Part shown: positions 1 through 64,000 of the stretch, one piece after another
How the letters are laid out: each line of letters opens with the position of its first letter
How positions within the stretch are numbered: the stretch's first letter is position 1
Source: an uncultured delta proteobacterium
GTDB taxonomy: Bacteria; Desulfobacterota; Desulfobacteria; Desulfobacterales; Desulfatirhabdiaceae
Reading direction: 5' to 3'
DNA: 64,000 nucleotides
NCBI GenBank assembly: GCA_963850225.1
Contig: CAWKLD010000002.1
Span: 10,107 to 74,106 of the forward strand
Notes under the pieces: generated by a model
What the model saw: the letters and a program-made list of their open reading frames with translations, nothing else
Database searches by the model: none
What the model was told of the DNA's origin: nothing
Program-made: the position numbers and the translations under genes

Positions 1-1
1 G

Positions 2-556
2 ATGAGCCGGCTGGGCAAGGTGCTGGGTTTTGAAATGAAGGACAACATTCCTGCACCGCTTCTGAACATGTCCCAGGAATCGCTGATGACCCTGCTGGAC
101 AGTGTGGCGGTAAACTGGCTGGCCAACGACGGCGTCTGGTTTCAGGCCGTCGAATTTGAAAGCGGCATGAACGATGCCAAGCGATGCAACGACAGTTGCT
201 GGGCGCATTTTTCTCCGTTTGAAGCAAAATCCATCAAGCAATTCCTGAGTCTTTCAGATCAGCCCGGCCTTGCCGGATTGAGATCAGCCCTCAATTTCCG
301 GCTCTATGCCAGAATCAACACCCAGTCTTTTGATGAAGAAAGTGAAAACAGCCTTATCTTCCAGATGAATGAATGCCGGGTACAATCCGCCCGGAAGCGA
401 AAAGGCCTTCAGGACTATCCCTGCAAATCCGGCGGACTGGTGGAATACACCTATTTTGCCCGGGCAATCGACTCCCGGATCAAAACCGAATGCATCGGAT
501 GCCCGCCGGATGACCATCCGGATTCATGGTACTGCGCCTGGCGGTTTACAATCTAA
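2..556 (+). CDS. conserved hypothetical protein (DUF6125-like), possibly truncated at the window edge
   Basis: ORF 2..556 (184 aa) opens at the window edge. Cys-rich C-terminus (ECRVQSARKRKGLQDYPCKSGG...ECIGCPPDDHPDSWYCAW) that I associate with DUF6125; family name from memory only. Confidence 0.45.
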   Translation: MSRLGKVLGFEMKDNIPAPLLNMSQESLMTLLDSVAVNWLANDGVWFQAVEFESGMNDAKRCNDSCWAHFSPFEAKSIKQFLSLSDQPGLAGLRSALNFRLYARINTQSFDEESENSLIFQMNECRVQSARKRKGLQDYPCKSGGLVEYTYFARAIDSRIKTECIGCPPDDHPDSWYCAWRFTI

Positions 557-588
557 ATGGCGCTTCCCGGCTTCCGATTTGAATTTAG

Positions 589-604
589 TTGACAAATTGA
601 CCGA
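589..604 (+). promoter_or_regulatory. tandem TTGAYAAA-type motif (TTGACAAATTGACCGA), candidate -35/operator upstream of pdaD
   Basis: The 12-mer TTGACAAATTGA recurs identically at 7065 upstream of cooS. A related TTGATAAATTGACAAAT lies upstream of the ACS gene (36865-36881, minus strand). No convincing -10 seen here. Confidence 0.3.
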
Positions 605-725
605 TTGCGATTAAAAAAAAGAGTTTTTGTTCACCCATTTTTTTGCAATAACCATATTGGTTGCTGCCGGTTCCGGTGCGTATTCCGACGGCAAGCGTAT
701 CCTAACTGTTTGGGAGGGTCAATCC

Positions 726-1271
726 ATGTATGTACCGCGATATATGGTTTTCACCAAAGGCGTCGGCGTTGCCAAAGAAAAACTGTCTTCTTTTGAAAAC
801 GCCCTGCGTGAGGCGCGTATCGCTCACCTCAATCTTGTAACGGTTTCATCCATTTTCCCCCCGCACTGCAATATCATTGATATCGAAAAGGGAATTGACC
901 GTCTGGAACCCGGCGAAATAACGCACTGTGTAATGGCCAGAGAACAGATCAACGAACCCGGACGAAGAATTGTCGCCAGTATCGGGCTTGCCCTGCCCGC
1001 AGAAAGAGGCCGCTATGGTTATCTTTCAGAACATCATGGGTTTGGTCAGACCGAAATCGAGGCCGGCGATTATGCTGAAGACCTGGCGGCAACCATGCTT
1101 GCCAACACCTTGGGCATCGAATTCGATGCAGACAAGGATTATGATGAACGCCGGGAAGTTTATAAAATGTCCGGAAAAATCGTTAAATCCCAGCATACCA
1201 GCCAGGGCGCCCTGGGCGCTGAAGGCAATCTATGGACGACTGTCATTGCAGCGGCCATATTTGTAAAATAA
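726..1271 (+). CDS. pdaD: pyruvoyl-dependent arginine decarboxylase
   Basis: In-frame ATG at 726 inside ORF 627..1271, preceded by [22 protein letters not shown] start and [11 protein letters not shown] self-cleavage Ser-Ser region are typical of PdaD. About 181 aa. Confidence 0.85.
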
Positions 1272-1300
1272 GAGGTTCGATTTTAGTTCATGAGCATGCC

Positions 1301-2164
1301 ATGAGACCCCTTTCTTTTGGAGAGCCAGAATATCAGTCGCCTGACCCGGAGAGCGCACGGGTGATCGTGCTGCCACTATGCTATGAAAATGCGGTTTCAT
1401 ATGGAACCGGGACCGGCAGTGGACCGCTGCATATTCTGAATGCCTCTGTGCAACTGGAAATGATGGATGAAGAAACATTGATCAACTGGGGGGATATCGG
1501 CATTCTCACGCTGCCGCCGCTCTATCCTTCCCGGAATCCGGAGCAGGCTGTCAGCGAAATGAAGCAGGCTGCCCGATCTGCACTTGAAAAGCACCAATTT
1601 TTGCTGTCCCTTGGGGGCGACCATGCCATCTCCATTGGCCCCATCATGGCGGCTGCAGAGATTTTTCCCAATTTGGGCGTGCTTCAGGTTGATGCCCATC
1701 TGGATCTGAGAAACACCTGGAACGGGAGCCGGTACAATCATGCCTGCGTGATGCGCCGGGTGGTTGAAGACATGGCCCTTCCCGTAGTTCAGGTTGGTAT
1801 TCGCTCGTTTTCATCTGAAGAGGCCGATTTCATTCGGCATCGCGGCTTATCTCCTTTTTTTGCCCATAAAATTGCACAGAATGATCCGTCGTGGATTCAA
1901 GAAGTGGTCGAACGGCTGCCAGAGCACGTGTATATGACCATCGACCTGGATGGACTCGATCCATCGGTCCTGCCCGGTACCGGCACGCCGGAACCAGGCG
2001 GACTTCTTTACCGTCAGCTTGTCGGCCTGATTCAGGCTGTGGGACGATCCCGAAAAGTGGTGGCCGCCGATATTAACGAGCTGTCCAAAATCGAGGGAAC
2101 CACAGTTTCGGAATTTACGGCCGCCAAACTGGCAACAAAATTGTTCGTATATTGCTTGAATTGA
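1301..2164 (+). CDS. speB: agmatinase (arginase/ureohydrolase family)
   Basis: ATG 1301 within ORF 1232..2164. Mn-binding motifs GGDHAISIG, DAHLDLR and DLDGLDPS. Directly downstream of pdaD (arginine to agmatine to putrescine). Confidence 0.85.
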   Translation: MRPLSFGEPEYQSPDPESARVIVLPLCYENAVSYGTGTGSGPLHILNASVQLEMMDEETLINWGDIGILTLPPLYPSRNPEQAVSEMKQAARSALEKHQFLLSLGGDHAISIGPIMAAAEIFPNLGVLQVDAHLDLRNTWNGSRYNHACVMRRVVEDMALPVVQVGIRSFSSEEADFIRHRGLSPFFAHKIAQNDPSWIQEVVERLPEHVYMTIDLDGLDPSVLPGTGTPEPGGLLYRQLVGLIQAVGRSRKVVAADINELSKIEGTTVSEFTAAKLATKLFVYCLN

Positions 2165-2189
2165 GGCTCGGACTCCAGGAGAGACAACC

Positions 2190-3146
2190 ATGCATAAATT
2201 AATGATTGTGGATGACGATGCGATCCTTGCCACGCATCTTGAAGAACTCCTGGTTGCAATGGGATATCATGTGCTTGCAGTTTCTTCATCCGGACAAGAA
2301 GCCATTGATATCGCCCGTCAGGTCTTGCCTGATCTGATCCTGATGGACATTCTCTTTGCAAACCAGGATATGGACGGCATCGAAGCCGCCGGAATCATAA
2401 ACCAGGAGCTGGACATCCCAGTTGTTTATATATCCGGCCATTCTCAGGAAGAAATCATTCAGCGGTCCCGGACATCCGGAGCTTACGGATTTCTGTCCAA
2501 ACCGCTCTCCACGGAACAAATCAAACCGACGGTAGAGATTGCCATCTATAAAAAAGAAGCGGATCGAAAACTTCGCAAAGCCTTCGATGAACTGGACAGA
2601 CAGGTCATGGCACGCACTGCGGAATTATCGCGTGCAAACAAACTGCTGAGCACGGAAGCCGCCGAACGGAAACGGGTGAATCTTGAACTTCAGGAAAAGA
2701 AAAGAGAACTTGAATATAAATCCCTGAATCTTGAAGAAACCAATGCTGCGCTGAAGGTCTTATTAAAGCAGCGAAAAGAAGACCGTCTGCAACTGGAAGA
2801 AAAAGTCATTGCCAATGTCCGGGAATTTGTGCTTCCTTTCATTGAAAGACTGAAACAGACCGGACTTACCGACACCCAATCCACATTCACCGGAATTGTT
2901 GAGACCAACTTGAAAGACATTACCGCACCGTTTTCCCCCAAACTCTCCCCCCGGTACATGACCTTGACACCTAACGAAATTAACGTGGTCAACCTGGTCA
3001 AACAAGGCAAAAGAACCCGTGAGATCGCTGACCTTCTGGATCGCACATACGGCACGGTCGGCTCACGAAGGTGTCATATTCGAAAGAAAATCGGCATTAA
3101 GGGGAAAAAAGCCAATCTCAGGACCCAACTTCTGTCTTACCAGTGA
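2190..3146 (+). CDS. response regulator: receiver domain, coiled coil and LuxR-type HTH
   Basis: N-terminus MIVDDD...LILMDI...SKPL receiver. Long Glu/Lys/Leu coiled-coil segment. C-terminus LTPNEINVVNLVKQGKRTREIADLL...IRKKIG is a LuxR/GerE HTH. Confidence 0.8.
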   Translation: MHKLMIVDDDAILATHLEELLVAMGYHVLAVSSSGQEAIDIARQVLPDLILMDILFANQDMDGIEAAGIINQELDIPVVYISGHSQEEIIQRSRTSGAYGFLSKPLSTEQIKPTVEIAIYKKEADRKLRKAFDELDRQVMARTAELSRANKLLSTEAAERKRVNLELQEKKRELEYKSLNLEETNAALKVLLKQRKEDRLQLEEKVIANVREFVLPFIERLKQTGLTDTQSTFTGIVETNLKDITAPFSPKLSPRYMTLTPNEINVVNLVKQGKRTREIADLLDRTYGTVGSRRCHIRKKIGIKGKKANLRTQLLSYQ

Positions 3147-4728
3147 TTCGGTCCACCCATTTCCAGTGAATTCTGTCTGCTGTCACGGAATATTTCAGAA
3201 AGCCGTTCTCCAGCGCATTGGACAGCGCGGATACCAGTTTGTCACGGCCGGCACCTGTCGCCGGCAGATGATCCGCCAGGTCATTCAATAAGTCACGGGA
3301 ATATTTCGCTGGAGAGCGGATTGTCCAATCCCCCAGTTTTTCAAGCGCATTTTCCATCATCATGTCATAGATGACCACGGTGCGTTCCAGGTTCACCAGA
3401 GGCCAAGCCTCTTCTTCCGACGCTTCTCCAGCAGCCATGCGTTCGGCAACGAGACCAAGATACCGTTTGAAATCGTTTTCCCAGTGAATGACGATTTCAT
3501 CCAGCATCTGGCGGCTTACCGCCGGTGTTTCAACGATGGCCCGGTTGGCATGATAATCTGACCAGTCGTTTGAAAGAATCTTAATTCCCAGCTTGTCGCA
3601 GTCCTGCCGAACCCTTGTACCGGGAAAAGGGGCAAGCAAATGAAATCCATACGAAACCCCCAGTTTTTTTAGCTCCTCGCCAAAGGCAAGGGTTTCCTTC
3701 AGGGTTTCCGGCGTCTCTCCCGGCAGGCCCAGAATAAACGAGCCATGCGGCTGAAGCCCGACCTGATTGCACAGGTTTACTGCCTCAATCACCTGGCTTA
3801 AGGTAATTCCCTTTCGAATGGTTTTCAAAATATCGGCGTTTCCGGATTCAAGGCCGAAACTGACCGCCTGGCAGCCTGCATCTTTCATCCGCTGGAGAAC
3901 TTTCAGAGAAACCGTATCCACTCGCGCAAACGATGTCCATTTGACTTTCAGGTTTCTTTTCAGAATCTCATCGCATACCGCGAGGCAGTGCTGGGCGTTG
4001 GCGGTAAAGAGATCATCGGCCACATTGATCTGACAGAAACTGTAACCGGCCAGGATCCCCATTTCATCCACCACTTTTACCGGATCACGGTATCGGACCT
4101 TCGCCCCCACCATTTTTCTGCCCACGCAAAATATGCATGGATACGGACAGCCGCGACTCGTGGTCATGGAAATCGGCATTCCCAGTGCCCGGTATCTGCC
4201 AAGCGCCAGAAGATGCCGGGCAGGCGTCTCCAGCCTATTCACGTCAATGGGATGGGACCTTTTTCCGGTTGAAACAATGCAGTCAGCCTGACGAAACACC
4301 AGTCCGGGAATGTCCTGCCAGTTTCTTCCTTTGCCGGCCGCTGCGACAATTTCGACAAGGGTATCCTCGCCTTCCCCCAAAACCGCAATATCCAGCTCCG
4401 GATAGGCAGATAGCGAAGTTTCGGCGCAAAAGGTCACGTGCGGACCGCCCATGACCGTCAGACAGCCTGGATGCCATCTCCTGGCATCCTGAATGATTCC
4501 GATAGCACGGTCAAACGTCATGGTAACAGCAGTTGCAGCGACAATATCGGGATTGAATTGCGCCAGCTTCGACCGGAAATCGGCTTCAATATAGGGGAAA
4601 ACCACATAATCGAGGATCTCGACTTCAACGCCGGCTTTTTCCAGGGCCGCGGCCAGATAAGCCAGGCCCAGCGGCGGCGAAGGGTTTTCGGACAAGGGAT
4701 AAAATGGATTGATCAATAAACAGCGCAT
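3118..4728 (-). CDS. B12-binding domain radical SAM protein
   Basis: 536 aa. N-terminus LINPFYP...PPLGLAYLAAAL...MGGPHVTF is a B12-binding-like domain. SRGCPYPCIFCVG carries the CX3CX2C radical SAM motif. Its 3' end overlaps the convergent regulator by 29 nt. Confidence 0.8.
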   Translation of the reverse strand: MRCLLINPFYPLSENPSPPLGLAYLAAALEKAGVEVEILDYVVFPYIEADFRSKLAQFNPDIVAATAVTMTFDRAIGIIQDARRWHPGCLTVMGGPHVTFCAETSLSAYPELDIAVLGEGEDTLVEIVAAAGKGRNWQDIPGLVFRQADCIVSTGKRSHPIDVNRLETPARHLLALGRYRALGMPISMTTSRGCPYPCIFCVGRKMVGAKVRYRDPVKVVDEMGILAGYSFCQINVADDLFTANAQHCLAVCDEILKRNLKVKWTSFARVDTVSLKVLQRMKDAGCQAVSFGLESGNADILKTIRKGITLSQVIEAVNLCNQVGLQPHGSFILGLPGETPETLKETLAFGEELKKLGVSYGFHLLAPFPGTRVRQDCDKLGIKILSNDWSDYHANRAIVETPAVSRQMLDEIVIHWENDFKRYLGLVAERMAAGEASEEEAWPLVNLERTVVIYDMMMENALEKLGDWTIRSPAKYSRDLLNDLADHLPATGAGRDKLVSALSNALENGFLKYSVTADRIHWKWVDRITGKTEVGS

Positions 4729-4819
4729 TAACCTCTACCCTGGCAAGGACTGACGGCTGAGGTCAAACACAGCGCCAATCAATAAGTGCAATCAGTCTTC
4801 TGCCTACAGCAACAAAATT

Positions 4820-4851
4820 AAAAAAAAATGGCCCGAGCAATGCTTCGGGCC
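4820..4851 (-). terminator. rho-independent terminator downstream of fhs
   Basis: GGCCCGA / TCGGGCC 7-bp stem (4830-4836 / 4845-4851) with an 8-nt loop. It is followed on the minus strand by a T9 run (A9 at 4820-4828 on plus). Confidence 0.6.
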
Positions 4852-4949
4852 ATCAATAACTATCGTTAAAGGAAAAGTTTAAAGGCCAGAGACGATACAG
4901 AGGTTTTCAGACCCTTGTCAGCCCCTGGCCGCTGATGATGTCACTCGGA

Positions 4950-6713
4950 TTAGAACAGACCGCTGACTTTTCCGGTTTCTGTATCCACGTCGATTCTTCT
5001 GAATGCCGGATTGGAACTGGTTCCAGGCATCATTGTGATGGCGCCTGCACAGGGGCAGAGGAATTTGGCGCCGGAATAAATGAGAATGTCCCGAATCGGC
5101 AGGGTCCATCCTTTGGGCACGCCCTTCAGCGTCGGCTCATGGGTCAGGCTCAGGTGGGTTTTCACCATCATGGTGGCGTAATCCGCATATTTGGGATCAC
5201 TTTCCAGCATTTTTGCTTTGGCCTCGGCCTCAGGCGTCCAGGATACACCGTCTGCACCGTAAACTTCCTTGGCGATCAAAGAGACACGGTCGCGAAGCTT
5301 GGTTTCCAGCGGATACAGGAATTTAAAGTCATTGGTGTCGTTGCAGGCATCGATAACAGCGTCAGCAAGTTCCAGAGCCCCGTCTCCACCATCAGCCCAG
5401 TGGGTCGACTTGGCGCAGCGGGCGCCGGCTGCTTCGGCAGCTTTGCGGACGATGGCAACTTCCGCATCGGTATCGGTATGAAAGCAGTTGACGCAGACGA
5501 CCGGATTGATGCCGGCTTTTCGAATGGTCTTGATGTGGTGAACCATATTCTCGCAGCCTTTTTCCACCAGCTCCAGATTCTCCTTAACATAAGCTTCGGG
5601 AAGCGCGATACCGGCGACAACCTTGGGACCGCCGCCGTGCATCTTGAGGGCGCGGATGGTGGTGGTCAGAACGGAAACATGGGGTTTGAGTCCGCTGTTA
5701 CGGCATTTCACATTCCAGAACTTCTCGAATCCGATGTCTGCGGCAAAACCACTCTCGGTGACATGGTAATCGAACATTTTCAGACCGATCCGGTCGGCAA
5801 TGATGGAAGACTGTCCAACGGCGATATTGGCAAATGGACCTGCGTGAATCATGCAGGGCTGATGCTCGGCAGTGCTCAGAAGCGTGGGGTTGATGGTGTT
5901 GCGCATAAACGCGGCCATGGCGTTGCCGACTTCCAGGTCGCCGGTGGTTACCGGTTTTCCGCTCTTGTCAAAGCCGACGGTGATTTCATTGAGGCGCTTT
6001 TTCAGATCGGCCAGATCCCGAATGATGGACAAAATGGCCATGCACTCGGAACCAACGGCAATGCCGAACTTGGACTGCATGGTATAACCATCGGTTCTGC
6101 CGCCGATGCCGATAATGATGTTTCTGAGAGACTGGGCGCAAAAATCGATAATCCATCCCATTTCAATCCGGGTGGGGTCAAGATCGAGACGGCGCATTTT
6201 GGTAAGACGCGCAAGCTGCTCATCGTTGTAATTGCGCTCATGCTGCATTCTGGCGGTCAGAGCGACCATTGCCAGGTTGTGGGCATTCATGATGTCGTTG
6301 ATATCACCGGTCAGGCCAAGTGAAAACTCGGTCATGGGGATGATCAATGCGTTACCGCCGCCAGCAGCCGTTCCTTTAACGTTCATGGTCGGACCGCCCG
6401 AGGGCTGGCGAAGCGCGCCGCCGACGCTTTTGCCGCGTTTTCCAAGGCCTTCCATCAGGCCGACGGAAGTGGTGCTCTTGCCTTCGCCCAGAGGAGTCGG
6501 GGTGATGGCGGTGACTTCGACGTATTTGCCGTCCGGTCTGTTCTGGAGGCGGTTGATGATCTTGAGAAAATCAAGCTTGGCCAGTCTTCCCATGGGAAGT
6601 ATTTCATCTTTTTCCAGGCCCAGTTCGTCTCGCCATTGATCCGGCGTTTTCATATGGGCTTCGGCAGCTTCGGAAATCTGCCAGTCTTGCATTTCTACAG
6701 CATTGTAAGCCAT
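4950..6713 (-). CDS. fhs: formate--tetrahydrofolate ligase
   Basis: 587 aa. Hallmark [18 protein letters not shown]-loop region and overall collinearity with FTHFS. Confidence 0.95.
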
Positions 6714-7064
6714 TGATTCGTTCCTCCTCTGAATTGATGATTAATAATTTTGGAACCTGTTAAAGCATCCGGGGTTCCCTAGCGGATCCAGTACAATTAT
6801 AGGAAGATGAGCCCCAATTCCTGTTGTCAGGCATATGGGATAATTGTTATCGTCAAAAGGCAATATGCATGTTGTCGTTACAAACAGGGGATCGCGTTGC
6901 AGAAGCTGTTCACATACCCTTTATTATCCCTTTTCAGTATCATGGGACAGGCGTTTTGGCAAGCAATAAAAAGACGGTTTTGACATATCGATATCATCCC
7001 GTGTCAGACAGATGTCAAATAAAAGACTTTACAACTTAAATATAAATGACGTTAATAGATTTGC

Positions 7065-7093
7065 TTGACAAATTGATAATGAACAATTATTCT
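7065..7093 (+). promoter_or_regulatory. candidate sigma-70 promoter of cooS (TTGACA-N17-TATTCT) overlapping a near-palindrome
   Basis: TTGACA 7065-7070, 17-nt spacer, TATTCT 7088-7093, about 90 nt upstream of the cooS ATG. ATTGATAATTATTCTCAAT near-palindrome lies immediately downstream. Confidence 0.4.
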
Positions 7094-7183
7094 ATTGATA
7101 ATTATTCTCAATAAATGTATCTGATCGCCAATATTCTACATCCAACTGCTCCAACCACAATAATCTCATGAAGGGAGAACAAA

Positions 7184-9157
7184 ATGGAACCCAAAAAAAC
7201 GGATACCTTGAAGCTGATTAACCCCAGCGATGTGACCATCTGTGAAGCCACTGCCCAGATGCTTCGAAAAGCCCAGAGAGACGGCGTTGAAACGGCCTTT
7301 GACCGCGCCGCCAACATGAAAGCCTGCCCCATCGGTGCGGATTCGGCCTGCTGCAAGCACTGCGCCATGGGACCCTGCCGACTGAATTCCAAAGATCCTT
7401 ACGGAAAAGTCGGAGTCTGCGGCGCAGACATCGACACGATTCAGGCCCGGAATTTCGCACGCATGGTGGCTTCCGGTTCAGCCGCACATACCGACCACGG
7501 CATGGGCATTCTGGATCTGTTCCGCGGCGTGGTCAACGGTAAAATCACCGACTACAAAATCAAAGACACCGTCAAGCTGGAAAATGTCGCCAAATCCATT
7601 GGCATCGAAGTGGAAGGCAAAAGCACCACCGAAATTGCCAAAGAGCTCTATACCGAACTTGAAAAGACCTACACGCAGCTTGAAGGGGAAATTCCTTTCA
7701 TGAAGCGGGTGCCCATCAAGACTTTGGAAAACTGGCGAAAACACAATATCGTTCCCCGGGGCGCCATGCGCGAAATCATGGAGATGATGCACCGGACCCA
7801 TATGGGCGTTGATCAGCAGTATGAAAACATCACCCAGCAGTTCAGCCGGACCGCGCTTTCCGACGGATGGGGCGGATCCATGATTGCAACAGAATTGGAA
7901 GATATCATGTTCGGCACCCCTTCTCCGGTCAGTGTCGAAGTCAACATGGGCGTTCTGAAAGAAAACCAGGTCAATATCATCATCCACGGACACGAGCCGA
8001 GCCTGTTTGAATCGATGCTCGAATCGGTTCGAGAACCCACCCTGATTCAGGCAGCCAAAGACGCAGGCGCAGCCGGCATCAACCTGGTCGGGATGTGCTG
8101 CTCGGGCGCTGAAATGCTGGTTCGCCACGGCATTCCGCATGCCGGAAACTTCATGTCCACCGAGGCGGTTCTGGTGACCGGTGCGGTCGATGCCCTGGGT
8201 GTCGATGTTCAATGCATCAAGCAGGGCCTGGCCAAAGTTGCCGCATGCTATGGCACGCCGATGTTTACCACCAATTCCCGGTGCAAGATCGAGGGAGCCG
8301 TGCACATCCAATTTGATGACCATGATGCAAAAGCCTGCACGGACGAAATCGTCATCAAGGCCATTACCCGTTTTAAAAACAGAACCTGCCCCATTGAAAT
8401 CCCCAAAAATGTCAACACCGGCGTTCACGGATTTTCTCACGAATACATCAGCTACATGCTGGGCGGCAGTTTCAGGGCCAGCTACACGCCGTTGAACGAC
8501 AACATCATCAACGGCCGAATCCGGGGCGTTGCCGGCGTTGTCGGCTGCACCAACCCCAGAGTCAAACAGGACTGGGTCCATGTGGAGCTTGTCAAAGAAC
8601 TGATTAAAAACGATGTCCTGGTGCTTCAGACCGGGTGTTCCCAGATCGCTCTGGCCAAGGCCGGACTCACGGTTCCGGAAGCCGCGGTCATGGCCGGTCC
8701 CGGCCTCAGGGAAGTCTGCGAAACCGTCGGCATGCCGCCGGTCCTGGGCCTTGGCGCCTGCGTAGACAACAGCCGTATTCTGGTCGCCGCATCCCAGATG
8801 GTCAAGGAAGGCGGCCTGGGAGACACCATCGCCGGCCTTCCGGTTGCAGGCGCTGCTCCGGAATGGATGAGTGAAAAAGCCATTGCCATCGGACAGTATT
8901 TTGTGGCATCAGGCGTCTACACGGTTTTTGGCGTCACCTTTCCGATCGTTGAGGGAACCCGCTTCCACAAACATTTGTTTGAGGAACTGGAAGAAATGGG
9001 CATGGGCAAATGGGGATTTACACCGGACCCCTATGAAATGGCGCGCATGATGATTGCCCATATCGACAAGAAAAGAAAGGCCCTTGGCCTGGATAAATCC
9101 CGCGAACGCGTCCTTGTGGATATGGCAGACCGTAGAGCCATGGAAGCCGCCGCATAA
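7184..9157 (+). CDS. cooS: anaerobic carbon-monoxide dehydrogenase catalytic subunit
   Basis: 657 aa. N-terminal cluster motif CPIGADSACCKHCAMGPCRL and the GMCCSG region are typical of Ni-CODH CooS. No cooC/cooF/acsB adjacent. Confidence 0.95.
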   Translation: MEPKKTDTLKLINPSDVTICEATAQMLRKAQRDGVETAFDRAANMKACPIGADSACCKHCAMGPCRLNSKDPYGKVGVCGADIDTIQARNFARMVASGSAAHTDHGMGILDLFRGVVNGKITDYKIKDTVKLENVAKSIGIEVEGKSTTEIAKELYTELEKTYTQLEGEIPFMKRVPIKTLENWRKHNIVPRGAMREIMEMMHRTHMGVDQQYENITQQFSRTALSDGWGGSMIATELEDIMFGTPSPVSVEVNMGVLKENQVNIIIHGHEPSLFESMLESVREPTLIQAAKDAGAAGINLVGMCCSGAEMLVRHGIPHAGNFMSTEAVLVTGAVDALGVDVQCIKQGLAKVAACYGTPMFTTNSRCKIEGAVHIQFDDHDAKACTDEIVIKAITRFKNRTCPIEIPKNVNTGVHGFSHEYISYMLGGSFRASYTPLNDNIINGRIRGVAGVVGCTNPRVKQDWVHVELVKELIKNDVLVLQTGCSQIALAKAGLTVPEAAVMAGPGLREVCETVGMPPVLGLGACVDNSRILVAASQMVKEGGLGDTIAGLPVAGAAPEWMSEKAIAIGQYFVASGVYTVFGVTFPIVEGTRFHKHLFEELEEMGMGKWGFTPDPYEMARMMIAHIDKKRKALGLDKSRERVLVDMADRRAMEAAA

Positions 9158-9177
9158 ATACGCAATCTGAAGCACAA

Positions 9178-9210
9178 GGGGCGGCCGTCCGGTCGCCCCT
9201 ATTAATCTTC
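9178..9210 (+). terminator. GC-rich hairpin terminator between convergent cooS and the sigma-54 activator
   Basis: GGGGCGGCC-GTCC-GGTCGCCCC hairpin (9178-9199) followed by T-rich TATTAATCTTCC. Confidence 0.5.
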
Positions 9211-9288
9211 CTTTCCATCGGGATGCATCAGTGATCGTTCTCTGATACTACCGCGCAGTTCATACCATCTTCCTGGTTTCTTACAATC

Positions 9289-10623
9289 TCAGATTTCTGA
9301 ACCCTCTGCTTTTCTCAAATAACGGTACAGTGTCGCCCTTCCTACGCCCAGCAACTTTGCAGCCTTGACCTTGTTGCCGCCGGCACGCTCAAGCGCGGAT
9401 TTCACCAGGTAATCATTGAGCTTTCCCGGTTGATTCCGCGATTTCCCCGGCTGGGTCTTGGAATGAATTTCAATGGGAAGATCCTCCGACGCAATGATGT
9501 TTCCCTGACTTTTCACAACCGCGTACTGAATGGCGTTCTGAAGTTCCCGAACATTTCCCGGCCAGCGATAGTCCGTCATCAGAGACAATGCCTCGATGGA
9601 AATCCTTCTCGGCCTCTGTCCGTTTCGCCTGGCGGCCTCCTTGAGGAAATGTTCGATCAGAAGGGGGATGTCGCTTTTTCGCTCCCGAAGCGGTGGCAGG
9701 CAAATGGGAATCACATTAAGGCGATAATACAGGTCATCCCGGAAACGGTTCAACCGGACTTCTTTTTTAAGATCTTTATTGGTGGCACTGGTTACCTTGA
9801 CGTTCACCGAAACTGTTTTTTCCCCGCCGACCCGCTCGAATTCACCTTCCTGAAGAAACCGCAACAGCTTCACCTGAACCGGCTTGGTCAGGTCCGCCAC
9901 TTCATCCAGAAAGACCGTTCCGCCGTCAGCCAGCTCAAAGCGCCCTTTTTTATCCCGTATCGCACCGCTAAAGGCGCCTTTTACATGCCCGAAAAGCTCG
10001 CTCTCGATCAGACTTTCGGGCAGGGCACCGCAGTTGATGGGCACAAAGGGTCCCTGGCTTCGCGGGCTTTCACTGTGAAGCGCAGCGGCAACCAGCTCTT
10101 TTCCCGTTCCGGTTTCGCCGGAAATATGGACCGGGTAATCATAACCGGCTATGTTGCGAATCTGATGAAAAATTTCCAGCATCTTGACATCCTGGCCGAT
10201 GATATCGGCAAACCCCTGGGGTTTCTCTGCCTTCAGCTGGAGATTCAAAAGACCCGTTACATCACGAAACGCGGCCAGAACCCCTAGAAGTGTCCCATGG
10301 TTATCCGCCATTGCCGTAACACGCATCTCGATTCGCCGGAATTCCCCCTGCCGGGTCTGGATATGCGTAATACATTCATCCTTTTCACCAACCACCGGCT
10401 GATCGCTGCAAAAATGACAGCGGTTGCCACAAAAAGGCTTTCCAAATGCCAGGTGACAATCTTTACCCAGGACTTCTTCCTTGGAAAATCCGGTTATTTT
10501 TTCAGCCTCCTGATTAAAATAGAAAATTCGCCGGTGGGTATCATGAGCAATAATCCCTTCCTTGAGATTATCCAGAACCCGCTCAAGATTATGGGCATAA
10601 GAAATGATTTCTTCCAGCAACAA
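9289..10623 (-). CDS. sigma-54-dependent transcriptional activator with a Cys-rich PAS sensor
   Basis: 444 aa. N-terminal PAS (GFSKEEVLGKDC...) carrying C-X8-C-X3-C-X2-C. AAA+ core GETGTGKELVA and the GAFSGA (GAFTGA variant) loop. C-terminal Fis-type HTH. Confidence 0.85.
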   Translation of the reverse strand: MLLEEIISYAHNLERVLDNLKEGIIAHDTHRRIFYFNQEAEKITGFSKEEVLGKDCHLAFGKPFCGNRCHFCSDQPVVGEKDECITHIQTRQGEFRRIEMRVTAMADNHGTLLGVLAAFRDVTGLLNLQLKAEKPQGFADIIGQDVKMLEIFHQIRNIAGYDYPVHISGETGTGKELVAAALHSESPRSQGPFVPINCGALPESLIESELFGHVKGAFSGAIRDKKGRFELADGGTVFLDEVADLTKPVQVKLLRFLQEGEFERVGGEKTVSVNVKVTSATNKDLKKEVRLNRFRDDLYYRLNVIPICLPPLRERKSDIPLLIEHFLKEAARRNGQRPRRISIEALSLMTDYRWPGNVRELQNAIQYAVVKSQGNIIASEDLPIEIHSKTQPGKSRNQPGKLNDYLVKSALERAGGNKVKAAKLLGVGRATLYRYLRKAEGSEI

Positions 10624-10937
10624 AGCGGCGTTATCCTTCGTTAGAGTGTATATCGGAGTTCAGCGCCATCAGCAAAGAGTGAAGTTATGAGAACTGACCT
10701 ATTTTCGCTTTTCCGGCATAAGCGGGTTCTTTGCCCTGTTGACTTGTGTATATGAGATGATATTAAAAGTCAATTGCCAGATCATCATTCTCATTGACAA
10801 GTTTTCAATTTCATTTTACTTAGATAGATGATATTTTCGAATCGATTTCCATTCACATAGATGCCACATCCCTCATTCATTCTTTTGCAAGTTACATATC
10901 GAGGATTGCTTTCATTATATATTTAAGGAGGCCAACG

Positions 10938-11228
10938 ATGGCGCTATCAAAGGAAAAAAGCAAAAAACGAAGAATCACTTTTTCACTGAGCGCCGATAAA
11001 GCCGCCCGGGTTGCCTTGGCGGGCGACTTTAACAAGTGGAGTGAGACCGCACATCCCATGAAAAAAAACAAAAAAGGTATATGGGAAAAAATCCTGATTC
11101 TGGATATCGGCCGATATGAATATAAGTTTCTGGTGGACGGCCATTGGCAGAGTGATCCCCAAAACGGTCAGGTCTGCAGAAACTGCTTTGGGACCATTAA
11201 CAATGTTCTGATGGTTACCCATCCATGA
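10938..11228 (+). CDS. CBM48/AMPK-beta glycogen-binding (isoamylase early-set) domain protein
   Basis: 96 aa. VALAGDFNKWSE...YEYKFLVDGHWQSDPQN pattern of CBM48. Stop overlaps the next start (ATGA at 11225). Confidence 0.75.
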   Translation: MALSKEKSKKRRITFSLSADKAARVALAGDFNKWSETAHPMKKNKKGIWEKILILDIGRYEYKFLVDGHWQSDPQNGQVCRNCFGTINNVLMVTHP

Positions 11229-14200
11229 CCGTATCCAACCGCCTTCGGCAAAGTCCGTTGCCCGGAAACCATATTGTGGCGTTTCGAGGGGATGTCCAGA
11301 CATTTTCACTCAGCCTGGATTCCCCTTTGAAAGGAAAAGCATGGATTCGAACCAACATCGGCCATATTGGGGTCTACCGCAAAGAAATCATTGATCGCGT
11401 CGAACAGGGGATTCCCTCGCTCGACCAGGATTGGTTCGACATGCCCATGCGCCGGATTCATGACCGGCTGTTTCAGATTACCCTTGCCCTGACAGAAATC
11501 GGCCATGCCGAGGCCAAATGCTTTTTTCTCGAAGACGGCAAATCAGATCCAGAATGGCCTGAAGGCTCTAATACGGTTCTCAACGTCGGATCGGCCCATA
11601 CCTGCTGCGCCAACATTATTTATAACGCATTTGTCCGGCAGTTCGGCCCGAACAAGGCTGGAAATGCCGTTCCGCCTGTGGAAGAACAAAGCTGGATTCA
11701 CGATCTTGACAAGGCCGGGTATACGGTGATTCCCAAATCCGGCACTTTCCGCGATCTGATTGGTGAGCTGGATTTCATCTTCGGAACGCTTGGCTGCAGG
11801 TTTCTGCACCTTTTGCCCATTCACCCGACGCCGACAACCTACGCGCGAATGGGACGATTTGGAAGTCCTTATGCGGCGCTCAGCTTTACGGCCGTGGACC
11901 CGGCCCTGGCGCAATTTGATCCCACAGGCCACGCCACTCGAACAGTTCATCGAACTGGTGGATGCGGTGCATGCCCGCAATGCGCAAATCCTGATCGATA
12001 TCGCTCCCAATCACACGGGCTGGGCAGCCGGCCTTCATGAAACCCATCCCGAGTGGCTGGTTCGCGGAAAGGACGGCCGCATCGAAGTTCCCGGAGCCTG
12101 GGGCGTTCAGTGGGAAGACCTCACCCGGCTGGACTATTCCAAACCCGAACTTTGGAAGTACATGGCCGAGGTGTTTCTCACCTGGTGCCGCAGAGGGGTG
12201 GACGGATTCCGCTGTGATGCCGGCTACATGATTCCGGTTCCTGCCTGGCAATATATCGTCGCCATTGTCCGGGAACAGTATCCGGATACCATTTTTTTCC
12301 TGGAAGGTCTCGGGGGTAAAATATCCGTTGCACGGGATATTCTAAATACGGCCGGTTTTGACTGGGCCTATTCCGAACTGTTTCAAAACTATGATCGCGG
12401 CCAGATCGAAGCCTATCTTCCCGGCGCCCTGGATATTTCCCGGCAAGACGGTCTTCTGGTGCATTTTGCCGAAACCCACGACAACAACCGCCTGGCGGCC
12501 CGCTCCATTTCTTATGCCCGAATGCGGACCGCACTTTGCGCGCTGTTTTCCCATCTGGGAGGCTTCGGGTTTGCCAATGGCGTGGAATGGCTGGCCACGG
12601 AAAAAATCATTGTCCATGAATCCCCTTCCCTGAATTGGGGCGCAGAAATCAACCAGATCGATTTGATTCGCCGGTTAAACGCCATATTAAAGACGCATCC
12701 GGCGTTTCAGGATCAGCCCAGCATCCATCTCGTTCAGGCCGGCTCCGGCAATCATCTTGCCCTGCTGCGCTGCCATGGGCCTTTGCAGAAAAAACTTCTG
12801 GTTGTGGTCAACCTGGATGATCAGAAGTCCGCCCCGGCATTCTGGACGCCCCAACACGCGTCGCTTCGGCTCTGGGATCTTCTCTCCGATGAAGCCATTG
12901 CGCTTTCCGAATTTGAAGGCCTCCATTCCTGCAATCTCGCCCCTGGCCAGGTGCTGTGCCTCACTGACGATTTCAGCGACATTCACAGACTTCACCAGGA
13001 ACTGGAACAGCCCCCGGCAGTTCCGGATCATCTCAACCGCCAGTGTCTCAGGGCAAAAATTCTGGATATCCAAAAGGCAATCCACGGACTTCAGGATATC
13101 GAAGACCTTGATTTGAATCAGACCGCATCCCTTCTGGCTGAGGACCCGGTTGCCTGTTGCCTCAAGCTCAATCCTTTCACCAGCGAGCCCCGCATCATCT
13201 TCTGGAACTGGCCTCAGGACGGCCGTCGCCTGGTAATGATTCCTCCGGATCATTTTCTGCTGATCCGCGCCCGAAATGCTTTCCGGGCCAGAATCACAGA
13301 CGGCGACAAGACCCTTGTTCAGGAACAGAGTTTGACCGGTTCAAACGGCAGTCATTTTGCTCTCTTTACTCCCCTGCCCGCTCCATCCTGTTCCCGCGTT
13401 TACGGGTTGAAACTGTCGGTTTTTTCGCCGGAGCGCTGCGAGCATCTGGATGCATCCATTCTGGCCTTGTCACGGCCGGATGATCCTTGTTTTCCGCCCC
13501 TTTACACCCATGCCGACATGGCGGGTTCGAAGGCCCTGTTTCTGTCCACGAACGACCGGGGTGCCATGCTTCGCGCGCCTGTCGCCTGGGGCGATTTGAC
13601 CAGCCGGTATGATGCGCTGCTGGCAGCGAATCTGAATCCGGATATTCCCGAAAACCGCTGGATCATGATGACCCGTTTTCGCGCCTGGGGGCTTTACCAG
13701 GGGTATTCCACAGAAATCTGCATGGACTGTTTCGACGCCTTTACCCAGGACAAATCCGGCTGGGGGTTCTGGCGGTTTCGCATCCCTTCCGGCCAGGGAG
13801 AGCATGTGCTTATTACCGTCGGAATGCGGTTGGATCCTCATGAGAATCGGCTGCGAATGATCTGGTTTCGTTATCCGGCTGACGGCAATCTTTCTTCCCT
13901 TCCGGATGCAAAGCCCGTCCAGGTAATTCTTCGCCCGGATATTGAAAACCGGAACTTTCACGAAACCACCAAGGCATATCTTGGATCGGAAACCCTGTTC
14001 CCGACCCATGTTACAGCCGGACCCGACGGTTTTATTTTTCATCCGGATCCGTTTCATCGCCTGGAAGTCAGCGCGCCGGCCGCCCAGTACCATTCCGAGT
14101 CGCAATGGCTGTATATGGTTCATCGCAGCCTCGAAGCCGAACGGGGACTGGATCCTGATTCGGACCTGTTCAGCCCCGGGTATTTTTCAATTTCACTAAC

Positions 14201-15516
14201 CGGCGGACAAAAAGCCGAGCTGACGGCGTGCATCACGGCAACCGACACCACGCCCCCGGCCCAGAACCCAGCCACGCTTCGGCAAAAAAATTGCCGCGGT
14301 TTTCGACAGTCCGGCCGGACCGTCTTTTTTTGAGGGATTAAAAGCCGCTCTTAATCAGTATATCGTCAACCGCGGGAATCTCAAATCCGTGATTGCTGGC
14401 TATCCCTGGTTTCTGGACTGGGGCCGCGATGCGCTGATCGCAGTCCGGGGCATGGTCGCAGCTGGGTTTCTGAGCGAAGCGCGGGATGTTCTTATCCAGT
14501 TCGGTCAGTTCGAGCACCATGGAACTCTTCCGAACATGATCTGCGGAGACGACGACGCCAACCGCGACACCTCTGATGCCCCGCTCTGGTTTTTTGTCGC
14601 TTGCAACGATCTGATCCGGGCCGAAGGCAAGGACCGGTTTTTAAACCACTCCTGCGGAAACCGGACCCTTCGGGAAGTCCTGATTTCCATCGGTGAGTCC
14701 TATCTATCCGGAACGTCAAACGGCATTCGCATTGATCCGGATACCGGACTTGTTTTCAGCCCTGCCCACTATACCTGGATGGACACCAACCACCCCGCCG
14801 GAACCCCGCGGGAAGGCTATGCCATTGAAATCCAGGCACTGTGGTTTGCAGCCCTCACGTTCCTGTCCCAACATGATCTGCCGGAGAAATCCGATAAATG
14901 GCATGCACTGGCGGAAAAGGTCCAGCGTTCGGTGATGGAGCTCTTTATCCTTCCAGAAGAAGGATTTCTTTCGGACTGTCTGCATGCCGGACCCGGAATC
15001 CCGGCCCGCATGGCTGAAAGAGATGACGCCTTAAGACCAAACCAACTTCTGGCCATCACCCTGGGGCTGATCTCAAATTCCGGCGTCTGCAGCGCGGTTC
15101 TAGACGCTTGTCAGACGCTTCTGGTTCCCGGAGCCATTCGAAGCTTAGCAGACCGGCCCATGAATCGCCCTCTTGAAATCCGGTATAACGGACAACTCAT
15201 CAATGATCCCCACAACCCCTATCAGGGCCGTTACTCAGGAGATGAAGACACCCGCCGCAAACCCGCCTACCATAACGGAACCGCCTGGACCTGGCAATTT
15301 CCCTCATACTGCGAAGCCTGGATGCTGCGCTACGGCGATGAAGGCAAGGCCACGGCAAGGGCTTTGCTTTACAGCAGCATCGATCTGATTCGAACCGGCT
15401 GTCTCGGCCACATCCCGGAAATCCTGGACGGCAATTTCCCCCACACGCCCCGCGGGTGCGACGCCCAGGCTTGGGGCGTCAGCGAGCTGCTGCGGGTATG
15501 GCTTATGTCGTCGTAA
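11225..15516 (+). pseudogene. glycogen debranching enzyme (alpha-amylase core plus amylo-alpha-1,6-glucosidase/GDE_C), frame interrupted twice
   Basis: ORF pieces 11225..12040, 11760..14333 and 14389..15516 are collinear. Motifs DIAPNHTGW, GFRCDAGY, FFLEGLGG, FAETHDN, then GYPWFLDWGRDALI. Frame switches near 11920-11935 and in the A7 run 14284-14290. Confidence 0.8.
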
Positions 15517-15540
15517 ATAGCCAGAAAAATATTTTTTATT

Positions 15541-16153
15541 ATGGAATATTTTGTAGTTACAATAACGTGTCTTCTGATTGGCATGGCAATTAGAAGGCTC
15601 CCGGATTTTCATGAAGAGACAGGAAGTGTATTAAATTTATTTGTCATTTATATATCTTTGCCCGCTTTGATCCTTCTTAAAATTCCGGACCTGGTCTTTA
15701 CCAGTAATTTACTGGTACCTACTTTAATGCCCTGGGTGATGTTGTTGTTGACCTGTTCTGCAATATTGCTCTTGTCTAAAGCTTTAAAATGGGATCGCGC
15801 TACGACAGGCTGCCTACTCCTTTTAATTCCTTTAGGGAACACATCTTTTTAATTATTGCAGTTGGTTATCAACTAACACTGCGACTGAACAGAGAAGTGA
15901 CCTCGCAGCTATGCATTGGACTCTCAATAAAGTTAATCGCAGCCCCGGCTTCGGCTATTTTCTTTGTAATATAGAGGGTTTATCAGGAGAAGCCGTCCAG
16001 TTATCAATATTTGAATCCGGCATGCCACCCATGGTTTCAGCCGGCGCATTGGCAATTTTGGCCAATCTCTCACCTAAGCTAGCTGCAGCCTTGGTTGGCA
16101 TAGGTATTGTTTTGAGTTTCGTTACATTACCATTGCTTTATCAAATGCTGTAA
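15541..16153 (+). pseudogene. auxin efflux carrier (AEC) family transporter remnant
   Basis: N-terminal piece 15541..15852 (...LNLFVIYISLPALILL...LIPLGNTSF) and C-terminal piece 15911..16153 (...FESGMPPMVSAGALAI...VTLPLLYQML). The total span is about 204 codons against roughly 300 for the family, so there are frame switches plus an internal deletion. Confidence 0.65.
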
Positions 16154-16162
16154 TAATAGGAG

Positions 16163-16942
16163 ATGATAATGAAAGAACCGCGTTTAAAAGGCAAAATTGC
16201 GTTGATTACAGGTGGAAACCGGGGGCTGGGAAAAGATGTTGCGCTACGATTGGCCGGGCATGGGGCGGATGTTATCATTACCTATAGAAACCATCAGGAT
16301 GAAGCCCAGACAGTGGTGGCGCAAATAGAGCAAAAAAACCAGAAGGCGGCAGCCCTTCAGCTGGATATTTCACAAATCAATACGCTGGACGCATTCTGCA
16401 GCCAGGTTCTACAAAAACTGCGGGATGTATGGGGAGCTGAAAAGCTGAACTTTCTCATCAATAATGCTGGTTTTGGTGGTCGCGCACCGATTGGACAGAC
16501 TTCAGAAGCGCTTTTTGACAGTTTGTGCAACGTGCATTTCAAAGGCGTCTATTTTCTTACCGAGAAAATCCTGCCTCTGATATCTGATAATGGAAGAATC
16601 GTGAATTACGCATCCGGACTCACCCGGTTTTGCGTACCAGGTCTTGCCGCCTATGCTTCCATGAAAGGGGCGATTGAGGTCTTCACAAAGTATCTTGCCA
16701 AAGAACTGGGTTCAAGGGGCATCACGGCAAATATTGTGGCCCCGGGGGCGATTGACAATGATTTTAATAAAGCGAATTTTGTTGCCCATCCGGAAGTTAA
16801 AGACTATCTCGCCTCCCAAACCGCTTTAGGCAGAGTCGGCGTTTCGGAAGATATTGGCGGAGTCGTTGCCTTTTTATGTTCAGAGGATGCCAGATGGGTG
16901 AACGCGCAACGCATAGAGGCTTCCGGCGGGATGTTTTTATAG
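16163..16942 (+). CDS. SDR family oxidoreductase
   Basis: 259 aa. TGGNRGLG cofactor motif, NNAG, and YASMKGA (YxxxK) catalytic motif. Confidence 0.85.
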   Translation: MIMKEPRLKGKIALITGGNRGLGKDVALRLAGHGADVIITYRNHQDEAQTVVAQIEQKNQKAAALQLDISQINTLDAFCSQVLQKLRDVWGAEKLNFLINNAGFGGRAPIGQTSEALFDSLCNVHFKGVYFLTEKILPLISDNGRIVNYASGLTRFCVPGLAAYASMKGAIEVFTKYLAKELGSRGITANIVAPGAIDNDFNKANFVAHPEVKDYLASQTALGRVGVSEDIGGVVAFLCSEDARWVNAQRIEASGGMFL

Positions 16943-17085
16943 GTAATATTTTCGACAGCGCGTCTCTGATGAAGATCCTTGTAATCGATGGATCTTGCCG
17001 TCCAGACATCAGCCAGTGATTATTAATTATGGCTGAATCGAACATATGAGTTGGCGTATGGCAATAAACAGATAAGGAAAACAAC

Positions 17086-17637
17086 ATGAACAACTGCCTG
17101 ATATTGATTGATCTTCAAAATGATTATTTTCCCGGGGGCGCCATGGAGCTTGTCGGCGTCGAAGAAGCTGCAGCAAATGCCCGGATTCTATTGCATGAAT
17201 TCAGAAAGAGAAAATCTCCTGTCATTCATGTCCAGCACATTTCCGCTCACCCTGGCGCGACTTTTTTCTTGCCTGAAACCAACGGGGTCAATATCAATCA
17301 ATTGTTAACTCCTATAGGGAACGAACCCGTTGTTAAAAAAAACTTTCCTAACAGTTTCCGCAGTACCGCCCTGTTGGAAATACTTCAAAAAGAAAAAGCT
17401 GACAATCTTGTTATCTGCGGTGCAATGAGCCATATGTGCATAGACGCCACAACTCGTGCTGCTTTCGATCTGGGTTTTACCTGCATCGTTGCTGAAGATG
17501 CCTGCGCAACAAAAGACCTGGTATTCAAGAGAAGAACCATTAAAGCATCAGATGTTCACGCATCCTTTATGGCTGCATTATCTGCCCCATACGCCAAGGT
17601 AATTCCAACAGCGGAAATCATCCCGAAATGTCCTTGA
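17086..17637 (+). CDS. cysteine hydrolase / isochorismatase family protein
   Basis: 183 aa. LILIDLQNDYF start and the VICGAMSHMCIDATTR catalytic Cys region. Confidence 0.8.
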   Translation: MNNCLILIDLQNDYFPGGAMELVGVEEAAANARILLHEFRKRKSPVIHVQHISAHPGATFFLPETNGVNINQLLTPIGNEPVVKKNFPNSFRSTALLEILQKEKADNLVICGAMSHMCIDATTRAAFDLGFTCIVAEDACATKDLVFKRRTIKASDVHASFMAALSAPYAKVIPTAEIIPKCP

Positions 17638-17725
17638 CAGCATTTAGGGCAGATGCTATCCAGAGTTCTTGAAAAAGTGATTTCTTATAAGCGGTTGCGA
17701 ATAACAACGACATGGGAGGATAAAA

Positions 17726-17965
17726 GTGATGAAAGGCAGGAAGGCTTTTTTGACGGGGATGGCGATCTTGGCCATGGTTGGCATCTGTGGTTGTTGCGGG
17801 GGCGGCACAACGGTTAAGGACAAAAGCACCACGACCACCACAACAACGACCCTGGGTGATGAGCTGAAATCTCTCAAAGATGCCTATGACCAGGGTATTA
17901 TCACCGAGAAGGAATATAACGAATCCAAGGAAACACTCATAAAACAGCGGACCGGAAAAAAATAG
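17726..17965 (+). CDS. small putative lipoprotein with SHOCT-like C-terminus
   Basis: 79 aa. Signal/lipobox-like MAILAMVGICGCCGG, poly-Thr linker, and C-terminus LKSLKDAYDQGIITEKEYNESKETLI resembling the SHOCT domain. Confidence 0.6.
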   Translation: MMKGRKAFLTGMAILAMVGICGCCGGGTTVKDKSTTTTTTTTLGDELKSLKDAYDQGIITEKEYNESKETLIKQRTGKK

Positions 17966-17972
17966 ATAGGCA

Positions 17973-18440
17973 GTGCATAAATGTGGAGAAAACCCGATCT
18001 TGAAAGGATTTCGGATAGATAACAAAAATAGAACCATTATCTTGGCACTGTGCGCCGTATTTTTTTTATTTGCTCCCACTTCCGGCATCTACGCTGGATT
18101 TACGGAAGGGCCAATGAAAAGGCCCCATGTTGACACCCAGACATCCTCATCGACCCGGAAACCCCCGACTTCATGCGTTCAAGTGGTTTTTCTCGAATCC
18201 ATCAAATTCTATCAAAAGTGGATTTCCCCCATAGGCGGAGATCGCTGTGGTTTTCGTCCCAGTTGTTCGAAGTATGGCTATTCGGCTGTCGCAACCCAGG
18301 GCCCAATCGTGGGCCTAATGATGACAGCAGAGCGGTTGACACGGTGCAATATTTTTAAAAAACCCGGTCCCGATTATTTCCTGCTTCCCAACGGAAGACT
18401 CTACGACCCCCTTTCAAATAACCTGATTATGGAAAAATGA
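17973..18440 (+). CDS. YidD-like membrane protein insertion efficiency factor homolog with long N-terminal extension
   Basis: 155 aa. YQKWISPIGGDRCGFRPSCSKYGYSAV...ERLTRCN matches the YidD core. N-terminal TM segment plus about 60-aa linker. Start codon uncertain (non-ATG). Confidence 0.65.
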   Translation: MHKCGENPILKGFRIDNKNRTIILALCAVFFLFAPTSGIYAGFTEGPMKRPHVDTQTSSSTRKPPTSCVQVVFLESIKFYQKWISPIGGDRCGFRPSCSKYGYSAVATQGPIVGLMMTAERLTRCNIFKKPGPDYFLLPNGRLYDPLSNNLIMEK

Positions 18441-19327
18441 GACCATCGATCGGAGTGATAGTTTTATTGATTTTTTGTTTGTGTTCTCCAGTGGACTCGC
18501 CATGCGCTTCAGGAAAAGAAATTCTCCTGACAGAAGACACGGAGTTGAAAGTAGCCGATGCTTTCATGGATGAGCGTGAGTACTACCGGGCGATTACCGA
18601 GTATAAAAAATTCCTGATCCTTTTTCCTGAGTCAGACAAGGCGGATTACGCTTTACTGCACATCGGCATGGCGTATCACCACGGCGAGGAATATGAGGCA
18701 TCTACCCGAACTCTCGCGAATCTGAGGGAGAGATATCCGGAGAGCAGCTATGCTCCCAAGGCCCTGTATTTTGAGGGACTTGGCTATTGGAAGCTCAAGA
18801 AATACTTAAATGCAAAAACCGCCTTGGAAGGGCTCGCGGCCTCCTATCCAGGCTCCGATTATGCGCCCCTGGGGCTGGTTGCGGATTCAATACTGGCGCT
18901 GGATCAGGACGATATTAGCGCCGGCAGGCGAGGCGTGGAAAAATTGCTCGCTGCCTATCCCGATTATCCAGCTTCTAAGAGGGCAAATGAAACGTTACGG
19001 CTCTTTGACCAATATCAGGGCCTTCCCAAAAAGTCGGAAACCCTGGCCGGTATCTTGTCGGCAGTGGTGCCGGGAAGTGGCTATATTTATGCTGAACATT
19101 ACGGTGATGGCATTACCGCCTTTCTCATCAATGCGCTGGCTATTGCCGGAACTGTAACCGCTGTCTATAACGAGAACTATGCCGTAGCCGCCATTGTTGG
19201 CGGCATCGGGCTGCCCTTCTACCTCGGCAATATTTTCGGTTCTGCCAATGCCGCGAAGAAATGGAACATTGCTGTGAGGAACGAATTGCTCAACAGGATC
19301 TCCGTAACCCTCGACTACGATTTTTAG
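18437..19327 (+). CDS. TPR-repeat protein with C-terminal membrane segments
   Basis: 296 aa. ATG overlaps the yidD-like stop (ATGA). Signal peptide, BamD/YfiO-like TPR repeats (YYRAITEYKKFLILFPES..., YAPKALYFEGLGYWK), and Gly-rich TM helices at the C-terminus. Confidence 0.65.
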   Translation: MRPSIGVIVLLIFCLCSPVDSPCASGKEILLTEDTELKVADAFMDEREYYRAITEYKKFLILFPESDKADYALLHIGMAYHHGEEYEASTRTLANLRERYPESSYAPKALYFEGLGYWKLKKYLNAKTALEGLAASYPGSDYAPLGLVADSILALDQDDISAGRRGVEKLLAAYPDYPASKRANETLRLFDQYQGLPKKSETLAGILSAVVPGSGYIYAEHYGDGITAFLINALAIAGTVTAVYNENYAVAAIVGGIGLPFYLGNIFGSANAAKKWNIAVRNELLNRISVTLDYDF

Positions 19328-19383
19328 GAAGTCGTCCGGACCATCCGTCATTGTCGGCCGGTCGTCATTTATGATAGAGTAAT

Positions 19384-20568
19384 ATGGAATCGGCGGCAAC
19401 TTATAGTCGGAGGGTGATGATGAGCCTGTTTCTCCTGAGTTTTTTTCTTATTTATGGCGGTACGCATCTCTATTTTTTCCTCAAAATAAAAACTGCCCTT
19501 TCTCCCGGATTTCTCACTTCTCTTTTTCTGGCGTTCTTTCTGCTTTTAATGGTTGTCACGCCGGTGCTGGTCAGGGTACTGGAAAAACAGGACATGCAAG
19601 CTTTTGCGCGTTTTGCGGCCTATACCGGCTACCTCTGGATGGGATTCATCTTCCTCTTCTTTTCCGCTTCACTGGCCATAGATATTTACCATGGGCTTCT
19701 TCATGGCGCCGAGATCTTATTCCGGCGGGATTTTTCAGCACTTTTCCTGGCGAGCCGAACTGCTTTAATCCTGCCCCTTGCATGGGGAATGGCAACAGCG
19801 CTATATGGATACTTCGAAGCCCTTGACATAAGAATCGAACGGGTCGTCATCAACACTCCGAAAATTTCGAGTGACGTCGGCAAGCTCACCATTGTCCAGG
19901 TTTCCGACGTGCATCTGGGGCTGATCGTCCGGCAGGAGCGTCTGAAACGTGTCATTGCCAAGATCGATGAGGCATCGCCTGATCTTGTTGTCTCTACCGG
20001 GGATCTGGTGGATGGGCTGATCAACCGGATGACAGGACTGGCTGAACTTATGCAGGATATCCGCCCGAGGCTCGGCAAGTTCGCCGTCATTGGCAATCAC
20101 GAGATCTACGCTGGGCTAAATCACGCCATAGAATTTACAGAACGCGCTGGCTTTAAAGTGCTTCGTAATGAAAGATCAACAGCAGGTGGATTGATAAATA
20201 TCGTGGGAGTTGACGACCCGACCATCGAGAGAATCACCCATATCCTTCCGGCCCCTGAAAAGGCGCTTTTATCGAAAGTACCCCCAGACAAATTCACCCT
20301 GCTTTTAAAGCACCGCCCGGAAATGGATCAAGAGAGCCTGGGCCTCTTCGACCTGCAACTTTCAGGTCATGTCCATAAAGGGCAGATATTTCCTTTCAAT
20401 CTTTTGACCCATCTGTTTTATCCCATAAGGACAGGGTTCTCACTCTATCCGCTAAACGCTGCCCTCTACGTGAGCAGAGGGACGGGTACCTGGGGACCAC
20501 CGATCCGCTTCCTGGCTCGACCTGAAATAACGGTAATCGAACTGAGACAGATGGATAAAGGAAAATAA
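19384..20568 (+). CDS. membrane-anchored metallophosphoesterase
   Basis: 394 aa. Four N-terminal TM helices, then VSDVHLG, GDLVDG, GNHE and SGHVHKG calcineurin-like phosphoesterase motifs. Confidence 0.75.
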   Translation: MESAATYSRRVMMSLFLLSFFLIYGGTHLYFFLKIKTALSPGFLTSLFLAFFLLLMVVTPVLVRVLEKQDMQAFARFAAYTGYLWMGFIFLFFSASLAIDIYHGLLHGAEILFRRDFSALFLASRTALILPLAWGMATALYGYFEALDIRIERVVINTPKISSDVGKLTIVQVSDVHLGLIVRQERLKRVIAKIDEASPDLVVSTGDLVDGLINRMTGLAELMQDIRPRLGKFAVIGNHEIYAGLNHAIEFTERAGFKVLRNERSTAGGLINIVGVDDPTIERITHILPAPEKALLSKVPPDKFTLLLKHRPEMDQESLGLFDLQLSGHVHKGQIFPFNLLTHLFYPIRTGFSLYPLNAALYVSRGTGTWGPPIRFLARPEITVIELRQMDKGK

Positions 20569-20626
20569 AGTGAAGAACAATCCGGGGGCTTAAGTATCAC
20601 TGGTTGCAGAAACTTAGACCATAGTG

Positions 20627-22483
20627 TTATCCGATACCATATAGGATCGGAAGCAACCAGGAAAGAGCGATCCACATGATAATAACCAGCGGCACCCCGA
20701 TCCGAAGAAAATCATTAAAAGTGTATTCTCCGGCGTTCATGACGAGCAGATTGGTTTTGTAGGCCATGGGGGTGGCATAGCTCATATTGGCCCCGAATAG
20801 TACCGCGAGGACAAACGGTTCAGGGGGCTGCCCCATTTGGGCGGCAATGGAAACGGCAATAGGGGTGCCGATTACCGCTGCCGCGTTGTTGGATACAATG
20901 TTGGTGAGGATCGCCATCAGAAGCATCAGGCCACTGATCACGAAAGTCGGCGAAGCGCCCCCTGCCAAAGCCACAAATAGCTGCGCCAGGTAATCCGCAC
21001 CGCCGGTCTTCAGCAGTGCAACCCCGAGGGCCAGACTCGCGGCCACGATAAGGATGACCTGCGCACTCAGGGCATTCGTGGCATCACGCCATCCCAGGCA
21101 TCCGGTAAGGATCATTAACAGCGCCCCGGATGGCGCGCTGATAGCTATCGGCAGGATCTCCAAGGCGGCCGATACAACAATGCCCAGCATAATGAGCAGT
21201 GCCACCGGAGCCTTTCGAGTGAAAGGCAAATCCGTCGTGGCATCGAGCACGAGAAAATCCTTCTCTTTTTTCAGGCTGGCGATCTGCTTACGGGGTCCCT
21301 GAACCAGAAGGATATTTCCAGCCTTCAGACGGATATCCCCGATTTCATCATATACCGTTTCCAGGTGCTTGCCCGCTATGTGTATGGCCAGTATAATCAT
21401 CCCATACCGGTCCGCAAATCGCATCTCGCTGAGCGTCCTTCCCTGAAGGCGGGAGCCCTCTATGACGACTATCTCTGCGATCTGTTGATCTTCTGCCTTC
21501 AGGGGATGTTCGTCATCAACAGGATTATCCTCCGAATCCTCCGGATAGAGCGTTCCCTCAAGTATCTTTTCGAACTCCTTCAGACGCTCGGGGGTATCCC
21601 GGATGACCAGGTGATCGCCGGCTCTCAGCACCACGCTTGGAAGCGGCATCATGAAGTTGTCGGGCCCGCGTTCCACGCTCATGACCTTCATGGCACCATC
21701 GGTCTTCTTGATGGCTTCAGCCAGCGTCTTGCCTTCGGCCGGGCTTCCCTCCAGAATCGCAAGATGGGCCGTGAAAACCCTGGGGGAGGTGTCCGATAGC
21801 GGCTGTTCCCGCTTGGGGATGATTCTCGGGGCCAGGAGCCAGAGATAAACGATTCCGATGCTTCCGGCAATTGCCGCCGGCACCAGGAAATCGAACATCT
21901 CCATCCGTTTTAAGCCCATCTCTGCAGCCACGGAGACCACAAGCAGGTTTGTGGAAGTTCCGATGGTTGTACACGTTCCTCCCAGCAGGGTGGCAAACCC
22001 CATGGGCATCAGGACCGAAGATGCAGGCATGCCGGTTCTGAGGGAAACATTTATCAGGATGGGGAGAAACAATACAACGACCGGGACATTGTTGATAAAA
22101 GCGCTGATAAAGGCGCTGACCAAAAGCGTCAAGAGCAGGGAGATGCTGGGATTGACCTTCCAAAGCCGAGCCAAAGCTCTGCCCACCGGTTCCAGCGCTC
22201 CTGTTCGCACGATGCCCTGTCCGGCAATCATTAGGGCACAAACGGCAACCAGTGCCTCGTGTCCGAAACCGTGGAAAAAGTCCACGGCGTGTAAAACACT
22301 TCCATCTGCCTGAAAAGGAAAGAGTTCGAACCCCACGGCCAGGCCAATGAGAACCAGGAAACTGGAGGACTCGAGTGGTATCTTTTCACGGGTGAACAAA
22401 ATCAGCGCAAGGACTGTGAGAAGCATCACTGCCAAGGCATGAGCATTGGGAAGCGGCGGAAGGCCCATCAAAAATGACTCCAA
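20627..22483 (-). CDS. SLC13/DASS family permease with central TrkA-C (RCK_C) domains
   Basis: 618 aa. Polytopic N- and C-terminal halves flank two soluble repeats (FTAHLAILEGSPAEGKTL..., IAEIVVIEGSRLQGRTL...) typical of TrkA-C inserts. Confidence 0.85.
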   Translation of the reverse strand: MESFLMGLPPLPNAHALAVMLLTVLALILFTREKIPLESSSFLVLIGLAVGFELFPFQADGSVLHAVDFFHGFGHEALVAVCALMIAGQGIVRTGALEPVGRALARLWKVNPSISLLLTLLVSAFISAFINNVPVVVLFLPILINVSLRTGMPASSVLMPMGFATLLGGTCTTIGTSTNLLVVSVAAEMGLKRMEMFDFLVPAAIAGSIGIVYLWLLAPRIIPKREQPLSDTSPRVFTAHLAILEGSPAEGKTLAEAIKKTDGAMKVMSVERGPDNFMMPLPSVVLRAGDHLVIRDTPERLKEFEKILEGTLYPEDSEDNPVDDEHPLKAEDQQIAEIVVIEGSRLQGRTLSEMRFADRYGMIILAIHIAGKHLETVYDEIGDIRLKAGNILLVQGPRKQIASLKKEKDFLVLDATTDLPFTRKAPVALLIMLGIVVSAALEILPIAISAPSGALLMILTGCLGWRDATNALSAQVILIVAASLALGVALLKTGGADYLAQLFVALAGGASPTFVISGLMLLMAILTNIVSNNAAAVIGTPIAVSIAAQMGQPPEPFVLAVLFGANMSYATPMAYKTNLLVMNAGEYTFNDFLRIGVPLVIIMWIALSWLLPILYGIG

Positions 22484-22915
22484 AAGATTTCTGTCTGAAT
22501 GCCTGTAAGACTCTAACGTCTATTCTATCGATAAGATTTTGGATTCACTTACTACAGACAACACAGTCACGTCAATTTGCATTTTTTACAAAGACATTAC
22601 AGACGGCTTCCATCGACCACCGATGCCCCCCGGTCGACATCCCACAAAAGAACCACCAACCTGATTTCGGGGACACCATACCTGAATATTCTGGCAACAA
22701 GAGGCTGTGATATATCTGCAAACCATCCTTGGAAACCGCATTGAACAGCTTATTCCCTTGAAAAGCCTACTAAAAGCCGGTATGCTTCTAAGAAACAGGT
22801 TCGTATCCTGGCGATGCAGTTCTTCCTGCTACATGCATGCGAAACAAACTTAAATCCATTATGGGAGGATAATTCATGGCTATAGCCTTTCCGTTTCTGG
22901 ACATTTACCTGCCCC

Positions 22916-23984
22916 ATGCCTGTTCCTGCTGCCCCTGAACTCACTGCATGGCGATGGTCAATTCTGAAACCTGTCTTTGCGGCATTGATTCTTGCCCTGT
23001 GTTTGCAGCTGAACCTTCCCCTACCTGCAACCGGAGAAACCATCCGCCTGTTTCGTATCGGAACCGGAGGGGCCACAGGCGTCTATTATCCGATCGGAAA
23101 ATTGATTGCAGAGGGACTGACCAGACCGGCGGAGGAAAAGGACATTCCCGGCGCCCCTGTAAACGGTGTGCCCGGAATCATTGGCGTGGCGCAGAACTCC
23201 GCAGGCTCAATTGAAAACGTGCGGGCCGTGGTCTCCGGCCAGATCGAAGCCGGATTGGTTCAAGCAGATATCGCGGCCTCGGCGTTTCAGTCGGAACACG
23301 TTTTTGCCAAAGATCCCAGTGGTAGCGCCCTTCGCGCGGTTGCAAGCCTTTATCCCGAAATGTTTCAGCTTGTTACCCGCCGGGATGCCAATGTCCGCAG
23401 CGTACCGGATCTTCGCGGAAAACGTTTTTCCATTGACGAACTTGGATCAGGAACACTGTCTGTCATGCGAATTGTTCTGGCCGCCTACGGTCTTTCGGAA
23501 AGCGATTTTTCCCCGGTGTATTTAAAGCCTGTGTTCACCCAGGAGAAAATGGCGCAAAACGAACTTCAAGGCTTTGCGATGATGGCCGGCGCTCCCATGA
23601 AAGCGGTCACCCAACTCTCCGATATCGGGCTGTTTCTTGTTCCCATTGATTCAAATAAGGCATCGGAAATTAACGCCCGCTTTCCCTATCTGGTTCCGGG
23701 CAAGATCCCCTCCGGGGTGTATTCCGGCATTGCCGAGACGCCGACCCTTCAGGTCTATGCCCTTGCTGGTGGTGAGCGCGGAAACTTCAGCGGAACTGGT
23801 CTACCAGGTGACTGCAGCCCTGTGGAGTGAGCGAACCCTATCTTTACTGAAACAAGGGCATCCCCAGGGAAAAATGGTCACTCCGGAAACAGCGCTGACA
23901 GGATTATCCATTCCGCTTCACCCCGGAGCAGAACGCTTTTACCGGGAAAAGGAACTGCTGTCAAAGGGAACCCGTTCGCCATGA
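22916..23984 (+). pseudogene. TAXI-family TRAP-type solute-binding protein, one frame switch
   Basis: ORFs 22916..23830 and 23637..23984 are collinear (GTGGATGVYYPIGKLIA...TLQVYA | LLVVSAETSAELVYQVTAALW). Switch at the C run 23759-23762. No TRAP permease gene adjacent. Confidence 0.75.
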
Positions 23985-26528
23985 AAGCATCTCGCCACTT
24001 TTCCCAGATACTTCAATGGGGTGTCATTGCCGTGGTCGTTGCCGCAGTGATTGCAACCGGAATCTTGACCAACGTCACGCTGAGATCCATCGAAAAAAAC
24101 CTTCCGATCACGCTGCTTGGTGAACTTGCAATCCCTTGACCAGCTGCTCGAGAATCTTTCCGAAGTTGTTTTCGCTGCAGAAGCAACCCGAATGGTGCCG
24201 ACTCCTGAAAACTATATTAAACTTCGACAAAAGGTCGAGATCGTTTTCGACGGCGTCGTAAAACTGCGCGATACGTATGTATTCGACAATCTGGTTCAGG
24301 CTTCCGCCTTTCACGCTGTTGTCGCTCCGGCTATCAGCGACGTTCAACTCTGGCTTGAGGAAGGCGTATCGGGGTATGGCCCGGAAACAGCCACAACACT
24401 GGATATTGCCCTGTCCCGAATCACCGGAGCATTTTCAAAGGCCAGAGTCCTTAACCATGATTCCCAGAAAATTGCCCAGAAAATCCTGAGTGAACAGCGC
24501 ATCCGTCTGGAACATTTTCTGCTCAGCGTCAATCTGCTCTTCCTGCTGACGCTGGCCATCACAGTCATCATGATTTTTCTCGATCGCACGCAGGCAGGTT
24601 TTTCTCCGGCGGGAGATTGAAGTTCAGACGGAACTCCGGCGTGCAGAGAAAACGCTTCGGGAGACCGAGGAGCTTTACAGCAAGCTGATCGCCTCCATCC
24701 CCGATATCGTTATCCGAACGGATGTCAACGGTCAGATTCTCTTTCTGAATGATATTACGCTCCAGATCAGCGGATATCAGCAATCCGAGATCCTGGGGAA
24801 AAACCTTCTGGAATTCATTGCACCCGAGGATCAGGAATCCGCCGTCGAGAACATGATGCTGATGTTCGACCGCAGACTCGGCCCCAAAGAATATTCGCTG
24901 ATCAAGAAGGATGGAAATAAAATTCCTTTTGAAGTCAATTCGGATGTTCTTCGCAGGAATGACGGATCACCTTACGGGACCGTAAACATCTGCCGCGATA
25001 TCAGCAAACGACTGGAGGCGGAGGAAGCGCTGAGGGAAAGTGAAAAACAATACCGATTGCTGGTTGAAAATGCCAATGATGCCATTTTCATCGCTCAGGA
25101 TGGCAAAATCAAGTTTCCAAATCCAATGGCCCGGGAAATCCTCGGATTTACAAAAGAACAACCGGAAGAAATTCCATTTGTCGACTTCATTCATCCCGAA
25201 GACCGCGAAAGGGTCTTAGATCTGCATCGTCGCAAGTTGTCCGGTGAAGAACACCTTCCGACAAATTATTCCTTCCGGATCATTAACAGCGCCGGCAGGG
25301 AATATACGGTGCAATTGAATGCCGTCAAAATTGCGTGGAAAGGGCGACCTGCCACCCTGAATTTTGTCAGAGACATCACGGATCAGCTGAATCTGGAAGC
25401 CAGTTTGCGTCAGGCTCAAAAAATGGAGGCCATCGGCACGCTGGCAGGCGGCATTGCACATGATTTCAACAATTTATTAATGGGAATTCAGGGCCGCATT
25501 TCGCTGATGCTGTTCGGAATGGAGGCTGGTTCTCCTTATTTCGAACACCTCAACCGCATCGAGGCTTGCGTGAAAAGCGCAACCGATCTTACCCGGCAGC
25601 TTCTGGGGTTTGCCAGAGGGGGCAAATACGAAATCAAGCCAACCCGCATGAATGACATTCTGGACCAGAGCATTGACATGTTCGGACGGACGCGTAAAGA
25701 AATTCAAATACACAAGGATTACGAACCGCATCTCTGGACAACGGAAGTCGACCGGGGGCAAATGCATCAGGTGCTGCTGAATTTATTCGTCAATGCCTGC
25801 CAGGCAATGCCAAGCGGCGGAAATTTACATCTGCGGACTGAAAACTGCGTCATTCAAGAATCCATGCTTTTGCCTCCGGAATTGAGTCCAGGCAATTATG
25901 TAAAAATTTCCGTCACCGATACGGGCGTGGGAATGGATGAAGCTACAAAGGCGCGCATATTCGAACCATTTTTCACCACAAAGGAAATGGGACGGGGAAC
26001 GGGATTGGGACTGGCTTCATCCTACGGCATTATTCGAAACCACGGGGGATGGATCTTTGCAGACAGCAGCATCGGAAAGGGCAGTACGTTTAGTTTTTTT
26101 CTGCCGGCATCGGAGAAAACCGTGAAGCCGCAGAGCCATGCCCCAGCAAAAGCGTTAAAAGGAACAGAATCGATTCTGCTCGTTGACGATGAAGCCATTA
26201 TCATCGATATCGGCAAACAATTCCTTGAAGTTCTCGGATACACCGTTTTCACCGCAAGTTCCGGCCAGGAGGCAATCGAGACCTACAGACGGGAATTCGA
26301 GACAAATCGACTTGGTGATTCTGGACATGATCATGCCGGAGATGGGTGGCAGCGAGACGATTCAGCGCATCAAAGCCATCAATCCCGAAGCCAGGATTGT
26401 TCTTTCAAGCGGTTACAGCATCAATGGAAAGGCCGCAGGAAATCATGAATCGCGGATGCAATGGATTCATTCAAAAACCATACGGCATCACTGATCTATC
26501 GGAAACGATCCGCAAAGCCCTTGAATGA
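23981..26528 (+). pseudogene. hybrid sensor histidine kinase (periplasmic loop, PAS domains, HisKA, HATPase, receiver), about four frame switches
   Basis: ATG 23981 overlaps the TAXI stop (ATGA). Pieces 23981.., 24117..24620, about 24574..26448, 26183..26494 and 26346..26528. Motifs AHDFNNLL (H-box), GTGLGL, and IDLVILDMIMPEMGG receiver. Switches near 24125, 24590, 26300 and 26433. Confidence 0.8.
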
Positions 26529-26531
26529 GAA

Positions 26532-27250
26532 TCAGTGCGTGTGTGGATCTATTTTGCCGGATCCGACGGAGATCAGATCCACTTCGAAAATCAAGGTGCT
26601 GTTGGGAGGAACTCCGCTGCCGGCCCCACGCTCACCGTAGGCGAGTTTGGAAGGAATAAAGAGCTCCCACTTGGCCCCTTCCTTCATCAACTTGCAGGGC
26701 CTCGGTCCACCCGGCAATGACACGATCGACCTGAAAACTGGCCGGTTTGTTTCGCTTGAAGGAACTGTCGAACTCGGTACCATCGATATGCGTGCCTCGG
26801 TAGTTGACGGTTACGGTATCGGTTTCTTTGGGCGCAGCGCCGGTAGCCCTCGCGCACCACCCGGTACTGAAGCCCGCTCGGAAGAACCTGAACACCTTCT
26901 TTCTTGGCATTTTCAGACAGAAAGGCTTCTCCTTCGGCCAGATTCTTGTCCTTGTCTTTTAATCGTTTTTCCCTTTCGGTTTTCTCTATCCGCTTTTTCA
27001 GATCTACCAGGACGGTCCGCATTTCCTGAGGTGTCATCAGGGGATCGGTTCCTGCAAGCGCATCCTGTATCCCCTTCACAACCAGCTCGGGCTGCAGCTC
27101 CACCCCCTGGCGCTTGAGGTCTCCGCCAATCTGATAACCAAGGCTGTAATTGACTTTGTCTTTTTCATCCTCGATTTTCGGTGTTTCAGCAGCAGCGCTG
27201 ATATCGAAAAACAGAATCACGGTAAGCGCGGTAAGCATCAGATATTTCAT
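26532..27250 (-). pseudogene. FKBP-type peptidyl-prolyl isomerase (FkpA/Mip-like, secreted), two frame switches
   Basis: Pieces 26687..27250, 26632..26910 and 26532..26783 are collinear. Signal peptide, dimerisation helix, then [18 protein letters not shown]...[10 protein letters not shown] | [22 protein letters not shown]. Switches near 26845 and 26691. Confidence 0.8.
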
Positions 27251-27270
27251 TTCGATTCTTTTTCCTTTGG

Positions 27271-27300
27271 AAAAGCAGGCCGCATGGCAGCGTCCTGCTT
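27271..27300 (-). terminator. possible terminator hairpin downstream of the multicopper oxidase
   Basis: AAGCAGG / CCTGCTT 7-bp stem (27273-27279 / 27294-27300) with a 14-nt loop, followed on the minus strand only by TTTT. Weak. Confidence 0.35.
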
Positions 27301-27322
27301 AATACCTTATTAAATAGAGTCA

Positions 27323-29669
27323 TCACGGAAGTGGAGGCTCTGTCTCCCCAGGCGACATAACATACATCGCCCGCATCATCTCGTTATCCTCGTGCTCGAC
27401 AATGTGGCAGTGCCAGACATAAAGCCCGGGTTTGTCAAATGTGGCTTTGATACGGGTGACCTCCCCGGGATACGCGATGACCGTGTCCTTCAAGCCGGTC
27501 TCGCCTGGCTCGGGACTTCTCGGCTGAGCATCGTCATCCGGAAAAGCGGGGGCCACGGCGACGCCGTCATCGTCTACATTATCCAGCGCCTGACGGTTGA
27601 CAACCTGGAACCCCACCAGATGCAGGTGGATGGGATGAGCATCCGCAGTGAAGTTATAGATTTCCCACAGTTCGGTATCGCCCAGCATCGGGGTTTCCGT
27701 GATCATTTCCGACCACATCATCGGTGTCGGGTTTCCGTTATTATAAGTACCGAGCAATGCAGCCGCAGGACCATCCCATATTTCAGACATCTCCTCATTG
27801 AGACTGAGCCGTGCGCGTAACCGTGGGTTCGGGAATGGTTTCAGTCGTAACGGAAACCGGTATGGAGAAGTTTTCTCCCCGGCTTAAATCATCCGCAACC
27901 ACGTTAAACATCATCACCTGGCCTGTTGTATCATGATCCGCCGGATCAAAATCCTTGTTCGGCTCACCGCCGCCAAAAGGCTCATCCGGTCCTTGATTGA
28001 CAAGGTAGACCCGCGTACCGGGCGCCACATCCGAAAAGTTTACGATGACGTCGGCCCGCTCCGAAGGCCCCATGAGGAGTTGATCCATAACAGCGGGTTT
28101 GGGCAGCAACCCTTGTTCCGCACCGATCTGGACAAACTTGGCTCGGCAGGTCAACCCAGGTTTGGGGATTGTTGATATCCGTTGCAGTCACCAATTTCAG
28201 GATGAGAAACCGGGAATTGCAGCCATTCAGCAAGCGAAAACGGTACATGTCGGGCTCCACGGCTTGAACGGGCCAGGTCCGGCCGTTCACGACCATGGTG
28301 TTGAAAAATGCTTCCGGATTCCAGATCGGTGAAAGATCGGATTCGGGATCGGGAATATAGGGTCCGGGATAAGTGTCGAAATCTTCGCGGCTGTCCGGAT
28401 AATGCAGTGAACCGTCGGCATTGAACGAGCGGTCCTGAATGACAATGGGGATTTCCCAATACGGGGGTGCATCCAGCATGGGATCGGCGGGAACCCACAA
28501 GGGGTCTCCGGGTTTTGGCGCCGGGCCGGGAAGATTGAGGCTGTCTTCAATATCGTCCCTGACGAGCCAGAACCCAGCGGGTCCGGCATAAACATTGACC
28601 CGGGTCATACCCAGGGTGTGATCGTGATACCAGAGGGTAGCTGCGGGCTGACTGTTGTCATATTCGAAAACGGCCTTTCCCGGAACAAACGATTCAACGG
28701 ATCCGAAATTGTTGCCCTTAAGCGCATAACCTGCGGGATATTTGGTAGCTGCAGGCAGCCACCAGGCCTCGGGATAGCCGTCGCTGATCGCATCCACATG
28801 CGCCCCGTGAACGTGCGTCACCATGGGAACAGGTCCCTTGTAAAACCGCCCGAGGTTGTCCGCGTTGTAAACCGCCGACGGATCAGGCCTGCAATCGGTA
28901 TGGAATCCGCCATCCATGCACTTCAAGCATCTCCGGATTGGCCCAGTGCAGGGACCGGTCTACCGCCAGCAGATGCGGAAGGTATTTCCCCGATTCGTCA
29001 ACAAGACCGTTTGTCCAGGTGACCCTGGCAACCTCGTCCCTGCGCACCTCAACTGTAAATGCCGGATAATTGAAGGTGGAACCTGGCTGGCCGGGTGCCG
29101 GCCCCAACAGATCGCCATAACTCCATACGGTTGTCTTGGGAAAGGGGAGAGGCAGGATCTGCTGATCGAACTGCTTGACAGCAATCTCGTACTTCGAGTC
29201 CCACGGGGTGATCGCCTGCTGATCCGGGGACAAATCCGCCTTGCGTGCCGCAGCAGGCATCACCGGGGGAATAATCAGGAAATCCTGGTACTTCGGAATA
29301 ACCTTTGAATCCAGAAGCGGGGAGAGATTCCCGATAACGATTTCAAGAATGTTGGAAAAAGGGACTAGGTTCAGTGCCGCCGTAGGCCTGGACCCCAACG
29401 TAAAAAGCGGCGCCTTCCCAGAGATTGAACAAAGCATCTGTTTCCATTCCCAAGTTGACGGTCCCGATGGATTCGATTCCCGTGAAGGGAATCGCAGCAT
29501 AGACCAGAAGATAGCCGGTTGCTTCGGGAACCTGAGTCCAGGAAAGGTTCACCCAGGATCCTGAGGTTGATAGGGAGAGAACCGGCGGCTGGGGTTGAGA
29601 CTGCGCTGTGGCTGATATCATAAAAACAAATATAAAAATTACAGCAAGCAATATATTGTTCCGTCTCAT
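27323..29669 (-). pseudogene. secreted three-domain multicopper oxidase (CotA/bilirubin-oxidase-like) with N-terminal FN3-like module, four frame switches
   Basis: Pieces 29343..29669, 28883..29500, 27982..28926, 27795..28154 and 27323..27790 are collinear. All four Cu motifs are present: THVHGAH, WYHDH, HPIHLH, HCHIVEHEDNEMM. Signal peptide MRRNNILLAVIFIFVFMISATA. Confidence 0.8.
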
Positions 29670-29683
29670 GGCATTTTCCTTTC

Positions 29684-29767
29684 TTTCTTAAAAATTATTG
29701 ATCAAAATCTTCATGCACGCATACTCTATTCTGTTCTGAAGGAAAACGTTTCTTAAAAATTAATGAT
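29684..29767. repeat. 19-nt direct repeat TTTCTTAAAAATTA(T/A)TGAT, two copies 65 bp apart, in the AT-rich region upstream of the oxidase gene
   Basis: Copies at 29684-29702 and 29749-29767 match at 18 of 19 positions. They lie 15-100 bp upstream of the oxidase start (29669, minus strand). Confidence 0.55.
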
Positions 29768-30548
29768 TCTATTTATTAAAACAATAGCTGAATCCTAATT
29801 AAACAATAATTATCAATATATTATTATTAACTCCTAAAAGTCCAAATTGAGATGCCAATGCTTTTGCAGACCCGTTTGTTCAAGTTATTTGAATTTAAAG
29901 CACTTATCATGCCATATCGCTGTTTTATGGAAAATAACTATTAATATAAGTATGTTATATATCTTATTAATATATTGAAGGCTGCTTCAAGAAGGCCTGC
30001 ATCCTTCCATTTCCTCAATCTTGAAACTCTTAAAATAAATAAAACAATATTATCAGATTGTTATAAATAAGTAATCAATTATGGGATAGTCAATTTTGGC
30101 TAAGTCCGGCATATTCGAAGACGAAGGAAAGCAGAGAGACATTAATCTTTAACTTAACATAGCGCGAAACAATCAAACGCAGTGGGAAATTTATGACTGG
30201 CGCACTCATTGATAACCCGGCGCCAATTTTCGCGTAACCTGCAGGAGAAATGAACGAAAGATCATGACAGAGACCGCAGAAGGATATAAAATCGAAGCTT
30301 AATGTTTCGCATGGGCTATTTTCGATGGAAGTGACGGGACGCGGATGAAAAATCATTGATACAGCCAGAGACATTACCGAAAGAGGTTTATAGTTGCATC
30401 ACAATCCGGCCAATCGCAAGGCTTAAGGGAGCTTCTACGACTGACCGGATTGTTGTCACACAAAAACATGTTTTCAGGGCAAAAGCATCACTGCAAAACC
30501 CATGGCTTTAAAACCGAAAAACCAAACGGCTGTCCGATATAAAACAAA

Positions 30549-32405
30549 CTAATCATTACTGCCGCCGGAAAGCTGGTTTTCATGACAGAGATCGCAACTG
30601 ACCTGCGTACCTTTGGGAATGGGAACTATGCGTCCTTCCACAGAAAACGTCCGGTTCACGGCTGCCCTGGAAATAACCGTCCCGGCTCCGGTCACACCAT
30701 GACATGTCCCACAAGCTTGCTGAGATTTGAATTTTTCATGTCCGTTGACCCATGCCTGACTGTTTACATTGTGCATGCCGTGTGGCCCGCCGTTAGGAGT
30801 CAGGGGCAATCCGCTTCCATGACAGGCCGTGCATTCTGTGATCATGCCGTCATGGCCCTGAATCGCAGTAGCAGCCAGGTTGTCATTTGCCTCCCGGGAC
30901 GGCCATTCCGCATGGGGGCTACCGTGACAGGACTCACATGCCACGCCGTTATGTCCAACGCTGTTCCGATAAAGTGTGTTATCCTGCTCGGCAAAGCGCT
31001 TGTTTGCAGCAACGATAGTGGTGGCCTTGTCCGGGCTATCGGCATAGGCGCTGCGCCGTATGATCTGGCCACCGTAGTTATTGATTGCGTCACCCGTGTG
31101 GCAGGACTGGCATTTGGGCAGGTCGGTCCATGGCTGACGGTTTGCCTGGGCCACCGCGTTCATGGTACCGTGACAGTCCAGACAACTCAGGCCTGCCGTA
31201 TCCATAGCGCCTCTGGCGCATTGCGTTTTTTCACCCGGATGGCAATAATAACAGGCGTTTCCACTGGGCGGCTGTGTGGTGGTCCGCGAGGCATGATACC
31301 CGTGAACGGCCCGAGACAGGGTCGGATTCATGACTTGAGGCCCCACAGGCCCGGTGTGCCCCAGATCCAGCGCGGGGGAATAATGGCAGGACGCGCAGAG
31401 AACCGGCTGGCTGCTGAAAAGCGTCGTGTTGTTTCTATAATCGTGAAGAATCAAAATGTTTTCCCTGAACTGAATCGCGGGATCGACACTTTTGCTCCAT
31501 TTAACACCTGCAAGGCTAGCCCCCACATTGCCAGTATCGTGACAGACGTTACAGGCCATTTCATTGGATACGGGAACCACCACAGGAAGAGAAGAAAGGA
31601 TTTTTGCGTTTGCCGGGTCCAGGGCATGTACATTCATCAATGGATAGGAATTGATTTTATTGTTGTCGTCAACCGCCGTTATCGGAATGCCTGGGGCAGC
31701 AAACCAATTCGTCGATCCACCCTCCCATGAAAAAGGTTGAGGCTGATTAACGGATCCGGGCATTTTTGCTCCCAGCAATCCCTCATCAACCGGAGGGTTC
31801 ATACCGAACAGGGCAAGCACATGGACCCAGAAATTTGTTTTGCCGAAACTGGTCGAATTGATCGATCCTGTCCCGTCCGCCATGGCCTGGTATGTAACTT
31901 TGGCAGCCGGACCAATAATTTTTGGAGAGCTTCCTTTCTGAATAACCTGCGCATGCAGCACATTAAAGACCGGCAGAATACTGAAAACAGAAAAATCGGG
32001 ATCATAGCAGTGCATGCCAAGATCATTGAAAGCAAATACCTGGAAATTTCCCGACAGCGGTGAGGGATTGATGATGACCTCCAAAATGTTCGAATACGGG
32101 CTCAGTCCGGAGCCATCACGGGCCTGAATCGCCAAATAATAGGCGGCCCCAACCCAAAGATTTCCCGACAAACCGGTTGACATCCCCATATCCGCAGTTC
32201 CTATTGACGCAATGCCCGTGAAGGGAATCGGGGCAAAAGACAGGGTATAGCCCGTTGCCCCCTGAACAGGAGTCCAGGAGATATCAACCCAGGTTCCAGA
32301 AGTTACCAGGCTTAGTACCGGAGGTTGTGGTTGAGAATGCGCCAAACCGGATATCAGCAAGATTATGGCGCTGGTCACGATTAGTAAGTGTTTGTTCCAT
32401 TTCAT
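30549..32405 (-). CDS. secreted nonaheme c-type cytochrome with N-terminal FN3-like module
   Basis: 618 aa, intact. Signal peptide. Nine CXXCH motifs (CNVCH, CASCH, CYYCH, CLDCH, CQSCH, CESCH, CTACH, CGTCH, CDLCH). RBS GGGAGAA. The N-terminal roughly 90 aa is paralogous to the oxidase N-terminus. Confidence 0.85.
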   Translation of the reverse strand: MKWNKHLLIVTSAIILLISGLAHSQPQPPVLSLVTSGTWVDISWTPVQGATGYTLSFAPIPFTGIASIGTADMGMSTGLSGNLWVGAAYYLAIQARDGSGLSPYSNILEVIINPSPLSGNFQVFAFNDLGMHCYDPDFSVFSILPVFNVLHAQVIQKGSSPKIIGPAAKVTYQAMADGTGSINSTSFGKTNFWVHVLALFGMNPPVDEGLLGAKMPGSVNQPQPFSWEGGSTNWFAAPGIPITAVDDNNKINSYPLMNVHALDPANAKILSSLPVVVPVSNEMACNVCHDTGNVGASLAGVKWSKSVDPAIQFRENILILHDYRNNTTLFSSQPVLCASCHYSPALDLGHTGPVGPQVMNPTLSRAVHGYHASRTTTQPPSGNACYYCHPGEKTQCARGAMDTAGLSCLDCHGTMNAVAQANRQPWTDLPKCQSCHTGDAINNYGGQIIRRSAYADSPDKATTIVAANKRFAEQDNTLYRNSVGHNGVACESCHGSPHAEWPSREANDNLAATAIQGHDGMITECTACHGSGLPLTPNGGPHGMHNVNSQAWVNGHEKFKSQQACGTCHGVTGAGTVISRAAVNRTFSVEGRIVPIPKGTQVSCDLCHENQLSGGSND

Positions 32406-32795
32406 ACCATTCTCCCTATCTATTTGATTCTAGAATCGATTTTTGTAAGATGTATGGTGCAGTTCCAACATTATACATCCACCACACCCCCTTTCTTGCA
32501 AGAATGTATTCACATCTATTACAAAATTTAATAACCTTTTTACAATATATTATCACAATTTAATTTAATAGTAATCATTATTTTTTAGATTTTACAACTT
32601 TTCTTAACTAACGAGACCACATAATTTTCAGCCGAGCTACTGAACTGCTGTTCTATGAAATGGATGAAATATGCTTTTCTAAAATGCTGAATATTCCAGT
32701 CATTTAAGAACAGACGTTGACAATACGGCGCGCATTCAGTATGTGAGAGTAAAAGCAAAAACACTCAGGCGTCTATCGCAGAAAGGTCTAAACCC

Positions 32796-34289
32796 ATGCA
32801 GCTTTACCGGGAAAATTACATTAAAGCCCTGCACACCGAACTGCTGGAGATGGTCGAAAAGCACCTTACGCCGGTGGCAGTGCGTTACGGCTACAGTGAA
32901 ACTCCGCTCGAAGCCACAATCAAGTGGCGCCCCCTGGTACTGGTGCTGGGCAACTATTCCTCGGGCAAATCAGCCTTGATCAACGAGTTTTTGGGAAGCG
33001 ACATACAGAAAACAGGACAGGCGCCCACCGACGATTCGTTCACAATCCTGACTTACGACGACAACTCCGATCCGGACAGACCCATTCATGTGACCGAGGA
33101 GCGCGACGGTAATTTTCTCCTCAATGACCCGGTGTATCCGTTTGAATCCATGAAAAAACACGGCCAACGTTTTAAGGCGCATTTCCGGCTGAAAAAGGTA
33201 AACTCGCCTTTTCTGAAGGAACTGGCCATCATAGATACCCCTGGCATGCTGGACAGCGTCACCGAGCGCGACAGAGGCTACAACTATCAGGAAGTTATCG
33301 GCGATTTCGCTCAACTCGCCGACCTGATTCTGGTGCTTTTCGACCCGCACAAGGCCGGAACCATCCGCGAGGTGCATACCAGCCTGCGCGAAACCCTTCC
33401 GGCACGCACATTTGAAGACCGGGTGCTCTTTGTGCTCAACAGGATCGACGAATGCGCATCACTCAACGACCTGCTGCGGGTCTATGGCACCTTGTGCTGG
33501 AATCTGTCGCAGATCACCGGCCGCAAAGACATTCCCATGATCCATTTGACTTATTCTCAGCGTGCGGGCATCGATTCACGCAACCAGCGCGAAGACGACC
33601 TAAGCTATCTCCAGTATCTGGAAAACCAGCGGGAAGATCTGAAAAAAGCGGTGATGGAAGCCCCGCGACACCGCTTAGACCATCTGGCCGCCTCCGTGGA
33701 AACTCATTCAGAGCGCCTCTGCCAAATGCTGCAAGCCTTGGTGAATTACCGCAAAAAACGTTCCAGCTTCAGCATGAAAAACCTTATCACCGGTGCAATG
33801 CTTAGCATGGTCTGCGCCGGTGCCACGATCGCCGGACTGCTCGTATCGGGCATATTCGGAGGGCTGGACCCGGTCGGATTGATGGTGGCCGAAGGCCTTC
33901 TGTCCACGGCTTTTTTTCTGATCTGGATTCTGGTGATCTGGAAAATGGCGTTACGCCGTTTCCACCGGAGTCAACTGGAACAGCCCGAAACCCTGATCTC
34001 CTTAAAGACACAGACGCATCAGGACAACTGGAAGGCGGTTCAGGACAATGTTATCGCTTTTCTCGAAAAAAACGACGGAAGCTTTTCATCGGGAATCGCA
34101 AAAAAAGATTATGAAGCCATGATGGCCGTTTTTCAAAAAGGTTCACGGGAAATCCGGGAAGCCCTCAACGAACTTTCAGCCCTGCGCCCGGATGAACCTT
34201 TGACAGAGCCACCAGGCCCCTTTCTCGCCTCTCTGGAGCTTGAAAAAAATGAAGACCGACCCTTAAGGGATTCAGCTATGATGATTTAG
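32796..34289 (+). CDS. dynamin-family GTPase with C-terminal transmembrane hairpin
   Basis: 497 aa. G1 GNYSSGKS, G3 IIDTPGM, G4-like LNRID. Two hydrophobic helices (ITGAMLSMVCAGATIAGLLVSGIF, LLSTAFFLIWILVIW) near residues 335-395. Confidence 0.7.
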   Translation: MQLYRENYIKALHTELLEMVEKHLTPVAVRYGYSETPLEATIKWRPLVLVLGNYSSGKSALINEFLGSDIQKTGQAPTDDSFTILTYDDNSDPDRPIHVTEERDGNFLLNDPVYPFESMKKHGQRFKAHFRLKKVNSPFLKELAIIDTPGMLDSVTERDRGYNYQEVIGDFAQLADLILVLFDPHKAGTIREVHTSLRETLPARTFEDRVLFVLNRIDECASLNDLLRVYGTLCWNLSQITGRKDIPMIHLTYSQRAGIDSRNQREDDLSYLQYLENQREDLKKAVMEAPRHRLDHLAASVETHSERLCQMLQALVNYRKKRSSFSMKNLITGAMLSMVCAGATIAGLLVSGIFGGLDPVGLMVAEGLLSTAFFLIWILVIWKMALRRFHRSQLEQPETLISLKTQTHQDNWKAVQDNVIAFLEKNDGSFSSGIAKKDYEAMMAVFQKGSREIREALNELSALRPDEPLTEPPGPFLASLELEKNEDRPLRDSAMMI

Positions 34290-34320
34290 TAAAAATCAAA
34301 ACAACGATTTTATAAAGCCA

Positions 34321-34536
34321 TCAGCTTTCGAGTTCATCCAGACACGCCATGAAATCTTCTGAAAAAGCATCAAGAAGGATTTGCTCCCGGCCAAATTCCG
34401 ATATATCCTCCGGCTTATTATTGCCGGCGCCGTATTCCACATGCCATCCCCTGGCTTTCAATTTCTGAATCACCATATCCACCTGCTCACGGGTAGCACC
34501 ACTGCCAAGATTTCCTTCTGCAAGAAAGTATTTCAT
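34321..34536 (-). CDS. small hypothetical protein (71 aa)
   Basis: ORF only (MKYFLAEGNLGSGATREQVDMVIQKLKARGWHVEYG...). No recognisable motif. Convergent with the dynamin-like gene. Confidence 0.35.
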   Translation of the reverse strand: MKYFLAEGNLGSGATREQVDMVIQKLKARGWHVEYGAGNNKPEDISEFGREQILLDAFSEDFMACLDELES

Positions 34537-34645
34537 GCAATCATCCTTTCAAATGATTTTGGTCATTATTTCGAATTTCGAAAATTCCATTAAAAAGGGT
34601 TTCCGTTCCGACACTGTGTAATCAGTGATCCATTAAATACCCGGA

Positions 34646-36814
34646 TCATCTTTCAATAAACCTTCGGTACTCCACCATTCTGGAAAAAGCCTTTACAGCC
34701 CGCTCCGGGCTTTCGTAAAATATGCCTTTATACCGGCTGTCGTTGACGCTGCAAACGGTTTTGTCCTGGCATTCCTTCAGCAGGCTGACGCCAAACACCG
34801 GCTTTTCACAGGTTTCCATCAAGCCAACGATATGCCGGACATATTCGGTTTCAAACTCCAGCATCTTCTCGCTCATCATGGCCAGAAACTCCGATGAATA
34901 GGTCGGATCGGATTTGGATATGGATTCGGCCATTTTATTGGCCAGAATCCTTCGGCCCATGATGCCCAGGTTGATCACCGCATCGCAGCCGTCCCATTTC
35001 ATCAGGGCTTCCATGATGCGGATGGGAATGGTCATGTCATTTTCCCCAACGATATCCACCGGATTTGAATGACTCCAGTAGGGCGGCAGAATGGAATTGA
35101 TATGTGCGATCAGCTCCTTTGAAAGCTCCGGAACTTCAATATGGTATTCCGAGCACAGATCGGCCGTCACGACCCCCCACCCGCCGCCAAGGGTCATGAT
35201 GGCTGCCCGGTTTCCCTTGGGAAGGGGCAGGGACGAAAATGCAGCCGACAGATCCAGCAGATCCATGGAACGTTCCACCTTCACGATACCCGCCTGCCGG
35301 CAGACGGCGTCAAAGATCCGGGAATCCGAGCTCAAGGCTCCGGTATGACTGGCCGCAGCCTTGTTTCCAGCCTGACTCTGCCCGCCTTTCAAAAGGACGA
35401 TGGGCTTTTTTTTGCCGACGCGACGACAGCTTTCCAGAAACCGCCTGCCGTTTTTAACGCTTTCCACATACAGCATTACGGTCTGGGTCAATGAGTCCTT
35501 CTCGAAAGCATCCACATAGTCCTCGATGGTTACCATGGCTTCATTGCCGGAGCCGCAAAAGGCCCGAATCCCGATGCCCTGCTGCTCGGCAAAAGCCAGA
35601 AGCTGTGTGCCCATATTTCCGGACTGGGCAACCACGGCCGTTGATCCGGGTTCCGGAAGCACATGGCTTCCAGTACAATACAGGTGTATATGCGGGTTGC
35701 AGATTCCCATGGTATTGGGACCGATAACCAGAACACCGTTCTGCGCGGCTTTTTGAATGAGTTCTACTTCCAGAAGCTTTCCGGAGGGACCGACTTCAGC
35801 AAATCCGGATGAGATCAGCAGCATGTTGGTAATACCCTTGGCCTTAAACTGAGGAAGCAGGCCCATGACAGCAACCGCCGGTACCGTAACCACGGCCAGG
35901 TCGATTTTCCCCGGAACCTCGGCAACCGACCGGAAAACCGGGCGGTTCGCGATGGTCCCGCCTTTGGGATTGACCAGGAAAATCTCCCCTTTATAGCCCC
36001 TTCCGGCGGTGATGGCAAAGAGCATATGCCCCCATTTTCCGATCATGGCGGAAGCCCCGACAAAGGCAATGGAACGGGGATAGAAAAGCGAACCAATGGC
36101 GTAAGGATCAATGGCCGGCAGATGTTTCTGAAAAACCGTCTCTGCCTCCAGGACGACCAGTGCGTCCACGGCACATACAGCGCCATTAGATGCTATCAAC
36201 AAGGGGTTGATATCAATTTCTGAAATCTGGGGATGGGCCAGGGCCACTCGGGACAAGCCCATCAATGTTTGAACGACGGCATCAATATGAACGGCGGATT
36301 CTCCCCTGAACTCCCCCAGAATCCGCTTTGCCTTGATTTCACCGATCATCTCCAGGGCATCGGTTTGGGTAAGGGGCGCCACCCGAAGCGTGACATCGGA
36401 AAGCGCTTCGGTAAAAATACCACCCAGCCCCAGCATGACGACCGGCCCGAACTGCCTGTCCCGAAACAGGCCGGCAACCAGTTCGCGTTTTCCCTGAATA
36501 AAAGGCTGAACAAGAAAGCCTTCGAGTTCCGAGCCGGCTTCGGCAGCCATGGCCGTTGCGGCAGCAATCACCGCCTGAGAAGAAGACAGATTTACCTGCA
36601 CCAGTCCCCGCTCGGTTTTATGCAGCAGGGTTGACCCAAGGGCTTTAATTACAACGGGAAATCCCATTGTTTCGGAAACTGCAACCGCATCATCCACATG
36701 CTGTGCGATTTTTTCCGGAACCACCGGAACCCCGAACGCCGACAACAGGATTTTGGATTCATATTCGTTCAGGGCACGTTTGCCCAGAGACAGCGCTTTT
36801 TCAAGGATTTGCAC
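34646..36814 (-). CDS. ADP-forming acetyl-CoA synthetase (acetate--CoA ligase family), fused beta-alpha domain order
   Basis: 722 aa. N-terminal ATP-grasp part (NEYESKILLSAFGVPV...), then CoA-binding/ligase part (SIAFVGAS..., GPNTMG, catalytic His in AAASHTGAL). GTG start preceded by AAGGAG. Confidence 0.85.
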   Translation of the reverse strand: MQILEKALSLGKRALNEYESKILLSAFGVPVVPEKIAQHVDDAVAVSETMGFPVVIKALGSTLLHKTERGLVQVNLSSSQAVIAAATAMAAEAGSELEGFLVQPFIQGKRELVAGLFRDRQFGPVVMLGLGGIFTEALSDVTLRVAPLTQTDALEMIGEIKAKRILGEFRGESAVHIDAVVQTLMGLSRVALAHPQISEIDINPLLIASNGAVCAVDALVVLEAETVFQKHLPAIDPYAIGSLFYPRSIAFVGASAMIGKWGHMLFAITAGRGYKGEIFLVNPKGGTIANRPVFRSVAEVPGKIDLAVVTVPAVAVMGLLPQFKAKGITNMLLISSGFAEVGPSGKLLEVELIQKAAQNGVLVIGPNTMGICNPHIHLYCTGSHVLPEPGSTAVVAQSGNMGTQLLAFAEQQGIGIRAFCGSGNEAMVTIEDYVDAFEKDSLTQTVMLYVESVKNGRRFLESCRRVGKKKPIVLLKGGQSQAGNKAAASHTGALSSDSRIFDAVCRQAGIVKVERSMDLLDLSAAFSSLPLPKGNRAAIMTLGGGWGVVTADLCSEYHIEVPELSKELIAHINSILPPYWSHSNPVDIVGENDMTIPIRIMEALMKWDGCDAVINLGIMGRRILANKMAESISKSDPTYSSEFLAMMSEKMLEFETEYVRHIVGLMETCEKPVFGVSLLKECQDKTVCSVNDSRYKGIFYESPERAVKAFSRMVEYRRFIER

Positions 36815-36844
36815 GGGTAATCTCCTTATTGTAAATTTTCGAAA

Positions 36845-36881
36845 CTATAACCGAGGCATCGGGGATTTGTCAATTTATCAA
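36845..36881 (-). promoter_or_regulatory. candidate sigma-70 promoter of the ACS gene with TTGATAAATTGACAAAT motif
   Basis: On the minus strand: TTGACA (36868-36873), 17-nt spacer, TTATAG (36845-36850), about 30 nt upstream of the start. The -35 is embedded in a tandem TTGAYAAA motif like those at 589 and 7065. Confidence 0.45.
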
Positions 36882-37099
36882 AGTAAACATTCATGAACCG
36901 GCGATAAATTAGTCCCCAAGAATAAAATCTCTGAAAACCCGGGCTTCCCGCGTAATTACACTGTAAGTTAAGTCCGAAATAATCGGTGGCATTGCATTAT
37001 GAAGGTGTTTATGGTTATATGAATAAGGCTGGCAGCATCCGGGTTCAGCCCCCAAGTCATTTTGCTTAACCCATAACCTTATTCGAGCTTTTTTTAAAC

Positions 37100-37903
37100 A
37101 TGAAGATTTGCAGGAAAATCAATTTCGGACCGGTTACCGCCTTTCAGCTGGGATCCAGCCCGCTCGGCCCTCCCCTGATGTCGGTGCACATGTATGTTGT
37201 GGACGCAGTGGCGATTGATACTGCCCAGCGCAACATGCGGTCTGAAGTGATCGGGCTGTTGAAAGACCATTTTATCGAACGGATTCTTCTGACCCACTAC
37301 CATGAAGACCACAGCGGCAATGCCGCGCAGATTCGCAACTTGTTCTCCGCCGAGGTTCTGGGCCACTCTCTGACCACTGAAAAAATGAACGGTTGTCTTA
37401 ACATTCTCCCCTATCAGCATCTGGTATGGGGAAAAGCGGATCGCGTACCGGTTTCCCCCCTTCCTGACTGCATCGATACCGGCCGCTGCCGCTTTATTCC
37501 GGTTCACACCCCCGGTCACAGCAAAGACCATACGGTATACCTGGAAACCCAGAACGGCTGGCTGTTTTCCGGCGATCTTTACCTGGGAGATCATATCAAG
37601 TACTTTCGGTCCGACGAGAAATTCAGCGATCAGTTAACTTCCCTAAAAACCGTATTAGCCCTTGATTTTCAAGCGCTGTTCTGTGGTCATCACCCGATTC
37701 CCAGAGGCGGAAAGGCCAGATTGACCGCCAAACTGGCTTTTCTGGAGGATTTTTTCGGAAGGGTTATGGATTTGAACCGGACAGGGCTGACCGAATCCGA
37801 GATCATTGCACGGCTCGACCTTAAACAGGATCGCCTGGTGAAGTGGGTAACGCTGGGAAATGCCAGCTTTGCCAACATGGTCAAATCCGTATTGACCCTA
37901 TGA
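37100..37903 (+). CDS. MBL-fold metallo-hydrolase
   Basis: 267 aa. THYHEDHSGN (HxHxDH) motif and downstream His/Asp ligands (HTPGHS, GDLY). Confidence 0.75.
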   Translation: MKICRKINFGPVTAFQLGSSPLGPPLMSVHMYVVDAVAIDTAQRNMRSEVIGLLKDHFIERILLTHYHEDHSGNAAQIRNLFSAEVLGHSLTTEKMNGCLNILPYQHLVWGKADRVPVSPLPDCIDTGRCRFIPVHTPGHSKDHTVYLETQNGWLFSGDLYLGDHIKYFRSDEKFSDQLTSLKTVLALDFQALFCGHHPIPRGGKARLTAKLAFLEDFFGRVMDLNRTGLTESEIIARLDLKQDRLVKWVTLGNASFANMVKSVLTL

Positions 37904-38013
37904 CTATTCTACGGCATGGCTTGCTTTTTGAATCAGATGTGATTATATTTTTAGCCAATGTCTGGCCCTGAGCAGGTTGTTAAACGCATACTTACAGAAT
38001 AATAGATAATACA

Positions 38014-39792
38014 ATGAATATTCAAAACGAAAACATACCCAATCCCAAAGAGATTGAAAAAGAAATCGGTGAATTCCTGGCAAAAAAATTCGGGGGTTCG
38101 GTGAAGATGTTATCCCAGGAAGTACTTCCTCAGGAAAACGCCCTTGATGCTTCCGGCAAAGCGCCTAAATCAGAAAAACCGTTTCATTTCAATATGAAAC
38201 CCGAAGATCTCATTTCGTATCTGGATCAATATATTGTCAAACAGGATCATGCCAAAGCGGTTCTGGCAACCAAAATCTGCACGCATTTCAACCGCATTAA
38301 ACACGCAAAATCCGGTTCCGACTCTCCACATGACATGGTGGGGAGCATCAAGAACAATGTGCTGATGATTGGTCCGACCGGTGTGGGGAAAACCTATCTG
38401 ATCAAGCTGATAGCCAAAAAAATCGGGGTTCCCTTTGTCAAGGGAGACGCCACCAAGTTCAGTGAAACCGGCTATGTCGGCGGAGATGTGGAAGATCTGG
38501 TCCGGGACCTGGTCCGGGAAGCCGATGACAACATCGAATTGGCGCAGCATGGCATCATCTATATCGATGAAATCGATAAAATTGCCGGCAGCCGGAACAT
38601 GATCGGCGCGGACGTATCCCGGACCGGTGTTCAGCGGGCACTGTTAAAGCCCATGGAAGAAACCGAAGTGGATCTGAAGGTTCCCCATGATCCCATTTCC
38701 ATGCTTCAGGAAATCGAGCGATTCCGAAAAACCGGCAACCGCGAAAAACGATCCGTCAACACCAAAAACATCCTTTTTATCATGAGCGGGGCTTTCGGCG
38801 ATCTGACGGAAATCATACATCGCCGTATGACCAACCAGAACATTGGCTTCGGGGCTCCCGTCAGAACTCAGAAGGACCGCCAGGATATTTTGAGTCATGT
38901 CAAATCCGAAGATCTGATTGAATTCGGTTTTGAATCCGAGTTTGTCGGCCGCCTTCCGGTTCGGGCCATATTTGAACGACTGACCGAAGATGACCTGTTC
39001 GAAATTCTCAAAAACCCCAATAACCCGGTCATTCTAGGAAAAAAACTGGATTTTGCAGCTTATGGCATTGACATCAAATTTGATGATCCGGTGCTTAGAA
39101 TTTTGGCAAAAAACGCATTCATGGAGAATACCGGGGCAAGGGGCCTGGTGAGCGCAGTCGAAAAAACCCTGCTTGTTTTTGAGCGCTGCCTGCCTTCTTC
39201 TGAGGTGAAAAAATTTCCGGTGACACTATCTGTCGTGAAAGCGCCTGAGCAAGCACTCGAAAGTCTAATTGACACTGAAAAAACCCATGATGTTCAGGAA
39301 GAATTTGACAGGCTGGCAAAGAATGAACGCACCGCTATCAAGGCTTATCTTCACACCAACCGGAAAAATCTTTCAGAAAAATATGGTCTTACCCTGACAC
39401 CATCCAGAATGGATATCGTAACCGCTTTCTATTCCAAAAACGTGATGGATGTGGGACATATTATTTATAAAGTCAAATCCTTGTATGATGAAATCAAAAA
39501 AATAGAACTCTCGTTTTACAAAAAACATGATATCAATATAGTGCTGGAAGACGACGCCATTGACTTTATCATCGAACAACTGGCCAATCCCGCAATTCAT
39601 ATTGCGGATTTTGAGCGGCAGCTTTCCATCGATTTTGAGCTGGGTCTCAAACTGGTTCGGGAAAAGACCGGCAGAAACCGGTTTTTCATTACCCGAAAAG
39701 CCCTGCTGGAGCCTGAAACCTTTATCAGCAATCTCATCAAGGATGAACTTCGGGGCGTTGCGTTAAACCTCCCCGATCGCCGGACTCGCTGA
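38014..39792 (+). CDS. ClpX/HslU-family AAA+ ATPase, orphan (no zinc finger, no adjacent protease), with roughly 190-aa C-terminal extension
   Basis: 592 aa. YLDQYIVKQDHAKAVLA, Walker A GPTGVGKT, DATKFSETGYVGGDVEDLVRDL, Walker B IIYIDEIDK and sensor regions GARGL. No ClpP/HslV gene in the window. Confidence 0.75.
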   Translation: MNIQNENIPNPKEIEKEIGEFLAKKFGGSVKMLSQEVLPQENALDASGKAPKSEKPFHFNMKPEDLISYLDQYIVKQDHAKAVLATKICTHFNRIKHAKSGSDSPHDMVGSIKNNVLMIGPTGVGKTYLIKLIAKKIGVPFVKGDATKFSETGYVGGDVEDLVRDLVREADDNIELAQHGIIYIDEIDKIAGSRNMIGADVSRTGVQRALLKPMEETEVDLKVPHDPISMLQEIERFRKTGNREKRSVNTKNILFIMSGAFGDLTEIIHRRMTNQNIGFGAPVRTQKDRQDILSHVKSEDLIEFGFESEFVGRLPVRAIFERLTEDDLFEILKNPNNPVILGKKLDFAAYGIDIKFDDPVLRILAKNAFMENTGARGLVSAVEKTLLVFERCLPSSEVKKFPVTLSVVKAPEQALESLIDTEKTHDVQEEFDRLAKNERTAIKAYLHTNRKNLSEKYGLTLTPSRMDIVTAFYSKNVMDVGHIIYKVKSLYDEIKKIELSFYKKHDINIVLEDDAIDFIIEQLANPAIHIADFERQLSIDFELGLKLVREKTGRNRFFITRKALLEPETFISNLIKDELRGVALNLPDRRTR

Positions 39793-39830
39793 AACGGCTC
39801 CCAACTGTAACCCCAAATGAAAGACAATTC

Positions 39831-41009
39831 ATGATAGGTATATCCAAGCTCTATTGCGGCACGGTCGAACCTTCGGACGCCCTTCGCTATAATCGAATGT
39901 CATCCAGCCTGCCGTCCCATCTGCTTCAGTTTTCAAGCGACAAAAAACCTGTGGTGGTCTGGAACATGACCCGACAGTGCAATCTTCGCTGCGTCCACTG
40001 TTACGCCCATGCCAAAGACCATGCCTCATCCGATGAGCTGAGCACCGCCGAAGGCAAGGCATTGATCGACGATCTGGCCGCTTTCGGATCCCCGGTGATC
40101 CTTTTTTCCGGAGGAGAGCCCCTGGTCCGCATAGACCTTCCGGAACTGGCGGACTATGCGGTTCAAAAAGGCATGCGCGCCGTCATTTCCACCAACGGCA
40201 CCTTGATCACGGCTGAACTCGCCCGAACTTTAAAAGCCATCGGCCTGTCTTATGTCGGCATCAGCCTGGATGGCATGGAAGCGATCAATGACCGGTTCCG
40301 GGGCGTCAAGGGCGCTTTTCAGTCTGCACTGAACGGCATTCGAAACTGTCAGGAAGCCGGAATCAAGGTCGGCCTGCGGTTCACGATCAACAAGTTCAAT
40401 TCAGGCGAGATTCCCAGCATCTTCAAGCTCCTTGAAACCATGGGCATTCCCAGGGCCTGTTTTTATCATCTCGTTTATGCAGGACGCGGCTCCAAACTGG
40501 TTGAGGAAGATTCCTCCCACGAAGAAACCCGGGACATTGTGGATATGATCATGGATGAAACCAAAAGACTTCACGACCTGGGGCTAACCAAGGAAATCCT
40601 GACAGTGGACAACCATGCAGACGGCCCCTATGTGTATCTACGGCTGCTCAGGGAGAATCCCGAAAGGGCCAAGGAAGTTTTGGCGCTTTTGAAGATGAAT
40701 GAAGGCAACAGCTCCGGAAGAGGCATTGGATGCGTCAGCTGGGATGGACAGGTTCATGCTGATCAGTTCTGGCGGCATTACAGTTTCGGCAATATCCGCG
40801 AGCACCGGTTTTCCGAAATCTGGTCCGATCTTTCCAATCCCCTCATGATGCGGCTGAAAGACAAAAAGCCCTACGTCAAGGGAAGGTGTGCAACCTGCCG
40901 CTGGCTGGATATCTGCGGCGGAAATTTCAGAGTCCGGGCCGAAGCCGTTACCGGCGATATCTGGGCCCCTGATCCGGCCTGCTATCTGACGGATGCCGAA
41001 ATATCCTAA
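39831..41009 (+). CDS. ahbC: radical SAM/SPASM protein of the alternative heme pathway (AhbC/NirJ-type)
   Basis: 392 aa. MIGISKLYCGT...LLQFSSDKKPVVVWNMTRQCNLRCVHCY N-terminus and C-terminal Cys cluster (CATCRWLDICGG). Synteny radical-SAM / hemB / radical-SAM as in Desulfovibrio. The AhbC versus AhbD assignment rests on size and is tentative. Confidence 0.65.
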   Translation: MIGISKLYCGTVEPSDALRYNRMSSSLPSHLLQFSSDKKPVVVWNMTRQCNLRCVHCYAHAKDHASSDELSTAEGKALIDDLAAFGSPVILFSGGEPLVRIDLPELADYAVQKGMRAVISTNGTLITAELARTLKAIGLSYVGISLDGMEAINDRFRGVKGAFQSALNGIRNCQEAGIKVGLRFTINKFNSGEIPSIFKLLETMGIPRACFYHLVYAGRGSKLVEEDSSHEETRDIVDMIMDETKRLHDLGLTKEILTVDNHADGPYVYLRLLRENPERAKEVLALLKMNEGNSSGRGIGCVSWDGQVHADQFWRHYSFGNIREHRFSEIWSDLSNPLMMRLKDKKPYVKGRCATCRWLDICGGNFRVRAEAVTGDIWAPDPACYLTDAEIS

Positions 41010-41100
41010 AAACCTGGAGTTGGAGCCTGAGATCAGGGACTTTTGTTTTTCTGGCTCCTGACTACTGCCCCCTAACCCCTATTATATACGAGGATCCATT

Positions 41101-43138
<2,038 letters not shown>

Positions 43139-43162
43139 GCCCTTTGATGGAAAGGATCGCCA

Positions 43163-43768
43163 ATGAAAATCAAATCCCTGATGATCACAAATCCGGTTAC
43201 CGTAACTGAAAATGCGTCGATTCAAAAGGCCATCGAGTTGATGAAGGAAAAAGGATTCAGACATCTCCCCATTGTAACCAAGGGCAATAAGCTGAAGGGA
43301 TTGGTTACCCTTTCGGATCTGAAGCAGGGATTGATCCCGGCCATGGTCGGAGACCTGACCCTGACGGATCTGATGATAGCCGACCCCATAACCGTTGCGC
43401 CGGATGATGATATAGAAACCGCTGCCCGGCTGATTTATGAACACAAGATCAGCGGCATGCCGGTCGTCAAAAACCTTAAGGTTGTTGGCATCATCACCGA
43501 ATCGGACATTCTTCGGGCCTTTATCGACATGATGGGGATTCTGACCGGCGGTTCCAGGCTGGATGTAGCGATTGGCGATCAGCCCGAGGCATTCAATCAG
43601 GCAGTCGAAGCCATTCGCAATCAGGGCGGTGAAATCATCAATATTGGCATGACGGCCCAGCAGTCAAGCTGCCGGGTTTATACTTTCCGTCTTTCCACCC
43701 TGAAAACCGCGCCCATTGAAAAAGCGCTTGTAAAGGCCGGGTTTCAAGTACTGAAAGACAAGGATTGA
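43163..43768 (+). CDS. CBS-pair plus ACT-like domain protein (AcuB-like)
   Basis: 201 aa. Two CBS repeats (MITNPVTVTENASIQKAIELM..., LMIADPITVAPDDDIETAARLIYEHKISGMPVV) followed by a small regulatory domain. Confidence 0.8.
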   Translation: MKIKSLMITNPVTVTENASIQKAIELMKEKGFRHLPIVTKGNKLKGLVTLSDLKQGLIPAMVGDLTLTDLMIADPITVAPDDDIETAARLIYEHKISGMPVVKNLKVVGIITESDILRAFIDMMGILTGGSRLDVAIGDQPEAFNQAVEAIRNQGGEIINIGMTAQQSSCRVYTFRLSTLKTAPIEKALVKAGFQVLKDKD

Positions 43769-43819
43769 TCAACAAACTACCACTGCAAGCACTCATTGCA
43801 AAATATCTATCGGGCTCAG

Positions 43820-43854
43820 CCCTTCAGATTCTAAAGAGTTTGAAGGGTTTTTTT
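43820..43854 (+). terminator. rho-independent terminator after the ahb/CBS gene block
   Basis: CCCTTCA / TGAAGGG stem (43820-43826 / 43841-43847) followed by T7 (43848-43854). Confidence 0.7.
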
Positions 43855-43912
43855 ATTGATTTTCTCACTTATTCCGTCTCTTGCCAGACGCCCCCTTCAC
43901 GAGGAGACTCCC

Positions 43913-44227
43913 ATGATTACAGCAGTCGTAGAATTCAAACTTCCACAAGCGATCACAACTCTGCAGGCCAAGGAGATTTTTTTGAGCACTGCACCCAAAT
44001 ACCAGGGCATGCACGGATTAATTCGAAAGTACTACTTTATTTCCCAGGACGGTAGCACAGCCGGAGGCATCTATCTATGGCAATCGCGCGAAGATGCGGA
44101 TCATCTGTATACCGGCGAATGGAAGGCATTTGTGCGCGGAAAGTATGGGTCTGACCCCGTAGTGAAATTCCTTGAAACCCCGGTCGTTGTGGACAACGTA
44201 TCGAAAGAAATTCTTTCGAATCCTTAA
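43913..44227 (+). CDS. YdhR-like (putative monooxygenase fold) small protein
   Basis: In-frame ATG 43913 within ORF 43856..44227. MITAVVEFKLP...TAGGIYLWQSREDADHLY resembles E. coli YdhR (AGGIYLF...). RBS GAGGAG upstream. Confidence 0.55.
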   Translation: MITAVVEFKLPQAITTLQAKEIFLSTAPKYQGMHGLIRKYYFISQDGSTAGGIYLWQSREDADHLYTGEWKAFVRGKYGSDPVVKFLETPVVVDNVSKEILSNP

Positions 44228-44289
44228 TTTCTGTGGATCAATCCGTTCATTGTTAGACTGCTTACCGTAAAGGTGAAGAGAATATATCA

Positions 44290-45214
44290 ATGCATCGCAA
44301 GGACTTCATGCTTGCATTATTGCTGATAACCATCTGGGGCGCAACTTTTACGGTTATCAAGATTGGCCTGGGCGGCGTGCCTCCGATGCTTTTGGCTGCG
44401 CTTCGTTTTGTTTTCGCGGCCTTGCCGGCGGTATTCTTCGTAAGACGCCCGGCAGTGAGTCCGCGGTATTGGATAACCTATGGGCTTGCGGTCGGCGTAT
44501 GCCAGTTCGGATGCCTTTTCTATGCGATGCACACCGGTATGCCTGCCGGAGTTGCATCTGTGGTCATTCAGTCACAGGCGTTTTTTACCCTTGCATTTGC
44601 GACAATATTCTTGCACGAATCGGTATCTGTCTCTCAGATAACAGGCCTCGGTATCGCATCTTTTGGTTTATATCTTGTCGGATATAACGCCATCGGGACA
44701 AGCGTTTTTGCCATTCCACCGGCTGCATTCCTGTTAACCCTTGCCAGCGCAGCGTTCTGGGGAATTTCAAATATAATCGTCCGAAAAGCAACGGCATCAG
44801 CCATCTCTCAAGGCAAACGGCTTGACGTACTGAGTCTGGTTGTCTGGTCCAGTCTTGTGCCGCCTGTTCCGCTTTTCCTGCTCGCGCTCCTTCTGGATAC
44901 ATCGGAAACTGTTATCGGAGCCATCTCAGCTTTGGATGGGCTTTCGGTGTTTTCCATCCTGTATCTTTCCTTCGGGGCAACGCTGTTTGGATTCGGCGCA
45001 TGGAGCAGGCTGCTGTCAAAACACCCTGCAAATCAGGTTGCGCCGCTTTCATTGCTTGTTCCGATCACAGGACTTGTCACTGCGTGGCTTGTTCTCGGCG
45101 AACAGCTATCGATGCTCCAATGGGGCGGGTTGCCTCACCGTGATTTTTGGATTACTCGTATCCACATTCGGATTACAGACGTTCCGTCGACTGGTGCCAG
45201 AGCGAGTGAGGTAG
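44290..45214 (+). pseudogene. EamA/DMT family transporter, one frame switch near the 3' end
   Basis: ORF 44290..45387 is collinear with the tail of ORF 44840..45214 (GEQLSMLQW | AGCLTVIFGLLVSTFG...). Switch in the G run near 45121-45130. Ten predicted TM helices, EamA repeats. Confidence 0.75.
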
Positions 45215-45405
45215 GCCATGCTTTGCGAATCTCGGTTGCCTGCGAAAGGATTCAAACTGAAGTCAAAGAAGAAGCAGTTCCAGGATATCTCAGCTACCTG
45301 AAGCACGTTGCAAAAGAAGAGAATATTAGAGAGATTCCACACTCACCAAGCGGGATGTCAACCCATACAGAAAGAGGCCACAAATAGGCACATGGAGGAT
45401 CTTAC

Positions 45406-46056
45406 ATGACAAAATATCCGGTATTTTTTATCTGTTTTTTACTGGCTATAACCATGATCGGTGCAGCGGTGGCAGACGATCTGCAACCCATCCAGCTTCT
45501 TGCGCCCCAGATCGACGGCGGCAAACCCCTGATGCAGGTTCTTCAGAAGAGATCAACATCGCGGGAGTTCAGCCCGGATGAATTACCGCCTCAGGTATTG
45601 TCGAATCTGCTCTGGGCCGCATATGGCATTAACCGTCCCGAGACTGGAAAGCGTACGGTTCCATCGGCAATGAACTGTCAGGAAATCGATTTATATGTCA
45701 GCATGGCCAGCGGCATTTATCTTTATGATGCCAGGACGAACCGATTGGAACCGATTTTAAATGAAGATATCAGATCCCTGACCGGCAAGCAGTCTTTTGT
45801 CAAAACAGCCCCTGTGAATTTAATCATGGTGGCGGATTTCAATCGAATGGGAAACTACTCATCCGAGAAAAAAGAAGCTTATGCCCATGCCGATGCCGCC
45901 TTCATCGGCCAGAACGTATATCTTTTCTGTGCTTCCGAGGGCCTGGCGACTGTTTTCCGGGCATCCATAGACAAACCGGCGCTTGCTAAGGCCATGAAAC
46001 TGCGGGAAGACCAGAAAATATTATTTTCACAAACCGTTGGGTACGGAAAAAAATAA
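45406..46056 (+). CDS. nitroreductase-family protein with signal peptide
   Basis: 216 aa. N-terminal hydrophobic leader, then LQKRSTSREFSPDELPPQVLSNLLWAAYGINRP, typical of the nitroreductase/SagB-like fold. Confidence 0.7.
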   Translation: MTKYPVFFICFLLAITMIGAAVADDLQPIQLLAPQIDGGKPLMQVLQKRSTSREFSPDELPPQVLSNLLWAAYGINRPETGKRTVPSAMNCQEIDLYVSMASGIYLYDARTNRLEPILNEDIRSLTGKQSFVKTAPVNLIMVADFNRMGNYSSEKKEAYAHADAAFIGQNVYLFCASEGLATVFRASIDKPALAKAMKLREDQKILFSQTVGYGKK

Positions 46057-46066
46057 AGGAAAAGCC

Positions 46067-46159
46067 ATGGACACCTATTTCATCCCCGCCGGCGTGACAC
46101 ACGGATGGAAAACCTTTGATGACCCGGCAAGACTTCTGGATGTTTCTGCGAAGTCATGA
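46067..46159 (+). pseudogene. 30-codon cupin C-terminal remnant
   Basis: MDTYFIPAGVTHGWKTFDDPARLLDVSAKS. It contains only cupin motif 2 (P-x-G-x2-H-x3-N/T-like) and there is no room for the rest of the barrel upstream. Confidence 0.3.
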
Positions 46160-46204
46160 CCAACGGCAAACCGGCGGTTTATCCTTTAACAATTATACAA
46201 CTTC

Positions 46205-47239
46205 TTAAGCTGAAAACCGGACCAAATCCTTTTTCACCTCATCTGCCCCGTCATCAGCAGCCCCGTTGCTCCGTCGGATTTTTCCTTCTTCCTCAAGATA
46301 CCGCAAATGGGAGAGGGCCTCCCCGCATGCAAACCATTTCTGGGCAACCGGGAATTCCTCCCAGGTACCGCGGATATCCCATGTCATCCTGGAAGCAACC
46401 GCATAGGCCGTAAGAGAAGTACCATCAAGAATTTTCCGGACTTCATCAAGCCGCTGTTCATGGTGTTTTTCGAGTTCCTGAATTCTTTTTGTACAGTTTG
46501 AAAATAGCGAGCGGTGCCCCGGAAGCACCCGATCAACGGCAAGGCGCCGGACTTTATCGAGGCTGTCCAGATAAAGCCGGAGAGGGTTTTCGGTGTCCGA
46601 CCAGCATTGGATGTTGGGCGTAATATCCCCCAGGATGTGATCACCGGCTATCAGCAGCCGTTGATCCGGTTCATACAGACAGATATGTCCCAGGGTATGT
46701 CCCGGCGTTTCGACGCATTCAAAGCTGTAATCGCCCACATCGATCCTGTCCCCATCCGTCAGAATGTGAAAGGCCGGTATCCAGTCCGACCCGAATCTGT
46801 TCCCGGGATGCTGCTCGATCGCCGTACGAAGCTCATTTTCCGGAAATCCGTTTTTGCCGGCAAAGGCGATCATGGGTTCAAATCCTTCCCAGGATTCCAT
46901 GATTTCGGCATCCGGCCGGCTGAAAAAAATCTCACTTGTTCCGGTCGCCAGGCGGTTCACCAGGCCGAAGTGATCGGCGTGAAGGTGTGTGATAAAAAAA
47001 TCCGTCCGCGACAGATCAATCCCCAGAGCGCTCAAACCTGTCTGCATGGCCGACATGCAGGTTTTTCGATTGAACCCCGTATCGATGACCAGATTCCGGT
47101 CTTTTCCTTTTACGACATACGAGTTCAGGGATTTCAGCGGACTATCGGGTAAGGGAACCTCGATGCGGTAGAGATTCCTGCATATTTCTTCGGGCATTAC
47201 AACCTCCTGTTGATTATTCCACAATTTCTGTATATCCAT
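46205..47239 (-). CDS. MBL-fold metallo-hydrolase with C-terminal winged-helix-like tail
   Basis: 344 aa. ITHLHADHFG (HxHxDH), ETPGHTLGH and PGH ligand motifs. Confidence 0.75.
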   Translation of the reverse strand: MDIQKLWNNQQEVVMPEEICRNLYRIEVPLPDSPLKSLNSYVVKGKDRNLVIDTGFNRKTCMSAMQTGLSALGIDLSRTDFFITHLHADHFGLVNRLATGTSEIFFSRPDAEIMESWEGFEPMIAFAGKNGFPENELRTAIEQHPGNRFGSDWIPAFHILTDGDRIDVGDYSFECVETPGHTLGHICLYEPDQRLLIAGDHILGDITPNIQCWSDTENPLRLYLDSLDKVRRLAVDRVLPGHRSLFSNCTKRIQELEKHHEQRLDEVRKILDGTSLTAYAVASRMTWDIRGTWEEFPVAQKWFACGEALSHLRYLEEEGKIRRSNGAADDGADEVKKDLVRFSA

Positions 47240-47375
47240 GGCCGGGAATACGCTTTATCTCCCTGCCAAATGATCCAGCGTGACATAATCATCTCGCAAT
47301 AACAATATCAAAATACATCCTGACTTGGAATCCCGCTTTCCACGGCATGCAGTTCTGTAGTATAATCGCCACGTC

Positions 47376-49923
47376 ATGAAATCATCCCCGCAAGCACCAC
47401 CAGCCGACAATCTTGACCGCCTTTCCGGCATCGTGGAAAGAGTCACCTTCCACAATTCGGAAAATGGCTGGTCGGTTCTGAAAGTATCGCCGTTCAACGA
47501 ACCGCATAAACTCGTCACCGTGATCATCCATCAGGCCAAGGTTTTTGCAGGCAGCTCGATGGATTTCTTCGGAACCTGGAGCTATCATCAAAAGCACGGA
47601 GAGCAGTTCAAGGCGGAACAAGTTGTTGAGAAAAAACCGTCGACCAGTGCGGCGCTGGAAAAGTATCTTGGCTCCGGACTTATCAAGAATGTCGGCCCCA
47701 AAACCGCGCACAAAATCGTGAAGCACTTTCACGAGCGGACCCTTCAGGTCTTTGAGGAGACCATAGAGGACCTTATGCAAGTGCCGGGAATCGCGGAAAA
47801 GAAGCTTACGGACATTAAAAACAGCTGGCAGGAGCACAGAGCAATCCGGGATGTGATGATATTTCTGCAAGGATACGGTATCAGCACCCTCTATGCCGTC
47901 AAGATATTCAAAACCTACGGAAACGACGCCATCGAAAAGGTTTCGGTGAATCCGTATCAGCTGGCGCGGGACATCTACGGAATCGGTTTTTTTTCCGCGG
48001 ACAAGATCGCGCTCAACATGGGATTCGAGAAAGACGGGGTACCCCGTATCGAGGCCGGCATCAAACATGTCCTGGCATCAGCACGGGAATAACGGTCACT
48101 GTTATCTGCTCGAATCCCAGATTATCAAGAACACACAGGAATTGCTTGAAACCGGAACGCCGGAGCAGATAACCGGCATACTGCTGTCCCTGATTGCCGC
48201 CAATGAGATCAAGAAAAGGCTTCTGCCCGATGAACATGGCCAGCAAGTCTCAGCCTATTATTCCAATTCCATATTCTTCGATGAACAGTACGTTGCCAAA
48301 AGAGTCAAGCAGTGGATTGCTCTGCCCGTTGTTGTTGACCAGACCCGGATAAACAACTGGCTTAGCCGGTATTGCCGGAAGCAAAGCATTGTCCTTTCCG
48401 ATGAACAGCAGGCATCTGTTGCGGGGATTGCAAGCAAATCATTTTCCATCCTGACAGGGGGACCCGGCTGCGGAAAGACAACCACAACCAAGGTTCTGGT
48501 GAAACTGCTTCAAGCCATGAAAAAGCGGGTTGTCCTGGCAGCACCGACCGGACGCGCATCCCAGCGGATGAGCGAGGTTATCGAATACGAAGCCAAAACC
48601 ATTCACCGCTTGCTTGAATGGACGCCAGGAAAAAACGGCTTTAAAAAAGGGGAAGATGACCCGCTTCAACTGGACTGTCTGATTATTGATGAATGCTCCA
48701 TGCTGGATATCAACCTGGCTGCGTCACTTCTCAAAGCAGTTCCCCGGAGTGCACAGGTGCTCTTTATCGGCGACCCGGACCAATTGCCGTCAGTCGGTGC
48801 AGGCAATGTGCTGCATGACCTTCTGCAGGCGCTCTGCGTGCCGGGTTTCAGGCTCACCCGGGTATTCCGGCAGGCCGAGGAATCCATGATTATCCGCTTT
48901 GCTCACCAGATCAACAAGGGGCAGATCCCAAGGATTGAATCCCCGTTTCATAAACCTGACCTTTGGAAAGATAAAGCCGGATGCATCTTTATTGATGCCG
49001 ATGAAGCCACACAGGAACAATTGCAGTTTCTGGGAAGGGCAAAGGCGGCCATCCGGCATACCGTCACCACGGGAGAGGAACAGGTGGTGCAATCGGGTGA
49101 TACAATCACCGGGGTGATGAAACGGGAAGAGGATACCCTGATGATTGACAGCCTTCTTGTTCAGGAATTCAGGGATTCATCGGAGATCCATGCTCCGATA
49201 TTCAACATTCCCGAAAAGTTCAGGCATGTCGATCTGCTCAAAGTTCATCAGGCGCAGGGAAGCATTGAGGAACTGAAAACCCTCATCAAGTCGATTCATC
49301 CCTGGTCAGCCCTTCATCATGGCGTAACGGGTCTTGATATGGTCCTCAGGCTCTACACCAGGTCTATCCCCGAATACTTTGGCAAGGATATCGAAATACA
49401 AATCCTGTCTCCCCAAGTCCGGGGCAGCCTGGGGACGGTCAATCTGAATCAATGCATTCAGCAGGCTGTCAATCCCGAGCAGCCGGGTAAGAAACAGATT
49501 AAGATCGGCGAGCGCGTCTACCGGGAAGGCGACAGGGTGATCCAGACCCGCAACAACTATGACCTGGGTGTATTCAATGGGGATATCGGCAGGATCACAA
49601 GCATCGACCTTGAAGACTACGCATGCCTGATTCAATTCGGTAAACAGGCCCCAATCGCTTATAGCCGCGAGGACCTGACCGAGATATCTCTTGCCTACGG
49701 GATTACCATTCATAAATCCCAGGGAAGTGAATTCGATGCCGTTATCATTCCCGTTGCCACCCAGCATTTCAAAATGCTTTTCAGGAATCTTATTTATACG
49801 GGTCTGACAAGGGCAAAGCAGTTGTGCGTATTTGTCGGCAGCAGGAAAGCGCTTTCAATGGCGGTGAAACAGGCAGACAACCGGAAGCGTCAGACGGCAT
49901 TGCGTTTTTTGGTGATGAATTGA
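47376..49923 (+). pseudogene. recD2: RecD2-type ATP-dependent DNA helicase (SF1B), one frame switch
   Basis: ORFs 47376..48092 and 48067..49923 are collinear. N-terminus GIVERVTFHNSENGWSVLKV and HhH motifs. Walker A GGPGCGKTT, DECSMLD, and C-terminus AYGITIHKSQGSEF. Switch near 48088-48092. Confidence 0.85.
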
Positions 49924-49967
49924 TGGATTCAGTATTTGAAATTTTCTATTGACTCAGGAGTGATGCG

Positions 49968-51047
49968 ATGATCAACGGGCATGGCGGAAATATATTTGAT
50001 AAAGCAAAAGATCTGGGCTGTGTCCCCATGGATATTCTGGATATGAGCAGCAACGTAAATCCGCTGGGCCCCCTGCCCGGCCTGATGAATCATCTTCATG
50101 AACACCTGGAGCAGGTCAGTGCGCTTCCGGAAGCCGGCGCCGGAAGCATTATCCAGGCATTTTCAAGCCATCACGACATCGACCCGAATAAAGTTCTGGC
50201 AGGAAACGGTACAACCCAGTTGATATATACACTCCCCCTTGCCCTGAAAATCAGACAGGCGCTGATCTTTGGACCGACCTACTCCGATTACGCCGACGCC
50301 TGCCGCATGCACGGGGCAGATTTTCGGTTTGCGCATTCGGACGAAAAGACATCCTTTTGCCATACCCTGGATGCAATGCATCCCGAATCCAGCGACACGG
50401 TCTTTATCTGCAACCCGAATAACCCGACCGGAACACTGATTTCAGCTGAAGCAATTGAATCCCTGTGCCGAAAGTATCCGCAGGTTCGCTTCATCATAGA
50501 TGAATCTTACCTGCCTTTTGTGCCGGAAGGCGAAGCAAAAAGCATGATTGGATCTCGCCTGCCCAACATCATCATTCTGAATTCCATGTCCAAGATCTTT
50601 CGCATTCCCGGCCTCAGGATCGGATTTGTTGTGGCGCATCCCGGAATTATCGAAAAAATCAACCATTACATGCTGCCCTGGAGTGTGAACACCCTGGCAC
50701 AGGCTGCCGTGAATTACCTGATGACCCAAAAACAGGAAGTCTCTGAATTCATCGAAAAGACCCGATCTTATCTTGCAGGAGAAAGAGAATTTGTCATAAA
50801 AGGCCTGCAATCGGCTCCTGGAATCATATTTTTCCCCAGCACCACCTCATTTATCCTGGCAAAACTGGACAAGCTCACCGCGGATGCCGTCTCCCGTCAC
50901 CTCTTGAACGACCGAATACTGATCCGGGACTGCGGCAATTTTCAGGGACTGTCCAGTAACTTCATTCGAATCTCGCTGAAAACCCGCGATGTGAATCAAA
51001 TACTGACGGACAGACTGCGCGCGTGCTGTGAATATGCGTTTTCCTGA
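49968..51047 (+). CDS. cobD: threonine-phosphate decarboxylase (cobalamin biosynthesis, class II aminotransferase fold)
   Basis: 359 aa. MINGHGGNIFD...LDMSSNVNPLGP start, NPNNPTG, the SMSKIFRIPGLRIG PLP-Lys motif and ILIRDCGNFQGL are collinear with Salmonella CobD as I recall it. Confidence 0.75.
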   Translation: MINGHGGNIFDKAKDLGCVPMDILDMSSNVNPLGPLPGLMNHLHEHLEQVSALPEAGAGSIIQAFSSHHDIDPNKVLAGNGTTQLIYTLPLALKIRQALIFGPTYSDYADACRMHGADFRFAHSDEKTSFCHTLDAMHPESSDTVFICNPNNPTGTLISAEAIESLCRKYPQVRFIIDESYLPFVPEGEAKSMIGSRLPNIIILNSMSKIFRIPGLRIGFVVAHPGIIEKINHYMLPWSVNTLAQAAVNYLMTQKQEVSEFIEKTRSYLAGEREFVIKGLQSAPGIIFFPSTTSFILAKLDKLTADAVSRHLLNDRILIRDCGNFQGLSSNFIRISLKTRDVNQILTDRLRACCEYAFS

Positions 51048-51272
51048 ATGAAACTCCACAAAATAGTCATCCATTGGTACAGCCGCAAATCGCCATGAAA
51101 TTGGGACTTTCAAATCATAATTACATCTGCGGGCTGTCGAAAATATTTTTCGTCTCGAGGGGGGAATGATGCCAGGGATTCTTGGTGCAGGACCGTTTCC
51201 TGCTTATGGTAGCGGCATATTTTTATATCGTGATGTGTTCAGTAAATCATGGACGTTTGGAGGATATTTTTA

Positions 51273-51908
51273 TCATTCCGGTTCAGAAGGTTTTTCCAAC
51301 GCGATATGTGATGGGGAAGATTTTACGCCGATCAGAATGGTTCCCAAGCCCTGTTCATCCAATCCATCGAAATATTGTTTCTTCAGGTAAACGTCACAAG
51401 GCGTGACCGGATTGGAACAGATAATTGTGTGGCAGGCGGCATTATCCTCGGGAATGCGCCAGTCCGCTATAATAGCCGGCGTCTCAAAACAGCATATTTT
51501 CTGCATGATATCCTGGGGAAAATTTATTTTGTCTTTGTAAAAGATAAAATTTTTATGCAGAAACCAGACATCTTTTCGTCCAGACAACTGAGCGATACGG
51601 TCTTTATCACGAATTTCTTCTCCGACTATTTCTCCGTCTTTTTTTACGATTAAAGAAGGTTGACAGCCCTGGCTAAAATCCATATCGGTCAGGGCTGCAT
51701 AAACAGCATCACAATCAAGGACGGCACGAACACCCGTGTTTACAACCTTTCCCAGCCCCATGAGCGAGTTATTCTCCGCATCCTGCTCGATATCCAGGAT
51801 GACCCGGCGATCCCCATCCGACAAGGGACTGGCTTTCACAATACCCTGAATCTTACCCAGCATCTTCAGCACGGCTTCGTTCAGTTTTGTATGATCCATT
51901 TTATTCAT
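51273..51908 (-). CDS. hypothetical protein with Cys-rich C-terminal half
   Basis: 211 aa ORF on the same strand as the methyltransferase island. Cys pattern KICCFETP...AACHTIICSNPVTPC. No family recognised (a DUF3786-like assignment would need an HMM check). Confidence 0.45.
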   Translation of the reverse strand: MNKMDHTKLNEAVLKMLGKIQGIVKASPLSDGDRRVILDIEQDAENNSLMGLGKVVNTGVRAVLDCDAVYAALTDMDFSQGCQPSLIVKKDGEIVGEEIRDKDRIAQLSGRKDVWFLHKNFIFYKDKINFPQDIMQKICCFETPAIIADWRIPEDNAACHTIICSNPVTPCDVYLKKQYFDGLDEQGLGTILIGVKSSPSHIALEKPSEPE

Positions 51909-52038
51909 AATAATCCGTCATGGTCAATCCGTGCCCCCTTGATACAGGGACGATTTCCGATCGTAAGCTTTTTCCAACTTCTGATTTGTCACGATATTAA
52001 ACCGCACCCGCATGAAAATCAACCGGCATTTCGCCGTA

Positions 52039-52574
52039 TCAGAAGGGCAGTTTGCCCAATGCCAACAGCCAGAAGGACGGAACCCACAAGCCCACTACGG
52101 TCCAGATGATCAAGGATGCCCCCAGGGCCTTGGCGGAAAACTTTCCATAACCATTGAGCCAGACCATGATATAAAGAACCGTATAACCGGCGCAGGCCAG
52201 GGCCAGGAATTTGCTCTGGCTAATAAGCTGTTTGCCCCCCGGCAGTACCGGACCGCCGTTCAATGCCAGGAACATGTAAACGATTGTTATGGGAACCAAG
52301 TCAGGCTGGCATTGGCCATGGTGCGGGTGTCTTCCAGGCCGGAATACAGGGTGAAGCCTACGATGCTGTAAAACAGGCCATAAGCAAAAAGCAGCGCGGC
52401 TATCCAGGGATCCTTAAAAATCGCTGACTGGATAATCGCAGATACGAGCACCAGGGCACCTACCATACAAACGAGCGCACCCGTTCCCTTGGCCTCGCCC
52501 TTCCCCAGCAGCAGAAGTCCCACAGGAACCCACATAAGACTGATTGCCATCAGTGTCGCCTCAACCATTTTCAT
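52039..52574 (-). pseudogene. AmiS/UreI-like small-solute channel, one frame switch
   Basis: ORFs 52287..52574 and 52039..52299 are collinear, about 175 aa, six TM helices. LLFAYGLFYSIVG and the C-terminal GLWVPSFWLLALG resemble AmiS (LLFAFTYLW..., TAWLPGLLLLG). Recalled similarity, moderate. Confidence 0.5.
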
Positions 52575-52823
52575 ACTCCTTTTTTATATTTTAAGAAAGA
52601 TAAATGGAATAAGCTATATTATCAATTATTAGCATCCATTCCCGAAAGGAATACTTCAAAACCAAACAACAGTCTAGCAAATCATTTTTTTCAAAAGCGC
52701 ATACCGTAAGTCCTGAAACACAATGTCATTCATTTGAAAGGATAGATTGTTGCCATTGAAAGCAATATGGCATTCAACACATGGTGAAATTTTGGCGACT
52801 TCAATTAATTTGGAGGTATGAGA

Positions 52824-53465
52824 TCAGTACAAAGATTCCTTTTTGTTTTTCATAATAAACAGCGGAGCCAGAAAACCGGACACCGGCCCAACCCTTACCT
52901 CCCATCTGGTTAACTGCCGAATCGCGTTTTTCTGCGATTCGGCCAATCCGGGGATGATGAGCGTCTGATGAACGATTTTATTTGCGACCTCGTTATCCTG
53001 CATGGATTTCCAAACATCAATGGCTTTGAACATCCGTTCGTGTACGGCGTTATCTACAGAATATCCATGTGTAAATATCGGCAACAGGTAAGCACGTGAG
53101 TCTGTCTGCTCGAGAATAGTTTGCATAATTTGCACGGTCTGGCGAAAATTGCAGGTGATCAGCAATGGATCATCTGCACCTGGGGAACCAATTTCTATCA
53201 ACCTGCAATCAGCCTGCTCCATCATGATATTATAGGGAATAGGATCTTTATCCAATTTTACGATTGAAGCCATAACGTTGGCAAGATCGGCGGACAGTTC
53301 CGGACATTTGTGCGGCGCCAGTTTTTGAGTTAGAACAGCTTCGGCAAATTCAACACAGTTGTCAAAACCGCAGGCTCCACAATCGATTTCAGGCAAATAG
53401 CTACTGAAATCTTCGGCTTCAGGCGGATAAATACTGGCCATTTCCTGTTCAACGACCATAGGCAT
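52824..53465 (-). CDS. minimal corrinoid/Fe-S protein: CFeSP-type [4Fe-4S] domain fused to an AcsC/HgcA-type corrinoid-binding domain
   Basis: 213 aa, intact. CGACGFDNC-X16-C gives the C-X2-C-X4-C-X16-C spacing of the CFeSP large subunit/RnfB FeS domain. The C-terminal half LLITCNFRQTV...LLPIFTHGYSVDNAVHERMF...HQTLIIPGLAES...WEVRVGPVSGFLAPLFI is collinear with the HgcA/AcsC corrinoid domain. Confidence 0.6.
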   Translation of the reverse strand: MPMVVEQEMASIYPPEAEDFSSYLPEIDCGACGFDNCVEFAEAVLTQKLAPHKCPELSADLANVMASIVKLDKDPIPYNIMMEQADCRLIEIGSPGADDPLLITCNFRQTVQIMQTILEQTDSRAYLLPIFTHGYSVDNAVHERMFKAIDVWKSMQDNEVANKIVHQTLIIPGLAESQKNAIRQLTRWEVRVGPVSGFLAPLFIMKNKKESLY

Positions 53466-53623
53466 TACTCCTTGATGCGATTATCTGGTTCATTTGTTGT
53501 GTAAGGTTTTCCAGTCTGTTTATTAAAGAAAGGATTTCCCGGCAGTGAGACCCAAAATGAATCATCTGTTTTCCCGACAGCCTGTTTACAGACAAAATAC
53601 ATATGCCTTCAGGCTTGTCCGGA

Positions 53624-54196
53624 TCATTCAACGGCGATAAATTTTTTGGCGTCAACTCCGCAATAGGGACATTTTTTCGGTGGCTCATTCTCGACAGTGT
53701 GGCCGCACAACGGGCAGACATGATACACAGTCGTCTGAACGTCAGCCGGATCACGCAATGCTTTTTTAAACAGCTTTGCATGAACCATTTCAATAGACAT
53801 GGCGTACTCCAGGCTGTGCCTGGCATCAAGCGCATTTTCTTCGACTGCATCCCGAATCATTGCAGGATACATTATTTTAAACTCTTCTGTTTCACCATCG
53901 ATCGCAGCCTGGAGATTCTCGGCTGTCGATTTAACGCTGCCACCTGACTCAAGCTGCGCTATGGCAAGGGCTGATTTTTCTTCCGAATTCAGATCGACAA
54001 TGATCTGTTCTTCCGCCTTCAAAACACATTGATGGGATTTCGCATGGACTTTTTCAGCTACCGCCGCTGCTCTAAAAAGGCGTGCCACTCCGGAATATCC
54101 TTCTTTTTCGGCCTGTTTTGCAAAAGCACGATACCGAATGCTTGCGTGAGCCTCTCCGTTCAATGCATGATGAAGATTTTGTGCTGTTTTGCTCAT
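53624..54196 (-). CDS. rubrerythrin
   Basis: 190 aa. Diiron four-helix motifs (EAHASIRY, EKVHAKSH, EFKIMYP, EMVHAKLF) and C-terminal rubredoxin CPLCGH...CPYCG. Confidence 0.9.
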   Translation of the reverse strand: MSKTAQNLHHALNGEAHASIRYRAFAKQAEKEGYSGVARLFRAAAVAEKVHAKSHQCVLKAEEQIIVDLNSEEKSALAIAQLESGGSVKSTAENLQAAIDGETEEFKIMYPAMIRDAVEENALDARHSLEYAMSIEMVHAKLFKKALRDPADVQTTVYHVCPLCGHTVENEPPKKCPYCGVDAKKFIAVE

Positions 54197-54254
54197 TGAA
54201 TCGCTCCTGTAACAAGATTGGGGTTGGTTGGAATCGTCTGATATTTTCCCCTTC

Positions 54255-56037
54255 TCACGGGGAGGTGATCAGCGCGATCAAATCGAACACTTTTTCCTTG
54301 CAGGCTCTTTCACATCTGCGACAGGCCACGCCATCGCAAAGGGCCAGATTAATGGATATTCTATAATTCGCATTTTCCGTTTCCATTTCCAGCGCATTCT
54401 CGGGGCATTCCGCAACGCAGTCTTCACAGCCGATACAGCCGTCAAATCGGCAGGATCGCATGCGTCCGAGATCGGAGACGATTTTCAAGCCCATCTGGCC
54501 GAAATCCGGAATATCTCTTTCAACGGTTTTAATGACTTCCGGACGCCTGGTCACTTCATGGATTTCGGGCAGGCCATATTTTTTCAGAAATTTCTGGTAT
54601 TGCACAAAGGGCATGCCTTCGGTCCAGAAAGACAATTCCAGAATATAGACCTTTTCAAACGTCTTGGAAGCTGCAAACATACAATGATGTTGCCTGAGGT
54701 CATCGGCAACCTTCTTCATATGCCAGAGCGCATCATCCGATTTTACCACATCCCGGGCCATGGCCAGAGATGTGTTGCCAACCTGATAAATTTTTTGAAC
54801 ACCGGAAGGAATCATACCGATTTCCTGGGCTTTTAATAGCATCCACATAGGTACCGGATGCCCCGGAGCAGTAAGCGACTTTGATATCGTTCAAGTCGAT
54901 GCCTGCCTCATGGCATAGCGTGATATGACCGGCCCTGACGGCACCGATCGCCTTGCCGGCCTCCAGCAGGTCTTTTTCGGTAAATTTGATTCCATTTGGT
55001 AGATGAATTTCCGTATCCAGTGTGTTGATGCGGGGAATTTTGATCAACCTGGCTTTCAGACATTGGCTGATCAGTCCGACCACGCCGGTTCCGGTGATTC
55101 CGACGGCCGCGTAATCACCGGTCTCAAGACATCTTCCGGTATTCGGATCGACCGTATCTCCCGAACGGGCATGCATGTCCTGACCGAGAACAAAGGTTTT
55201 CAGTCGTCCTTTTAGGGGTTTGTCGCTGACTGGTCGTGCCGGTTATGCAGCCGTTGGAAGAATTGTGATCGCTCTTATCGCTCATCCTCGAAATAAATTT
55301 TGATTCGGATTCAATCGGCCGGATGTGCGCGAAGAACATCCGGCCAGCGTGACGGTTTCGGGTTCAAATTCGACATCACTGATCGCACCTGGAAGCGCCA
55401 GAAGTCCATCTTCGATATGCTGGCCTTCCAGTGCAGGTCCGGCGGCAGTGGAGCCGGTATAAACCTTTCCGTTTACCAGCAGCGCAATCTCGTTATTGGT
55501 ACCATAGTCCGTTACAACAACAATCTCTTTCTGATCCAGCATGCCGGTTTGAATCATCATGGCCAACGCATCGGCCCCGATTTCATGCCGAACCGCAGGT
55601 GGAATCAGAACATCCACTTCGGGTAACAAATCAAGGCCTGAAATTTCATGCGCTTTTACGATCATGGCATCGCGCTTGGGCGGCACCACGCCCAATGCAT
55701 CCAGTTTTCTTTTGCCGGCATAGGCCAGATCCCTGAATTCAATTTTCTGGAAAAGAGATAGTTGTATGGGATTTCCACATACCGCCACGCGAACGATCTG
55801 ATTTTTTTCTAACCGCAAATTGTCAATCACCTTGTTGACGGCATCCAGTACAATCTGATGGGTTTTCTCCAGACCGATCTCAAGGGCAAAGTGCAGATGG
55901 TCTATTACATTGGCACCGGGAAGAGGATGGCGTGTGGTAACAGCCGTTGACAAAATCATGCCGTTCTGGTCCAGATCCAGAGCCTGTCCGCGAAATCCGC
56001 TGGTGCCTAAATCCAGTGCAATACCGATTTTGCTCAA
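54255..56037 (-). pseudogene. RamA/RACo-type ATP-dependent reductive activase of corrinoid proteins (ASKHA fold plus C-terminal 2x[4Fe-4S] ferredoxin), about three frame switches
   Basis: Pieces 55282..56037, 55124..55339, 54733..55176 and 54255..54848. IALDLGTSGFRGQALD and VVVTDYGTNNEIAL ASKHA motifs. C-terminus CIGCEDCVAECP and CDGVACRRCERAC. The first and third pieces share a frame. The last switch is at T4 54831-54834. Confidence 0.75.
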
Positions 56038-56080
56038 TTGATGTTTTGCTCCTTTATTAATAACCTGTCGGCCGTATCGA

Positions 56081-56305
56081 TCAAGCTTGTGGATCCTTCA
56101 GCAGGCGCCGGCATTTCATACAAATCCAGTTCTCTTCGTCATCGGTCGATATCTGGGGAAAATGACCGTATAAATCATAATGGTCATTTCGAATCCGAGT
56201 CCAGTATTGTTTCACTTCCGTACAGGACAACCGCCTTCCCAAATCGTTTTCCGCGTCCGAATGCCAGCGGCCACATTTTGTACAACTCAGCATGGTCTCG
56301 ATCAA
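56081..56305 (-). CDS. small zinc-ribbon-like protein
   Basis: 70-74 aa (TTG at 56305 or ATG at 56293). CTKCG...(X48)...CMKC pairs of Cys. 43 bp upstream of the activase gene. Weak RBS. Confidence 0.4.
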   Translation of the reverse strand: MIETMLSCTKCGRWHSDAENDLGRRLSCTEVKQYWTRIRNDHYDLYGHFPQISTDDEENWICMKCRRLLKDPQA

Positions 56306-56423
56306 TTCCCGAGAAAAGAACGGTGAACAAATGTCCGATATTCAGAACTTGATGTGGATATTTTTTCGAAATGGCGAATGCAATTCAGTCCGGATTATTG
56401 CATGCTTACGTGATTTTGATCCC

Positions 56424-56454
56424 AAAAAACGCATTCCGGGTTTGACCCGGAATG
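56424..56454 (-). terminator. rho-independent terminator downstream of mtaB
   Basis: CATTCCGGG / CCCGGAATG 9-bp stem (56432-56440 / 56446-56454) with a 5-nt loop, followed on the minus strand by CGTTTTTTGGG (A6 at 56424-56429 on plus). Confidence 0.7.
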
Positions 56455-56464
56455 GCGGTATTTT

Positions 56465-56500
56465 CTGCCGGTTCCCAATCTGGAGCTTGGGAACCGGCAG
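56465..56500. repeat. perfect 14-bp inverted repeat (CTGCCGGTTCCCAA-N8-TTGGGAACCGGCAG)
   Basis: Read directly: arms 56465-56478 and 56487-56500. It lies between the mtaB stop and the terminator. A third 7-bp hairpin sits at 56534-56553. Confidence 0.8.
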
Positions 56501-56553
56501 ATGCGCGGATTATGGCGCAGTTCAACACTTTCGGTCCGTTCAGTCGAACGGAC

Positions 56554-57929
56554 TTAGAGCCCATATGAGCCAGGATTGAATCCCTTGACATTCTTGTATT
56601 TTTTCAGACAATCGTCAATGAATGTACCTTCGTCATCCGGCAGGGCTTCCAGATCTTTCATGGCCTTATTCAAAGCCTCAGTCTCGAGCTTGGTGAGTTT
56701 CATCTTTTTGTCGCCCAGAATGATTTTGCCGGCCTCGATCGCGCCGGCTCTGGCACTGGCATAATTGCTCTTTCCCCGGTTCTGGACAATGGCGTTGCCA
56801 ACTTTCCATGCATTGTCCGGTGCCAGAATCAGACTGTGGGAATCCCGATACATATCGGAGTTGACCAGAATTTCTTTCATCTGCTGCTGATAGCCCAGTT
56901 CGATGGCGGAGTTGAACATGGCGCAGTCGTACCCGAGGATCTCGGCGAAGACCGATGTCGTGGTGGCGCCGAACATGTCATGGTATTCCACGGCCTCGTT
57001 GCTCCACACGTCGGTTACGGCGGCAATGAGGTTGCCCGCCAGGTCGGAATGCGCGCAAGCGCTGGTTTTACCCTCGCAGGAGATGGGAACACCGGCCATG
57101 GCTTTGATGATGGGATCTTCGTATGCACAGTCTTTGGTCGGACCAGTGGCGCCGCATTCGTAGGCCACCAGGGTTCTGGATGCGGCAATGGCACGGGACA
57201 AAGCAGCCATGACTGAGGCACGTCCTTGGATGTCATACCGCCGGCCATGAACATGGCGGTATTGGCCTCGGAGCAGTTAGGTGTCGCCGCCAGGGATGCA
57301 GTTGTTCTTTTTGGCGATAGCGACGATCTGATCCCACATCCACTCCATATCGATGGCGCCCAGTACACCGATACCGAACAGAATCCCCGCGATATCGTTA
57401 CGGATGATGGCATGGTCAAAAACCTCTTTGCCACCCATGGACTCGATGGAAACAATATCTGCATATTTGGCACATTCTTTGAAGGATTCAATGACCTCCG
57501 GGTGTAGTCACTTTGACGCATGTCGACCATATCGGGTTTGCGCAGATCGGCGATGGTAGCGCGATATGCAGCCTTCAATCCATATTTGGACAGGTAATCA
57601 TCCATCTGTTTGGCTGTCTGTGCGGCAATTTCTCCACCCCATTTCGGGTTGTGGGTCATCTGGAAGATATGTTCATTTTCAATCTGCAAAGTTGGATGTC
57701 CGACAATTACCATTCTTTCCAGGGCATCGCCGTTGGCCTTTTCATATTCCCTCAGCAATGTTTTCATGGTCTTTTCACTGCCGGGCCGGGGATGCGGCAC
57801 CACCTCGGGATGTACCAATCCGCCGCCGATTACAATTCCTCTCTTGGTGGTCACGGGATACTTGGCCGTGCCGAACATCATTTCCGCGCCGTCTTTGTAA
57901 GCCATCTTGGTGAGTTTTTTACGTGCCAT
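56554..57929 (-). pseudogene. mtaB: methanol--corrinoid protein Co-methyltransferase (MtaB family), three frame switches
   Basis: Pieces 57929 to about 57500 (frame A), about 57500-57285 (frame B), about 57285-57222 (A), and 57210..56554 (B). Collinear with Methanosarcina MtaB as I recall it: MARKKLTKMAYKDG...TAKYPV, SIESMGGKE, GGDT-CSEANTAMF, GKTSACAHSD, ...KGFNPGSYGL. Zn-ligand positions (Glu, Cys, Cys) are retained. Confidence 0.85.
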
Positions 57930-58092
57930 GTTTGATTCTCCCTTTTTGTTTTTTTGTTATTGAATGATTTCATTTCGGTTGTAACTCTTGGCTTTGATCT
58001 CTGCTGGCTGTTCTATGTCGGTTCTTCCCCCTTTCACGATTTCATGACCCCCAAGATCACGCCATGAACTTAACAGTTTGTAATTGATAGGT

Positions 58093-58108
58093 TGCAATCG
58101 AAGTGCCA
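58093..58108 (-). promoter_or_regulatory. sigma-54 (-24/-12) promoter of mtaB
   Basis: The minus strand reads TGGCACTTCGATTGCA, an exact TGGCAC-N5-TTGCA match, 164 nt upstream of the mtaB ATG and just downstream of the activator gene stop. Confidence 0.75.
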
Positions 58109-58175
58109 CCAGAACCAGTCAATTTGAATACTTTATAACATCACTGATATAGTACAATATAATTTCCAGGACAAA

Positions 58176-59663
58176 TCATGCTGTGTTCGGATGGGATTCC
58201 CAAATGTAACCATCGGTGACAGATCTGCTTGTTAAATGTAACAACCGGTTACATACAGATGATGACAATCCGTATTCCGAAAGCCTCAGATAGAGCAGTC
58301 GCCGCGTAATACCCAGCATTTTTGCCGCTGCCAGTTTATTGCCTTTGGTCAATTCAAGCGTTTTAACCAGCAACTCCTTTTCAACATCCCGAAGCCGAAC
58401 CCCCCCGTCGGGCAGTTGATTAATCATGCCCGTGGACTGAATTTCCATGCCAGTTTTCCGGCTCACTTCTTCCGGAAGGTCCTGAATGGTGATTTCTCCA
58501 TTTGAACAGGTCACCAGAAGCCGTTCTACAATATTGGCCAACTCCCGCACATTGCCCGGATAGCCGTAGCACATCAAAAGGTCTTTGACTTCTTCGGTCA
58601 GGACCGGTACTGCCAGATCCATTTCTTTTGCATAAACTTCCAGAAAATGATTCAGCAGCAGGGGAATGTCTTCCTTCCTGTCTCTCAACGGCGGGATAGT
58701 GATGGGTACGACATTGAGACGATAGAACAGATCATCTCGGAAATATCCCGATTTTACATCTTTTTTCAAATCCTGGCTGGTAGCTGCAATAATCCGCACA
58801 TCGGTTTTGATGGTGGCATTGCCTCCAACCCGCTGAAATTCTTTTTCCTGGAGTATTCTGAGCAGCTTGACCTGAAGCGCCTTGTCCAGTTCGCCGATTT
58901 CATCCAGAAACAAGGTGCCACCACTGGCAATTTCAAATTTGCCTTTACGCTGCTGCATCGCCGTGGTGAAGGCGCCGCGCTCGTGGCCGAACAGTTCGCT
59001 TTCCATCAGACTGGCTGGGATGGCGCCGCAGTTGATCGCAACAAAAGGAAAGTTTCTGCGAGTGCTGGTCTGACAGATCGTTCGGGCAATCAACTCTTTG
59101 CCCGTACCGCTTTCACCCTGAATCAAAACAGTGGCCGATGTAGGTTTCAATTTTTCGATCAGTCGATAAATGTCGTTAATGCCCCGGCTTTTACCGATAA
59201 TCACCCCAAAACGCTGTCTGGGTTCATCGGGTTTGACTGCCGTTTCTGATGACGATCTTTTCGTCCCCATTTTTTGGGCGATTCCCATCAGAATCGTGTT
59301 GAGACTGTGTTTGAGGCCCGGGCCTGAGTATTCATAAAACCCGCCGCCCTGGTATAAAAAAGGACCCATCGGACCGGTAATCAGAATCGCGGCATCGGGC
59401 GCAATTCGCCTGGCCTGTTGAAAAAAACCGCCGCCACCCATTTCCGAGGATTTAATGTCGATGATAATGATGGATACCGTTTTTGAATGACTGTTCAGTA
59501 CGGCCAGTCCCTGATGCTCATCCGCCACCCACAGCGGATCGAAGTCCTTTGAAGAAATAAACCGCGACAGAGACTGAAATGCCCGATACCGGTCATCGAC
59601 AATCAGAACCAGCGGCTTATCGCCTTTTGTCGGTCTGAACGTTTTTTCTTCTGAACTTATCAT
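58176..59663 (-). CDS. sigma-54-dependent response regulator (NtrC-type: receiver, AAA+, Fis HTH)
   Basis: 495 aa. Receiver LVLIVDD...[11 protein letters not shown]+ [11 protein letters not shown] and the GAFTTA (GAFTGA variant) loop. C-terminal [19 protein letters not shown]. Start overlaps the cobW-like stop (ATGA at 59660-59663). Confidence 0.85.
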
Positions 59664-60788
59664 TTGTTAAGCCTGCACTCCTGCTCGGACCCTTGTCGCA
59701 CTGACAAGGAATACGGATCATTGATTACGGCTTTCACTGCCGCCTGCCCGTTTGAGCGGCACTGCTGAAATGCCTTCTCGATCATCTCCCGGTTCAGGCT
59801 TTTGCCGATAACGGACACCTTGCTTTGGTTAAATGGCCGGATCGGCTGAATGGACACATCGCCGGAAGCCAGCTCCAGCACCTTCCAGGCAGTCTCTGTT
59901 CGGAATATTCCCTTGGCGCGAACGATTTCACCGTATCCGGACTGTGCGTCTGTCATCCGATGAAAAAGGCTTTCCAGGGAAAGCAGATCAAACCCGCTGT
60001 CGGCAAATACAAGGCCGAAGGATTCATAGCCCAAGGCGTCCGCAGTCTTTGTCAAAATGGGGCTGCGATCCGGCATCTTCCGGATGATCGAGTATTGTAA
60101 CCACCGGTCCTTTGCCGTTATTGGCTTTCGGCTGAACAGACGCTTTCCGGTGGCTGTCCGAATGTGTCGTTTTGTCACGATCAAGTTTGAATCCGGAACC
60201 AACAGACAGGGCGGCGTGATACTCGCTCCAGTTGATGGCTCCGAATTCGGTCATGAATACCGTCAGTTCGGGATTGATCGCGGAGATGGCGGACTGGATC
60301 ACCATGGCCTTTCGCTGATCTACCCGGTCACATTTGTTCAACATGATGATATGAGCGTTTTCCACCTGGGATTCGACAAAATGCCGGTTGGCCCGATACA
60401 GCCCCATGAAACCGGTGGCATCGGCAATCAGTATTTTGTGAATTCGGCTGATTTCCCGCTCGAACAACTGCGCTTCGAGAATCCACTGAATTTGCCCGAT
60501 TGTGGCGACCCCAGTGGGTTCTATGATGATTCTGTCCGGCTTTATGGTGCGGCTGATTTCCAGAATCTGAGCCCGAAAATCAGCCTGAAGCGTACAGCAG
60601 ATGCATCCGCTGGGCATTTCGACCACATTGCCGCCTTGTGATGACAGAAGCTCGCCATCGATACCTACATCACCAAATTCATTCACCAACACCACGATTT
60701 TTTCATCAGAATCCCATTCACGAAGGATTCGCGTGATAAACGTAGTTTTGCCGGAGCCTAAAAATCCAAAAATCACATCAACAATCAT
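59660..60788 (-). pseudogene. CobW/HypB/UreG-family (G3E) GTPase, one frame switch
   Basis: ORFs 60024..60851 and 59660..60202 are collinear. Likely start is ATG 60788 (MIVDVIFGFLGSGKTTF). CXCC motif GCICCT, NKCD, His-containing linker, and CobW_C-like tail (GYESFGLVF...VRAKGIF). Switch somewhere in 60050-60200. Confidence 0.8.
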
Positions 60789-61082
60789 CTTCGATACACT
60801 TTCCTGGTACACGGTGAAAGTTGTTAACGGATAGAAATAAACCTGAACCATGAAAATGCGATGTTCATCCGCCCTCTGAAGTCAACTTCTTATTCCGGTT
60901 CATATTCAAACTGACAGCTTTGTCAGCTTCGCAGCGATGAATTACGACGTACTGAAAAAGTGCAGTAATCATCGCTGCTCGTTTGGTTTCGCGGTCTCGC
61001 CTGAATGCTTGCCGGAACGTCATTTTTGAAACAAAATGAAATCACAACAAAAAAGAATTAAACGATTCGCCATCAGATCCTG

Positions 61083-61829
61083 TTAACCGTTCCACTTGCT
61101 TCGCAAAGATTCCCATTTTTCGCCGGCCAACGCATCTTCTGCCATGCCCGGCGCCTGGCTTGCTTCCTTGCCATATACGCCAAGATCGTAACTTGTCACA
61201 TATTCCTCGCAAACCGCACCGCCGCCGCAGATAAAGGGAATTTGAATGCCGGCGGCTTTGAGCTGATGCGCGATTTTGGGAAATGCCGTCATGGTGGTGG
61301 TCATCAGAGCGGTCCCGGTAACCATCACGGGACGATGCTCTTTACATGCCGCTACCACCTTGTCAACCGGCACATCGGCACCCAGATCAATTACCTCGAA
61401 TCCATTGGCGTTAAGCAGGGCATTAACAATCACCTGACCGATGTCATGAATATCGCCTTCGGCCGTATGGGTAACGACTTTGCCTTTTCTATCCATGGAT
61501 TTGCCCATGGCCTTCTCGCACTTGGCAATGCCGATATTCATCGCATCCGAAGAGAGAATGACCTGGGGCAGGAAATATACGCCTTCTTCCCACAGTCGGC
61601 TCACCTCGTTCATGCCGGCAATAAGTGCATCGTTAATGATGTCGAGCGGTGTTTTTGTTTTCAGGGCCTTATCCACGGCAGGGGCAATTCCATCTTCATC
61701 CCCGTCCACCACGAATTTTGCGATACTTTGCAGAATGGGATCTTTGGAAACCTGTTTGGCTTGTCCAACTTTTTCGAGGTCAAGATCGTAACGTTTAAAA
61801 ATGTTTGAGAAATCATTCAAAATTTTCAT
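61083..61829 (-). CDS. mtaC: methyltransferase cognate corrinoid protein (MtaC-type, B12-binding)
   Basis: In-frame ATG 61829 within ORF 61083..61889, preceded by GGAAAGGAG. N-terminal helical cap domain, then B12 motif GDIHDIGQ (DxHxxG), ...VMVTGTALMTTT..., GGGAV. Confidence 0.85.
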   Translation of the reverse strand: MKILNDFSNIFKRYDLDLEKVGQAKQVSKDPILQSIAKFVVDGDEDGIAPAVDKALKTKTPLDIINDALIAGMNEVSRLWEEGVYFLPQVILSSDAMNIGIAKCEKAMGKSMDRKGKVVTHTAEGDIHDIGQVIVNALLNANGFEVIDLGADVPVDKVVAACKEHRPVMVTGTALMTTTMTAFPKIAHQLKAAGIQIPFICGGGAVCEEYVTSYDLGVYGKEASQAPGMAEDALAGEKWESLRSKWNG

Positions 61830-61911
61830 AATAAAACTCCTTTCCTCATTTAAAAGTTTATTAAAATGGCTCCGGCAGGAACCACGCACATCCCTTGTTT
61901 GGAAATAACGG

Positions 61912-62913
61912 CTAATGCGCCTTGGCTACCTCCAGCATGGCCAGAAGGTTTTCCATTGGCGTACCCGGTGCAACGGCGCACCCCGGTGCCAGCATCTGGA
62001 TTCCGTCTGCGATGGATTCCTCGCTTCCGGCTCTGACCGTTGCGGCATCTTTCATAAAAAGTGTGGTGGCGGTATCCACACCGCCCATTAAAATGATATC
62101 CGGCCCGCATTTTTCCCGGGCCAATTGAGCGCTGGCTTTCGGCTCCAGACTCAGTATCTCTGCACCGGTTTGCCCCATCCAGGCAACAATGTTATCCACA
62201 TTGCCGCAGATATGCAGAATTTTAGGCACCATGATTCCTTCGAACTGGGCGGTTTGATAGTCCATCTCATAGTCCCTGTAAGTTTTTGGTGCAATCAGGT
62301 CCGGCGAAGCAGTCATGTCCTCACAGGAAATCATATCGGCTCCGGCCTCGACCAGGGCCTGGGCAAGCATATTGCCGGCTCTTTGTCCGATCTCCAGAAA
62401 CGGCCGCATTTTCTCCGGCGTCTTGAAGCTGGCCTTGAGCAGGGGAACCGTGTCGACCAGGGCGCCGGCGATGGTGAAGGGGCCGATGATCCCGCCGATA
62501 ATGAGCACTTCGTCTTTCAGCTCCTTTTTTAAAATGCGGACCGCTTTCAGCAATTCCGGAATCCTGCCGCGCGAGAGAAAATCCTTTGGAAATATCGGCG
62601 TATCATTCAGGGTATAGGGAGATGGGTGTGCAATTCCGGGAATTCCCTCTGTACCGCCGGATTTGACCCCGCATCCAAGGGCCTCGGCTTCAAATGTCTG
62701 GCAGAAAGGGACTCTTACCGCATCAAAACCGACGACGGTATAGGCGGCCAGGGCCTGTTTGGCCATGTCTTCACCTTTTTCGTGACCGCTGGGCCAGAAG
62801 GCCTGAACCTTTTCCATTTGCTCGTAGGTGACCGTGGAATTGGCACAAAAACAAGGCATACGGTCGGGTTTCTGGTGGTTTAACACTGCCATCACGCGTT
62901 CTTTGGCATTCAT
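61912..62913 (-). CDS. mtaA: methylcobamide methyltransferase of the uroporphyrinogen decarboxylase (URO-D/MtaA) family
   Basis: 333 aa. MNAKERVMAVLNHQKPDRMP start. Zn motif HICGN (H-x-C) plus the downstream Cys in LAPGCAV. RBS AGGAGG. First gene behind the riboswitch. The methyl acceptor (THF versus other) is not deducible. Confidence 0.8.
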   Translation of the reverse strand: MNAKERVMAVLNHQKPDRMPCFCANSTVTYEQMEKVQAFWPSGHEKGEDMAKQALAAYTVVGFDAVRVPFCQTFEAEALGCGVKSGGTEGIPGIAHPSPYTLNDTPIFPKDFLSRGRIPELLKAVRILKKELKDEVLIIGGIIGPFTIAGALVDTVPLLKASFKTPEKMRPFLEIGQRAGNMLAQALVEAGADMISCEDMTASPDLIAPKTYRDYEMDYQTAQFEGIMVPKILHICGNVDNIVAWMGQTGAEILSLEPKASAQLAREKCGPDIILMGGVDTATTLFMKDAATVRAGSEESIADGIQMLAPGCAVAPGTPMENLLAMLEVAKAH

Positions 62914-63100
62914 ACATTTACCTCCTGATTAAATATGAAATTATGAAACAACGAAATCATTACAAAATATAGATTATTTCGGACTGGAAAACCGAATCGA
63001 ATGGAAACTGTCAGATAAGCAGAAAACGAATTGACGGTTGCAATTCACGGGGGTTCCAGGGCAAATGCCGCATCGATGGTTGAATCCAAGGATTTCAATC

Positions 63101-63130
63101 AAAAATGCGCTCTTTACCCTCGAAAGAGAG
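63101..63130 (-). terminator. possible attenuator hairpin of the riboswitch expression platform
   Basis: CTCTTT / AAAGAG 6-bp stem (63110-63115 / 63123-63128) followed on the minus strand by CGCATTTTT. Weak, AT-rich stem. Confidence 0.3.
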
Positions 63131-63142
63131 GCATCACGACAT

Positions 63143-63336
63143 GAGCAGGTATCCTGACTTGCGGCCCGAGCGGACTCTTTTCGCCTTTAGCCAGTAAACT
63201 ATATCGAAGGCCTGTGACAGAGTCCGTTCTTCGAGGATTCGATCTCAAACAGAAAACGCCTCGAAGCATTCCTTAAGGAACGCGCGTCGCTTACAGTTGC
63301 GGGGCAGTGACGGATTTACACCATCTTCCCTGCTAT
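63143..63336 (-). promoter_or_regulatory. cobalamin (B12) riboswitch in the mtaA-mtaC leader
   Basis: The minus strand reads AGCAGGGAAGAUGGUGUAAAUCCGUCACUGCCCCGCAACUGUAAGCG ... ACUGGCUAAAGGCG ... GCAAGUCAGGAUACCUGCU. These are the conserved GGGAA/GGUG.AA.UCC/CCCGC.ACUGUAA core, the B12 box AGUCAGGAUACCUGC, and P1 closing AGCAGG/CCUGCU. Confidence 0.8.
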
Positions 63337-63349
63337 AAAAACTAATTTG

Positions 63350-63391
63350 AAATCATTGATTATAAATCAATATAAATATAAATCATTGATT
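63350..63391. repeat. two copies of palindromic 12-mer AAATCATTGATT, 30 bp apart, just downstream of the sigma-54 promoter
   Basis: Copies at 63350-63361 and 63380-63391. The AATCA-T-TGATT core is self-complementary. A degenerate AAATCAAT lies in between. Confidence 0.5.
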
Positions 63392-63406
63392 TACAGATTG
63401 TAGTAA

Positions 63407-63422
63407 TGCAATAAAAATGCCA
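63407..63422 (-). promoter_or_regulatory. sigma-54 (-24/-12) promoter of the mtaA-mtaC-cobW-regulator operon
   Basis: The minus strand reads TGGCATTTTTATTGCA (TGGCAT-N5-TTGCA). It lies about 60 nt upstream of the riboswitch aptamer and about 490 nt upstream of the mtaA ATG. Confidence 0.7.
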
Positions 63423-63602
63423 CCCTATCCGGTTTTGTTTAATAAATATATTAATAACATTAATTGCGGATAGTTACAAAATTATGTTCGTATCGATTCG
63501 ATTTAACGCGTGATGTCATGGTAAGCATGATAATGGGTAAGGCTTTTGAGTCATATCGACTATACTCAATATTATTGGAATGTTGATAGTGCGACACGAA
63601 TG

Positions 63603-64000
63603 TCACGGTATGACAGCGTGCTGCGCAGCGGTTTGTGAGCGGAGGAGGGAAGTGTCCAACTCAAATTCTTTAATTTTTCGCCACAAGGTTCTGGTATTTA
63701 TTCCCGTAAAATGTGCCGTCTGGGTGACATTGCCTTCGTATCGTTTCAGCGACTCGAATATATAGGCTTTCTCGAAGCGCTTTTCGACCATGCTTCGGGC
63801 CACTTTGAACGGAATATCGATATTGACCGAATATGGGGATTCTCCCACTGTCGCGCCGGTCATCGCGCCTGAAAAATGGAGGGTATCGATGGTGTCGCCT
63901 TCTGTGACGACAAAAGCCCGTTCGAGAACATTTTCCAGTTCACGAACGTTTCCCGGCCAGACATGCTGCATGAGCCGAGCCATTGCCTGAGTGGATAACG
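63603..64000 (-). CDS. sigma-54-dependent transcriptional activator, C-terminal part only (runs off the window)
   Basis: ORF 63603..63983 continues to the window end in the same frame. WPGNVRELENVLERA (AAA+ sensor II) and C-terminal Fis-type HTH QTAHFTGINTRTLWRKIKEF. Confidence 0.8.
   Translation of the reverse strand, partial: LSTQAMARLMQHVWPGNVRELENVLERAFVVTEGDTIDTLHFSGAMTGATVGESPYSVNIDIPFKVARSMVEKRFEKAYIFESLKRYEGNVTQTAHFTGINTRTLWRKIKEFELDTSLLRSQTAAQHAVIP

Follow-up and report, generated by a model that had tools for sequence, protein, structure and literature searches.

A nonaheme cytochrome, a CotA-type multicopper oxidase and a prolyl isomerase in a Desulfobacterales locus: a possible redox partnership with a shared, probably generic FN3 module

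Gene content of the locus

The window, a 64,000-nucleotide stretch of DNA from an uncultured delta proteobacterium of the Desulfobacterales, carries on its minus strand three co-oriented genes with exported products: a nonaheme c-type cytochrome (30549..32405), a CotA/bilirubin-oxidase-type multicopper oxidase (27323..29669) and an FkpA-type prolyl isomerase. The cytochrome gene, assigned from the ORF list, Pfam and AlphaFold, is an intact ORF of 618 aa in which we counted exactly nine CXXCH sites, as previously annotated, and no CX3-4CH sites. A signal peptide (aa 1-23, MKWNKHLLIVTSAIILLISGLAH; 32337..32405), which reads as Sec-type without a lipobox, precedes an FN3 module (aa 24-113; 32067..32336), a second, Ig-like beta-sandwich (aa ~118-280; 31566..32054) and a nine-heme region (30552..31565) with CXXCH motifs at aa 285, 337, 385, 408, 432, 490, 525, 565 and 604. 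The FN3 module matched the Pfam fn3 profile at positions 2-83 of 84 (E = 0.0015) and, in the AlphaFold model of the protein (pLDDT 84.9), forms beta strands at residues 31-111 for which the Foldseek matches were FN3 structures. The second beta-sandwich, delimited by alignment and model, has strands at residues 120-276 (pLDDT about 90) and carries an N-D-L-G-M-H-C motif whose N127 and L129-C133 columns are invariant in an alignment of 64 sequences, as are all nine CXXCH motifs. The conserved core of the family begins with this domain, and the N-terminal appendages upstream of it vary, with several alternatives or none.

The cytochrome scored 38.5 bits against Pfam Cytochrome_C7 (cut-off 24.8) and has more than 1,930 homologues, making it a member of a large, uncharacterised family. 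A search of the family profile against solved structures identified no sequence-level relative of the heme-bearing core. Like the MtrC/OmcA decahemes and the nonaheme OcwA of Thermincola, the protein is exported and has many bis-His-type CXXCH hemes; MtrC likewise has a beta-sandwich domain ahead of its hemes. Pfam and NCBIfam similarity to EET surface cytochromes was weak and covered one heme pair, and Foldseek comparisons with surface multiheme cytochromes returned nothing at E < 1e-3 (MtrC, E = 0.046, probability 0.09). Membership in the OmcA/MtrC family was ruled out by the TIGR03507 model, which did not match the window cytochrome and gave its homologue P0065 only 17 bits (cut-off 209).

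The oxidase gene encodes a 780-aa product once four single-base insertions are removed, collinear with intact orthologues of 772-794 aa. It matched Cu-oxidase_2 (82 bits) and Cu-oxidase_3, and the best solved-structure matches of its orthologue P0128 were CotA and bilirubin oxidases (E = 8.6e-69 to 3.7e-66), the value for CotA structures being 8.6e-69. All four copper motifs of the first-pass annotation were located: HVHG (28804-28815), WYHDH (28618-28632), HPIHLH (27620-27637) and HCHIVEHEDNEM (27377-27412). The enzyme thus shares with the Bacillus subtilis CotA laccase (1GSK) and bilirubin oxidases three cupredoxin domains and the full set of copper ligand motifs, yet differs from CotA in having a signal peptide, an N-terminal FN3 module and long insertions (780 aa versus 513). 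Furthermore, CotA is a spore-coat protein, whereas the window oxidase is exported in a Gram-negative-type anaerobe. Its signal peptide (aa 1-23, MRRNNILLAVIFIFVFMISATAQ; 29601..29669) is paralogous to that of the cytochrome, as judged by alignment and BLASTP, and is followed by the second copy of the FN3 module (aa 24-112; 29333..29600), broken by a frameshift.

The cytochrome and oxidase genes had been described as adjacent on the same strand. The strand is correct, but an 879-nt spacer (35% GC) separates them. Within it lies an AT-rich block (29998..30100) that is 78-90% identical in three related loci (L001, L009 and L010) and contains promoter-like hexamers at 30078-30049, which are not statistically enriched; the oxidase gene may have its promoter or operator in this block. 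Given this spacer and its conserved promoter-like block, the two genes need not be co-transcribed. Using the intact 240-aa orthologue from L001 as a tblastn query, we located the gene of a periplasmic FKBP peptidyl-prolyl isomerase, the cassette partner of the oxidase, at 26532..27250. Its orthologues contain FKBP_N and FKBP_C domains, and frame arithmetic placed two single-base insertions in the window copy.

A shared FN3 module of old, local origin

The gap-free alignment starting at SQPQPP reproduced the 56 identities over 91 positions first reported for the modules of the two proteins. The similarity includes the signal peptides: leader and module together gave 68/118 identities by BLASTP (E = 2e-44), far beyond chance. 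At the DNA level the identity drops to about two-thirds, and we saw no similarity between the two genes upstream of their start codons, which points to an old duplication. The suggestion that the module is FN3-like proved sound, as 17 of 21 family members matched PF00041 over its full length (best E = 2e-6), the module profile matched solved FN3 domains (tenascin-R, for example, at 7e-6) and the AlphaFold model of the module fitted FN3 structures in Foldseek. Conserved W, Y and G positions and a predicted seven-strand sandwich are further likenesses to PF00041. The module differs, however, in belonging to a distinct bacterial subfamily (YAPxPYxGP...LWxGAAYYVAVxAY), and the cytochrome copy, at 19.1 bits, falls below the Pfam gathering score of 25. 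No fn3 match was obtained for the oxidase fragment shortened by the frameshift.

The distribution of the module suggests how the oxidase acquired it. Module-bearing oxidases comprise only about 10 clusters (73-86% identical), and N-termini read from the approximately nine full-length close orthologues all retain the module. The next oxidase homologues (56% identical) lack it and have LDP..IPKY directly after their own signal peptide. On cytochromes the module is widespread, with module identities down to about 35-40%, and in a neighbour-joining tree, the only method applied to these ~90 residues, the oxidase modules nest within the closest (local) cytochrome-module clade. Because the module is rare on oxidases and nested among those of cytochromes, the oxidase most likely obtained its signal peptide and FN3 from the neighbouring cytochrome gene. 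The oxidase and isomerase would have existed beforehand as a two-gene cassette: at L088, the closest module-less oxidase is followed by an FKBP gene with no cytochrome nearby, and at L090 the order is cytochrome, FKBP, oxidase. At L008, a cytochrome 80% identical to that of the window and an orthologous histidine kinase have neither oxidase nor FKBP between them, and the cassette is also absent from the close relative L019. We therefore envision that, in one Desulfobacterales lineage, the cassette ended up on the downstream side of the cytochrome gene, and that the oxidase there exchanged its original signal peptide for a copy of the cytochrome's signal peptide and FN3.

The same FN3 subfamily occurs at 45-58% identity on secreted proteins unrelated to either enzyme (LRR, MopE-motif, TSP3/metallophosphoesterase, PKD, CAP, Lcl_C and reprolysin proteins), and a generic module profile matched 18,655 representative proteins. 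Thus, the concern that the module might prove ubiquitous on unrelated proteins was borne out in part. Given this promiscuity, the shared FN3 is best read as a general-purpose unit for export, spacing or adhesion that a local duplication passed on, rather than a purpose-built docking device. Purifying selection on the oxidase copy (dN/dS 0.24-0.44) nonetheless indicates that the FN3 does something there.

Recurrent pairing and a putative redox partnership

About four lineages place a gene of the cytochrome family next to a CotA-type oxidase, in most cases with no module in common. Besides the window's own clade, the cytochrome lies at L010 beside a different oxidase (Tat-signal, 34% identical, no FN3) and at L067 beside an oxidase remnant only. 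The gammaproteobacterial-type loci L045 and L155, whose cytochromes are 74% identical, have the pairing without a shared module and an FKBP as well; L155 is a metagenome contig. In all, the pairing occurred in 8 of 148 distinct loci (1.6 Mb of flanks) against about 0.4 expected at one such gene per 4-Mb genome, a rough estimate involving few lineages. Most cytochrome-family members stand alone, away from any oxidase, and the majority of oxidase homologues likewise lack a cytochrome of this kind in their vicinity. The repeated pairing lends independent support to the functional link proposed in the first-pass annotation and, as it mostly occurs without the shared module, it favours a redox partnership resembling mofABC over an FN3 docking device. 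From this genomic evidence, the cytochrome and oxidase may well work together.

Multicopper oxidases accept electrons at the type-1 copper and send them to O2, hence our placement of the cytochrome as the donor. The cytochrome would pass electrons to the type-1 copper of the oxidase, the oxidase would deliver them to O2 and the isomerase would help the oxidase fold. Such a system would serve as an electron sink or an O2 scavenger, either in the periplasm or outside the cell, and its gene content is comparable to mofABC. O2 is an odd acceptor in a presumed anaerobe.

The mof cluster of Leptothrix discophora encodes an oxidase (mofA), a prolyl isomerase (mofB) and a cytochrome c (mofC) (PMC5566968). 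In Geobacter sulfurreducens, Fe(III) oxide reduction requires OmpB, an oxidase that carries an FN3 domain and is described as homologous to MofA (PMC5566968). The window locus resembles the mofABC and ompB clusters in combining a secreted multicopper oxidase, an FKBP-type isomerase and a c-type cytochrome, with the same proposed roles of folding helper and electron-transfer partner for the latter two. Compared by description, its 780-aa oxidase is of the CotA/bilirubin-oxidase type, unlike MofA and OmpB, and its nonaheme cytochrome is of another family than MofC, described as a cytochrome c domain with a periplasmic binding domain (PMC5566968). Moreover, the FN3 of the window oxidase is N-terminal and apparently copied from the neighbouring cytochrome. 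The Geobacter OmpB/OmpC parallel drawn earlier therefore holds as an analogy only.

Alternative explanations

We lean towards a joint explanation, which we regard as reasonably probable: a cassette placed beside the cytochrome gene, a copied leader and generic FN3, a redox pair, and frameshifts that are most likely errors. Less probable, yet deserving consideration, is that the genes are accidental neighbours. The cassette would then encode a copper, phenol, metal or O2 oxidase that works on its own and by chance inserted beside the cytochrome gene; recombination would have given it no more than a functional leader, the FN3 being carried along, and the cytochrome would have an unrelated job. 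The cassette without a cytochrome at L088, its absence from L008 and L019, the usually solitary cytochromes and the long spacer with its own promoter-like conserved block are consistent with this. Independent pairings with CotA-type oxidases, involving different oxidases and gene orders, argue against it, as does the retention of the oxidase FN3 across the clade with no decay.

The first-pass annotation suggested the module as a common docking or localisation device for an extracellular electron-transfer or metal-oxidation system; such a device, if dedicated to the pair, would bring both proteins to one outer-surface site. Purifying selection on both copies (dN/dS 0.16-0.44), the conservation of the module in the close oxidase orthologues and the precedent of OmpB agree with that proposal. 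So do the other anchoring-type domains on same-family oxidases of other lineages: dockerin, PF11999 (presumably ice-binding-like) and PF20597 (presumably adhesin-like). However, identity within the pair (62%) barely exceeds the 58% reached by unrelated secreted proteins, and the pairing exists without a shared module at L010, L045 and L155. The varied or missing N-terminal appendages of the cytochrome family also speak against the proposal, as does the evolutionary rate of the oxidase FN3, which is higher than that of its counterpart on the cytochrome and that of the oxidase's catalytic core. Nor did the gene neighbourhood in the window and its relatives include a porin, anchor or cognate receptor gene. 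We consequently consider a dedicated device improbable, with co-localisation of the two proteins still conceivable.

Four frameshifts, each of one extra base, split the oxidase into five ORF pieces. The single switch reported earlier, within the module, is an extra base in a T5 run (29353..29357); the three others map to 28924..28924 (context ATGCTTGAAGTGC), to four bases at 28140..28143 and to four bases at 27809..27812. That they are real, leaving a dead oxidase (and FKBP) and no functional pair, is the least credible reading, despite their density (four in 2.35 kb, with none in the adjacent cytochrome, dynamin-like and acetyl-CoA-synthetase genes), the loss of the cassette in close relatives such as L008 and the oxidase remnant at L067. 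Natural gene decay is expected to give a more mixed mutation spectrum, whereas each of the ten frameshifts mapped in 24-29.7 kb, across the oxidase, the FKBP and the histidine kinase, is a +1 insertion. We saw no in-frame stops or deletions. Each oxidase segment shares 76-77% identity with its intact counterpart in L001, and the window-branch dN/dS of the oxidase (0.17) is on a par with that of the intact cytochrome (0.155). Single-base insertions of this kind in neighbouring genes, the intact orthologues and this low dN/dS indicate that the oxidase frameshifts are probably sequencing or assembly errors. In support of this, the unrelated conserved genes CobW and MtaB elsewhere in the window are frameshifted too, the nearest relative shows the same gene order and no broken genes, and the same kind of breakage is found at a related long-read MAG locus (L023).

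An exported nonaheme cytochrome and a CotA-type multicopper oxidase

The first-pass annotation had described a nine-heme cytochrome of 618 aa and an adjacent multicopper oxidase with all four copper motifs, and both descriptions stand. The cytochrome gene (30549-32405, minus strand) is an intact open reading frame (ORF) in which the only heme motifs found are its nine CXXCH sites. The protein matches Pfam Cytochrome_C7 at 38.5 bits (cut-off, 24.8), its nine CXXCH sites are invariant in 64 homologues and its sequence starts with a hydrophobic leader, features that predict a multiheme c-type cytochrome with an export signal. The cytochrome core (approximately 500 aa from about residue 115; 30552-32054 in the window) has more than 1,930 homologue matches. 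The family is widespread (loci L025-L087 and L106-L169): its members occur in Desulfobacterota, in Nitrospirota, in Planctomycetota and, among sulfur-oxidising Gammaproteobacteria, in Thiodiazotropha, Thiomargarita, Marithrix and Parabeggiatoa, for example. Besides the heme-binding motifs, the core has eight invariant histidines and one nearly invariant histidine for its nine hemes, a count consistent with a predicted role in electron transfer, as well as an invariant extra cysteine (Cys396) and, in a second beta-sandwich, an invariant NDLGMHC motif. Family members differ in their N-terminal appendages (P0021-P0120), which range from none to FN3, an unrelated module of approximately 100 aa (AKWDN...PC.V.A) or Big-like repeats of 100-270 aa, and several are lipoproteins rather than Sec-cleaved proteins.

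Profile and structure comparisons placed the window cytochrome outside the OmcA/MtrC decaheme family. It did not match NCBIfam TIGR03507 (OmcA/MtrC), for which its homologue P0065 scored 17.4 bits against a cut-off of 209, and it reached 27 bits against a cut-off of 192 for TIGR03508; the Foldseek comparison to MtrC gave E = 0.046 and a probability of 0.09. A search of the PDB with the family profile returned FN3 matches only and no cytochrome at E ≤ 1. The Foldseek search with the full AlphaFold model was similarly swamped by FN3 domains, with no cytochrome of the NrfA/OTR/OcwA group among the best 50 matches listed. Nor were members of this group among the best 50 matches listed for the core-only model, which had no match at E ≤ 1e-3 and whose heme region is of low confidence. 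The nonaheme cytochrome proposed in Ferrigenium straubiae, reported to be membrane-anchored and to have an FeS-protein neighbour (bioRxiv 10.64898/2026.01.22.701106), was considered as the same protein and set apart, by its description only, because it looks different.

The oxidase gene (27323-29669, minus strand) lies downstream of the cytochrome gene in the same orientation, across a gap of 879 nt. Its product carries the four copper motifs HVHG, WYHDH, HPIHLH and HCHIVEHEDNEM, corresponding to the patterns HxH, HxH, HxxHxH and HCHxxxHxxxxM, and scores above the Pfam cut-offs for both Cu-oxidase_2 (82 against 20.4 bits) and Cu-oxidase_3 (22.6 against 21 bits). Further, its orthologue P0128 aligned to CotA laccase structures with E = 8.6e-69. 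These matches predict a three-domain multicopper oxidase of the CotA/bilirubin-oxidase type. Directly after the oxidase is a gene on the minus strand (26532-27250) whose product aligns along its length, with two frameshifts, to an FkpA-type periplasmic FKBP isomerase; orthologues carry both the dimerisation domain PF01346 (FKBP_N) and the catalytic domain PF00254 (FKBP_C).

Frameshifts in the oxidase and other conserved genes

In the raw sequence the oxidase is split into five ORF pieces, which are collinear with the intact 787-aa orthologue of locus L001 (76-77% identity over the oxidase body) and yield 780 aa once repaired. The frame switch inside the N-terminal module, noted in the first-pass annotation, was located along with three more, so that the frame is interrupted four times, in each case by one surplus base (approximately 29357, in a run of five Ts; 28924; 28140-28143; and 27809-27812). 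Had these switches been real, as that annotation considered possible, the oxidase would be dead and the pair lost. Similar breaks recur at L023, the corresponding locus of a related long-read metagenome-assembled genome (MAG). The orthologues in relatives are intact, and all ten frameshifts that we mapped in the oxidase, the isomerase and a hybrid histidine kinase (24065-26528, plus strand; frameshifted at least four times) are +1 insertions. Moreover, with L001 and L009 as relatives, dN/dS on the window branch was 0.17 for the oxidase, on par with the intact cytochrome (0.155). Assembly error is thus much the likeliest cause in our judgement, short of proof. The breakage of unrelated conserved genes suggests that the assembly consensus is systematically in error: besides the kinase and the isomerase, CobW (59660-60851, minus strand) is disrupted by single-base insertions, MtaB (56554-57929, minus strand) being the exception among the frameshifted genes. 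The error-prone sequence and the uncultured source organism set the limits of the finding.

The shared module is an ordinary fibronectin type III domain

From SQPQPP on, the oxidase and the cytochrome are identical at 56 of 91 positions (62%), exactly as aligned by hand in the first pass, and BLASTP of the leader plus module of the pair gave E = 2e-44, the signal peptides being alike as well. The suggestion that the module resembles FN3 was borne out by profile searches. Of 21 cytochrome and oxidase modules, 17 matched PF00041 (fn3) along its whole length at E ≤ 1, the best at 2.2e-6. The window cytochrome module matched positions 2-83 of the 84 in the profile with E = 0.0015, at a score (19.1 bits) below the 25-bit gathering score; the fn3 search with the window oxidase fragment, shortened by the frameshift, gave no match. 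The module profile also matched solved FN3 domains, including those of tenascin-R, collagen XX and fibronectin (E = 7e-6 to 1e-3). AlphaFold modelled the cytochrome with a pLDDT of 84.9; residues 31-111 form a seven-strand sandwich with a local pLDDT of about 90, for which the top Foldseek matches in the PDB were FN3 domains, among them 2ede (target-normalised TM-score 0.64, rmsd 3.6 Å). Sequence profiles and predicted fold thus assign the module to the fibronectin type III domains (PF00041).

The FN3 domain is itself ordinary and not specific to the cytochrome and the oxidase. At E ≤ 1e-3 its profile matched 18,655 representative proteins, most of them giant multi-FN3 proteins. Within it, a recognisable subfamily, YAPxPYxGP...LWxGAAYYVAVxAY, is often arranged as tandem pairs and shares 45-58% identity with the copies in the window; many unrelated proteins carry it, among them LRR, MopE-motif, TSP3/metallophosphoesterase, PKD, CAP, Lcl_C and reprolysin proteins. 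The modules of the cytochrome and the oxidase resemble each other little more than that. The domain was therefore a poor candidate for the dedicated docking or localisation device first proposed: it is a common FN3, probably copied from the neighbouring gene, and the cytochrome-oxidase neighbourhood also occurs without it. Five of ten other subfamily carriers (P0283, P0284, P0294, P0310 and P0317) contain putative metal-binding motifs of PF11617 (Cu-binding_MopE).

The oxidase probably acquired its leader and FN3 from the cytochrome

Oxidases with the module are few (clusters number only about 10, 73-86% identical). The next oxidase homologues (56% identity) are devoid of it and start, right after their own signal peptide, at LDP..IPKY, the exact point where the module joins the window oxidase. 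FN3-bearing cytochromes are numerous, with modules that diverge to approximately 35-40% identity, and in a neighbour-joining tree the oxidase modules branch from within the group formed by the cytochrome modules closest to them. The simplest reading of these sequence comparisons is that the oxidase took over the signal peptide and FN3 of its neighbour cytochrome, making the locus an example of a newly arrived gene taking on the export signal and first domain of the gene next to it. The duplication is old, because the module DNA of the two genes is only about two-thirds identical and no DNA similarity between them was seen upstream of the start codons. The oxidase FN3 is still under purifying selection, with dN/dS values (0.24-0.44) above those of the cytochrome FN3 (0.16-0.24) and the catalytic core (0.12-0.14).

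We also considered a switch of the oxidase from Tat to Sec export through the module swap and dropped it, because the closest module-less oxidases (P0132 and P0135) have no twin-arginine motif and PF10518 is found on few oxidase homologues. Another group of FN3 modules on oxidases (L090, 4847-7243; L001, 12232-14595) is only 47-52% identical to the window type (29333-29600), compared with approximately 79% for the oxidase cores that carry them. This disparity hints at a second exchange or re-capture, an old gene conversion or fast divergence. Recent conversion between the two FN3 copies of one genome was considered and dropped: cytochrome modules from other genomes resemble the oxidase module of the L001 type just as closely, so any exchange is old.

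A mobile oxidase-isomerase cassette and recurrent CotA-type oxidases near the cytochrome family

L001, L009, L023 and the contig of the closest relative share one gene order: dynamin-like, cytochrome, oxidase and FKBP. In the contig of the closest relative all the genes are intact (618, 780, 253 and 847 aa). Oxidase, isomerase and cytochrome are all present in the window, L001, L009, L023, L090 and the contig encoding the oxidase orthologue P0121. In locus L008 the next gene after the cytochrome (80% identity) is already the orthologous histidine kinase, without oxidase or isomerase; L088 has the closest module-less oxidase followed by the isomerase, without cytochrome; and in L090 the order is cytochrome, FKBP, oxidase. 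These orders and absences indicate that oxidase and isomerase form a mobile two-gene cassette. Other loci add variants: the cytochrome of L010 (79% identity) accompanies a different oxidase (34% identical) with its own KR-type Tat-like leader and no FN3, and in L067 a C-terminal oxidase remnant lies beside the cytochrome. In a gammaproteobacterial MAG (L045) and a metagenome contig (L155), whose cytochromes are 74% identical, oxidase and isomerase genes are within 5 kb or divergently adjacent.

A CotA-type oxidase was found near the cytochrome family at 8 of 148 distinct loci (1.6 Mb of flanks) from about four lineages, compared with a rough chance expectation of approximately 0.4, on the assumption that each 4-Mb genome has one such gene. 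The cytochrome gene stands alone in most family members, and no universal neighbour emerged from four distant loci or from all-against-all clustering of neighbours at 86 loci. All that recurred was the cytochrome, a shadow ORF antisense to it, genus-specific synteny and a 27-locus cluster (longest member, 1,295 aa), presumably histidine kinases, whose frequency could be explained by chance.

Possible partnership and relation to known systems

The redox pair first proposed is plausible, and the recurrent cytochrome/CotA-type oxidase neighbourhoods add to it. In multicopper oxidases, electrons enter at the type-1 copper and are passed on to O2. Because they enter there, the cytochrome would donate electrons to the type-1 copper of the oxidase for the reduction of O2 to water, and the isomerase may assist oxidase maturation. 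Physiologically, the system could serve an anaerobe to scavenge O2, or it could oxidise a metal or an organic substrate while the cytochrome has another role. What is directly observed is the domain content, the paralogy, the structure of the cassette and the recurrence of the neighbourhood; a broader reading, which we put forward tentatively and consider unlikely, is that the nonaheme family is the dedicated electron donor of CotA-type oxidases. Donor, oxidase and FkpA-type chaperone would then make up a compact cytochrome:O2 oxidoreductase (or a module for metal oxidation) that is exported and that arose several times, both in anaerobic Desulfobacterota and in sulfur-oxidising Gammaproteobacteria. 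In the lineage of the window, the partners would additionally be co-localised by the copied leader and FN3. The recurrent link does suggest a concrete electron donor for a CotA-type oxidase, and intact orthologues (P0002/P0121 or P0008/P0128) could be used for expression.

As far as descriptions go, the gene content of the locus (oxidase, FKBP, cytochrome) mirrors that of the Leptothrix cluster, in which mofA encodes an oxidase, mofB a prolyl isomerase and mofC a cytochrome c, and that of the Geobacter ompB cluster (PMC5566968). The window locus is a variant of this oxidase/isomerase/cytochrome theme and bears on the role of multicopper oxidases such as OmpB and MofA in anaerobes and metal cycling. 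As in Geobacter OmpB/OmpC, the window oxidase carries FN3. However, the best matches of the window oxidase are CotA-type, whereas OmpB is described as a MofA homologue (PMC5566968). In L155, the oxidase and isomerase are followed by a 578-aa protein (2373-4109, minus strand) with one CXXCH, a weak Cytochrom_C match and a large extra domain, a layout resembling the published description of MofC.

Other features of the locus

The cytochrome-oxidase spacer contains an AT-rich block (approximately 29998-30100) that is conserved at 78-90% identity in L001, L009 and L010 and is a candidate promoter/operator of the downstream oxidase. It contains hexamers of the -35/-10 type, and visual inspection suggests an inverted repeat, AACAAT..ATTGTT. 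Across 26-33 kb of the window, terminator-like and promoter-like sites were not more frequent than in shuffled sequence, and an Rfam search gave no match at E ≤ 1. An antisense ORF of 382 aa inside the cytochrome gene (30582-31730, plus strand), with similar shadow ORFs at 66 of 86 loci, was taken as an artefact of composition rather than a gene. Elsewhere, the window encodes an MtaB-type methanol:corrinoid methyltransferase, CobW and rubrerythrin (within 52824-60851) and a protein of the ADP-forming acetyl-CoA synthetase type (34646-36814), the orthologue of which is annotated in the P0121 contig. These genes are consistent with an anaerobic, possibly methylotrophic, source organism.

What the first reader, a model, noticed from the sequence alone, without database searches (positions are those of the whole stretch)
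51273..63602. Methanol-type corrinoid methyltransferase island next to Wood-Ljungdahl genes in a deltaproteobacterium-like context
A single-strand block encodes, in transcription order:
- mtaA-like URO-D methyltransferase and MtaC corrinoid protein (DxHxxG);
- a CobW GTPase and an NtrC-type activator;
- an MtaB-like methyltransferase with the recalled Zn-ligand positions intact;
- a zinc-ribbon protein and a RamA-type activase with a C-terminal 2x[4Fe-4S] domain;
- rubrerythrin, a mini corrinoid/Fe-S protein and an AmiS/UreI-like channel.

cobD lies just beyond the block.

MtaB-type methanol activation is established for methanogens, acetogens and a Gram-positive sulfate reducer. Combined with fhs and cooS in the same window, this suggests methanol-derived methyl groups feed an oxidative or reductive acetyl-CoA pathway. 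The auxiliary set here (mini-CFeSP, channel, dual sigma-54 control, riboswitch) is not a layout I know as described.
Basis: partly seen in the sequence, partly recalled or inferred. Interest (0 to 1): 0.8.

Follow-up and report, generated by a model that had tools for sequence, protein, structure and literature searches.

The report
Methanol methyltransferase gene cluster, Desulfobacteraceae
This is a real but fairly ordinary gene cluster for taking the methyl group off methanol with a vitamin-B12 protein; the same cluster sits in dozens of public genomes of sulfate-reducer relatives, and its broken reading frames are most likely assembly errors.

Summary

MtaB rebuilds to exactly 458 aa. It is 96% identical to an intact homolog and 48% to crystallised M. 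barkeri MtaB, with all three zinc ligands kept.

The nine frame breaks are most likely assembly errors:
- Similar breaks split hemB, recD2 and other genes elsewhere in the window.
- dN/dS of the broken genes equals that of intact orthologs.
- Read-level contigs from two samples carry ramA uninterrupted across one break.

The layout is not unique. The same core occurs in about 45 species-level genomes of Desulfobacterota, including cultured Desulfospira joergensenii, and Dehalococcoidia. The mta/COG0523/Ram linkage was described in 2009.

Less ordinary are the conserved sigma-54 plus B12-riboswitch control, the recurrent channel and the orphan protein with no fold match. Methanol use through this system has not been tested in any Gram-negative sulfate reducer.

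The parts
63603..64000 (-). C-terminal part of a sigma-54-dependent response regulator, cut by the window end. In relatives it is 472-473 aa and is preceded by a 918-aa GAF-PAS histidine kinase.
   Evidence: AAA_lid_14 plus HTH_8. Intact orthologs and the kinase are in L031 and L081. A homolog lies upstream of mtaA in most loci of the close Desulfobacterota clade, those with 84-96% MtaB identity.
63408..63422 (-). Sigma-54-type promoter TGGCAT-N5-TTGC, about 500 nt upstream of mtaA and ahead of the riboswitch.
   Evidence: The same element is in L081. A strict match lies 500-760 nt upstream of mtaA in 14 of the 30 close-clade loci tested and nearer (168, 282 nt) in two more.
63127..63361 (-). 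Cobalamin riboswitch aptamer in the mtaA leader.
   Evidence: RF00174, 57.9 bits against a gathering score of 31.5, full model 1-189. Found in the same position in 10 of 13 Desulfobacterota loci scanned.
63101..63128 (-). Conserved hairpin (stem CUCUUU/AAAGAG, loop with CGAGGG) followed by U5. Candidate regulatory helix or terminator of the riboswitch.
   Evidence: The stem changes on both sides in several of the 10 loci compared while pairing is kept, judged by eye. The U-run is present only in the window, L081 and L031. ON/OFF logic is not resolved.
61912..62913 (-). mtaA-like methylcobamide methyltransferase (URO-D fold), intact, 333 aa.
   Evidence: PF01208 216.7 bits. PRK06252 302.1 bits (cutoff 244) and TIGR01463 267.6 bits (cutoff 235.4). 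97% identical to L031.
61083..61829 (-). mtaC corrinoid protein, 248 aa from the ATG, with DxHxxG (GDIHDIG).
   Evidence: B12-binding_2 plus B12-binding. MtaC_Meth 282.6 bits, below its methanogen-tuned cutoff of 420.
59660..60788 (-). COG0523/CobW-type metallochaperone GTPase, broken by a +1 insertion at 60045.
   Evidence: cobW and CobW_C domains fall on two ORF pieces. The intact orthologs are 356-359 aa. The indel was located against L031 and L081.
58176..59663 (-). NtrC-type sigma-54 activator with a weak receiver domain, intact, 495 aa.
   Evidence: Sigma54_activat 235.4 bits, HTH_8, Response_reg 23.3 bits below cutoff. It sits directly upstream of mtaB throughout the close Desulfobacterota clade.
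58094..58108 (-). Perfect sigma-54 promoter TGGCAC-N5-TTGC, about 165 nt upstream of mtaB.
   Evidence: A strict match lies within 400 nt upstream of mtaB in 29 of 39 close-clade loci and in none of the clades lacking the activator there. The expected chance rate is about 8e-4 per locus (my calculation).
56554..57929 (-). mtaB methanol:corrinoid methyltransferase. Three single-base indels (-1 at 57498, +1 at 57279, -1 at 57213). It rebuilds to 458 aa.
   Evidence: PF12176. More than 1000 homologs, hundreds at 85-94% identity, nearly all listed at 458 aa. 466 bits to M. barkeri MtaB 2I2X, with Zn ligands E164/C220/C269 kept. Indels located.
56432..56454 (-). Intrinsic terminator-like hairpin after mtaB (10-bp stem, 6 G-C pairs, T-run).
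56081..56293 (-). Small zinc-ribbon protein (70 aa from the ATG; CxxC...CxxC), a separate gene with its own stop, 43 nt before ramA.
   Evidence: Sequence read directly. Called as a separate 86-aa gene in a JGI contig and read through as one 724-aa ORF in L031. No Pfam or NCBIfam hit.
54255..56037 (-). ramA-type ATP-dependent reductive activase of corrinoid proteins with a C-terminal 2x[4Fe-4S] domain. Four +1 insertions (55293, 55277, 55233, 54837).
   Evidence: Raco_middle, RACo_C_ter and Fer4 on three ORF pieces. The L031 ortholog scores 742.5 bits on TIGR04270 (cutoff 500). Indels located. The 54837 break is absent from read-level contigs of two samples.
53624..54196 (-). Rubrerythrin, intact, 190 aa.
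   Evidence: PF02915 plus RUBY_RBDX. It recurs in a subset of loci.
52824..53465 (-). Small protein with an N-terminal [4Fe-4S] domain (Cx2Cx4Cx16C) and the C-terminal corrinoid-binding domain of the CFeSP large subunit / HgcA. It has no TIM barrel.
   Evidence: PF04060 plus PF03599 positions 269-377 of 387. ACDS gamma positions 325-448 of 450, E 1.1e-31, and HgcA corrinoid domain. Present in L001, L014, L031, L081, Desulfomonilaceae and Dehalococcoidia loci.
52039..52568 (-). AmiS/UreI-family small-solute channel, 176 aa when rebuilt, broken by a -1 at 52299 in a T run.
   Evidence: The L031 ortholog scores 29.1 bits on PF02293 (cutoff 25), covering 3-164 of 166. Of the 120 best of 306 homologs, nearly all are 165-178 aa (most exactly 176) and most carry PF02293; NCBI names the D. 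joergensenii copy an AmiS/UreI family transporter. Present in 29 of 67 bacterial mta loci.
51273..51908 (-).
   Evidence: 314 homologs, none carrying a functional name. 47 invariant columns. No Pfam, NCBIfam or PDB sequence hit. AlphaFold2 pLDDT 84.6, pTM 0.80. No Foldseek match in the PDB, best E 0.07. Adjacent to ramA in 44 loci of Desulfobacterota and Dehalococcoidia and absent from Bacillota, Actinomycetota and archaeal loci.
49968..51047 (+). CobD-like threonine-phosphate decarboxylase, convergent neighbour just outside the block.
   Evidence: TIGR01140 285.2 bits against a cutoff of 290.55. Same position in L031 and L081.

Best explanation
The block is a functional methanol:corrinoid methyltransferase system of a Desulfobacteraceae-like bacterium. 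Its reading frames are damaged by single-base errors in the deposited assembly.

Inferred mechanism, by homology with the characterised Methanosarcina and acetogen systems:
1. MtaB uses its zinc site to activate methanol and methylates the Co(I) corrinoid on MtaC.
2. MtaA passes the methyl group to a C1 carrier. In a bacterium without coenzyme M this is most likely tetrahydrofolate.
3. Methyl-THF is then oxidised through the methyl branch of the Wood-Ljungdahl pathway, or condensed to acetyl-CoA.
4. RamA re-reduces inactive Co(II)-MtaC using ATP and its 2x[4Fe-4S] domain.
5. The COG0523 GTPase probably serves metal insertion, and rubrerythrin probably protects against oxidants.

Expression appears to run in at least two units:
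- A sigma-54 promoter followed by a cobalamin riboswitch drives mtaA-mtaC-cobW and the activator gene.
- A second sigma-54 promoter, served by the NtrC-type activator encoded just upstream, drives mtaB, which ends at its own terminator.

Shown here: family memberships, conserved catalytic residues, conserved gene order and conserved regulatory elements. Inferred: methanol as substrate, THF as acceptor, the metabolic direction, and the roles of the accessory proteins.
For: Family and residues:
- MtaB matches PF12176 over its full length. It scores 466 bits and is 48% identical to crystallised M. barkeri MtaB, with E164/C220/C269 conserved in all 37 sequences compared.
- MtaC has DxHxxG, MtaA passes two NCBIfam cutoffs, and the RamA ortholog passes TIGR04270.

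Conservation:
- The core order (regulator, mtaA, mtaC, cobW, activator, mtaB, ramA, orphan) is kept in about 40 Desulfobacterota species representatives, with all genes intact in the nearest relatives L081 and L031.
- A sigma-54 promoter lies upstream of mtaB in 29 of 39 close-clade loci. The riboswitch is present in 10 of 13 loci scanned.

Frame breaks as artefacts:
- Domains split between frames also occur in hemB, an AhbD-like radical SAM gene, a hybrid kinase receiver, a multicopper oxidase and recD2 elsewhere in the window.
- dN/dS of the window against L081 is 0.029 for mtaB, 0.09 for ramA and 0.19 for cobW. That is no higher than for the intact pair L031 against L081 (0.037, 0.105, 0.205).
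- Read-level contigs of ERR15459714 and ERR12037369 carry the identical rubrerythrin, preceded by uninterrupted ramA ORFs of at least 906 nt and 651 nt. The window allows at most 636 nt there.

Physiology from the literature:
- D. joergensenii, which has the cluster (L020), makes sulfide from methanol without growth (PMC8048578).
- MtaABC is induced by methanol with cobalt in a Gram-positive sulfate reducer (PMC5770442).
Against: - No activity, transcript or protein data exist for this clade.
- The L031 MtaB ortholog scores 659.9 bits, below the NCBIfam MtaB equivalog cutoff of 720. MtaC likewise falls below its equivalog cutoffs.
- Sim et al. report that no Gram-negative methanol-oxidising sulfate reducer they examined carries mtaB, and D. 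joergensenii does not grow on methanol.
- Breaks are denser in the island (9 in about 12 kb) than my rough count elsewhere (about 15 candidates in 51 kb). They fall only in four of the ten genes.
- The amiS break appears to be shared by a read-level contig.
- The window shows no dsr, acs or metF among the ORFs I annotated, so the downstream route is not visible here.
- A cobalamin riboswitch of the usual OFF type would switch a B12-dependent system off when B12 is plentiful, which fits poorly.
Confidence: 0.7

Rival explanations
1. The frame breaks are real. In this strain the methanol system is a very recently inactivated set of pseudogenes (mtaB, ramA, cobW, amiS), so the organism no longer uses methanol by this route.
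For: - All nine unbalanced indels in the island fall in four functionally linked genes, while mtaA, mtaC, the activator, rubrerythrin, the FeS protein and the orphan stay open.
- Most indels are not in long homopolymers.
- The deposited 105-kb contig carries the same 218-aa MtaB fragment.
- A read-level contig seems to share the amiS break.
- Natural loss of mtaB is known in Desulfofundulus kuznetsovii TPOSR (PMC10907483).
Against: - Equivalent breaks hit hemB, recD2, an AhbD-like gene and others outside the island. hemB is needed for sirohaem and corrinoid synthesis.
- There is no excess of non-synonymous change in the broken genes.
- The 54837 break in ramA is absent from read-level contigs of two samples.
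- That read-level contig also differs from the window by one further base in amiS, as expected for noisy data.
Confidence: 0.12
2. The MtaB-family enzyme of this clade does not serve methanol catabolism. It may act on another small methyl donor, or run towards methanol or methyl-corrinoid formation, for example as a methyl sink or for detoxification.
For: - It is only 48% identical to any biochemically characterised MtaB, and the L031 ortholog scores below the NCBIfam equivalog cutoff.
- The cultured carrier D. joergensenii does not grow on methanol.
- The recurrent AmiS/UreI-type channel belongs to a family known for urea and short amides, not methanol (family knowledge).
- mtaB transcription has been linked to arsenic demethylation in paddy soil, including a Desulfobacterota MAG.
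Against: - All three zinc ligands and the full-length fold match are kept.
- To my knowledge every characterised member of PF12176 is methanol-specific.
- The cognate MtaC, MtaA, RamA and COG0523 set is the same as in methanol-using methanogens (PMC2770081).
- D. joergensenii does turn over methanol to sulfide.
Confidence: 0.12
3. In the cluster variants that carry the small [4Fe-4S]/corrinoid-domain protein, the methyl group is handed to this mini-CFeSP and on to acetyl-CoA synthase, bypassing tetrahydrofolate.
For: - The protein combines the Cx2Cx4Cx16C cluster motif with the corrinoid-binding domain of AcsC/CdhE and HgcA.
- It recurs in mta clusters of three lineages.
- cooS is in the window.
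Against: - It is absent from most clusters, so it is not core.
- It lacks the TIM-barrel domain and a small-subunit partner of true CFeSP.
- No acs gene is nearby.
- MtaA, the usual exit for the methyl group, is present and intact.
Confidence: 0.05

Closest known systems
MtaABC methanol:coenzyme M methyltransferase system of Methanosarcina, with RamM/RamA activase and a COG0523 protein
   Same: - MtaB (PF12176, same Zn ligands), MtaC (DxHxxG corrinoid protein) and MtaA (URO-D fold).
- A RamA-type activase with a C-terminal 2x[4Fe-4S] domain.
- A clustered COG0523 GTPase (PMC2770081).
   Different: - Only 48% MtaB identity.
- The host is a bacterium without coenzyme M, so the acceptor is presumably tetrahydrofolate.
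- Gene order differs: mtaB is separated from mtaC by cobW and an activator gene.
- Control is by sigma-54 and a riboswitch.
- Extra genes: zinc ribbon, orphan protein, channel, rubrerythrin, mini-CFeSP.
Methanol methyltransferase operon of the Gram-positive sulfate reducer Desulfofundulus (Desulfotomaculum) kuznetsovii and of acetogens
   Same: - A bacterial MtaB/MtaC/MtaA system that feeds methyl-THF.
- Dependent on cobalt and B12.
- Linked to B12-related genes (PMC5770442; PMC10907483).
   Different: - MtaB of Bacillota loci is only 57-59% identical and forms a separate branch.
- Those loci lack the orphan protein, and only one of the Bacillota loci (L052) shows an AmiS-like hit.
- In the operon as described, B12 biosynthesis genes are embedded, unlike here.
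The same cluster in public Desulfobacterota genomes, e.g. Desulfospira joergensenii DSM 10085 (L020) and MAG contigs L081 and L031
   Same: - Identical core order.
- 85-96% MtaB identity.
- Same sigma-54 promoter, and in most loci the same riboswitch.
   Different: - Their genes are intact.
- Accessory genes vary: L081 lacks the channel, and D. joergensenii has no detectable riboswitch or rubrerythrin in the locus.

Membership tests
MtaB (methanol:corrinoid methyltransferase, PF12176) | Full-length match to the family profile | tested here: met
   The two ORF pieces cover profile positions 2-142 and 241-460 of 460, at 194.9 and 313.2 bits. The rebuilt 458-aa protein aligns 1-457 to 2I2X at 466 bits.
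MtaB (methanol:corrinoid methyltransferase, PF12176) | Zinc ligands Glu164, Cys220 and Cys269 (M. barkeri numbering) | tested here: met
   E/C/C are present in the window sequence and in all 36 other sequences aligned. Cys220 lies in the segment between two frame breaks.
MtaB (methanol:corrinoid methyltransferase, PF12176) | NCBIfam equivalog score (NF040651, cutoff 720) | tested here: not met
   The intact L031 ortholog scores 659.9 bits. The model is built on methanogen sequences.
MtaB (methanol:corrinoid methyltransferase, PF12176) | Methanol:cob(I)alamin methyl transfer activity | not testable with these tools
   Needs recombinant protein.
MtaC-type corrinoid protein | B12-binding_2 cap plus Rossmann B12-binding domain with DxHxxG | tested here: met
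   PF02607 79.9 bits and PF02310 79 bits. GDIHDIG was read in the translation. It scores below the MtaC equivalog cutoffs (282.6 against 420).
MtaA/CmuA methylcobamide methyltransferase (URO-D fold) | Profile match above the curated cutoff | tested here: met
   TIGR01463 267.6 bits (cutoff 235.4) and PRK06252 302.1 bits (cutoff 244). The methanogen MtaA equivalog is not met, 295.1 against 400. Acceptor specificity (CoM or THF) was not tested.
RamA / RACo reductive activases | Raco_middle plus ASKHA ATPase domain plus C-terminal 2x[4Fe-4S]; TIGR04270 cutoff | tested here: met
   All domains are found on the window pieces. The L031 ortholog scores 742.5 bits (cutoff 500). CxxCxxCxxxCP and CxxxxCxxCxxxC motifs were read in the translation.
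COG0523 / CobW G3E GTPases | cobW nucleotide-binding domain with P-loop and CxCC motif, plus CobW_C | tested here: met
   PF02492 136.6 bits and PF07683 31.1 bits. GSGKT and CICC were read in the translation. It is not an equivalog of CobW proper (99 bits against 332.1).
Cobalamin riboswitch (RF00174) | Covariance-model score above the gathering threshold over the whole aptamer | tested here: met
   57.9 bits against 31.5, model positions 1-189. Ligand response and ON/OFF logic were not tested.
AmiS/UreI channels (PF02293) | Profile match above the gathering score over the full six-helix length | tested here: met
   The window fragment alone scores 18.9 bits, below the cutoff of 25. The intact L031 ortholog scores 29.1 bits over 3-164 of 166. 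Most of the 120 homologs listed carry PF02293. The solute is unknown.
Corrinoid iron-sulfur protein large subunit (AcsC/CdhE) | [4Fe-4S] domain, TIM-barrel domain and C-terminal corrinoid domain | tested here: not met
   Only the FeS domain and profile positions 269-377 of 387 (C-terminal domain) are present, and the protein is 213 aa. It resembles CFeSP in parts but is not a member.
Sigma-54 promoter with bacterial enhancer-binding protein | GG-N10-GC element (TGGCAC-N5-TTGC) upstream of the target gene, with an adjacent AAA+ activator | tested here: met
   A perfect site is at 58094-58108 and is conserved in 29 of 39 loci. The activator has Sigma54_activat at 235.4 bits. Window-wide, the one-mismatch pattern is no more frequent than chance (6 found, 5.6 expected), so the support comes from position and conservation.

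The most novel reading that the evidence does not exclude
The cluster marks a widespread, so far unrecognised guild of Gram-negative sulfate reducers and relatives (Desulfobacterales, Syntrophobacterales, Desulfomonilales, Desulfatiglandales, Desulfobulbales, and also Dehalococcoidia). These organisms would consume methanol through MtaB rather than an alcohol dehydrogenase.

This version of the system would contain parts not yet described:
- An AmiS/UreI-type channel acting as a methanol facilitator.
- An orphan-fold protein working with RamA or MtaC.
- A cobalamin riboswitch that, together with sigma-54 activators, switches a B12-dependent pathway on only when both cofactor and substrate are present.
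Probability: 0.3. Interest if true: 0.6.

Novelty: new member of a known kind. Interest (0 to 1): 0.38.

Why it matters
Methanol is usually treated as a substrate that methanogens do not have to share with sulfate reducers. The only sulfate reducer with an experimentally supported MtaB route is Gram-positive.

A highly conserved MtaB cluster in dozens of Desulfobacterota species (84-96% protein identity across orders, under strong purifying selection) suggests that Gram-negative sulfate reducers in lakes, peat and sediments may compete for methanol. That would affect methane budgets.

The finding itself adds no new enzyme chemistry, and the genes are already named in public annotation. Its practical value lies in three things:
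- A testable model organism that already has the cluster, D. joergensenii.
- Three conserved parts of unknown role: the orphan protein, the channel, and the riboswitch in front of a B12-dependent operon.
- A caution that this contig carries many single-base indel errors.

Tried and rejected
- **ORF 56406-56591 as the zinc-ribbon gene.** Rejected. It overlaps the mtaB 3' end and matches only an out-of-frame stretch in L031. The real gene is 56081-56293.
- **A frame change at about 56090 as a tenth lesion.** Rejected. It is the natural boundary between the zinc-ribbon gene and ramA, with a stop, an AAAGGAG ribosome-binding site and a TTG start.
- **Island-specific decay.** Tested with dN/dS and by looking for split domains elsewhere. 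Not supported.
- **Exact-sequence look-ups to find other assemblies of the same strain.** These failed for MtaA, the activator, MtaC, the MtaB fragment, the FeS protein and the zinc ribbon. Only the orphan protein and rubrerythrin gave read-level contigs, without DNA.
- **Function of the orphan protein.** No Pfam, NCBIfam, PDB sequence or PDB fold match.
- **Riboswitch ON/OFF logic.** Folding of the leader was uninformative (z = -0.61). Comparison of 11 leaders showed a conserved hairpin but no consistent terminator.
- **Literature searches.** I searched for a described Desulfobacterota mta cluster, an AmiS-methanol link and a riboswitch-mtaC link. I found only the D. joergensenii mtaB mention and the 2009 COG0523 paper.
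- **Foreign origin.** The island's G+C content (46-50%) does not differ from the rest of the window.

Full report
**1. What is in the sequence**

The stretch from 51273 to the window end is one co-directional block on the minus strand. Pfam, NCBIfam and Rfam identify its parts in transcription order:

| Element | Coordinates | Key evidence |
|---|---|---|
| Sigma-54 response regulator, C-terminus only | 63603-64000 | AAA_lid_14, HTH_8 |
| Cobalamin riboswitch | 63127-63361 | 57.9 bits |
| mtaA-like URO-D methyltransferase, 333 aa, intact | 61912-62913 | PF01208 216.7 bits |
| mtaC corrinoid protein, GDIHDIG | 61083-61829 | B12-binding_2 plus B12-binding |
| COG0523/CobW GTPase | 59660-60788 | cobW, CobW_C |
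| NtrC-type activator, 495 aa, intact | 58176-59663 | Sigma54_activat 235.4 bits |
| mtaB | 56554-57929 | PF12176 |
| Zinc-ribbon gene | 56081-56293 | CxxC...CxxC |
| ramA with C-terminal 2x[4Fe-4S] | 54255-56037 | Raco_middle, RACo_C_ter, Fer4 |
| Rubrerythrin | 53624-54196 | PF02915 |
| [4Fe-4S] plus CFeSP/HgcA-type corrinoid domain protein, 213 aa | 52824-53465 | PF04060, PF03599 |
| AmiS/UreI-like channel | 52039-52568 | PF02293 |

A CobD-like gene lies convergent at 49968-51047. fhs (4950-6713) and cooS (7184-9157) are real but about 45 kb away.

**2. The MtaB homolog**

Three single-base indels move the gene between two frames. Joining the pieces gives a protein of exactly 458 aa. That is the length of nearly all of the 120 best of more than 1000 homologs, and hundreds of these are 85-94% identical.

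- It aligns end to end with the crystallised M. barkeri MtaB (2I2X, 466 bits).
- It is 48% identical to that protein in my alignment.
- Glu164, Cys220 and Cys269 are conserved, as in all 36 other sequences compared.
- In a neighbour-joining tree it sits inside a tight Desulfobacterota clade with Dehalococcoidia beside it. This clade is sister to Bacillota and Actinomycetota sequences, and more distant from Methanomassiliicoccales and Methanosarcina.
- The intact L031 ortholog scores 659.9 bits against the NCBIfam MtaB equivalog cutoff of 720. It is therefore a clear family member but not an equivalog by that methanogen-based model.

**3. The frame switches**

I aligned the window with its two nearest relatives. 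L081 is a 654-kb ENA contig with 87% DNA identity. L031 is a Desulfobacteraceae MAG. This locates nine unbalanced single-base indels:

| Gene | Indels |
|---|---|
| mtaB | -1 at 57498, +1 at 57279, -1 at 57213 |
| cobW | +1 at 60045 |
| ramA | +1 at 55293, 55277, 55233 and 54837 |
| amiS | -1 at 52299 |

All these genes are intact in L081 and L031. The deposited 105-kb source contig carries the same 218-aa MtaB fragment, so the breaks are in the public record.

Four lines of evidence point to sequence error rather than decay:

- **Breaks outside the island.** Pfam domains are split between frames in hemB (profile positions 2-259 and 258-316), an AhbD-like radical SAM gene, the receiver domain of a hybrid kinase and a multicopper oxidase. 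recD2 has a +1 at 48089. A codon-usage scan suggests about 15 further same-strand frame changes in the other 51 kb.
- **No relaxed selection.** dN/dS of the window against L081 is 0.029 (mtaB), 0.09 (ramA) and 0.19 (cobW). That is no higher than for the intact pair L031 against L081.
- **Intact frame in read-level contigs.** Contigs of two runs carry the identical rubrerythrin, preceded by uninterrupted ramA reading frames of at least 906 nt and 651 nt. The window permits at most 636 nt.
- **Assemblies disagree.** The read-level contig for the amiS region differs from the window by yet another base, as expected from noisy reads.

Two points weigh the other way. The breaks are denser in the island than elsewhere, and the amiS break seems to be shared by a read-level contig. 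I therefore keep real, very recent pseudogenisation as a rival at about 0.12.

**4. How widespread the cluster is**

A scan of one genome per species found 80 loci. I compared them with the window's proteins by tblastn.

- **Close Desulfobacterota clade (84-96% MtaB identity).** The order (regulator, mtaA, mtaC, cobW, sometimes amiS, activator, mtaB, ramA, orphan) holds in about 40 Desulfobacterota representatives. These span Desulfobacteraceae, Syntrophobacteraceae, Desulfatiglandales, Desulfobaccales and Desulforhopalus, and include the cultured Desulfospira joergensenii DSM 10085.
- **Desulfomonilaceae and Dehalococcoidia.** These carry a rearranged version without the activator in front of mtaB.
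- **Bacillota, Actinomycetota and Methanomassiliicoccales.** These share mtaB, mtaC, a CobW homolog and ramA.
- **Relative conservation.** MtaB is far more conserved across these orders than its neighbours. The activator is 55-66% identical and the CobW C-terminus 39-56%.
- **Accessory genes.** The orphan protein is present in 44 loci, all Desulfobacterota or Dehalococcoidia. The channel is in 29 of 67 bacterial loci. Rubrerythrin and the small FeS/corrinoid protein occur in subsets.
- **Nearest relative.** L081 has the window's order except that it lacks the channel.

**5. Regulation**

- A perfect sigma-54 promoter (TGGCAC-N5-TTGC) lies at 58094-58108, between the activator gene and mtaB.
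- A strict version of this motif occurs within 400 nt upstream of mtaB in 29 of 39 close-clade loci. It occurs in no locus of the clades lacking the activator there.
- A strong terminator-like hairpin follows mtaB at 56432-56454.
- A second sigma-54 site (TGGCAT-N5-TTGC, 63408-63422) precedes the riboswitch. Similar sites lie 500-760 nt upstream of mtaA in 14 of 30 close-clade loci and nearer in two more.
- The riboswitch is found in 10 of 13 Desulfobacterota loci scanned.
- Directly after the aptamer is a hairpin. In several of the ten loci compared its stem changes on both sides while pairing is kept, judged by eye. Only the window and its two nearest relatives have a U-run behind it.
- Whether the switch turns expression on or off could not be decided.

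**6. The orphan protein**

The 51273-51908 product has 314 homologs, none carrying a functional name. It has 47 invariant columns. It has no Pfam, NCBIfam or PDB sequence match. It gives a confident AlphaFold2 model (pLDDT 84.6, pTM 0.80) with no structural neighbour in the PDB (best E 0.07, TM at most 0.3). Its function remains unknown.

**7. Comparison with what is known**

- The chemistry and core proteins are those of the MtaABC system of methanogens and acetogens.
- COG0523 clustering with mtaA/B/C and ramM was described in 2009 (PMC2770081).
- Among sulfate reducers, only the Gram-positive D. kuznetsovii has experimental support for the route (PMC5770442).
- Sim et al. noted mtaB in Gram-negative D. 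joergensenii. They stated that no Gram-negative methanol oxidiser they examined carries it (PMC7808614).
- D. joergensenii forms sulfide from methanol without growth (PMC8048578).
- Bacterial mtaB in MAGs is reported routinely.
- I found no paper in the held library that describes this conserved Desulfobacterota cluster, its channel, its orphan protein or its riboswitch. That library is incomplete.

**8. Verdict**

This is a genuine, correctly recognised methanol-type methyltransferase island and a new member of a known kind. It is not a new layout. The frame breaks are most likely assembly errors. Interest is moderate, about 0.38. The interest lies in the untested ecological role of MtaB in Gram-negative sulfate reducers and in three conserved accessory features of unknown function.

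Noticed in passing
window 41062-42076, 41896-43135, 24574-26491, 27326-28959, 47376-49923: Single-base frame breaks split hemB (ALAD), an AhbD-like radical SAM/SPASM gene, the receiver domain of a hybrid histidine kinase, a multicopper oxidase and recD2. The contig has indel errors throughout, in clusters, with long clean stretches between them.
   Followed up: yes
window 51273-51908; L031 15480-16070; L081 15196-15771: An orphan protein family of about 195 aa is always next to ramA in Desulfobacterota and Dehalococcoidia mta clusters. It gives a confident predicted structure with no fold match in the PDB.
   Followed up: yes
window 63101-63361; same position in L081, L031, L014, L005, L007, L008, L011, L019, L021, L024: A cobalamin riboswitch controls an operon for a B12-dependent enzyme system. 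This is the reverse of the usual targets, which are B12 synthesis, uptake or B12-independent isozymes. A conserved hairpin follows the aptamer. ON/OFF logic is unresolved.
   Followed up: partly
window 52039-52568; 29 of 67 bacterial mta loci: An AmiS/UreI-family channel recurs inside mta clusters at two different positions (after cobW, or after the FeS protein) and is missing from the nearest relative L081. It may be a facilitator for methanol or another small solute.
   Followed up: partly
window 59234-59258: A +1/-1 indel pair 24 nt apart lies in the linker of the NtrC-type activator, relative to both L031 and L081. The frame is restored. It could be two more errors or real divergence in a variable linker.
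   Followed up: no
L081 17446-17670 (-): The nearest relative has a second, strong cobalamin riboswitch (109.8 bits) upstream of its cobD-like gene. The window has none at the corresponding place, where cobD directly follows recD2.
   Followed up: no
window 39831-43135: Genes of the sirohaem-dependent (alternative) haem pathway sit together: AhbC (750.5 bits, cutoff 650), hemB and an AhbD-like radical SAM gene. This fits a sulfate-reducer-type organism.
   Followed up: partly
window 4950-10623: fhs and cooS are divergently arranged, with a PAS-domain sigma-54 activator (9289-10623) just downstream of cooS on the opposite strand. Sigma-54 control may be common for C1 genes in this genome.
   Followed up: no
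window 10824-15516: A glycogen debranching / alpha-amylase region (CBM48, Alpha-amylase, GDE_N, GDE_C) appears to be broken into several frames.
   Followed up: partly
window 3118-4728 (-), 30552-32429 (-), 34649-36844 (-): Three further genes: a B12-binding radical SAM protein, a 626-aa multihaem cytochrome c, and an ADP-forming acetyl-CoA synthetase-like protein (ATP-grasp_5, CoA_binding, Succ_CoA_lig).
   Followed up: no
L031 11413-13587 against window 56081-56293 and 54255-56037: The zinc-ribbon gene and ramA are separate genes in the window and in a JGI contig, but read as one 724-aa ORF in L031. This is either a natural fusion or an error in that MAG.
   Followed up: partly

Follow-up and report, generated by a model that had tools for sequence, protein, structure and literature searches.

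A short soluble protein with a CFeSP-type iron-sulfur domain and a corrinoid-type Rossmann domain, encoded in a methanol methyltransferase locus and related to proteins of arsenic resistance operons

The window, by which we mean the whole stretch of 64,000 nucleotides analysed, contains a methanol methyltransferase locus in which the order of genes is mtaA-mtaC-cobW, a gene for a transcriptional activator, mtaB, ramA, a rubrerythrin gene and the gene under study, hereafter the mini-CFeSP gene (CFeSP, corrinoid/iron-sulfur protein) (Table 1). The MtaA-type protein scores 302 bits against NF004889 (cut-off, 244) and MtaC scores 282 bits against the NCBIfam MtaC model, which is below the equivalog cut-off; the arrangement riboswitch-mtaA-mtaC is repeated at a related locus, L007. 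The locus already has a complete MtaABC and offers no obvious step for a second carrier. The RamA/RACo-type activase has an N-terminal Zn-ribbon and a C-terminal 2x[4Fe-4S] region; its frame is disrupted in the window, and the orthologue at L007 is intact (724 aa). The mtaB gene has one frameshift near position 57498, as judged from the tblastn frames, and the gene for the AmiS/UreI-like protein, the PF02293 match of which is below the Pfam cut-off, is frameshifted in the window and intact at L007 (176 aa). At least five neighbouring genes, including cobW, mtaB, ramA and the membrane protein gene, have disrupted frames, which may reflect decay of this copy of the locus or indels in the assembly. 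Homologues of the unk211 protein number 314 and its AF2 model is confident (pLDDT 84), but no match to it was found in Pfam, NCBIfam, PDB sequences or PDB folds. The sigma-54 pattern upstream of mtaB, TGGCACTTCGATTGCA, is the only one with zero mismatches among 34 matches with up to two mismatches, a total that equals the expectation from shuffled sequences. For the mini-CFeSP gene itself no convincing sigma-54 or sigma-70 promoter or terminator was found, the counts of matches again being those expected from shuffling.

Table 1. Features of the mini-CFeSP gene and its surroundings (window coordinates)
Feature	Position	Strand	Basis or remark
Cobalamin riboswitch, leader of mtaA-mtaC	63127..63361	-	RF00174, 57.9 bits, E 9e-12
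MtaA-type methylcobamide methyltransferase (URO-D fold)	61912..62913	-	PF01208
MtaC, classical His-on B12-binding corrinoid protein	61083..61889	-	PF02607 + PF02310
CobW-family GTPase	59660..60851	-	Frameshifted in window; 356 aa, intact in L007
Sigma-54-dependent transcriptional activator	58176..59663	-	Translation; homologues with Sigma54_activat/HTH_8
Sigma-54 -24/-12 pattern	58093..58108	-	Perfect match, intergenic, upstream of mtaB
MtaB methanol:corrinoid methyltransferase	56554..57929	-	PF12176 in two ORFs; tblastn
RamA/RACo-type reductive activase	54255..56305	-	Pfam Raco_middle, RACo_C_ter, Fer4
Rubrerythrin, immediately upstream of the mini-CFeSP gene	53624..54196	-	Pfam; kept in methanol-type loci (window, L006, L007, L030)
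Mini-CFeSP gene	52824..53465	-	ORF of 213 aa; Pfam FeS + C-terminal part of CdhD
CFeSP-type [4Fe-4S] domain (aa 24-55; C29, C32, C37, C54)	53301..53396	-	PF04060, E 7e-11; alignment to 2h9a_A 5-57
Short linker in place of TIM barrel	53211..53300	-	Alignment A1, invariants P75-Q84
CFeSP/HgcA-type corrinoid-binding Rossmann domain (aa 86-213)	52827..53210	-	PF03599, 4djd_C, Foldseek
Cap-helix region, T132-H-G-Y-S-V-D-N139-A...K147	53025..53072	-	Alignments
AmiS/UreI-like small membrane protein, directly downstream of the mini-CFeSP gene	52039..52574	-	Weak PF02293 match
unk211, conserved protein	51273..51908	-	Found together with the mini-CFeSP gene in methanol-type loci

A first-pass annotation of this DNA had placed the mini-CFeSP gene beside that of a classical MtaC and proposed that the locus encodes two structurally unrelated corrinoid carriers. 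Two unrelated corrinoid folds are indeed encoded here, those of MtaC (PF02310 + PF02607) and of the mini-CFeSP; as to position, the two genes do share the locus, but they are 7.6 kb apart and the immediate neighbours are those for the rubrerythrin and the AmiS/UreI-like protein. No ars genes are present in this locus, no acsD, acsB, acsE, ACS or MeTr gene lies within about 10 kb of the mini-CFeSP gene in the window, and no further AcsC-like sequence occurs in the window.

The mini-CFeSP ORF is intact over its 213 codons, as first described, and all the strings quoted at that stage are found in its translation: LLITCNF (aa 101-107), THGYSVDNAVHERMF (132-146), HQTLIIPGLAES (166-177) and WEVRVGPVSGFLAPLFI (188-204). 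Translation probably starts at Met3 (nt 53459), to give a protein of 211 aa, because AAGGAG is found 8 nt upstream, at Shine-Dalgarno spacing, and the homologues begin with MVVEQEMA. A public protein (P0001) is 100% identical to the translation. Comparison with the genes at L006 and L007 gives a dN/dS of 0.13-0.14, and the gene is under purifying selection.

The analysis confirms a single chain, predicted to be soluble, in which a CFeSP-type Fe-S domain is tethered directly to a corrinoid-type Rossmann domain of the AcsC/HgcA kind. Its cysteines C29, C32, C37 and C54, invariant in an alignment of 20 sequences (A1), have the C-X2-C-X4-C-X16-C spacing read from the start as exactly that of the CFeSP large subunit. 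The matches to PF04060 (FeS; aa 24-55) and PF03599 (aa 86-194; E 1e-16) are both far above chance, and the latter covers only positions 269-377 of the 387 in the profile. A profile of the short family aligns to the CFeSP large subunit 2h9a_A (E 3e-41) such that residues 5-57 of the latter correspond to the Fe-S domain and residues 312-444 to the corrinoid domain; CFeSP residues from about 58 to 311, the TIM barrel, have no counterpart, and in their place is a linker with the family-specific motif (D)PIPYNxMMEQ, invariant in A1. A search of PDB sequences matched the corrinoid domain to residues 322-432 of 4djd_C. The AlphaFold model is confident (pLDDT 86.4, pTM 0.83) and superposes only on CFeSP large subunits and an HgcA model: the six Foldseek matches at E<=1e-3 are five CFeSP large subunits and the HgcA model 9a0b_A, with rmsd values of 2.7 A over 120 columns for 4djd_C and 2.6 A over 127 columns for 9a0b_A. 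Profile, PDB-sequence and fold searches thus bear out the proposed collinearity of the C-terminal half with the AcsC/HgcA domain. The absence of both a TIM barrel and a membrane domain was also correctly called, since the protein ends with the Rossmann domain, with no five-helix membrane domain after it, and no transmembrane segment was found (maximum Kyte-Doolittle mean over 19 residues, 0.89).

Among known families, the CFeSP large subunit (AcsC/CdhE gamma; 2H9A, 2YCL, 4DJD, 4C1N, 9FZY) scores best, with 110.2 bits against NCBIfam NF003195 for an equivalog cut-off of 306. The two proteins share the spacing of the cluster cysteines and the Rossmann domain with its cap helix (32% identity to 4djd_C), but CFeSP has about 445 aa, of which some 250 form the central TIM barrel that pairs with AcsD/CdhD. 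CFeSP genes lie in Wood-Ljungdahl operons, whereas those for the mini-CFeSP are found in methyltransferase or ars loci, save for the proximity of acsCD at L025 and L028. HgcA resembles the mini-CFeSP in pairing an Fe-S module with a corrinoid domain of the CFeSP type, and in doing so outside the acetyl-CoA pathway. NF040863 (HgcA) matches aa 89-208 with 38.8 bits (cut-off, 275), and the five-helix membrane domain, the N(V/I)WCA(A/G)GK motif and the Cys ligand of HgcA are all missing from our protein. HgcB is a ferredoxin in its own right, with two clusters and a C-terminal Cys-Cys, whereas here the Fe-S module is fused and of the single-cluster CFeSP type; no hgcB adjoins the mini-CFeSP gene. 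HgcAB-like fusions (NF043039) also combine a corrinoid domain and an Fe-S module in one polypeptide, but our protein matches only the corrinoid part, at positions 16-140 of 350 (69.7 bits; cut-off, 285). Proteins of the MtaC/MetH type (PF02310 + PF02607) are likely functional analogues, being small soluble carriers reactivated by RamA-type activases, yet their B12-binding fold is unrelated, the ligand is the His of DxHxxG (His-on) and an Fe-S cluster is lacking, and neither profile matches the mini-CFeSP at E<=1. The class 2 cobalamin-dependent radical SAM enzymes Mmp10 and DUF512 also reuse a CFeSP-like Rossmann domain and cap helix, fused to a radical-SAM core and with a Leu under the cobalt (PMC13331322); no sequence match between them and the mini-CFeSP was found.

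In the loops that build the corrinoid site of CFeSP and HgcA, the motifs are more conserved across the three architectures than any other part of the protein. Thirteen residues are invariant in an alignment of AcsC, HgcA-like and mini forms, with T104, N106, T110, T132, G134, A140, H166, P172, G193 and P194 among the positions invariant in all three. Motif position and spacing place T104, T110 and V137 at Thr60, Thr66 and Val91 of HgcA, which are B12 contacts conserved with CFeSP (PMC7305189). For the role of the cap helix and of the residue under the cobalt we follow earlier work (PMC7305189; PMC13331322). The first-pass annotation had this helix lacking the HgcA signature, and it does read SVDNAVHE, with N139 in the column of the CFeSP Thr and the HgcA Cys (Cys93). 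N139 is invariant in the close family (A1), and in the wider short family the position is taken by N, C, H, S or M; the chemistry may thus differ from that of CFeSP, given the axial Asn and its variability. The AF2 model has low confidence only at residues 138-143, in the cap helix. Neither H142 nor H133 was retained as a candidate cobalt ligand, since close homologues have A, P or Y at the former position and, in one case, Q at the latter.

The short architecture proved to be widespread. We defined the family by a length of about 200-218 aa, the presence of PF04060 and of only the C-terminal part of PF03599, the PIPYNxMMEQ linker and the cap motif T-H-G-Y-S-V-D-N-A; the protein of the window has all these features, and both motifs are invariant in A1. 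A sequence search returned 258 clusters (90% identity) with both Pfam domains and lengths of 198-216 aa, and a profile search 501 clusters; the 120 members listed are 58-90% identical to our protein and all of 198-216 aa. The close family, conserved at about 205-215 aa, is mainly from Desulfobacterota, and after clustering at 50% identity the short form is retained by about 20 or more clusters, with identities as low as 24%. We found neither a name nor a curated model for it, and a literature search returned no description of this architecture or of an ars-linked corrinoid protein. On this evidence the mini-CFeSPs are a large, conserved and selected family.

Its neighbours are genes for corrinoid methyltransferase systems or ars genes, and arsenic resistance, missed at first pass, is the dominant context. 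At 15 of 30 related loci the gene is in an ars operon, and at two more ars genes are 4-8 kb away. These operons, in which the intergenic gaps are usually 11-47 bp, contain genes for ArsR, an ArsP-type permease (ArsP_1), an ArsE-like thioredoxin, DGC, an Fe-S-only partner and ACR3. A census of 137 ORFs gave Thioredoxin_3 (12), DGC (11), ArsP_1 (8), ArsR (8), FeS (8), ACR3/SBF (7) and LMWP ArsC (3); only same-strand ORFs were counted, as greedy longest-ORF calling on both strands gave spurious antisense ORFs. ACR3 reaches 461 bits against the TIGR00832 equivalog, above the cut-off, whereas the permease is a member of PF03773 below every NCBIfam cut-off. The Fe-S-only partner (173-206 aa) has one CFeSP-type Fe-S domain, at its C-terminus, and in profile-profile comparison nothing else aligns with the mini-CFeSP family. 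ArsM-like genes occur within 5 kb at L021 and L029 at least, and the idea that ars-type operons lack ArsM and that the mini-CFeSP takes its place was rejected as a general rule. The mini-CFeSP is the only corrinoid-type protein of the ars operons. Their copies are 58-66% identical to ours and have the same invariant motifs; these operons contain no genes for RamA, an MtaC-type protein or cobamide biosynthesis, and no methyltransferase partner is conserved across them.

The remaining loci are corrinoid neighbourhoods, with RACE activases, DUF2284, DUF1638 and AcsCD. Pfam counts over the 114 ORFs of 12 non-ars loci were RACo/RamA (8), DUF2284 (8), CdhD (6), DUF1638 (5), MtaB (4), URO-D (3), B12-binding (3), CobW (3) and CobT (2), and eight of these 12 loci have a RACE activase; genes for a BtuF-like binding protein, AP_endonuc_2 (a xylose isomerase-like TIM barrel) and CobA are also found. 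At L025 and L028 the short gene is 3.9 kb from a full-length acsC, with more PF03599 genes nearby. Cobalamin riboswitches were detected in the window, L007 and L008, before mtaA or other genes and never directly upstream of the mini-CFeSP gene, and none was detected in the nine ars-type loci scanned. In the tree, the protein of the window falls in a separate subclade.

In our best reading, to which we give a slightly better than even chance, the mini-CFeSP carries methyl groups on a corrinoid of its own and has a reactivation cluster built into the same chain. This reading is supported by the architecture and fold, the conserved cofactor-site motifs, the size of the family and the selection on it, the corrinoid-related surroundings of the 12 non-ars loci and a sister clade in which the gene is translationally coupled, at two of four loci, to the folate one-carbon genes folC/purH. 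The protein would bind one [4Fe-4S] cluster and one base-off corrinoid whose cobalt lies above Asn139 of the cap helix, and the cobalt would alternate between Co(I) and CH3-Co(III) as methyl groups are carried or transferred. The cluster of CFeSP is not catalytic and serves to return accidentally oxidised Co(II) to Co(I); by analogy, that of the mini-CFeSP would have the same role, presumably assisted by the ATP-dependent RACE/RamA-type activase in corrinoid methyltransferase loci and by the co-encoded Fe-S-only partner in ars-type operons. In CFeSP, corrinoid shielding and partner docking need the small subunit and the TIM barrels, and no counterpart of these is encoded near the mini-CFeSP gene. 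The most likely task of the copy in the window is to handle methyl groups, either within the methanol methyltransferase system or next to it.

An autonomous corrinoid function is favoured over a helper role by the status of the mini-CFeSP as the only corrinoid-type protein of the ars operons. In HgcA, the lone corrinoid domain takes a methyl group from SAM and passes it on with no methyltransferase besides (PMC11588087). As a helper it would relay electrons to RamA/RACE, or act as a chaperone or holder of base-off corrinoid for the loading of MtaC-type proteins, which we regard as fairly unlikely. The frequency of RACE genes in non-ars loci, the CobW, CobT, BtuF-like, AP_endonuc_2 and CobA genes of these neighbourhoods, their cobalamin riboswitches and the presence of redox-protective neighbours (rubrerythrin, a flavodiiron protein, thioredoxin-like proteins) would all suit such a role. 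However, more than half of the close relatives are in ars operons that encode no other corrinoid protein and no RamA, which argues against a role purely accessory to MtaC/RamA; no riboswitch was found in the ars-type loci scanned, and RamA has two [4Fe-4S] clusters of its own. Loss of corrinoid binding by the Rossmann domain, which would leave a small Fe-S redox or regulatory protein descended from CFeSP, is very unlikely. The axial residue differs from those of both CFeSP and HgcA, the cap helix is modelled with low confidence and the NCBI label says merely "(Fe-S)-binding protein", but the conservation of the loop motifs of the corrinoid site and the overwhelmingly corrinoid-related neighbourhoods of the non-ars loci speak for retention of the cofactor. 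Disrupted frames in at least five neighbours could suggest that the locus is in decay and that the ORF is a pseudogene, or what a deletion has left of a full-length acsC; this was rejected, and is effectively refuted, by the recurrence of the 205-215-aa architecture in hundreds of clusters from several phyla, the dN/dS of 0.13, the invariant, family-specific linker and the presence, at L025 and L028, of full-length AcsC besides the short form.

The ars operons, with their short intergenic gaps, the ars genes of the same-strand census and an ACR3 that scores above its equivalog cut-off, raise a more specific possibility, which we consider quite unlikely: that these proteins are soluble analogues of HgcA which move methyl groups to or from arsenic, independently of ArsM and ArsI. 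CH3-Co(III) would methylate As(III), and the methylarsenic product would be exported by the ArsP-type permease; in reverse, Co(I) would attack methyl-As(V) in a demethylation independent of O2 and ArsI, the As(III) being exported by ACR3. The electron donor, in the role of HgcB, would be the Fe-S-only protein, the ArsE-like thioredoxin and DGC would work alongside, and the copy in the window would belong to a paralogous subclade recruited to the methanol system, or would link methanol-derived methyl groups to metalloids. The ArsM-like genes at L021 and L029 imply methyl-arsenic chemistry there, although a second methylase would be superfluous where ArsM is present. Like the mini-CFeSP genes, hgcAB is recurrently linked to ArsR and flanked by ars genes (PMC7438021; bioRxiv 10.1101/2022.10.17.512643), and corrinoid methyltransferases have been connected with anaerobic arsenic demethylation, for which no enzyme is known (bioRxiv 10.64898/2026.08.27.747368). 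On the other hand, the basis of this proposal is entirely genomic context, the locus of the window has no ars gene and its subclade is separate in the tree; the permease is assigned by PF03773, below all NCBIfam cut-offs. The Cys ligand of HgcA, which is essential for mercury methylation, is replaced by Asn. If the proposal is true, the mini-CFeSP would be a candidate for the enzyme with which anaerobes demethylate, or methylate, arsenic without ArsM or ArsI, and a clue to the ancestral, pre-mercury function of the HgcA lineage; the ars linkage in sulfate reducers in any case parallels the unexplained one of hgcAB.

To our knowledge, corrinoid domains of this type had for a long time been described from CFeSP alone, before HgcA and, lately, some radical-SAM enzymes were added. 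The mini-CFeSP would add a third architecture, free-standing, soluble and equipped with a reactivation cluster, and at about 24 kDa a tractable model of base-off corrinoid chemistry without the 90-kDa heterodimer. More distant short relatives are found in Methanomassiliicoccales, Dehalococcoidia and Asgard archaea. NCBI annotates members as "(Fe-S)-binding protein"; members also carry the erroneous label "CO dehydrogenase/acetyl-CoA synthase gamma subunit", which can falsely imply Wood-Ljungdahl capacity in reconstructions based on MAGs.

The target gene encodes a protein in which the Fe-S domain of the CFeSP large subunit (AcsC/CdhE gamma) is fused directly to a corrinoid domain of the type shared by AcsC and the mercury methylation protein HgcA. 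The intact ORF and all peptide strings quoted in the first-pass annotation were found in the 213-codon translation, and the cysteines at positions 29, 32, 37 and 54 have exactly the C-X2-C-X4-C-X16-C spacing described there. A start at Met3 (nt 53459) is likely, since the upstream AAGGAG box is spaced 8 nt from that codon and just 2 nt from Met1, and homologues begin with MVVEQEMA. In Pfam, PF04060 (FeS) covers residues 24–55 (E 7e-11) and PF03599 residues 86–194 (E 1e-16), the latter through profile positions 269–377 of 387 only. The top NCBIfam match is the AcsC/CdhE gamma model (110 bits vs a cut-off of 306; best stretch, residues 86–209 against model positions 325–448 of 450), followed by the HgcAB-like (69.7 bits) and HgcA (38.8 bits) models. 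In sequence searches, CFeSP large subunits were the sole PDB matches of the C-terminal half. A profile of the short family (proteins of about 200–218 aa with the architecture of the target) matched 2h9a_A with an E value of 3e-41; the Fe-S domain aligns with residues 5–57 and the corrinoid domain, with the preceding strand, with residues 312–444, and the TIM barrel is therefore precisely excised in the short family. A transmembrane segment was looked for in the target and none was present; both the TIM barrel and the membrane domain are thus missing, as had been proposed. The AlphaFold2 model (20 homologues) was confident (pLDDT 86.4, pTM 0.83), the sole weak stretch being residues 138–143 in the cap helix. 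Foldseek against the PDB returned six significant matches, of which five are chains of CFeSP large subunits and the sixth is the HgcA model 9a0b_A; the C-terminal domain superposes at 2.6–2.7 Å over 120–127 columns. The initial structural call was right, by profile search as well as by superposition.

Searched as a single sequence against 5.8 billion proteins, the target matched 258 clusters; the 120 listed all have lengths of 198–216 aa, carry both Pfam domains, are 61–100% identical to the target and come chiefly from Desulfobacterales/Desulfobacteraceae MAGs. Their source names include 'hypothetical', '(Fe-S)-binding protein' and 'CO dehydrogenase/acetyl-CoA synthase gamma subunit', the last of which is wrong for short forms. 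When 1.84 billion representatives were scanned exhaustively with HMMER (327 matches), about two dozen 50%-identity clusters kept a 196–218-aa architecture, down to 24% identity, the distant ones having named members from Methanomassiliicoccales, Dehalococcoidia and Promethearchaeota; the other matches are AcsC proteins of 410–480 aa and a few HgcA-like proteins. The 200–220-aa architecture, for which a survey had been suggested, thus recurs in both searches. The possibility that the target is a remnant or pseudogene of AcsC was rejected as almost certainly wrong: the family is recurrent, the dN/dS of the window gene is 0.13–0.14 against its two closest relatives, and two loci of relatives, L025 and L028, carry a 449-aa AcsC as well as the short form, so that long and short forms coexist in one genome. 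The target is genuine and intact; its family is uncharacterised, and in domain architecture it represents a new variant among corrinoid proteins of the CFeSP/HgcA type. Literature searches turned up no account of this architecture or of a soluble corrinoid protein linked to ars genes. The closest working likenesses of the target are CFeSP and HgcA, and it is a member of neither, scoring below both equivalog cut-offs. It differs from CFeSP in lacking the barrel and a Wood-Ljungdahl gene neighbourhood, and from HgcA in having neither the Cys cap motif, nor the membrane domain, nor HgcB; the fold of MtaC is unrelated.

Within the close family, the four cysteines and a linker motif, PIPYNxMMEQ, are invariant, as are the Rossmann-loop motifs T104-x-N106-F-x-x-T110, T132-(H)-G-(Y)-S-V-D-N139-A, P172-G-L-A175 and W188...G193-P194. 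When the target was aligned with two AcsC, two HgcA-like and two divergent short forms, T104, N106, T110, L127, T132, G134, A140, H166, L169, P172, T186, G193 and P194 were invariant. In HgcAB modelling, Thr60, Thr66, Val91 and Ala153 of HgcA are B12-contacting residues also conserved in CFeSP, and Cys93 is the Co ligand (PMC7305189). From where they lie in the motifs and how they are spaced, the HgcA residues Thr60, Thr66, Val91 and Cys93 would correspond to T104, T110, V137 and N139 of the target; no certain counterpart of Ala153 was found. The HgcA cap-helix Cys motif is indeed replaced, as first noted; AcsC has Thr or Val under the cobalt, HgcA has Cys and the clade of the target Asn; other short clades use Cys, His, Ser or Met, in every case after a nearly invariant Asp. 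Because the loop motifs are conserved while the under-cobalt column varies by group, the corrinoid site of the target looks intact but its axial environment distinctive. That the protein is a corrinoid-free Fe-S protein is very improbable.

Features of the target locus and of loci of relatives (positions are those of the window unless a locus is named)
Feature	Position	Strand	Remarks
Candidate sigma-54 box	63407–63422	−	1 mismatch; upstream of cobalamin riboswitch
Cobalamin riboswitch	63127–63361; L007 431–697	−	RF00174, 57.9 bits (strand and score: window copy); leader of mtaA-mtaC-cobW operon
mtaA	61912–62913	−	intact frame
mtaC	61083–61889	−	intact frame
cobW	59660–60851	−	frame broken near 60040 vs intact L007 orthologue
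Sigma-54 activator gene	58176–59663	−	intact frame
Sigma-54 −24/−12 box	58093–58108	−	perfect match, TGGCACTTCGATTGCA; intergenic
mtaB	56554–57929	−	frame broken near 57498 vs L007
Zn-ribbon/RamA-type activase	54255–56305	−	frame broken near 56090 and 54830; out-of-frame stretch, stops 55284 and 55245
Zn-ribbon ORF	56081–56305	−	74 aa, two CxxC pairs; N-terminal domain of the activase
Rubrerythrin	53624–54196	−	intact frame; precedes target in minus-strand order
Target	52824–53465	−	intact
AmiS/UreI-like small membrane gene	52039–52574	−	frame broken near 52300; Pfam match weak, below cut-off
'unk211'	51273–51908	−	conserved unknown gene; ~195-aa family, co-located with mtaB/ramA and target
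Full-length AcsC, 449 aa	L025 926–2275; L028 6162–7511		oriented divergently to short form, 3.9 kb away; further PF03599 genes beside it
173–206-aa Fe-S protein	L004 11156–11695; 12 other ars-type loci		accompanies target-type gene
ArsM-like SAM methyltransferase	L021 7752–8582; L029 2583–3407		≤5 kb from short CFeSP gene; Cys pairs and VLDLGSGAGFD motif
Sister-clade short CFeSP-like gene	L032 and L033, 6731–8627		overlaps folC stop, follows purH

In the window, mtaC shares the locus of the target, as had been stated, and the adjacency is loose (7.6 kb). To our knowledge, a B12 riboswitch ahead of B12-dependent methyltransferase genes is unusual; cobalamin riboswitches are present in L007 and L008 too. 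The perfect sigma-54 box between the activator gene and mtaB suggests that the methanol methyltransferase genes of this Desulfobacteraceae MAG are under activator-dependent control. Relative to intact orthologues in L007, at least five frame disruptions fall within 52039–60851 (−), in cobW, mtaB, ramA and the AmiS/UreI-like gene, and may reflect either indels in the assembly or decay of the genes. In L007 (7204–9378) the Zn-ribbon and the RamA-type activase form a single 724-aa ORF; RACo has a [2Fe-2S] N-terminal domain instead of the Zn-ribbon. The AmiS/UreI-like gene keeps its place next to the target, on the downstream side, in methanol-type loci (L007 10724–11254; L030); its product could be a channel for methanol or a similar small polar solute. 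The product of 'unk211' has 314 homologues, Desulfospira joergensenii among them; it matches nothing in Pfam, NCBIfam or the PDB, and its confident AlphaFold2 model (pLDDT 84) has no fold neighbour in the PDB.

Reference proteins were mapped by tblastn onto 30 distinct loci. The methanol arrangement occurs in six (the window, L002, L006, L007, L028 and L030), with MtaB (82–90% identity), RamA and, in most, rubrerythrin and/or 'unk211'; seven others (L008, L009, L011, L015, L023, L025 and L031) are other corrinoid neighbourhoods. Among 114 neighbouring ORFs of 12 non-ars loci, window excluded, Pfam counts were RACo/RamA 8, DUF2284 8, CdhD 6 (acsC and other PF03599 genes of L025 and L028), DUF1638 5, MtaB 4, AP_endonuc_2 4, URO-D 3, B12-binding 3, CobW 3 and CobT 2. 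The dominant context of the family is, unexpectedly, the ars operon: in 15 of the 30 loci the target-type gene lies inside one, with same-strand neighbours usually 11–47 bp away, and in L026 and L027 ars genes are 4–8 kb from it. The usual order is ArsR, an ArsP_1-family permease, an MTH895/ArsE-family thioredoxin-like protein, the target, a DGC-domain protein, an Fe-S protein and ACR3. The Fe-S protein (173–206 aa) has a C-terminal CFeSP-type [4Fe-4S] domain after an unrecognised domain of about 115 aa with conserved PYLN and GG..Y motifs, and is possibly an HgcB-like partner. The 137 same-strand ORFs surveyed in 15 of these loci include Thioredoxin_3 (12), DGC (11), ArsP_1 (8), ArsR (HTH_5; 8), FeS (8), SBF/ACR3 (7), LMWP ArsC (3) and SAM methyltransferases (3), two of the latter with ArsM sequence hallmarks (L021, L029). 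Nine ars loci were scanned for cobalamin riboswitches, with none detected. In a neighbour-joining tree the sequences cluster by genomic context; identity to the target is 52% or higher throughout, and the invariant motifs are shared by all.

In CFeSP the corrinoid alternates between the Co(I) and CH3-Co(III) states, the [4Fe-4S] cluster serving reductive reactivation only, and uphill corrinoid reduction is driven by ASKHA ATPases of the RACo/RamA type. The most economical reading of the short form, which we consider somewhat probable, is a corrinoid protein that carries or transfers methyl groups on its own, with a cluster built in for reactivation; architecture, conserved site and corrinoid-rich or ars context are its observed basis. 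Such a protein would bind corrinoid and cluster and would cycle methyl groups, working with partners whose identity we infer. As HgcA shows, this Rossmann domain can itself accept methyl from SAM and hand it on with no separate methyltransferase involved (PMC11588087). The first-pass annotation had also raised an electron relay for RamA or a corrinoid chaperone; an accessory function of either kind is unlikely, and a role only in assisting MtaC or RamA is disfavoured because ars operons with the short form hold no other corrinoid protein. Those operons also bear on a function in arsenic methyl transfer, which we regard as decidedly doubtful. In the literature, hgcAB is associated with ArsR and ars genes, an association that is unexplained (PMC7438021; bioRxiv 10.1101/2022.10.17.512643), and corrinoid methyltransferases are of current interest as agents of anaerobic arsenic demethylation (bioRxiv 10.64898/2026.08.27.747368). 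The ars context of the short forms makes a corrinoid-arsenic link experimentally testable.

Thermodesulfobacteriota and Nitrospirota further contain a large sister clade, recovered by a profile search, whose proteins are about 208 aa long and have the cap motif 'TVDMA' with Met under the cobalt. In two of four loci its gene shows translational coupling to folC and lies after purH, which hints at a housekeeping function in folate or one-carbon metabolism.

Follow-up and report, generated by a model that had tools for sequence, protein, structure and literature searches.

A cobalamin riboswitch behind a sigma-54 promoter in front of corrinoid-dependent methyltransferase genes of Desulfobacterales-type bacteria

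What does a cobalamin riboswitch do in front of genes that use B12, behind a promoter that depends on an activator, and in which direction would it switch them? Cobalamin riboswitches belong to the most widespread classes of riboswitch, and the common summary of their targets is that these are genes for making, importing or avoiding the need for B12. The question was raised by the leader of an mtaA-like gene in the window (the whole stretch of 64,000 nt of DNA that was analysed), in which the initial annotation had recognised a riboswitch core and a B12 box on the minus strand.

The riboswitch, its promoter and its genes

The leader was found to contain the following features, given in the direction of transcription:

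63407..63422 (-), sigma-54 promoter motif TGGCATTTTTATTGCA (-24 GG, -12 GC) with GG-N10-GC spacing
63391-63380 and 63361-63350 (-), two copies of AATCAATGATTT at the start of the predicted transcript, within about 50 nt of its 5′ end
63127..63361 (-), cobalamin riboswitch aptamer RF00174 with a long P6 extension (Rfam covariance model)
63293..63307 (-), L5 core CUGCCCCGCAACUGU, its CCCC being the proposed kissing-loop partner of L13
63145..63160 (-), B12 box AAGUCAGGAUACCUGC (RF00174 match and sequence)
63105..63134 (-), regulatory hairpin P13 (AUGCCUCUCUUU / AAAGAGCGCAU; folding and arm covariation)
63124-63117 (-), loop L13 of P13, UUCGAGGG, complementary to L5
63101..63105 (-), U-tract GCAUUUUUGAUU directly 3′ of P13, a candidate intrinsic termination point

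The RF00174 covariance-model scan that had been proposed for this leader was run, and the match at 63361..63127 (-) covered model positions 1-189, i.e., the full model, with 57.9 bits (E = 9e-12). This is well over the gathering score of 31.5 bits; membership of the family requires at least this threshold over the full model. The element was the sole Rfam match in the window. Both the conserved core GGGAA...GGUG...CC...CUGCCCCGCAACUGU and the B12 box were present, as first recognised. A full-length RF00174 structure with a P6 extension goes with adenosylcobalamin selectivity, and the long P6 extension suggests an aptamer of the adenosylcobalamin class. Judged from model and sequence, the element is a complete RF00174-type cobalamin riboswitch consisting of the aptamer and the regulatory hairpin P13. 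The second AATCAATGATTT copy overlaps the 5′ end of the Rfam match, and AATGATTT / AAATCATT words resembling AATCAATGATTT were seen at the equivalent place in loci L001-L003.

Sigma-54 promoters were searched for with the pattern TGGCAC-N5-TTGCW at exact -24/-12 spacing, which showed two exact matches in the window compared to 0.46 expected. The promoter of this spacing that had been placed about 60 nt upstream of the riboswitch held up: 46 nt separate the end of the motif from the start of the Rfam match, and about 70 nt separate it from the conserved core. Transcription from sigma-54 promoters starts ~12 nt after the -12 GC and is rpoN-dependent. The second match belongs to a separate transcription unit further along the minus strand. 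The surrounding genes and sites were as follows:

63603..64000 (-), EBP1, 3′ end of an activator gene cut by the window end (Pfam AAA_lid_14 and HTH_8)
63591..63606 (-), candidate activator-binding site (UAS), palindrome GTGACAttcgTGTCgC (conservation, alignment A3)
61912..62913 (-), mtaA-like methylcobamide methyltransferase with URO-D fold (Pfam URO-D, E = 5.8e-64)
61083..61829 (-), mtaC-like corrinoid protein (Pfam B12-binding_2 and B12-binding; DxHxxG present as GDIHDIG in the translation)
59660..60851 (-), COG0523 (CobW-like) GTPase split over two frames (Pfam cobW and CobW_C)
58093..59663 (-), EBP2, a second sigma-54 activator (59663-58176), and the second sigma-54 motif (58108-58093; Pfam and pattern)
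54255..57929 (-), mtaB (frameshifted) and a ramA-type reductive activase (fragmented; Pfam MtaB and RACo domains)

The full-length EBP1 orthologue in locus L002 showed Response_reg, Sigma54_activat and HTH_8 domains, and a gene for a PAS histidine kinase was found just upstream of it. By these domains EBP1 is an NtrC-type sigma-54 activator (receiver, AAA+, HTH_8), and the mtaA promoter is, as read from the gene neighbourhood, served by a two-component NtrC-type activator. The palindrome GTGACAttcgTGTCgC overlaps with the stop codon of EBP1, some 170 nt ahead of the -24 element, and is kept in the close clade; palindromes of the form TGTCA-N5-TGACA or GTGAC-N6-GTCAC were found in L001-L004, L101, L137, L081 and L082.

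The genes downstream of the riboswitch use rather than make B12, as had been claimed: Pfam and NCBIfam identified an MtaA-like protein (NCBIfam PRK06252, 302 bits against a cut-off of 244) and an MtaC-like corrinoid protein. An exact-sequence look-up of the window's MtaA returned no record. The mtaA-mtaC operon of the initial annotation was right as to both genes and incomplete in that it contains a third, the COG0523 GTPase. The genes for mtaB and ramA form a separate sigma-54 operon without a riboswitch, served by the motif at 58108-58093 that lies between the second activator gene and these mta genes. By domains, all components of MtaABC and RamA are present, mtaB as two Pfam MtaB fragments (E = 3e-57 and 4e-93) and the activase by RACo middle and C-terminal domains and NCBIfam Rama_corrin_act. 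All NCBIfam equivalogs for the methanogen enzymes scored below their cut-offs (MtaA_Meth 295 vs 400; MtaC_Meth 283 vs 420; MtaB_Meth fragments 182 and 316 vs 720), so that methanol as the substrate is deduced from family membership.

The COG0523 GTPase contains a P-loop (GSGKTT) and the CxCC motif as GCICC, and it clusters with mtaABC and ram genes. By motifs, domains and clustering it is assignable to the methyltransferase-linked subfamily 13 (Haas et al., 2009). A COG0523 subfamily linked to corrinoid methyltransferases has been described, with true CobW as a separate COG0523 subgroup (PMC2770081). The parts of the gene are in one frame in L002 and L004, and the frameshifts of the window, which are absent from close relatives such as these two, look like assembly errors.

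A conserved composite leader

The aptamer followed by P13 was found upstream of mtaA in 31 leaders (the window and 30 further loci) from Desulfobacterales-type genomes and metagenomes. Orthologous RF00174 matches at 12 genome loci scored 46.6-65.6 bits, and 18 metagenome leaders showed the same core and P13. At all loci the riboswitch lies in the sense leader directly behind the operon's own promoter. In 22 of the 27 loci that could be evaluated, a sigma-54 motif lies ahead of the riboswitch, compared to about 0.05 expected per locus (background rate 0.17 per kb per strand), which lends indirect support to rpoN-dependent initiation at these sites. The stacking of promoter and riboswitch pointed out in the initial annotation is thus real and conserved, and the composite of sigma-54 promoter, riboswitch and mta genes is, on these comparisons, conserved across many Desulfobacterales-type lineages.

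The distance from the sigma-54 motif to the ATG was 391-713 nt in leaders with the riboswitch and 146-308 nt in leaders without it, namely L017, L023 and L027, which have the same synteny, and L042 and L046 of a distant group. A search for a hidden divergent RF00174 in L017, L023, L027 and the 1-kb leaders of the distant group showed no signal at E <= 1. Riboswitch-less relatives of identical gene order retain the sigma-54 motif, with less leader behind it. The riboswitch therefore looks like an addition, apparently placed into the older and shorter sigma-54 leader of an activator-dependent operon.

The hairpin P13 was present in all 31 leaders with 25 distinct arm pairs. Per-sequence folding combined with an arm swap between leaders showed that the arms covary, with a mean of -11.8 kcal/mol for cognate arms and -5.9 kcal/mol for swapped arms (Mann-Whitney p = 8e-10). 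The L5 core CUGCCCCGCAACUGU was identical in 31 of 31 leaders, and L13 was near-invariant, positions C2, G3 and G5-G7 being invariant. The GGG of L13 is complementary to CCC(C) of L5; as both are invariant, loop-loop covariation cannot be scored. By complementarity L13 (GAGGG) can pair with L5 (CCCC), from which the tertiary contact itself is inferred.

The "weak hairpin plus U-run" followed by some 190 nt of leader, as first described, was located with the hairpin at 63134-63105, the U-run at 63105-63101 and 187 nt up to the ATG at 62913. The hairpin is no accessory, however; it is the canonical P13 with an L5-complementary loop and covarying arms. A chance match or a decaying, functionless relic might be suspected from the several frameshifted genes of the window, which could indicate a degenerating locus. 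The strength of the covariance-model match, its recurrence in 31 leaders with invariant L5, near-invariant L13 and covarying P13, and the intact reading frames of L002 and L004 leave this reading with practically no probability, and by the conservation data it is effectively refuted.

The hairpin P13 and the direction of switching

The U-tract GCAUUUUUGAUU was invariant in eight of the nine close-clade leaders, including the more distant L004, so that the U-run reported for the window is present there and conserved only within the window's close clade. It is absent from clades with strong P13 stems, i.e., from most other clades, and the weakest P13 stems (-4.5 to -10.9 kcal/mol) are those of the clades in which a U-rich tail follows. 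Three further features lie between P13 and the gene:

63070..63108 (-), hairpin H2 (GCAU...UGAUU...AAUCA...AUGC; RNAalifold consensus, alignment A2)
63056..63069 (-), conserved block GGCAUUUGCCCUGG, complementary to L13 and the P13 3′ arm
62913..62926 (-), Shine-Dalgarno (SD) sequence AGGAGG (62926-62921) and mtaA start codon (62913), from the sequence

The base of H2 shares the GCAU of the P13 base, and H2 is perfectly paired in L101. The SD/start block AAUCAGGAGGUAARUGUAUG is conserved in the window's clade. The pairing of GGCAUUUGCCCUGG with L13 and the P13 3′ arm amounts to -17.1 kcal/mol, compared to a weaker -13.9 kcal/mol with the SD/AUG region, and its complementarity was significant against shuffles in seven of the eight closest members (p <= 0.03); the element was not found in clades other than the window's. 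The U-tract is mostly unpaired or mismatched within H2 and is kept while the rest of H2 varies, which counts for a role in termination under an OFF switch. That the U-tailed clades have the weakest stems is expected if the hairpin becomes effective only through the kissing loop. To our knowledge, all cis-acting cobalamin riboswitches that have been characterised by experiment turn expression off, and they do so with the L5-L13 contact. The initial annotation had argued that repression by B12 would be counter-productive at such an operon, and hence that the element was an ON switch or a special one. The RNA itself lends this argument no support, as P13 with its U-tract in the close clade has the architecture of a conventional OFF terminator. 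We therefore give an OFF polarity in the window's clade, in which B12 lowers the output of the operon, close to an even chance.

Under an OFF polarity, transcription would start only upon a signal from the kinase and activator, presumably to methanol or a related methyl donor, and the nascent leader would then read the free corrinoid pool, most likely as adenosylcobalamin. Ligand binding would dock L13 on L5 and stabilise the weak P13 (about -8 to -10 kcal/mol) with UUUUU directly after it; RNA polymerase would tend to terminate near 63101-63105, and output would fall, giving an "activator AND NOT excess free B12" gate. Without ligand, P13 would terminate poorly and would give way to a more stable structure, in which L13 and the 3′ arm pair with GGCAUUUGCCCUGG and this pairing stacks on H2. 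The likely benefit would be that more apo-MtaC and COG0523 helper are made at low corrinoid, so that the pathway captures the cofactor, and that a full pool throttles their production. Within the account, this physiological argument is the weakest part.

Several observations speak against an OFF polarity. Repressing a corrinoid protein amid plentiful corrinoid is physiologically odd, and in the unrelated Desulfotomaculum kuznetsovii the methanol methyltransferase system was "very low" without cobalt and B12, the opposite trend (PMC5770442). The operon Desku_0050-0060 of that organism increases with cobalt and B12. In L101, whose MtaA is 98% identical, the U-tract is replaced by CAA, and a terminator scan of the window did not call the P13 hairpin. 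Besides, P13 termination cannot be the general mechanism, since most other clades have a strong P13 and no U-tract; in these the output step must differ from it.

Where termination does occur at the U-tract, as is plausible in the window's clade, a discrete RNA would be released, which could act in trans as a small RNA like EutX/Rli55, instead of or besides the effect in cis. The combination of a two-component system with a B12 riboswitch on a B12-dependent catabolic operon does resemble the eut systems of Enterococcus and Listeria. We consider a trans-acting RNA very improbable, as the element lies in the sense leader of its own operon at all loci, no protein-binding motif or ANTAR-type partner was seen, and the activators found here act on DNA.

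A cis-acting ON switch, in which corrinoid binding locks P13 and licenses expression, would make the leader a substrate-AND-cofactor gate. In such a switch the ligand-free leader would be folded non-permissively: GGCAUUUGCCCUGG would capture L13 and the P13 3′ arm, and either the freed pyrimidine-rich 5′ arm or another segment would mask the SD and AUG, or the RNA would be exposed to Rho or RNases; MtaA, MtaC and the COG0523 protein would be made only with both substrate signal and cofactor. Matching apo-MtaC to the free corrinoid pool is a homeostatic design logic, and B12 induces the eut and pdu operons, which depend on it; both points count for an ON switch, as does the low methyltransferase level of D. 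kuznetsovii without cobalt and B12 (PMC5770442).

Folding of the leader gave further points for ON. In the ligand-free minimum free energy (MFE) structure of the window, UCGUGAUGCCUCU pairs with GGAGGUA...UAUGA in the SD region, and in the ligand-free RNAalifold consensus GGCAUUUGCCCUGG is paired with L13 and the P13 3′ arm, and the SD and AUG are paired as well. Locking P13 in silico raised SD accessibility in eight of the nine close-clade leaders (mean about 0.20 to 0.35; window 0.21 to 0.66; L004 0.01 to 0.40), which counts both against OFF and for ON.

Against an ON switch, the P13 5′ arm as anti-SD was rejected, as its pairing was not significant in the window (p = 0.10) and not conserved, being lost in L003, L063 and L137 by the change of CCUCU to CCACU (p = 0.6-0.8). 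The predicted SD partner differed in almost every clade member in the ensemble analysis, and clades with strong P13 stems showed no change in SD accessibility on locking P13. Since the partner differs among sequences, long-range thermodynamic predictions are not trustworthy here, and the folding models of ribosome-site masking are mutually inconsistent as modelled. The conserved U-tract right after P13 cannot yield ON polarity. No natural cobalamin riboswitch that acts in cis as an ON switch is known to us, and a literature search for one found none. In our assessment an ON switch is the less probable of the two polarities, though still a substantial possibility.

Other candidates for the leader were rejected. 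A three-element translational switch, with L13 and the 3′ arm as anti-anti-SD and GGCAUUUGCCCUGG as anti-SD, was significant only in the close clade, failed in L101 and was absent elsewhere. As an anti-SD, GGCAUUUGCCCUGG showed no reliable SD pairing in models with locked P13 and was kept only as a possible secondary effect. A 20-codon upstream ORF from 63073 in the conserved block had no SD, varied in length from 18 to at least 50 codons and showed non-synonymous changes. For the GAGGG of L13 as the SD of a leader peptide, no suitably spaced start codon was seen in the leaders inspected by eye.

The leader 3′ of P13 is 82-500 nt long across the loci and contains no conserved ORF, and the expression platform beyond P13 is clade-specific. 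In many clades P13 is very stable and would form with or without ligand, and only the docking of L13 can change there. These points would fit a functional aptamer with another output, such as Rho-dependent termination, or access of RNases to the long leader, under the control of the ligand, or with a ligand other than adenosylcobalamin, in which case polarity could not be predicted from the sequence. Against a different corrinoid, the full-length RF00174 match with its P6 extension goes with adenosylcobalamin. We regard such an output or ligand as unlikely, and the OFF terminator remains our preferred reading for the window's clade.

Meaning and comparison with known systems

A survey of 535 cobalamin riboswitch sites described B12 synthesis, B12 transport, cobalt transport and B12-independent isozymes as the only targets (PMC3766115). 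The mtaA-mtaC-COG0523 genes fall outside these four B12-regulon categories, which agrees with the unusual placement noted at the outset. Literature searches found no cobalamin riboswitch in front of corrinoid methyltransferase genes, a precedent in riboswitch work on Desulfitobacterium hafniense being possible, and no link of a cobalamin riboswitch to sigma-54. A conserved cobalamin riboswitch on cofactor-consuming genes would thus represent a new target class and extend the rule of making, importing or avoiding B12 to corrinoid-dependent methyl transfer, a process that matters for the turnover of methanol and methylated compounds in anoxic sediments and soils. It also offers a connection between corrinoid status and the COG0523 proteins that accompany methyltransferases, which are poorly understood. 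If the OFF polarity is true, a corrinoid-binding apoprotein and its COG0523 helper would be raised at B12 scarcity, a cofactor-capture strategy. If ON is true, no earlier natural cobalamin riboswitch with an activating effect would be known to us, and the element would work as a compact AND gate, by which apoprotein synthesis is matched to cofactor supply in methylotrophic bacteria of the sulfate-reducer type. The locus offers a defined natural composite of sigma-54 promoter and riboswitch, a few hundred bases long and experimentally accessible.

Compared to canonical adenosylcobalamin riboswitches (E. coli btuB, Thermoanaerobacter tengcongensis), the element showed the same full model, B12 box, L5, and P13 with an L5-complementary loop, and the order of P13 and U-tract in the window's clade is that of transcriptional OFF cobalamin riboswitches. 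It differs in that its targets use corrinoid instead of making, importing or bypassing it, in that its promoter is an activator-dependent sigma-54 promoter, and in that many mta clades have a very stable P13 and no U-tract. In most mta loci P13 lies 180-500 nt from the start codon and so cannot mask the ribosome site directly.

The mta operons of acetogens (Sporomusa, Eubacterium), with the protein regulator MtaR and the COG0523 gene mtaW (PMC12456013, PMC2770081), have the same gene content (mtaA, mtaB, mtaC, COG0523, activase) and are likewise induced by a dedicated regulator. In contrast to the loci described here, no riboswitch has been reported for them, and the cobalamin riboswitches of Sporomusa control synthesis and transport genes only (PMC12456013).

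In the EutX/Rli55 systems of Enterococcus faecalis and Listeria monocytogenes, a cobalamin riboswitch and a two-component system likewise act on B12-dependent catabolism, the cofactor being sensed by RNA and the substrate by protein, as in the mta loci. There the AdoCbl riboswitch is part of a small RNA and, with EutVW, renders the eut operon conditional on B12; it acts in trans by truncating a decoy RNA that sequesters an ANTAR antiterminator, and the net effect of B12 is positive; the mta switch lies in cis in the operon's own leader, and its regulator is a DNA-binding sigma-54 activator. In AspocR of Listeria, a B12 riboswitch controls an antisense RNA to pocR, the activator of the B12-dependent propanediol genes. 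This likewise ties a cobalamin riboswitch to the expression of a B12-dependent pathway, but by an antisense and indirect route, whereas the mta locus is all on one strand without an antisense arrangement.

The tandem SAM and AdoCbl riboswitches on metE form a two-input logic gate (PMC9481103), and as in the mta leader two independent inputs on one transcript gate one operon. In metE both inputs are RNA, both are OFF and the target is a B12-independent isozyme, whereas the mta leader has, as one of its inputs, a protein activator that acts at initiation, and its target depends on B12.

Cobalamin riboswitch, promoter and genes of the mtaA operon

An Rfam scan of the window returned the cobalamin family RF00174 as its sole match (63361..63127, minus strand; full model covered). 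The initial annotation had described a cobalamin riboswitch core and B12 box in the mtaA-mtaC leader, and the covariance model bore this out with 57.9 bits compared to a gathering score of 31.5 (E = 9e-12). The B12 box AAGUCAGGAUACCUGC was located at 63160-63145 and the conserved core CUGCCCCGCAACUGU, corresponding to aptamer loop L5, at 63307-63293. By every sequence test applied, this RNA belongs to RF00174. The sigma-54 promoter annotated upstream was found as the motif TGGCATTTTTATTGCA at 63422-63407, with exact GG-N10-GC spacing; the pattern occurred twice in 64 kb compared to 0.46 expected occurrences. A hairpin (63134-63105) and a U-run (63105-63101), annotated as being followed by about 190 nt of leader, were likewise present, with 187 nt between the U-run and the mtaA start codon at 62913.

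Features of the mta region in the window
64000-63603, minus strand: 3' end of EBP1, a sigma-54 activator (enhancer-binding protein) gene
63422-63101, minus strand: sigma-54 motif and riboswitch
62913-61912, minus strand: mtaA-like methyltransferase; URO-D fold; NCBIfam PRK06252, 302 bits compared to a cut-off of 244
61829-61083, minus strand: mtaC-like corrinoid protein; B12-binding_2 and B12-binding domains; GDIHDIG motif
60851-59660, minus strand: COG0523 GTPase; P-loop, CxCC motif, CobW_C
59663-58176, minus strand: EBP2, second activator
58108-58093, minus strand: second sigma-54 motif TGGCACTTCGATTGCA, exact, between the activator gene EBP2 and mta genes
57929-54255, minus strand: mtaB and RamA-type reductive activase

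It follows from this gene order that the riboswitch governs the operon encoding the corrinoid-binding subunit. A separate sigma-54 promoter precedes the mtaB-ramA operon, whose leader of approximately 165 nt lacks a riboswitch; the two halves of the enzyme system would have separate activators, with B12 sensed by one half only. NCBIfam equivalog scores for MtaA, MtaB and MtaC were all under their cut-offs, and methanol is therefore suggested as the substrate by family membership.

In L002 (L-numbers denote homologous mtaA loci from genomes or metagenomes), the full-length EBP1 orthologue has the receiver, AAA+ and HTH_8 domains of an NtrC-type response regulator and is immediately preceded by a gene for a PAS histidine kinase. 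The palindrome GTGACAttcgTGTCgC at 63591-63606 (minus strand) overlaps the EBP1 stop codon, approximately 170 nt upstream of the promoter. This palindrome type, GTGACA-N4-TGTCAC, was found at the same distance in the close clade of the window, and was kept as TGTCA-N5-TGACA or GTGAC-N6-GTCAC in L001-L004, L101, L137, L081, and L082. We regard it as a candidate activator-binding site, located where one is expected.

Just 3' of the sigma-54 motif, two nearly palindromic copies of AATCAATGATTT were detected 30 nt apart (63380-63391 and 63350-63361, minus strand), with the related words AATGATTT / AAATCATT at the equivalent place in L001-L003. The first copy (63380-63391) fits the IHF-type consensus WATCAANNNNTTR, its position being downstream, not upstream, of the promoter. 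On the minus strand, reading frames were split in the COG0523 gene (59660-60851), mtaB (56554-57929) and the ramA-type activase gene (54255-56037). For COG0523, L002 and L004 have a single frame, whereas L001, an 'MFD' MAG with 98% identical MtaA, shares the split; the splits look like assembly indel errors rather than pseudogenes.

Conservation and origin of the arrangement

Among the 120 matches listed, MtaA relatives showed 76-93% identity, and the few named sources were Desulfobacterales or Deltaproteobacteria MAGs. Scanning a single genome for each species gave 62 loci. RF00174 was found upstream of mtaA on the same strand in L001-L009, L011, L013, and L015 (46.6-65.6 bits), and was absent from all other scanned loci (L010, L012, L014, L016-L050, L054, and L060). 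The gene order mtaA, mtaC, COG0523, EBP2 was common to all riboswitch-positive genome loci, and all except for L011 contained EBP1 upstream. A metagenome scan added 18 further leaders with the same core, giving a total of 31. Where enough upstream sequence was present, a comparable sigma-54 motif preceded the riboswitch core by 51-259 nt (22 of 27 loci), with a background of 0.17 per kb per strand corresponding to about 0.05 expected per search window. The mtaA-mtaC-COG0523 operon, activated by sigma-54 and a two-component system, has a complete and conserved cobalamin riboswitch in its leader. When aligned with its close relatives, the metagenome leader L063 (290-520) showed an extra insertion of approximately 170 nt that separates the aptamer from the sigma-54 motif.

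No riboswitch was detected even at E <= 1 in L017, L023 (Desulfospira joergensenii), and L027, three species in which both the gene order and the sigma-54 motif are retained. The distance from motif to ATG was 146-308 nt in these loci as well as in L042 and L046 of the distant group, compared to 391-713 nt in riboswitch-bearing loci. Since riboswitch-less relatives carry the motif on a shorter leader, sigma-54/activator control came first; the riboswitch was apparently inserted later, in a single lineage, into the leader segment closest to the promoter.

In the distant group L032-L044 (Desulfomonilaceae / Syntrophaceae MAGs; EBP1-mtaA-mtaC-mtaB), the sigma-54 motif was located approximately 900-1050 nt upstream of mtaA. 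No convincing ORF was found in the one interval checked for this (L032:2517-3500), and the intervals of L032, L035, L037, and L043 gave no credible Rfam match even at E <= 1, the sole match in these four loci being a chance-level one to a miRNA family, upstream of the sigma-54 motif in L037. These long leaders may hold an undescribed RNA element. Eight close MtaA homologues from other Desulfobacterota MAGs (L010, L012, L014, L018, L021, L025, L026, and L029), all without the cobalamin riboswitch, adjoin the pyrrolysine insertion elements PYLIS_2 / PYLIS_3 (77-86 bits), which indicate mtbB/mttB methylamine methyltransferase genes; pyrrolysine-dependent methylamine systems thus seem to be in use in these bacteria. 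Homologues sharing 72-75% identity with the MtaA of the window were present in MAGs labeled Dehalococcoidales, Chloroflexota (L019, L020, and L022), which suggests inter-phylum gene transfer or mis-binning.

Regulatory hairpin and polarity of the switch

A hairpin with the loop (U/C)UCG(A/C/U)GGG(Y) was found directly 3' of the Rfam aptamer in 31/31 leaders, in 25 distinct versions with highly diverse arms (GCCGUGC/GCACGGC, GUCGUU/AACGAC, CCACCU/AGGUGG, CUCUUU/AAAGAG). Across these versions, cognate arms showed a mean of -11.8 kcal/mol compared to -5.9 when swapped between loci (Mann-Whitney p = 8e-10). In the loop, C2, G3, and G5-G7 were invariant, and L5 (CUGCCCCGCAACUGU) was identical in all leaders. 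The hairpin is, by sequence, P13 with its loop L13, the regulatory element of cobalamin riboswitches; the L13 GGG lies opposite the L5 CCC. We infer an L5-L13 kissing loop, for which covariation gives no support because both loops are invariant. The hairpin initially annotated as weak is indeed weak in the close clade, but is an integral conserved part of the riboswitch rather than a separate feature.

In the close clade (the window, L001-L004, L063, L064, L101, and L137; nine leaders), P13 is weak (-4.5 to -10.9 kcal/mol) and is directly followed by an invariant GCAUUUUUGAUU in 8/9 leaders. The Us lie, mostly mismatched, in the 5' arm of H2, a conserved second hairpin that otherwise varies freely; H2 pairing therefore does not explain their conservation, which points to selection on the U-tract itself. 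The exception is L101, where CAA replaces UUU and H2 is perfectly paired. A sister group (L009, L013, L080, and L081) contains AUUUGU after P13, and in all remaining clades P13 is strong (-9 to -23 kcal/mol) and the U-tract missing. In L007 (3225-3260), L068, and L065, a short GC hairpin (sequence CUGCGAUCGCAG in both L007 and L068), followed by a U-rich tract, was found approximately 10 nt after P13, and the CCGCU just 5' of it is complementary to the P13 3' arm. This clade may have a separate terminator-based platform, unlike that of the window.

Besides P13 and the Shine-Dalgarno sequence (SD) of mtaA, the best-conserved part of close-clade leaders was the block GGCAUUUGCCCUGG (63069-63056), which can pair with L13 and the P13 3' arm (-17.1 kcal/mol) and, less stably, with the SD/AUG region (-13.9 kcal/mol). 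Complementarity to both targets exceeded that of shuffled sequences (p <= 0.03) in 7 of the 8 closest members (MtaA at least 93%); L004 was borderline (p ~0.05), L101 failed, and the shuffle test did not find it in any other clade. The ligand-free RNAalifold consensus contained the GGCAUUUGCCCUGG alternative pairing and H2 instead of P13, supported by one-sided changes only and broken in L004.

When P13 was locked and L13 blocked in silico, SD accessibility increased in 8/9 close-clade leaders (0.21 to 0.66 in the window, 0.01 to 0.40 in L004), decreased in L001, and did not change in strong-P13 clades. Pairing of the P13 5' arm with the SD and AUG, the cause in the window, was not significant (p = 0.10) and was destroyed in L003, L063, and L137. 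In full-length foldings the predicted SD partner differed in almost every sequence, and the folding tests of polarity gave mutually conflicting answers, so that SD-masking models are untrustworthy for these leaders.

P13 with the U-tract is the only regulatory signal that lies next to the aptamer and is also conserved more strongly than structure demands. Initiation would require the activator, and the nascent leader would then sample free corrinoid. In the close clade, ligand-dependent docking of L13 on L5 would stabilize P13 and favor termination at 63101-63105, so that B12 lowers operon output; without ligand, polymerase would read through and L13:GGCAUUUGCCCUGG pairing would replace P13. 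We hold this polarity tentatively, at not quite an even chance. Its rationale, the weakest step of the account, is one possibility: under cofactor scarcity, more apo-MtaC and COG0523 helper would let the pathway capture cofactor. The opposite polarity, in which B12 raises expression, is less likely; it would be homeostatic, the corrinoid protein being made only when free corrinoid is present, and has an analogy in the B12-dependent eut and pdu systems, which are induced by B12. A trend in Desulfotomaculum kuznetsovii, with little methanol methyltransferase without cobalt and B12, also favors it (PMC5770442). The remaining probability falls to another output, e.g., Rho or RNases, or to an unusual ligand form. 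The combination of riboswitch, sigma-54 promoter and corrinoid-using genes in the initial annotation stands and is extended here; its interpretation holds in part, B12-dependent repression being tentatively favored over the proposed ON or special logic.

Comparison with known systems

In a survey of 535 cobalamin riboswitch sites, the targets were limited to B12 synthesis, transport of B12 or of cobalt, and B12-independent isozymes; the mtaA-mtaC-COG0523 unit falls outside these described classes (PMC3766115). A review of COG0523 separated true, riboswitch-controlled CobW from the subgroup clustering with mtaABC, for which no riboswitch was given (PMC2770081). In acetogen transcriptomes, cobalamin riboswitches were located on synthesis and transport genes. 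For the mta genes of Sporomusa, a protein regulator was proposed (PMC12456013).

We found no report in the literature of a sigma-54 promoter followed by a cobalamin riboswitch, a combination that is not forbidden by mechanism. Sigma-54 activators are abundant in the phylum of the host. The nearest functional analogues, EutX/Rli55 and AspocR, in which a cobalamin riboswitch conditions a B12-dependent pathway, act in trans or via antisense RNA, unlike the leader switch of the window. The mtaA leader thus places a known sensor in a new and conserved regulatory context.
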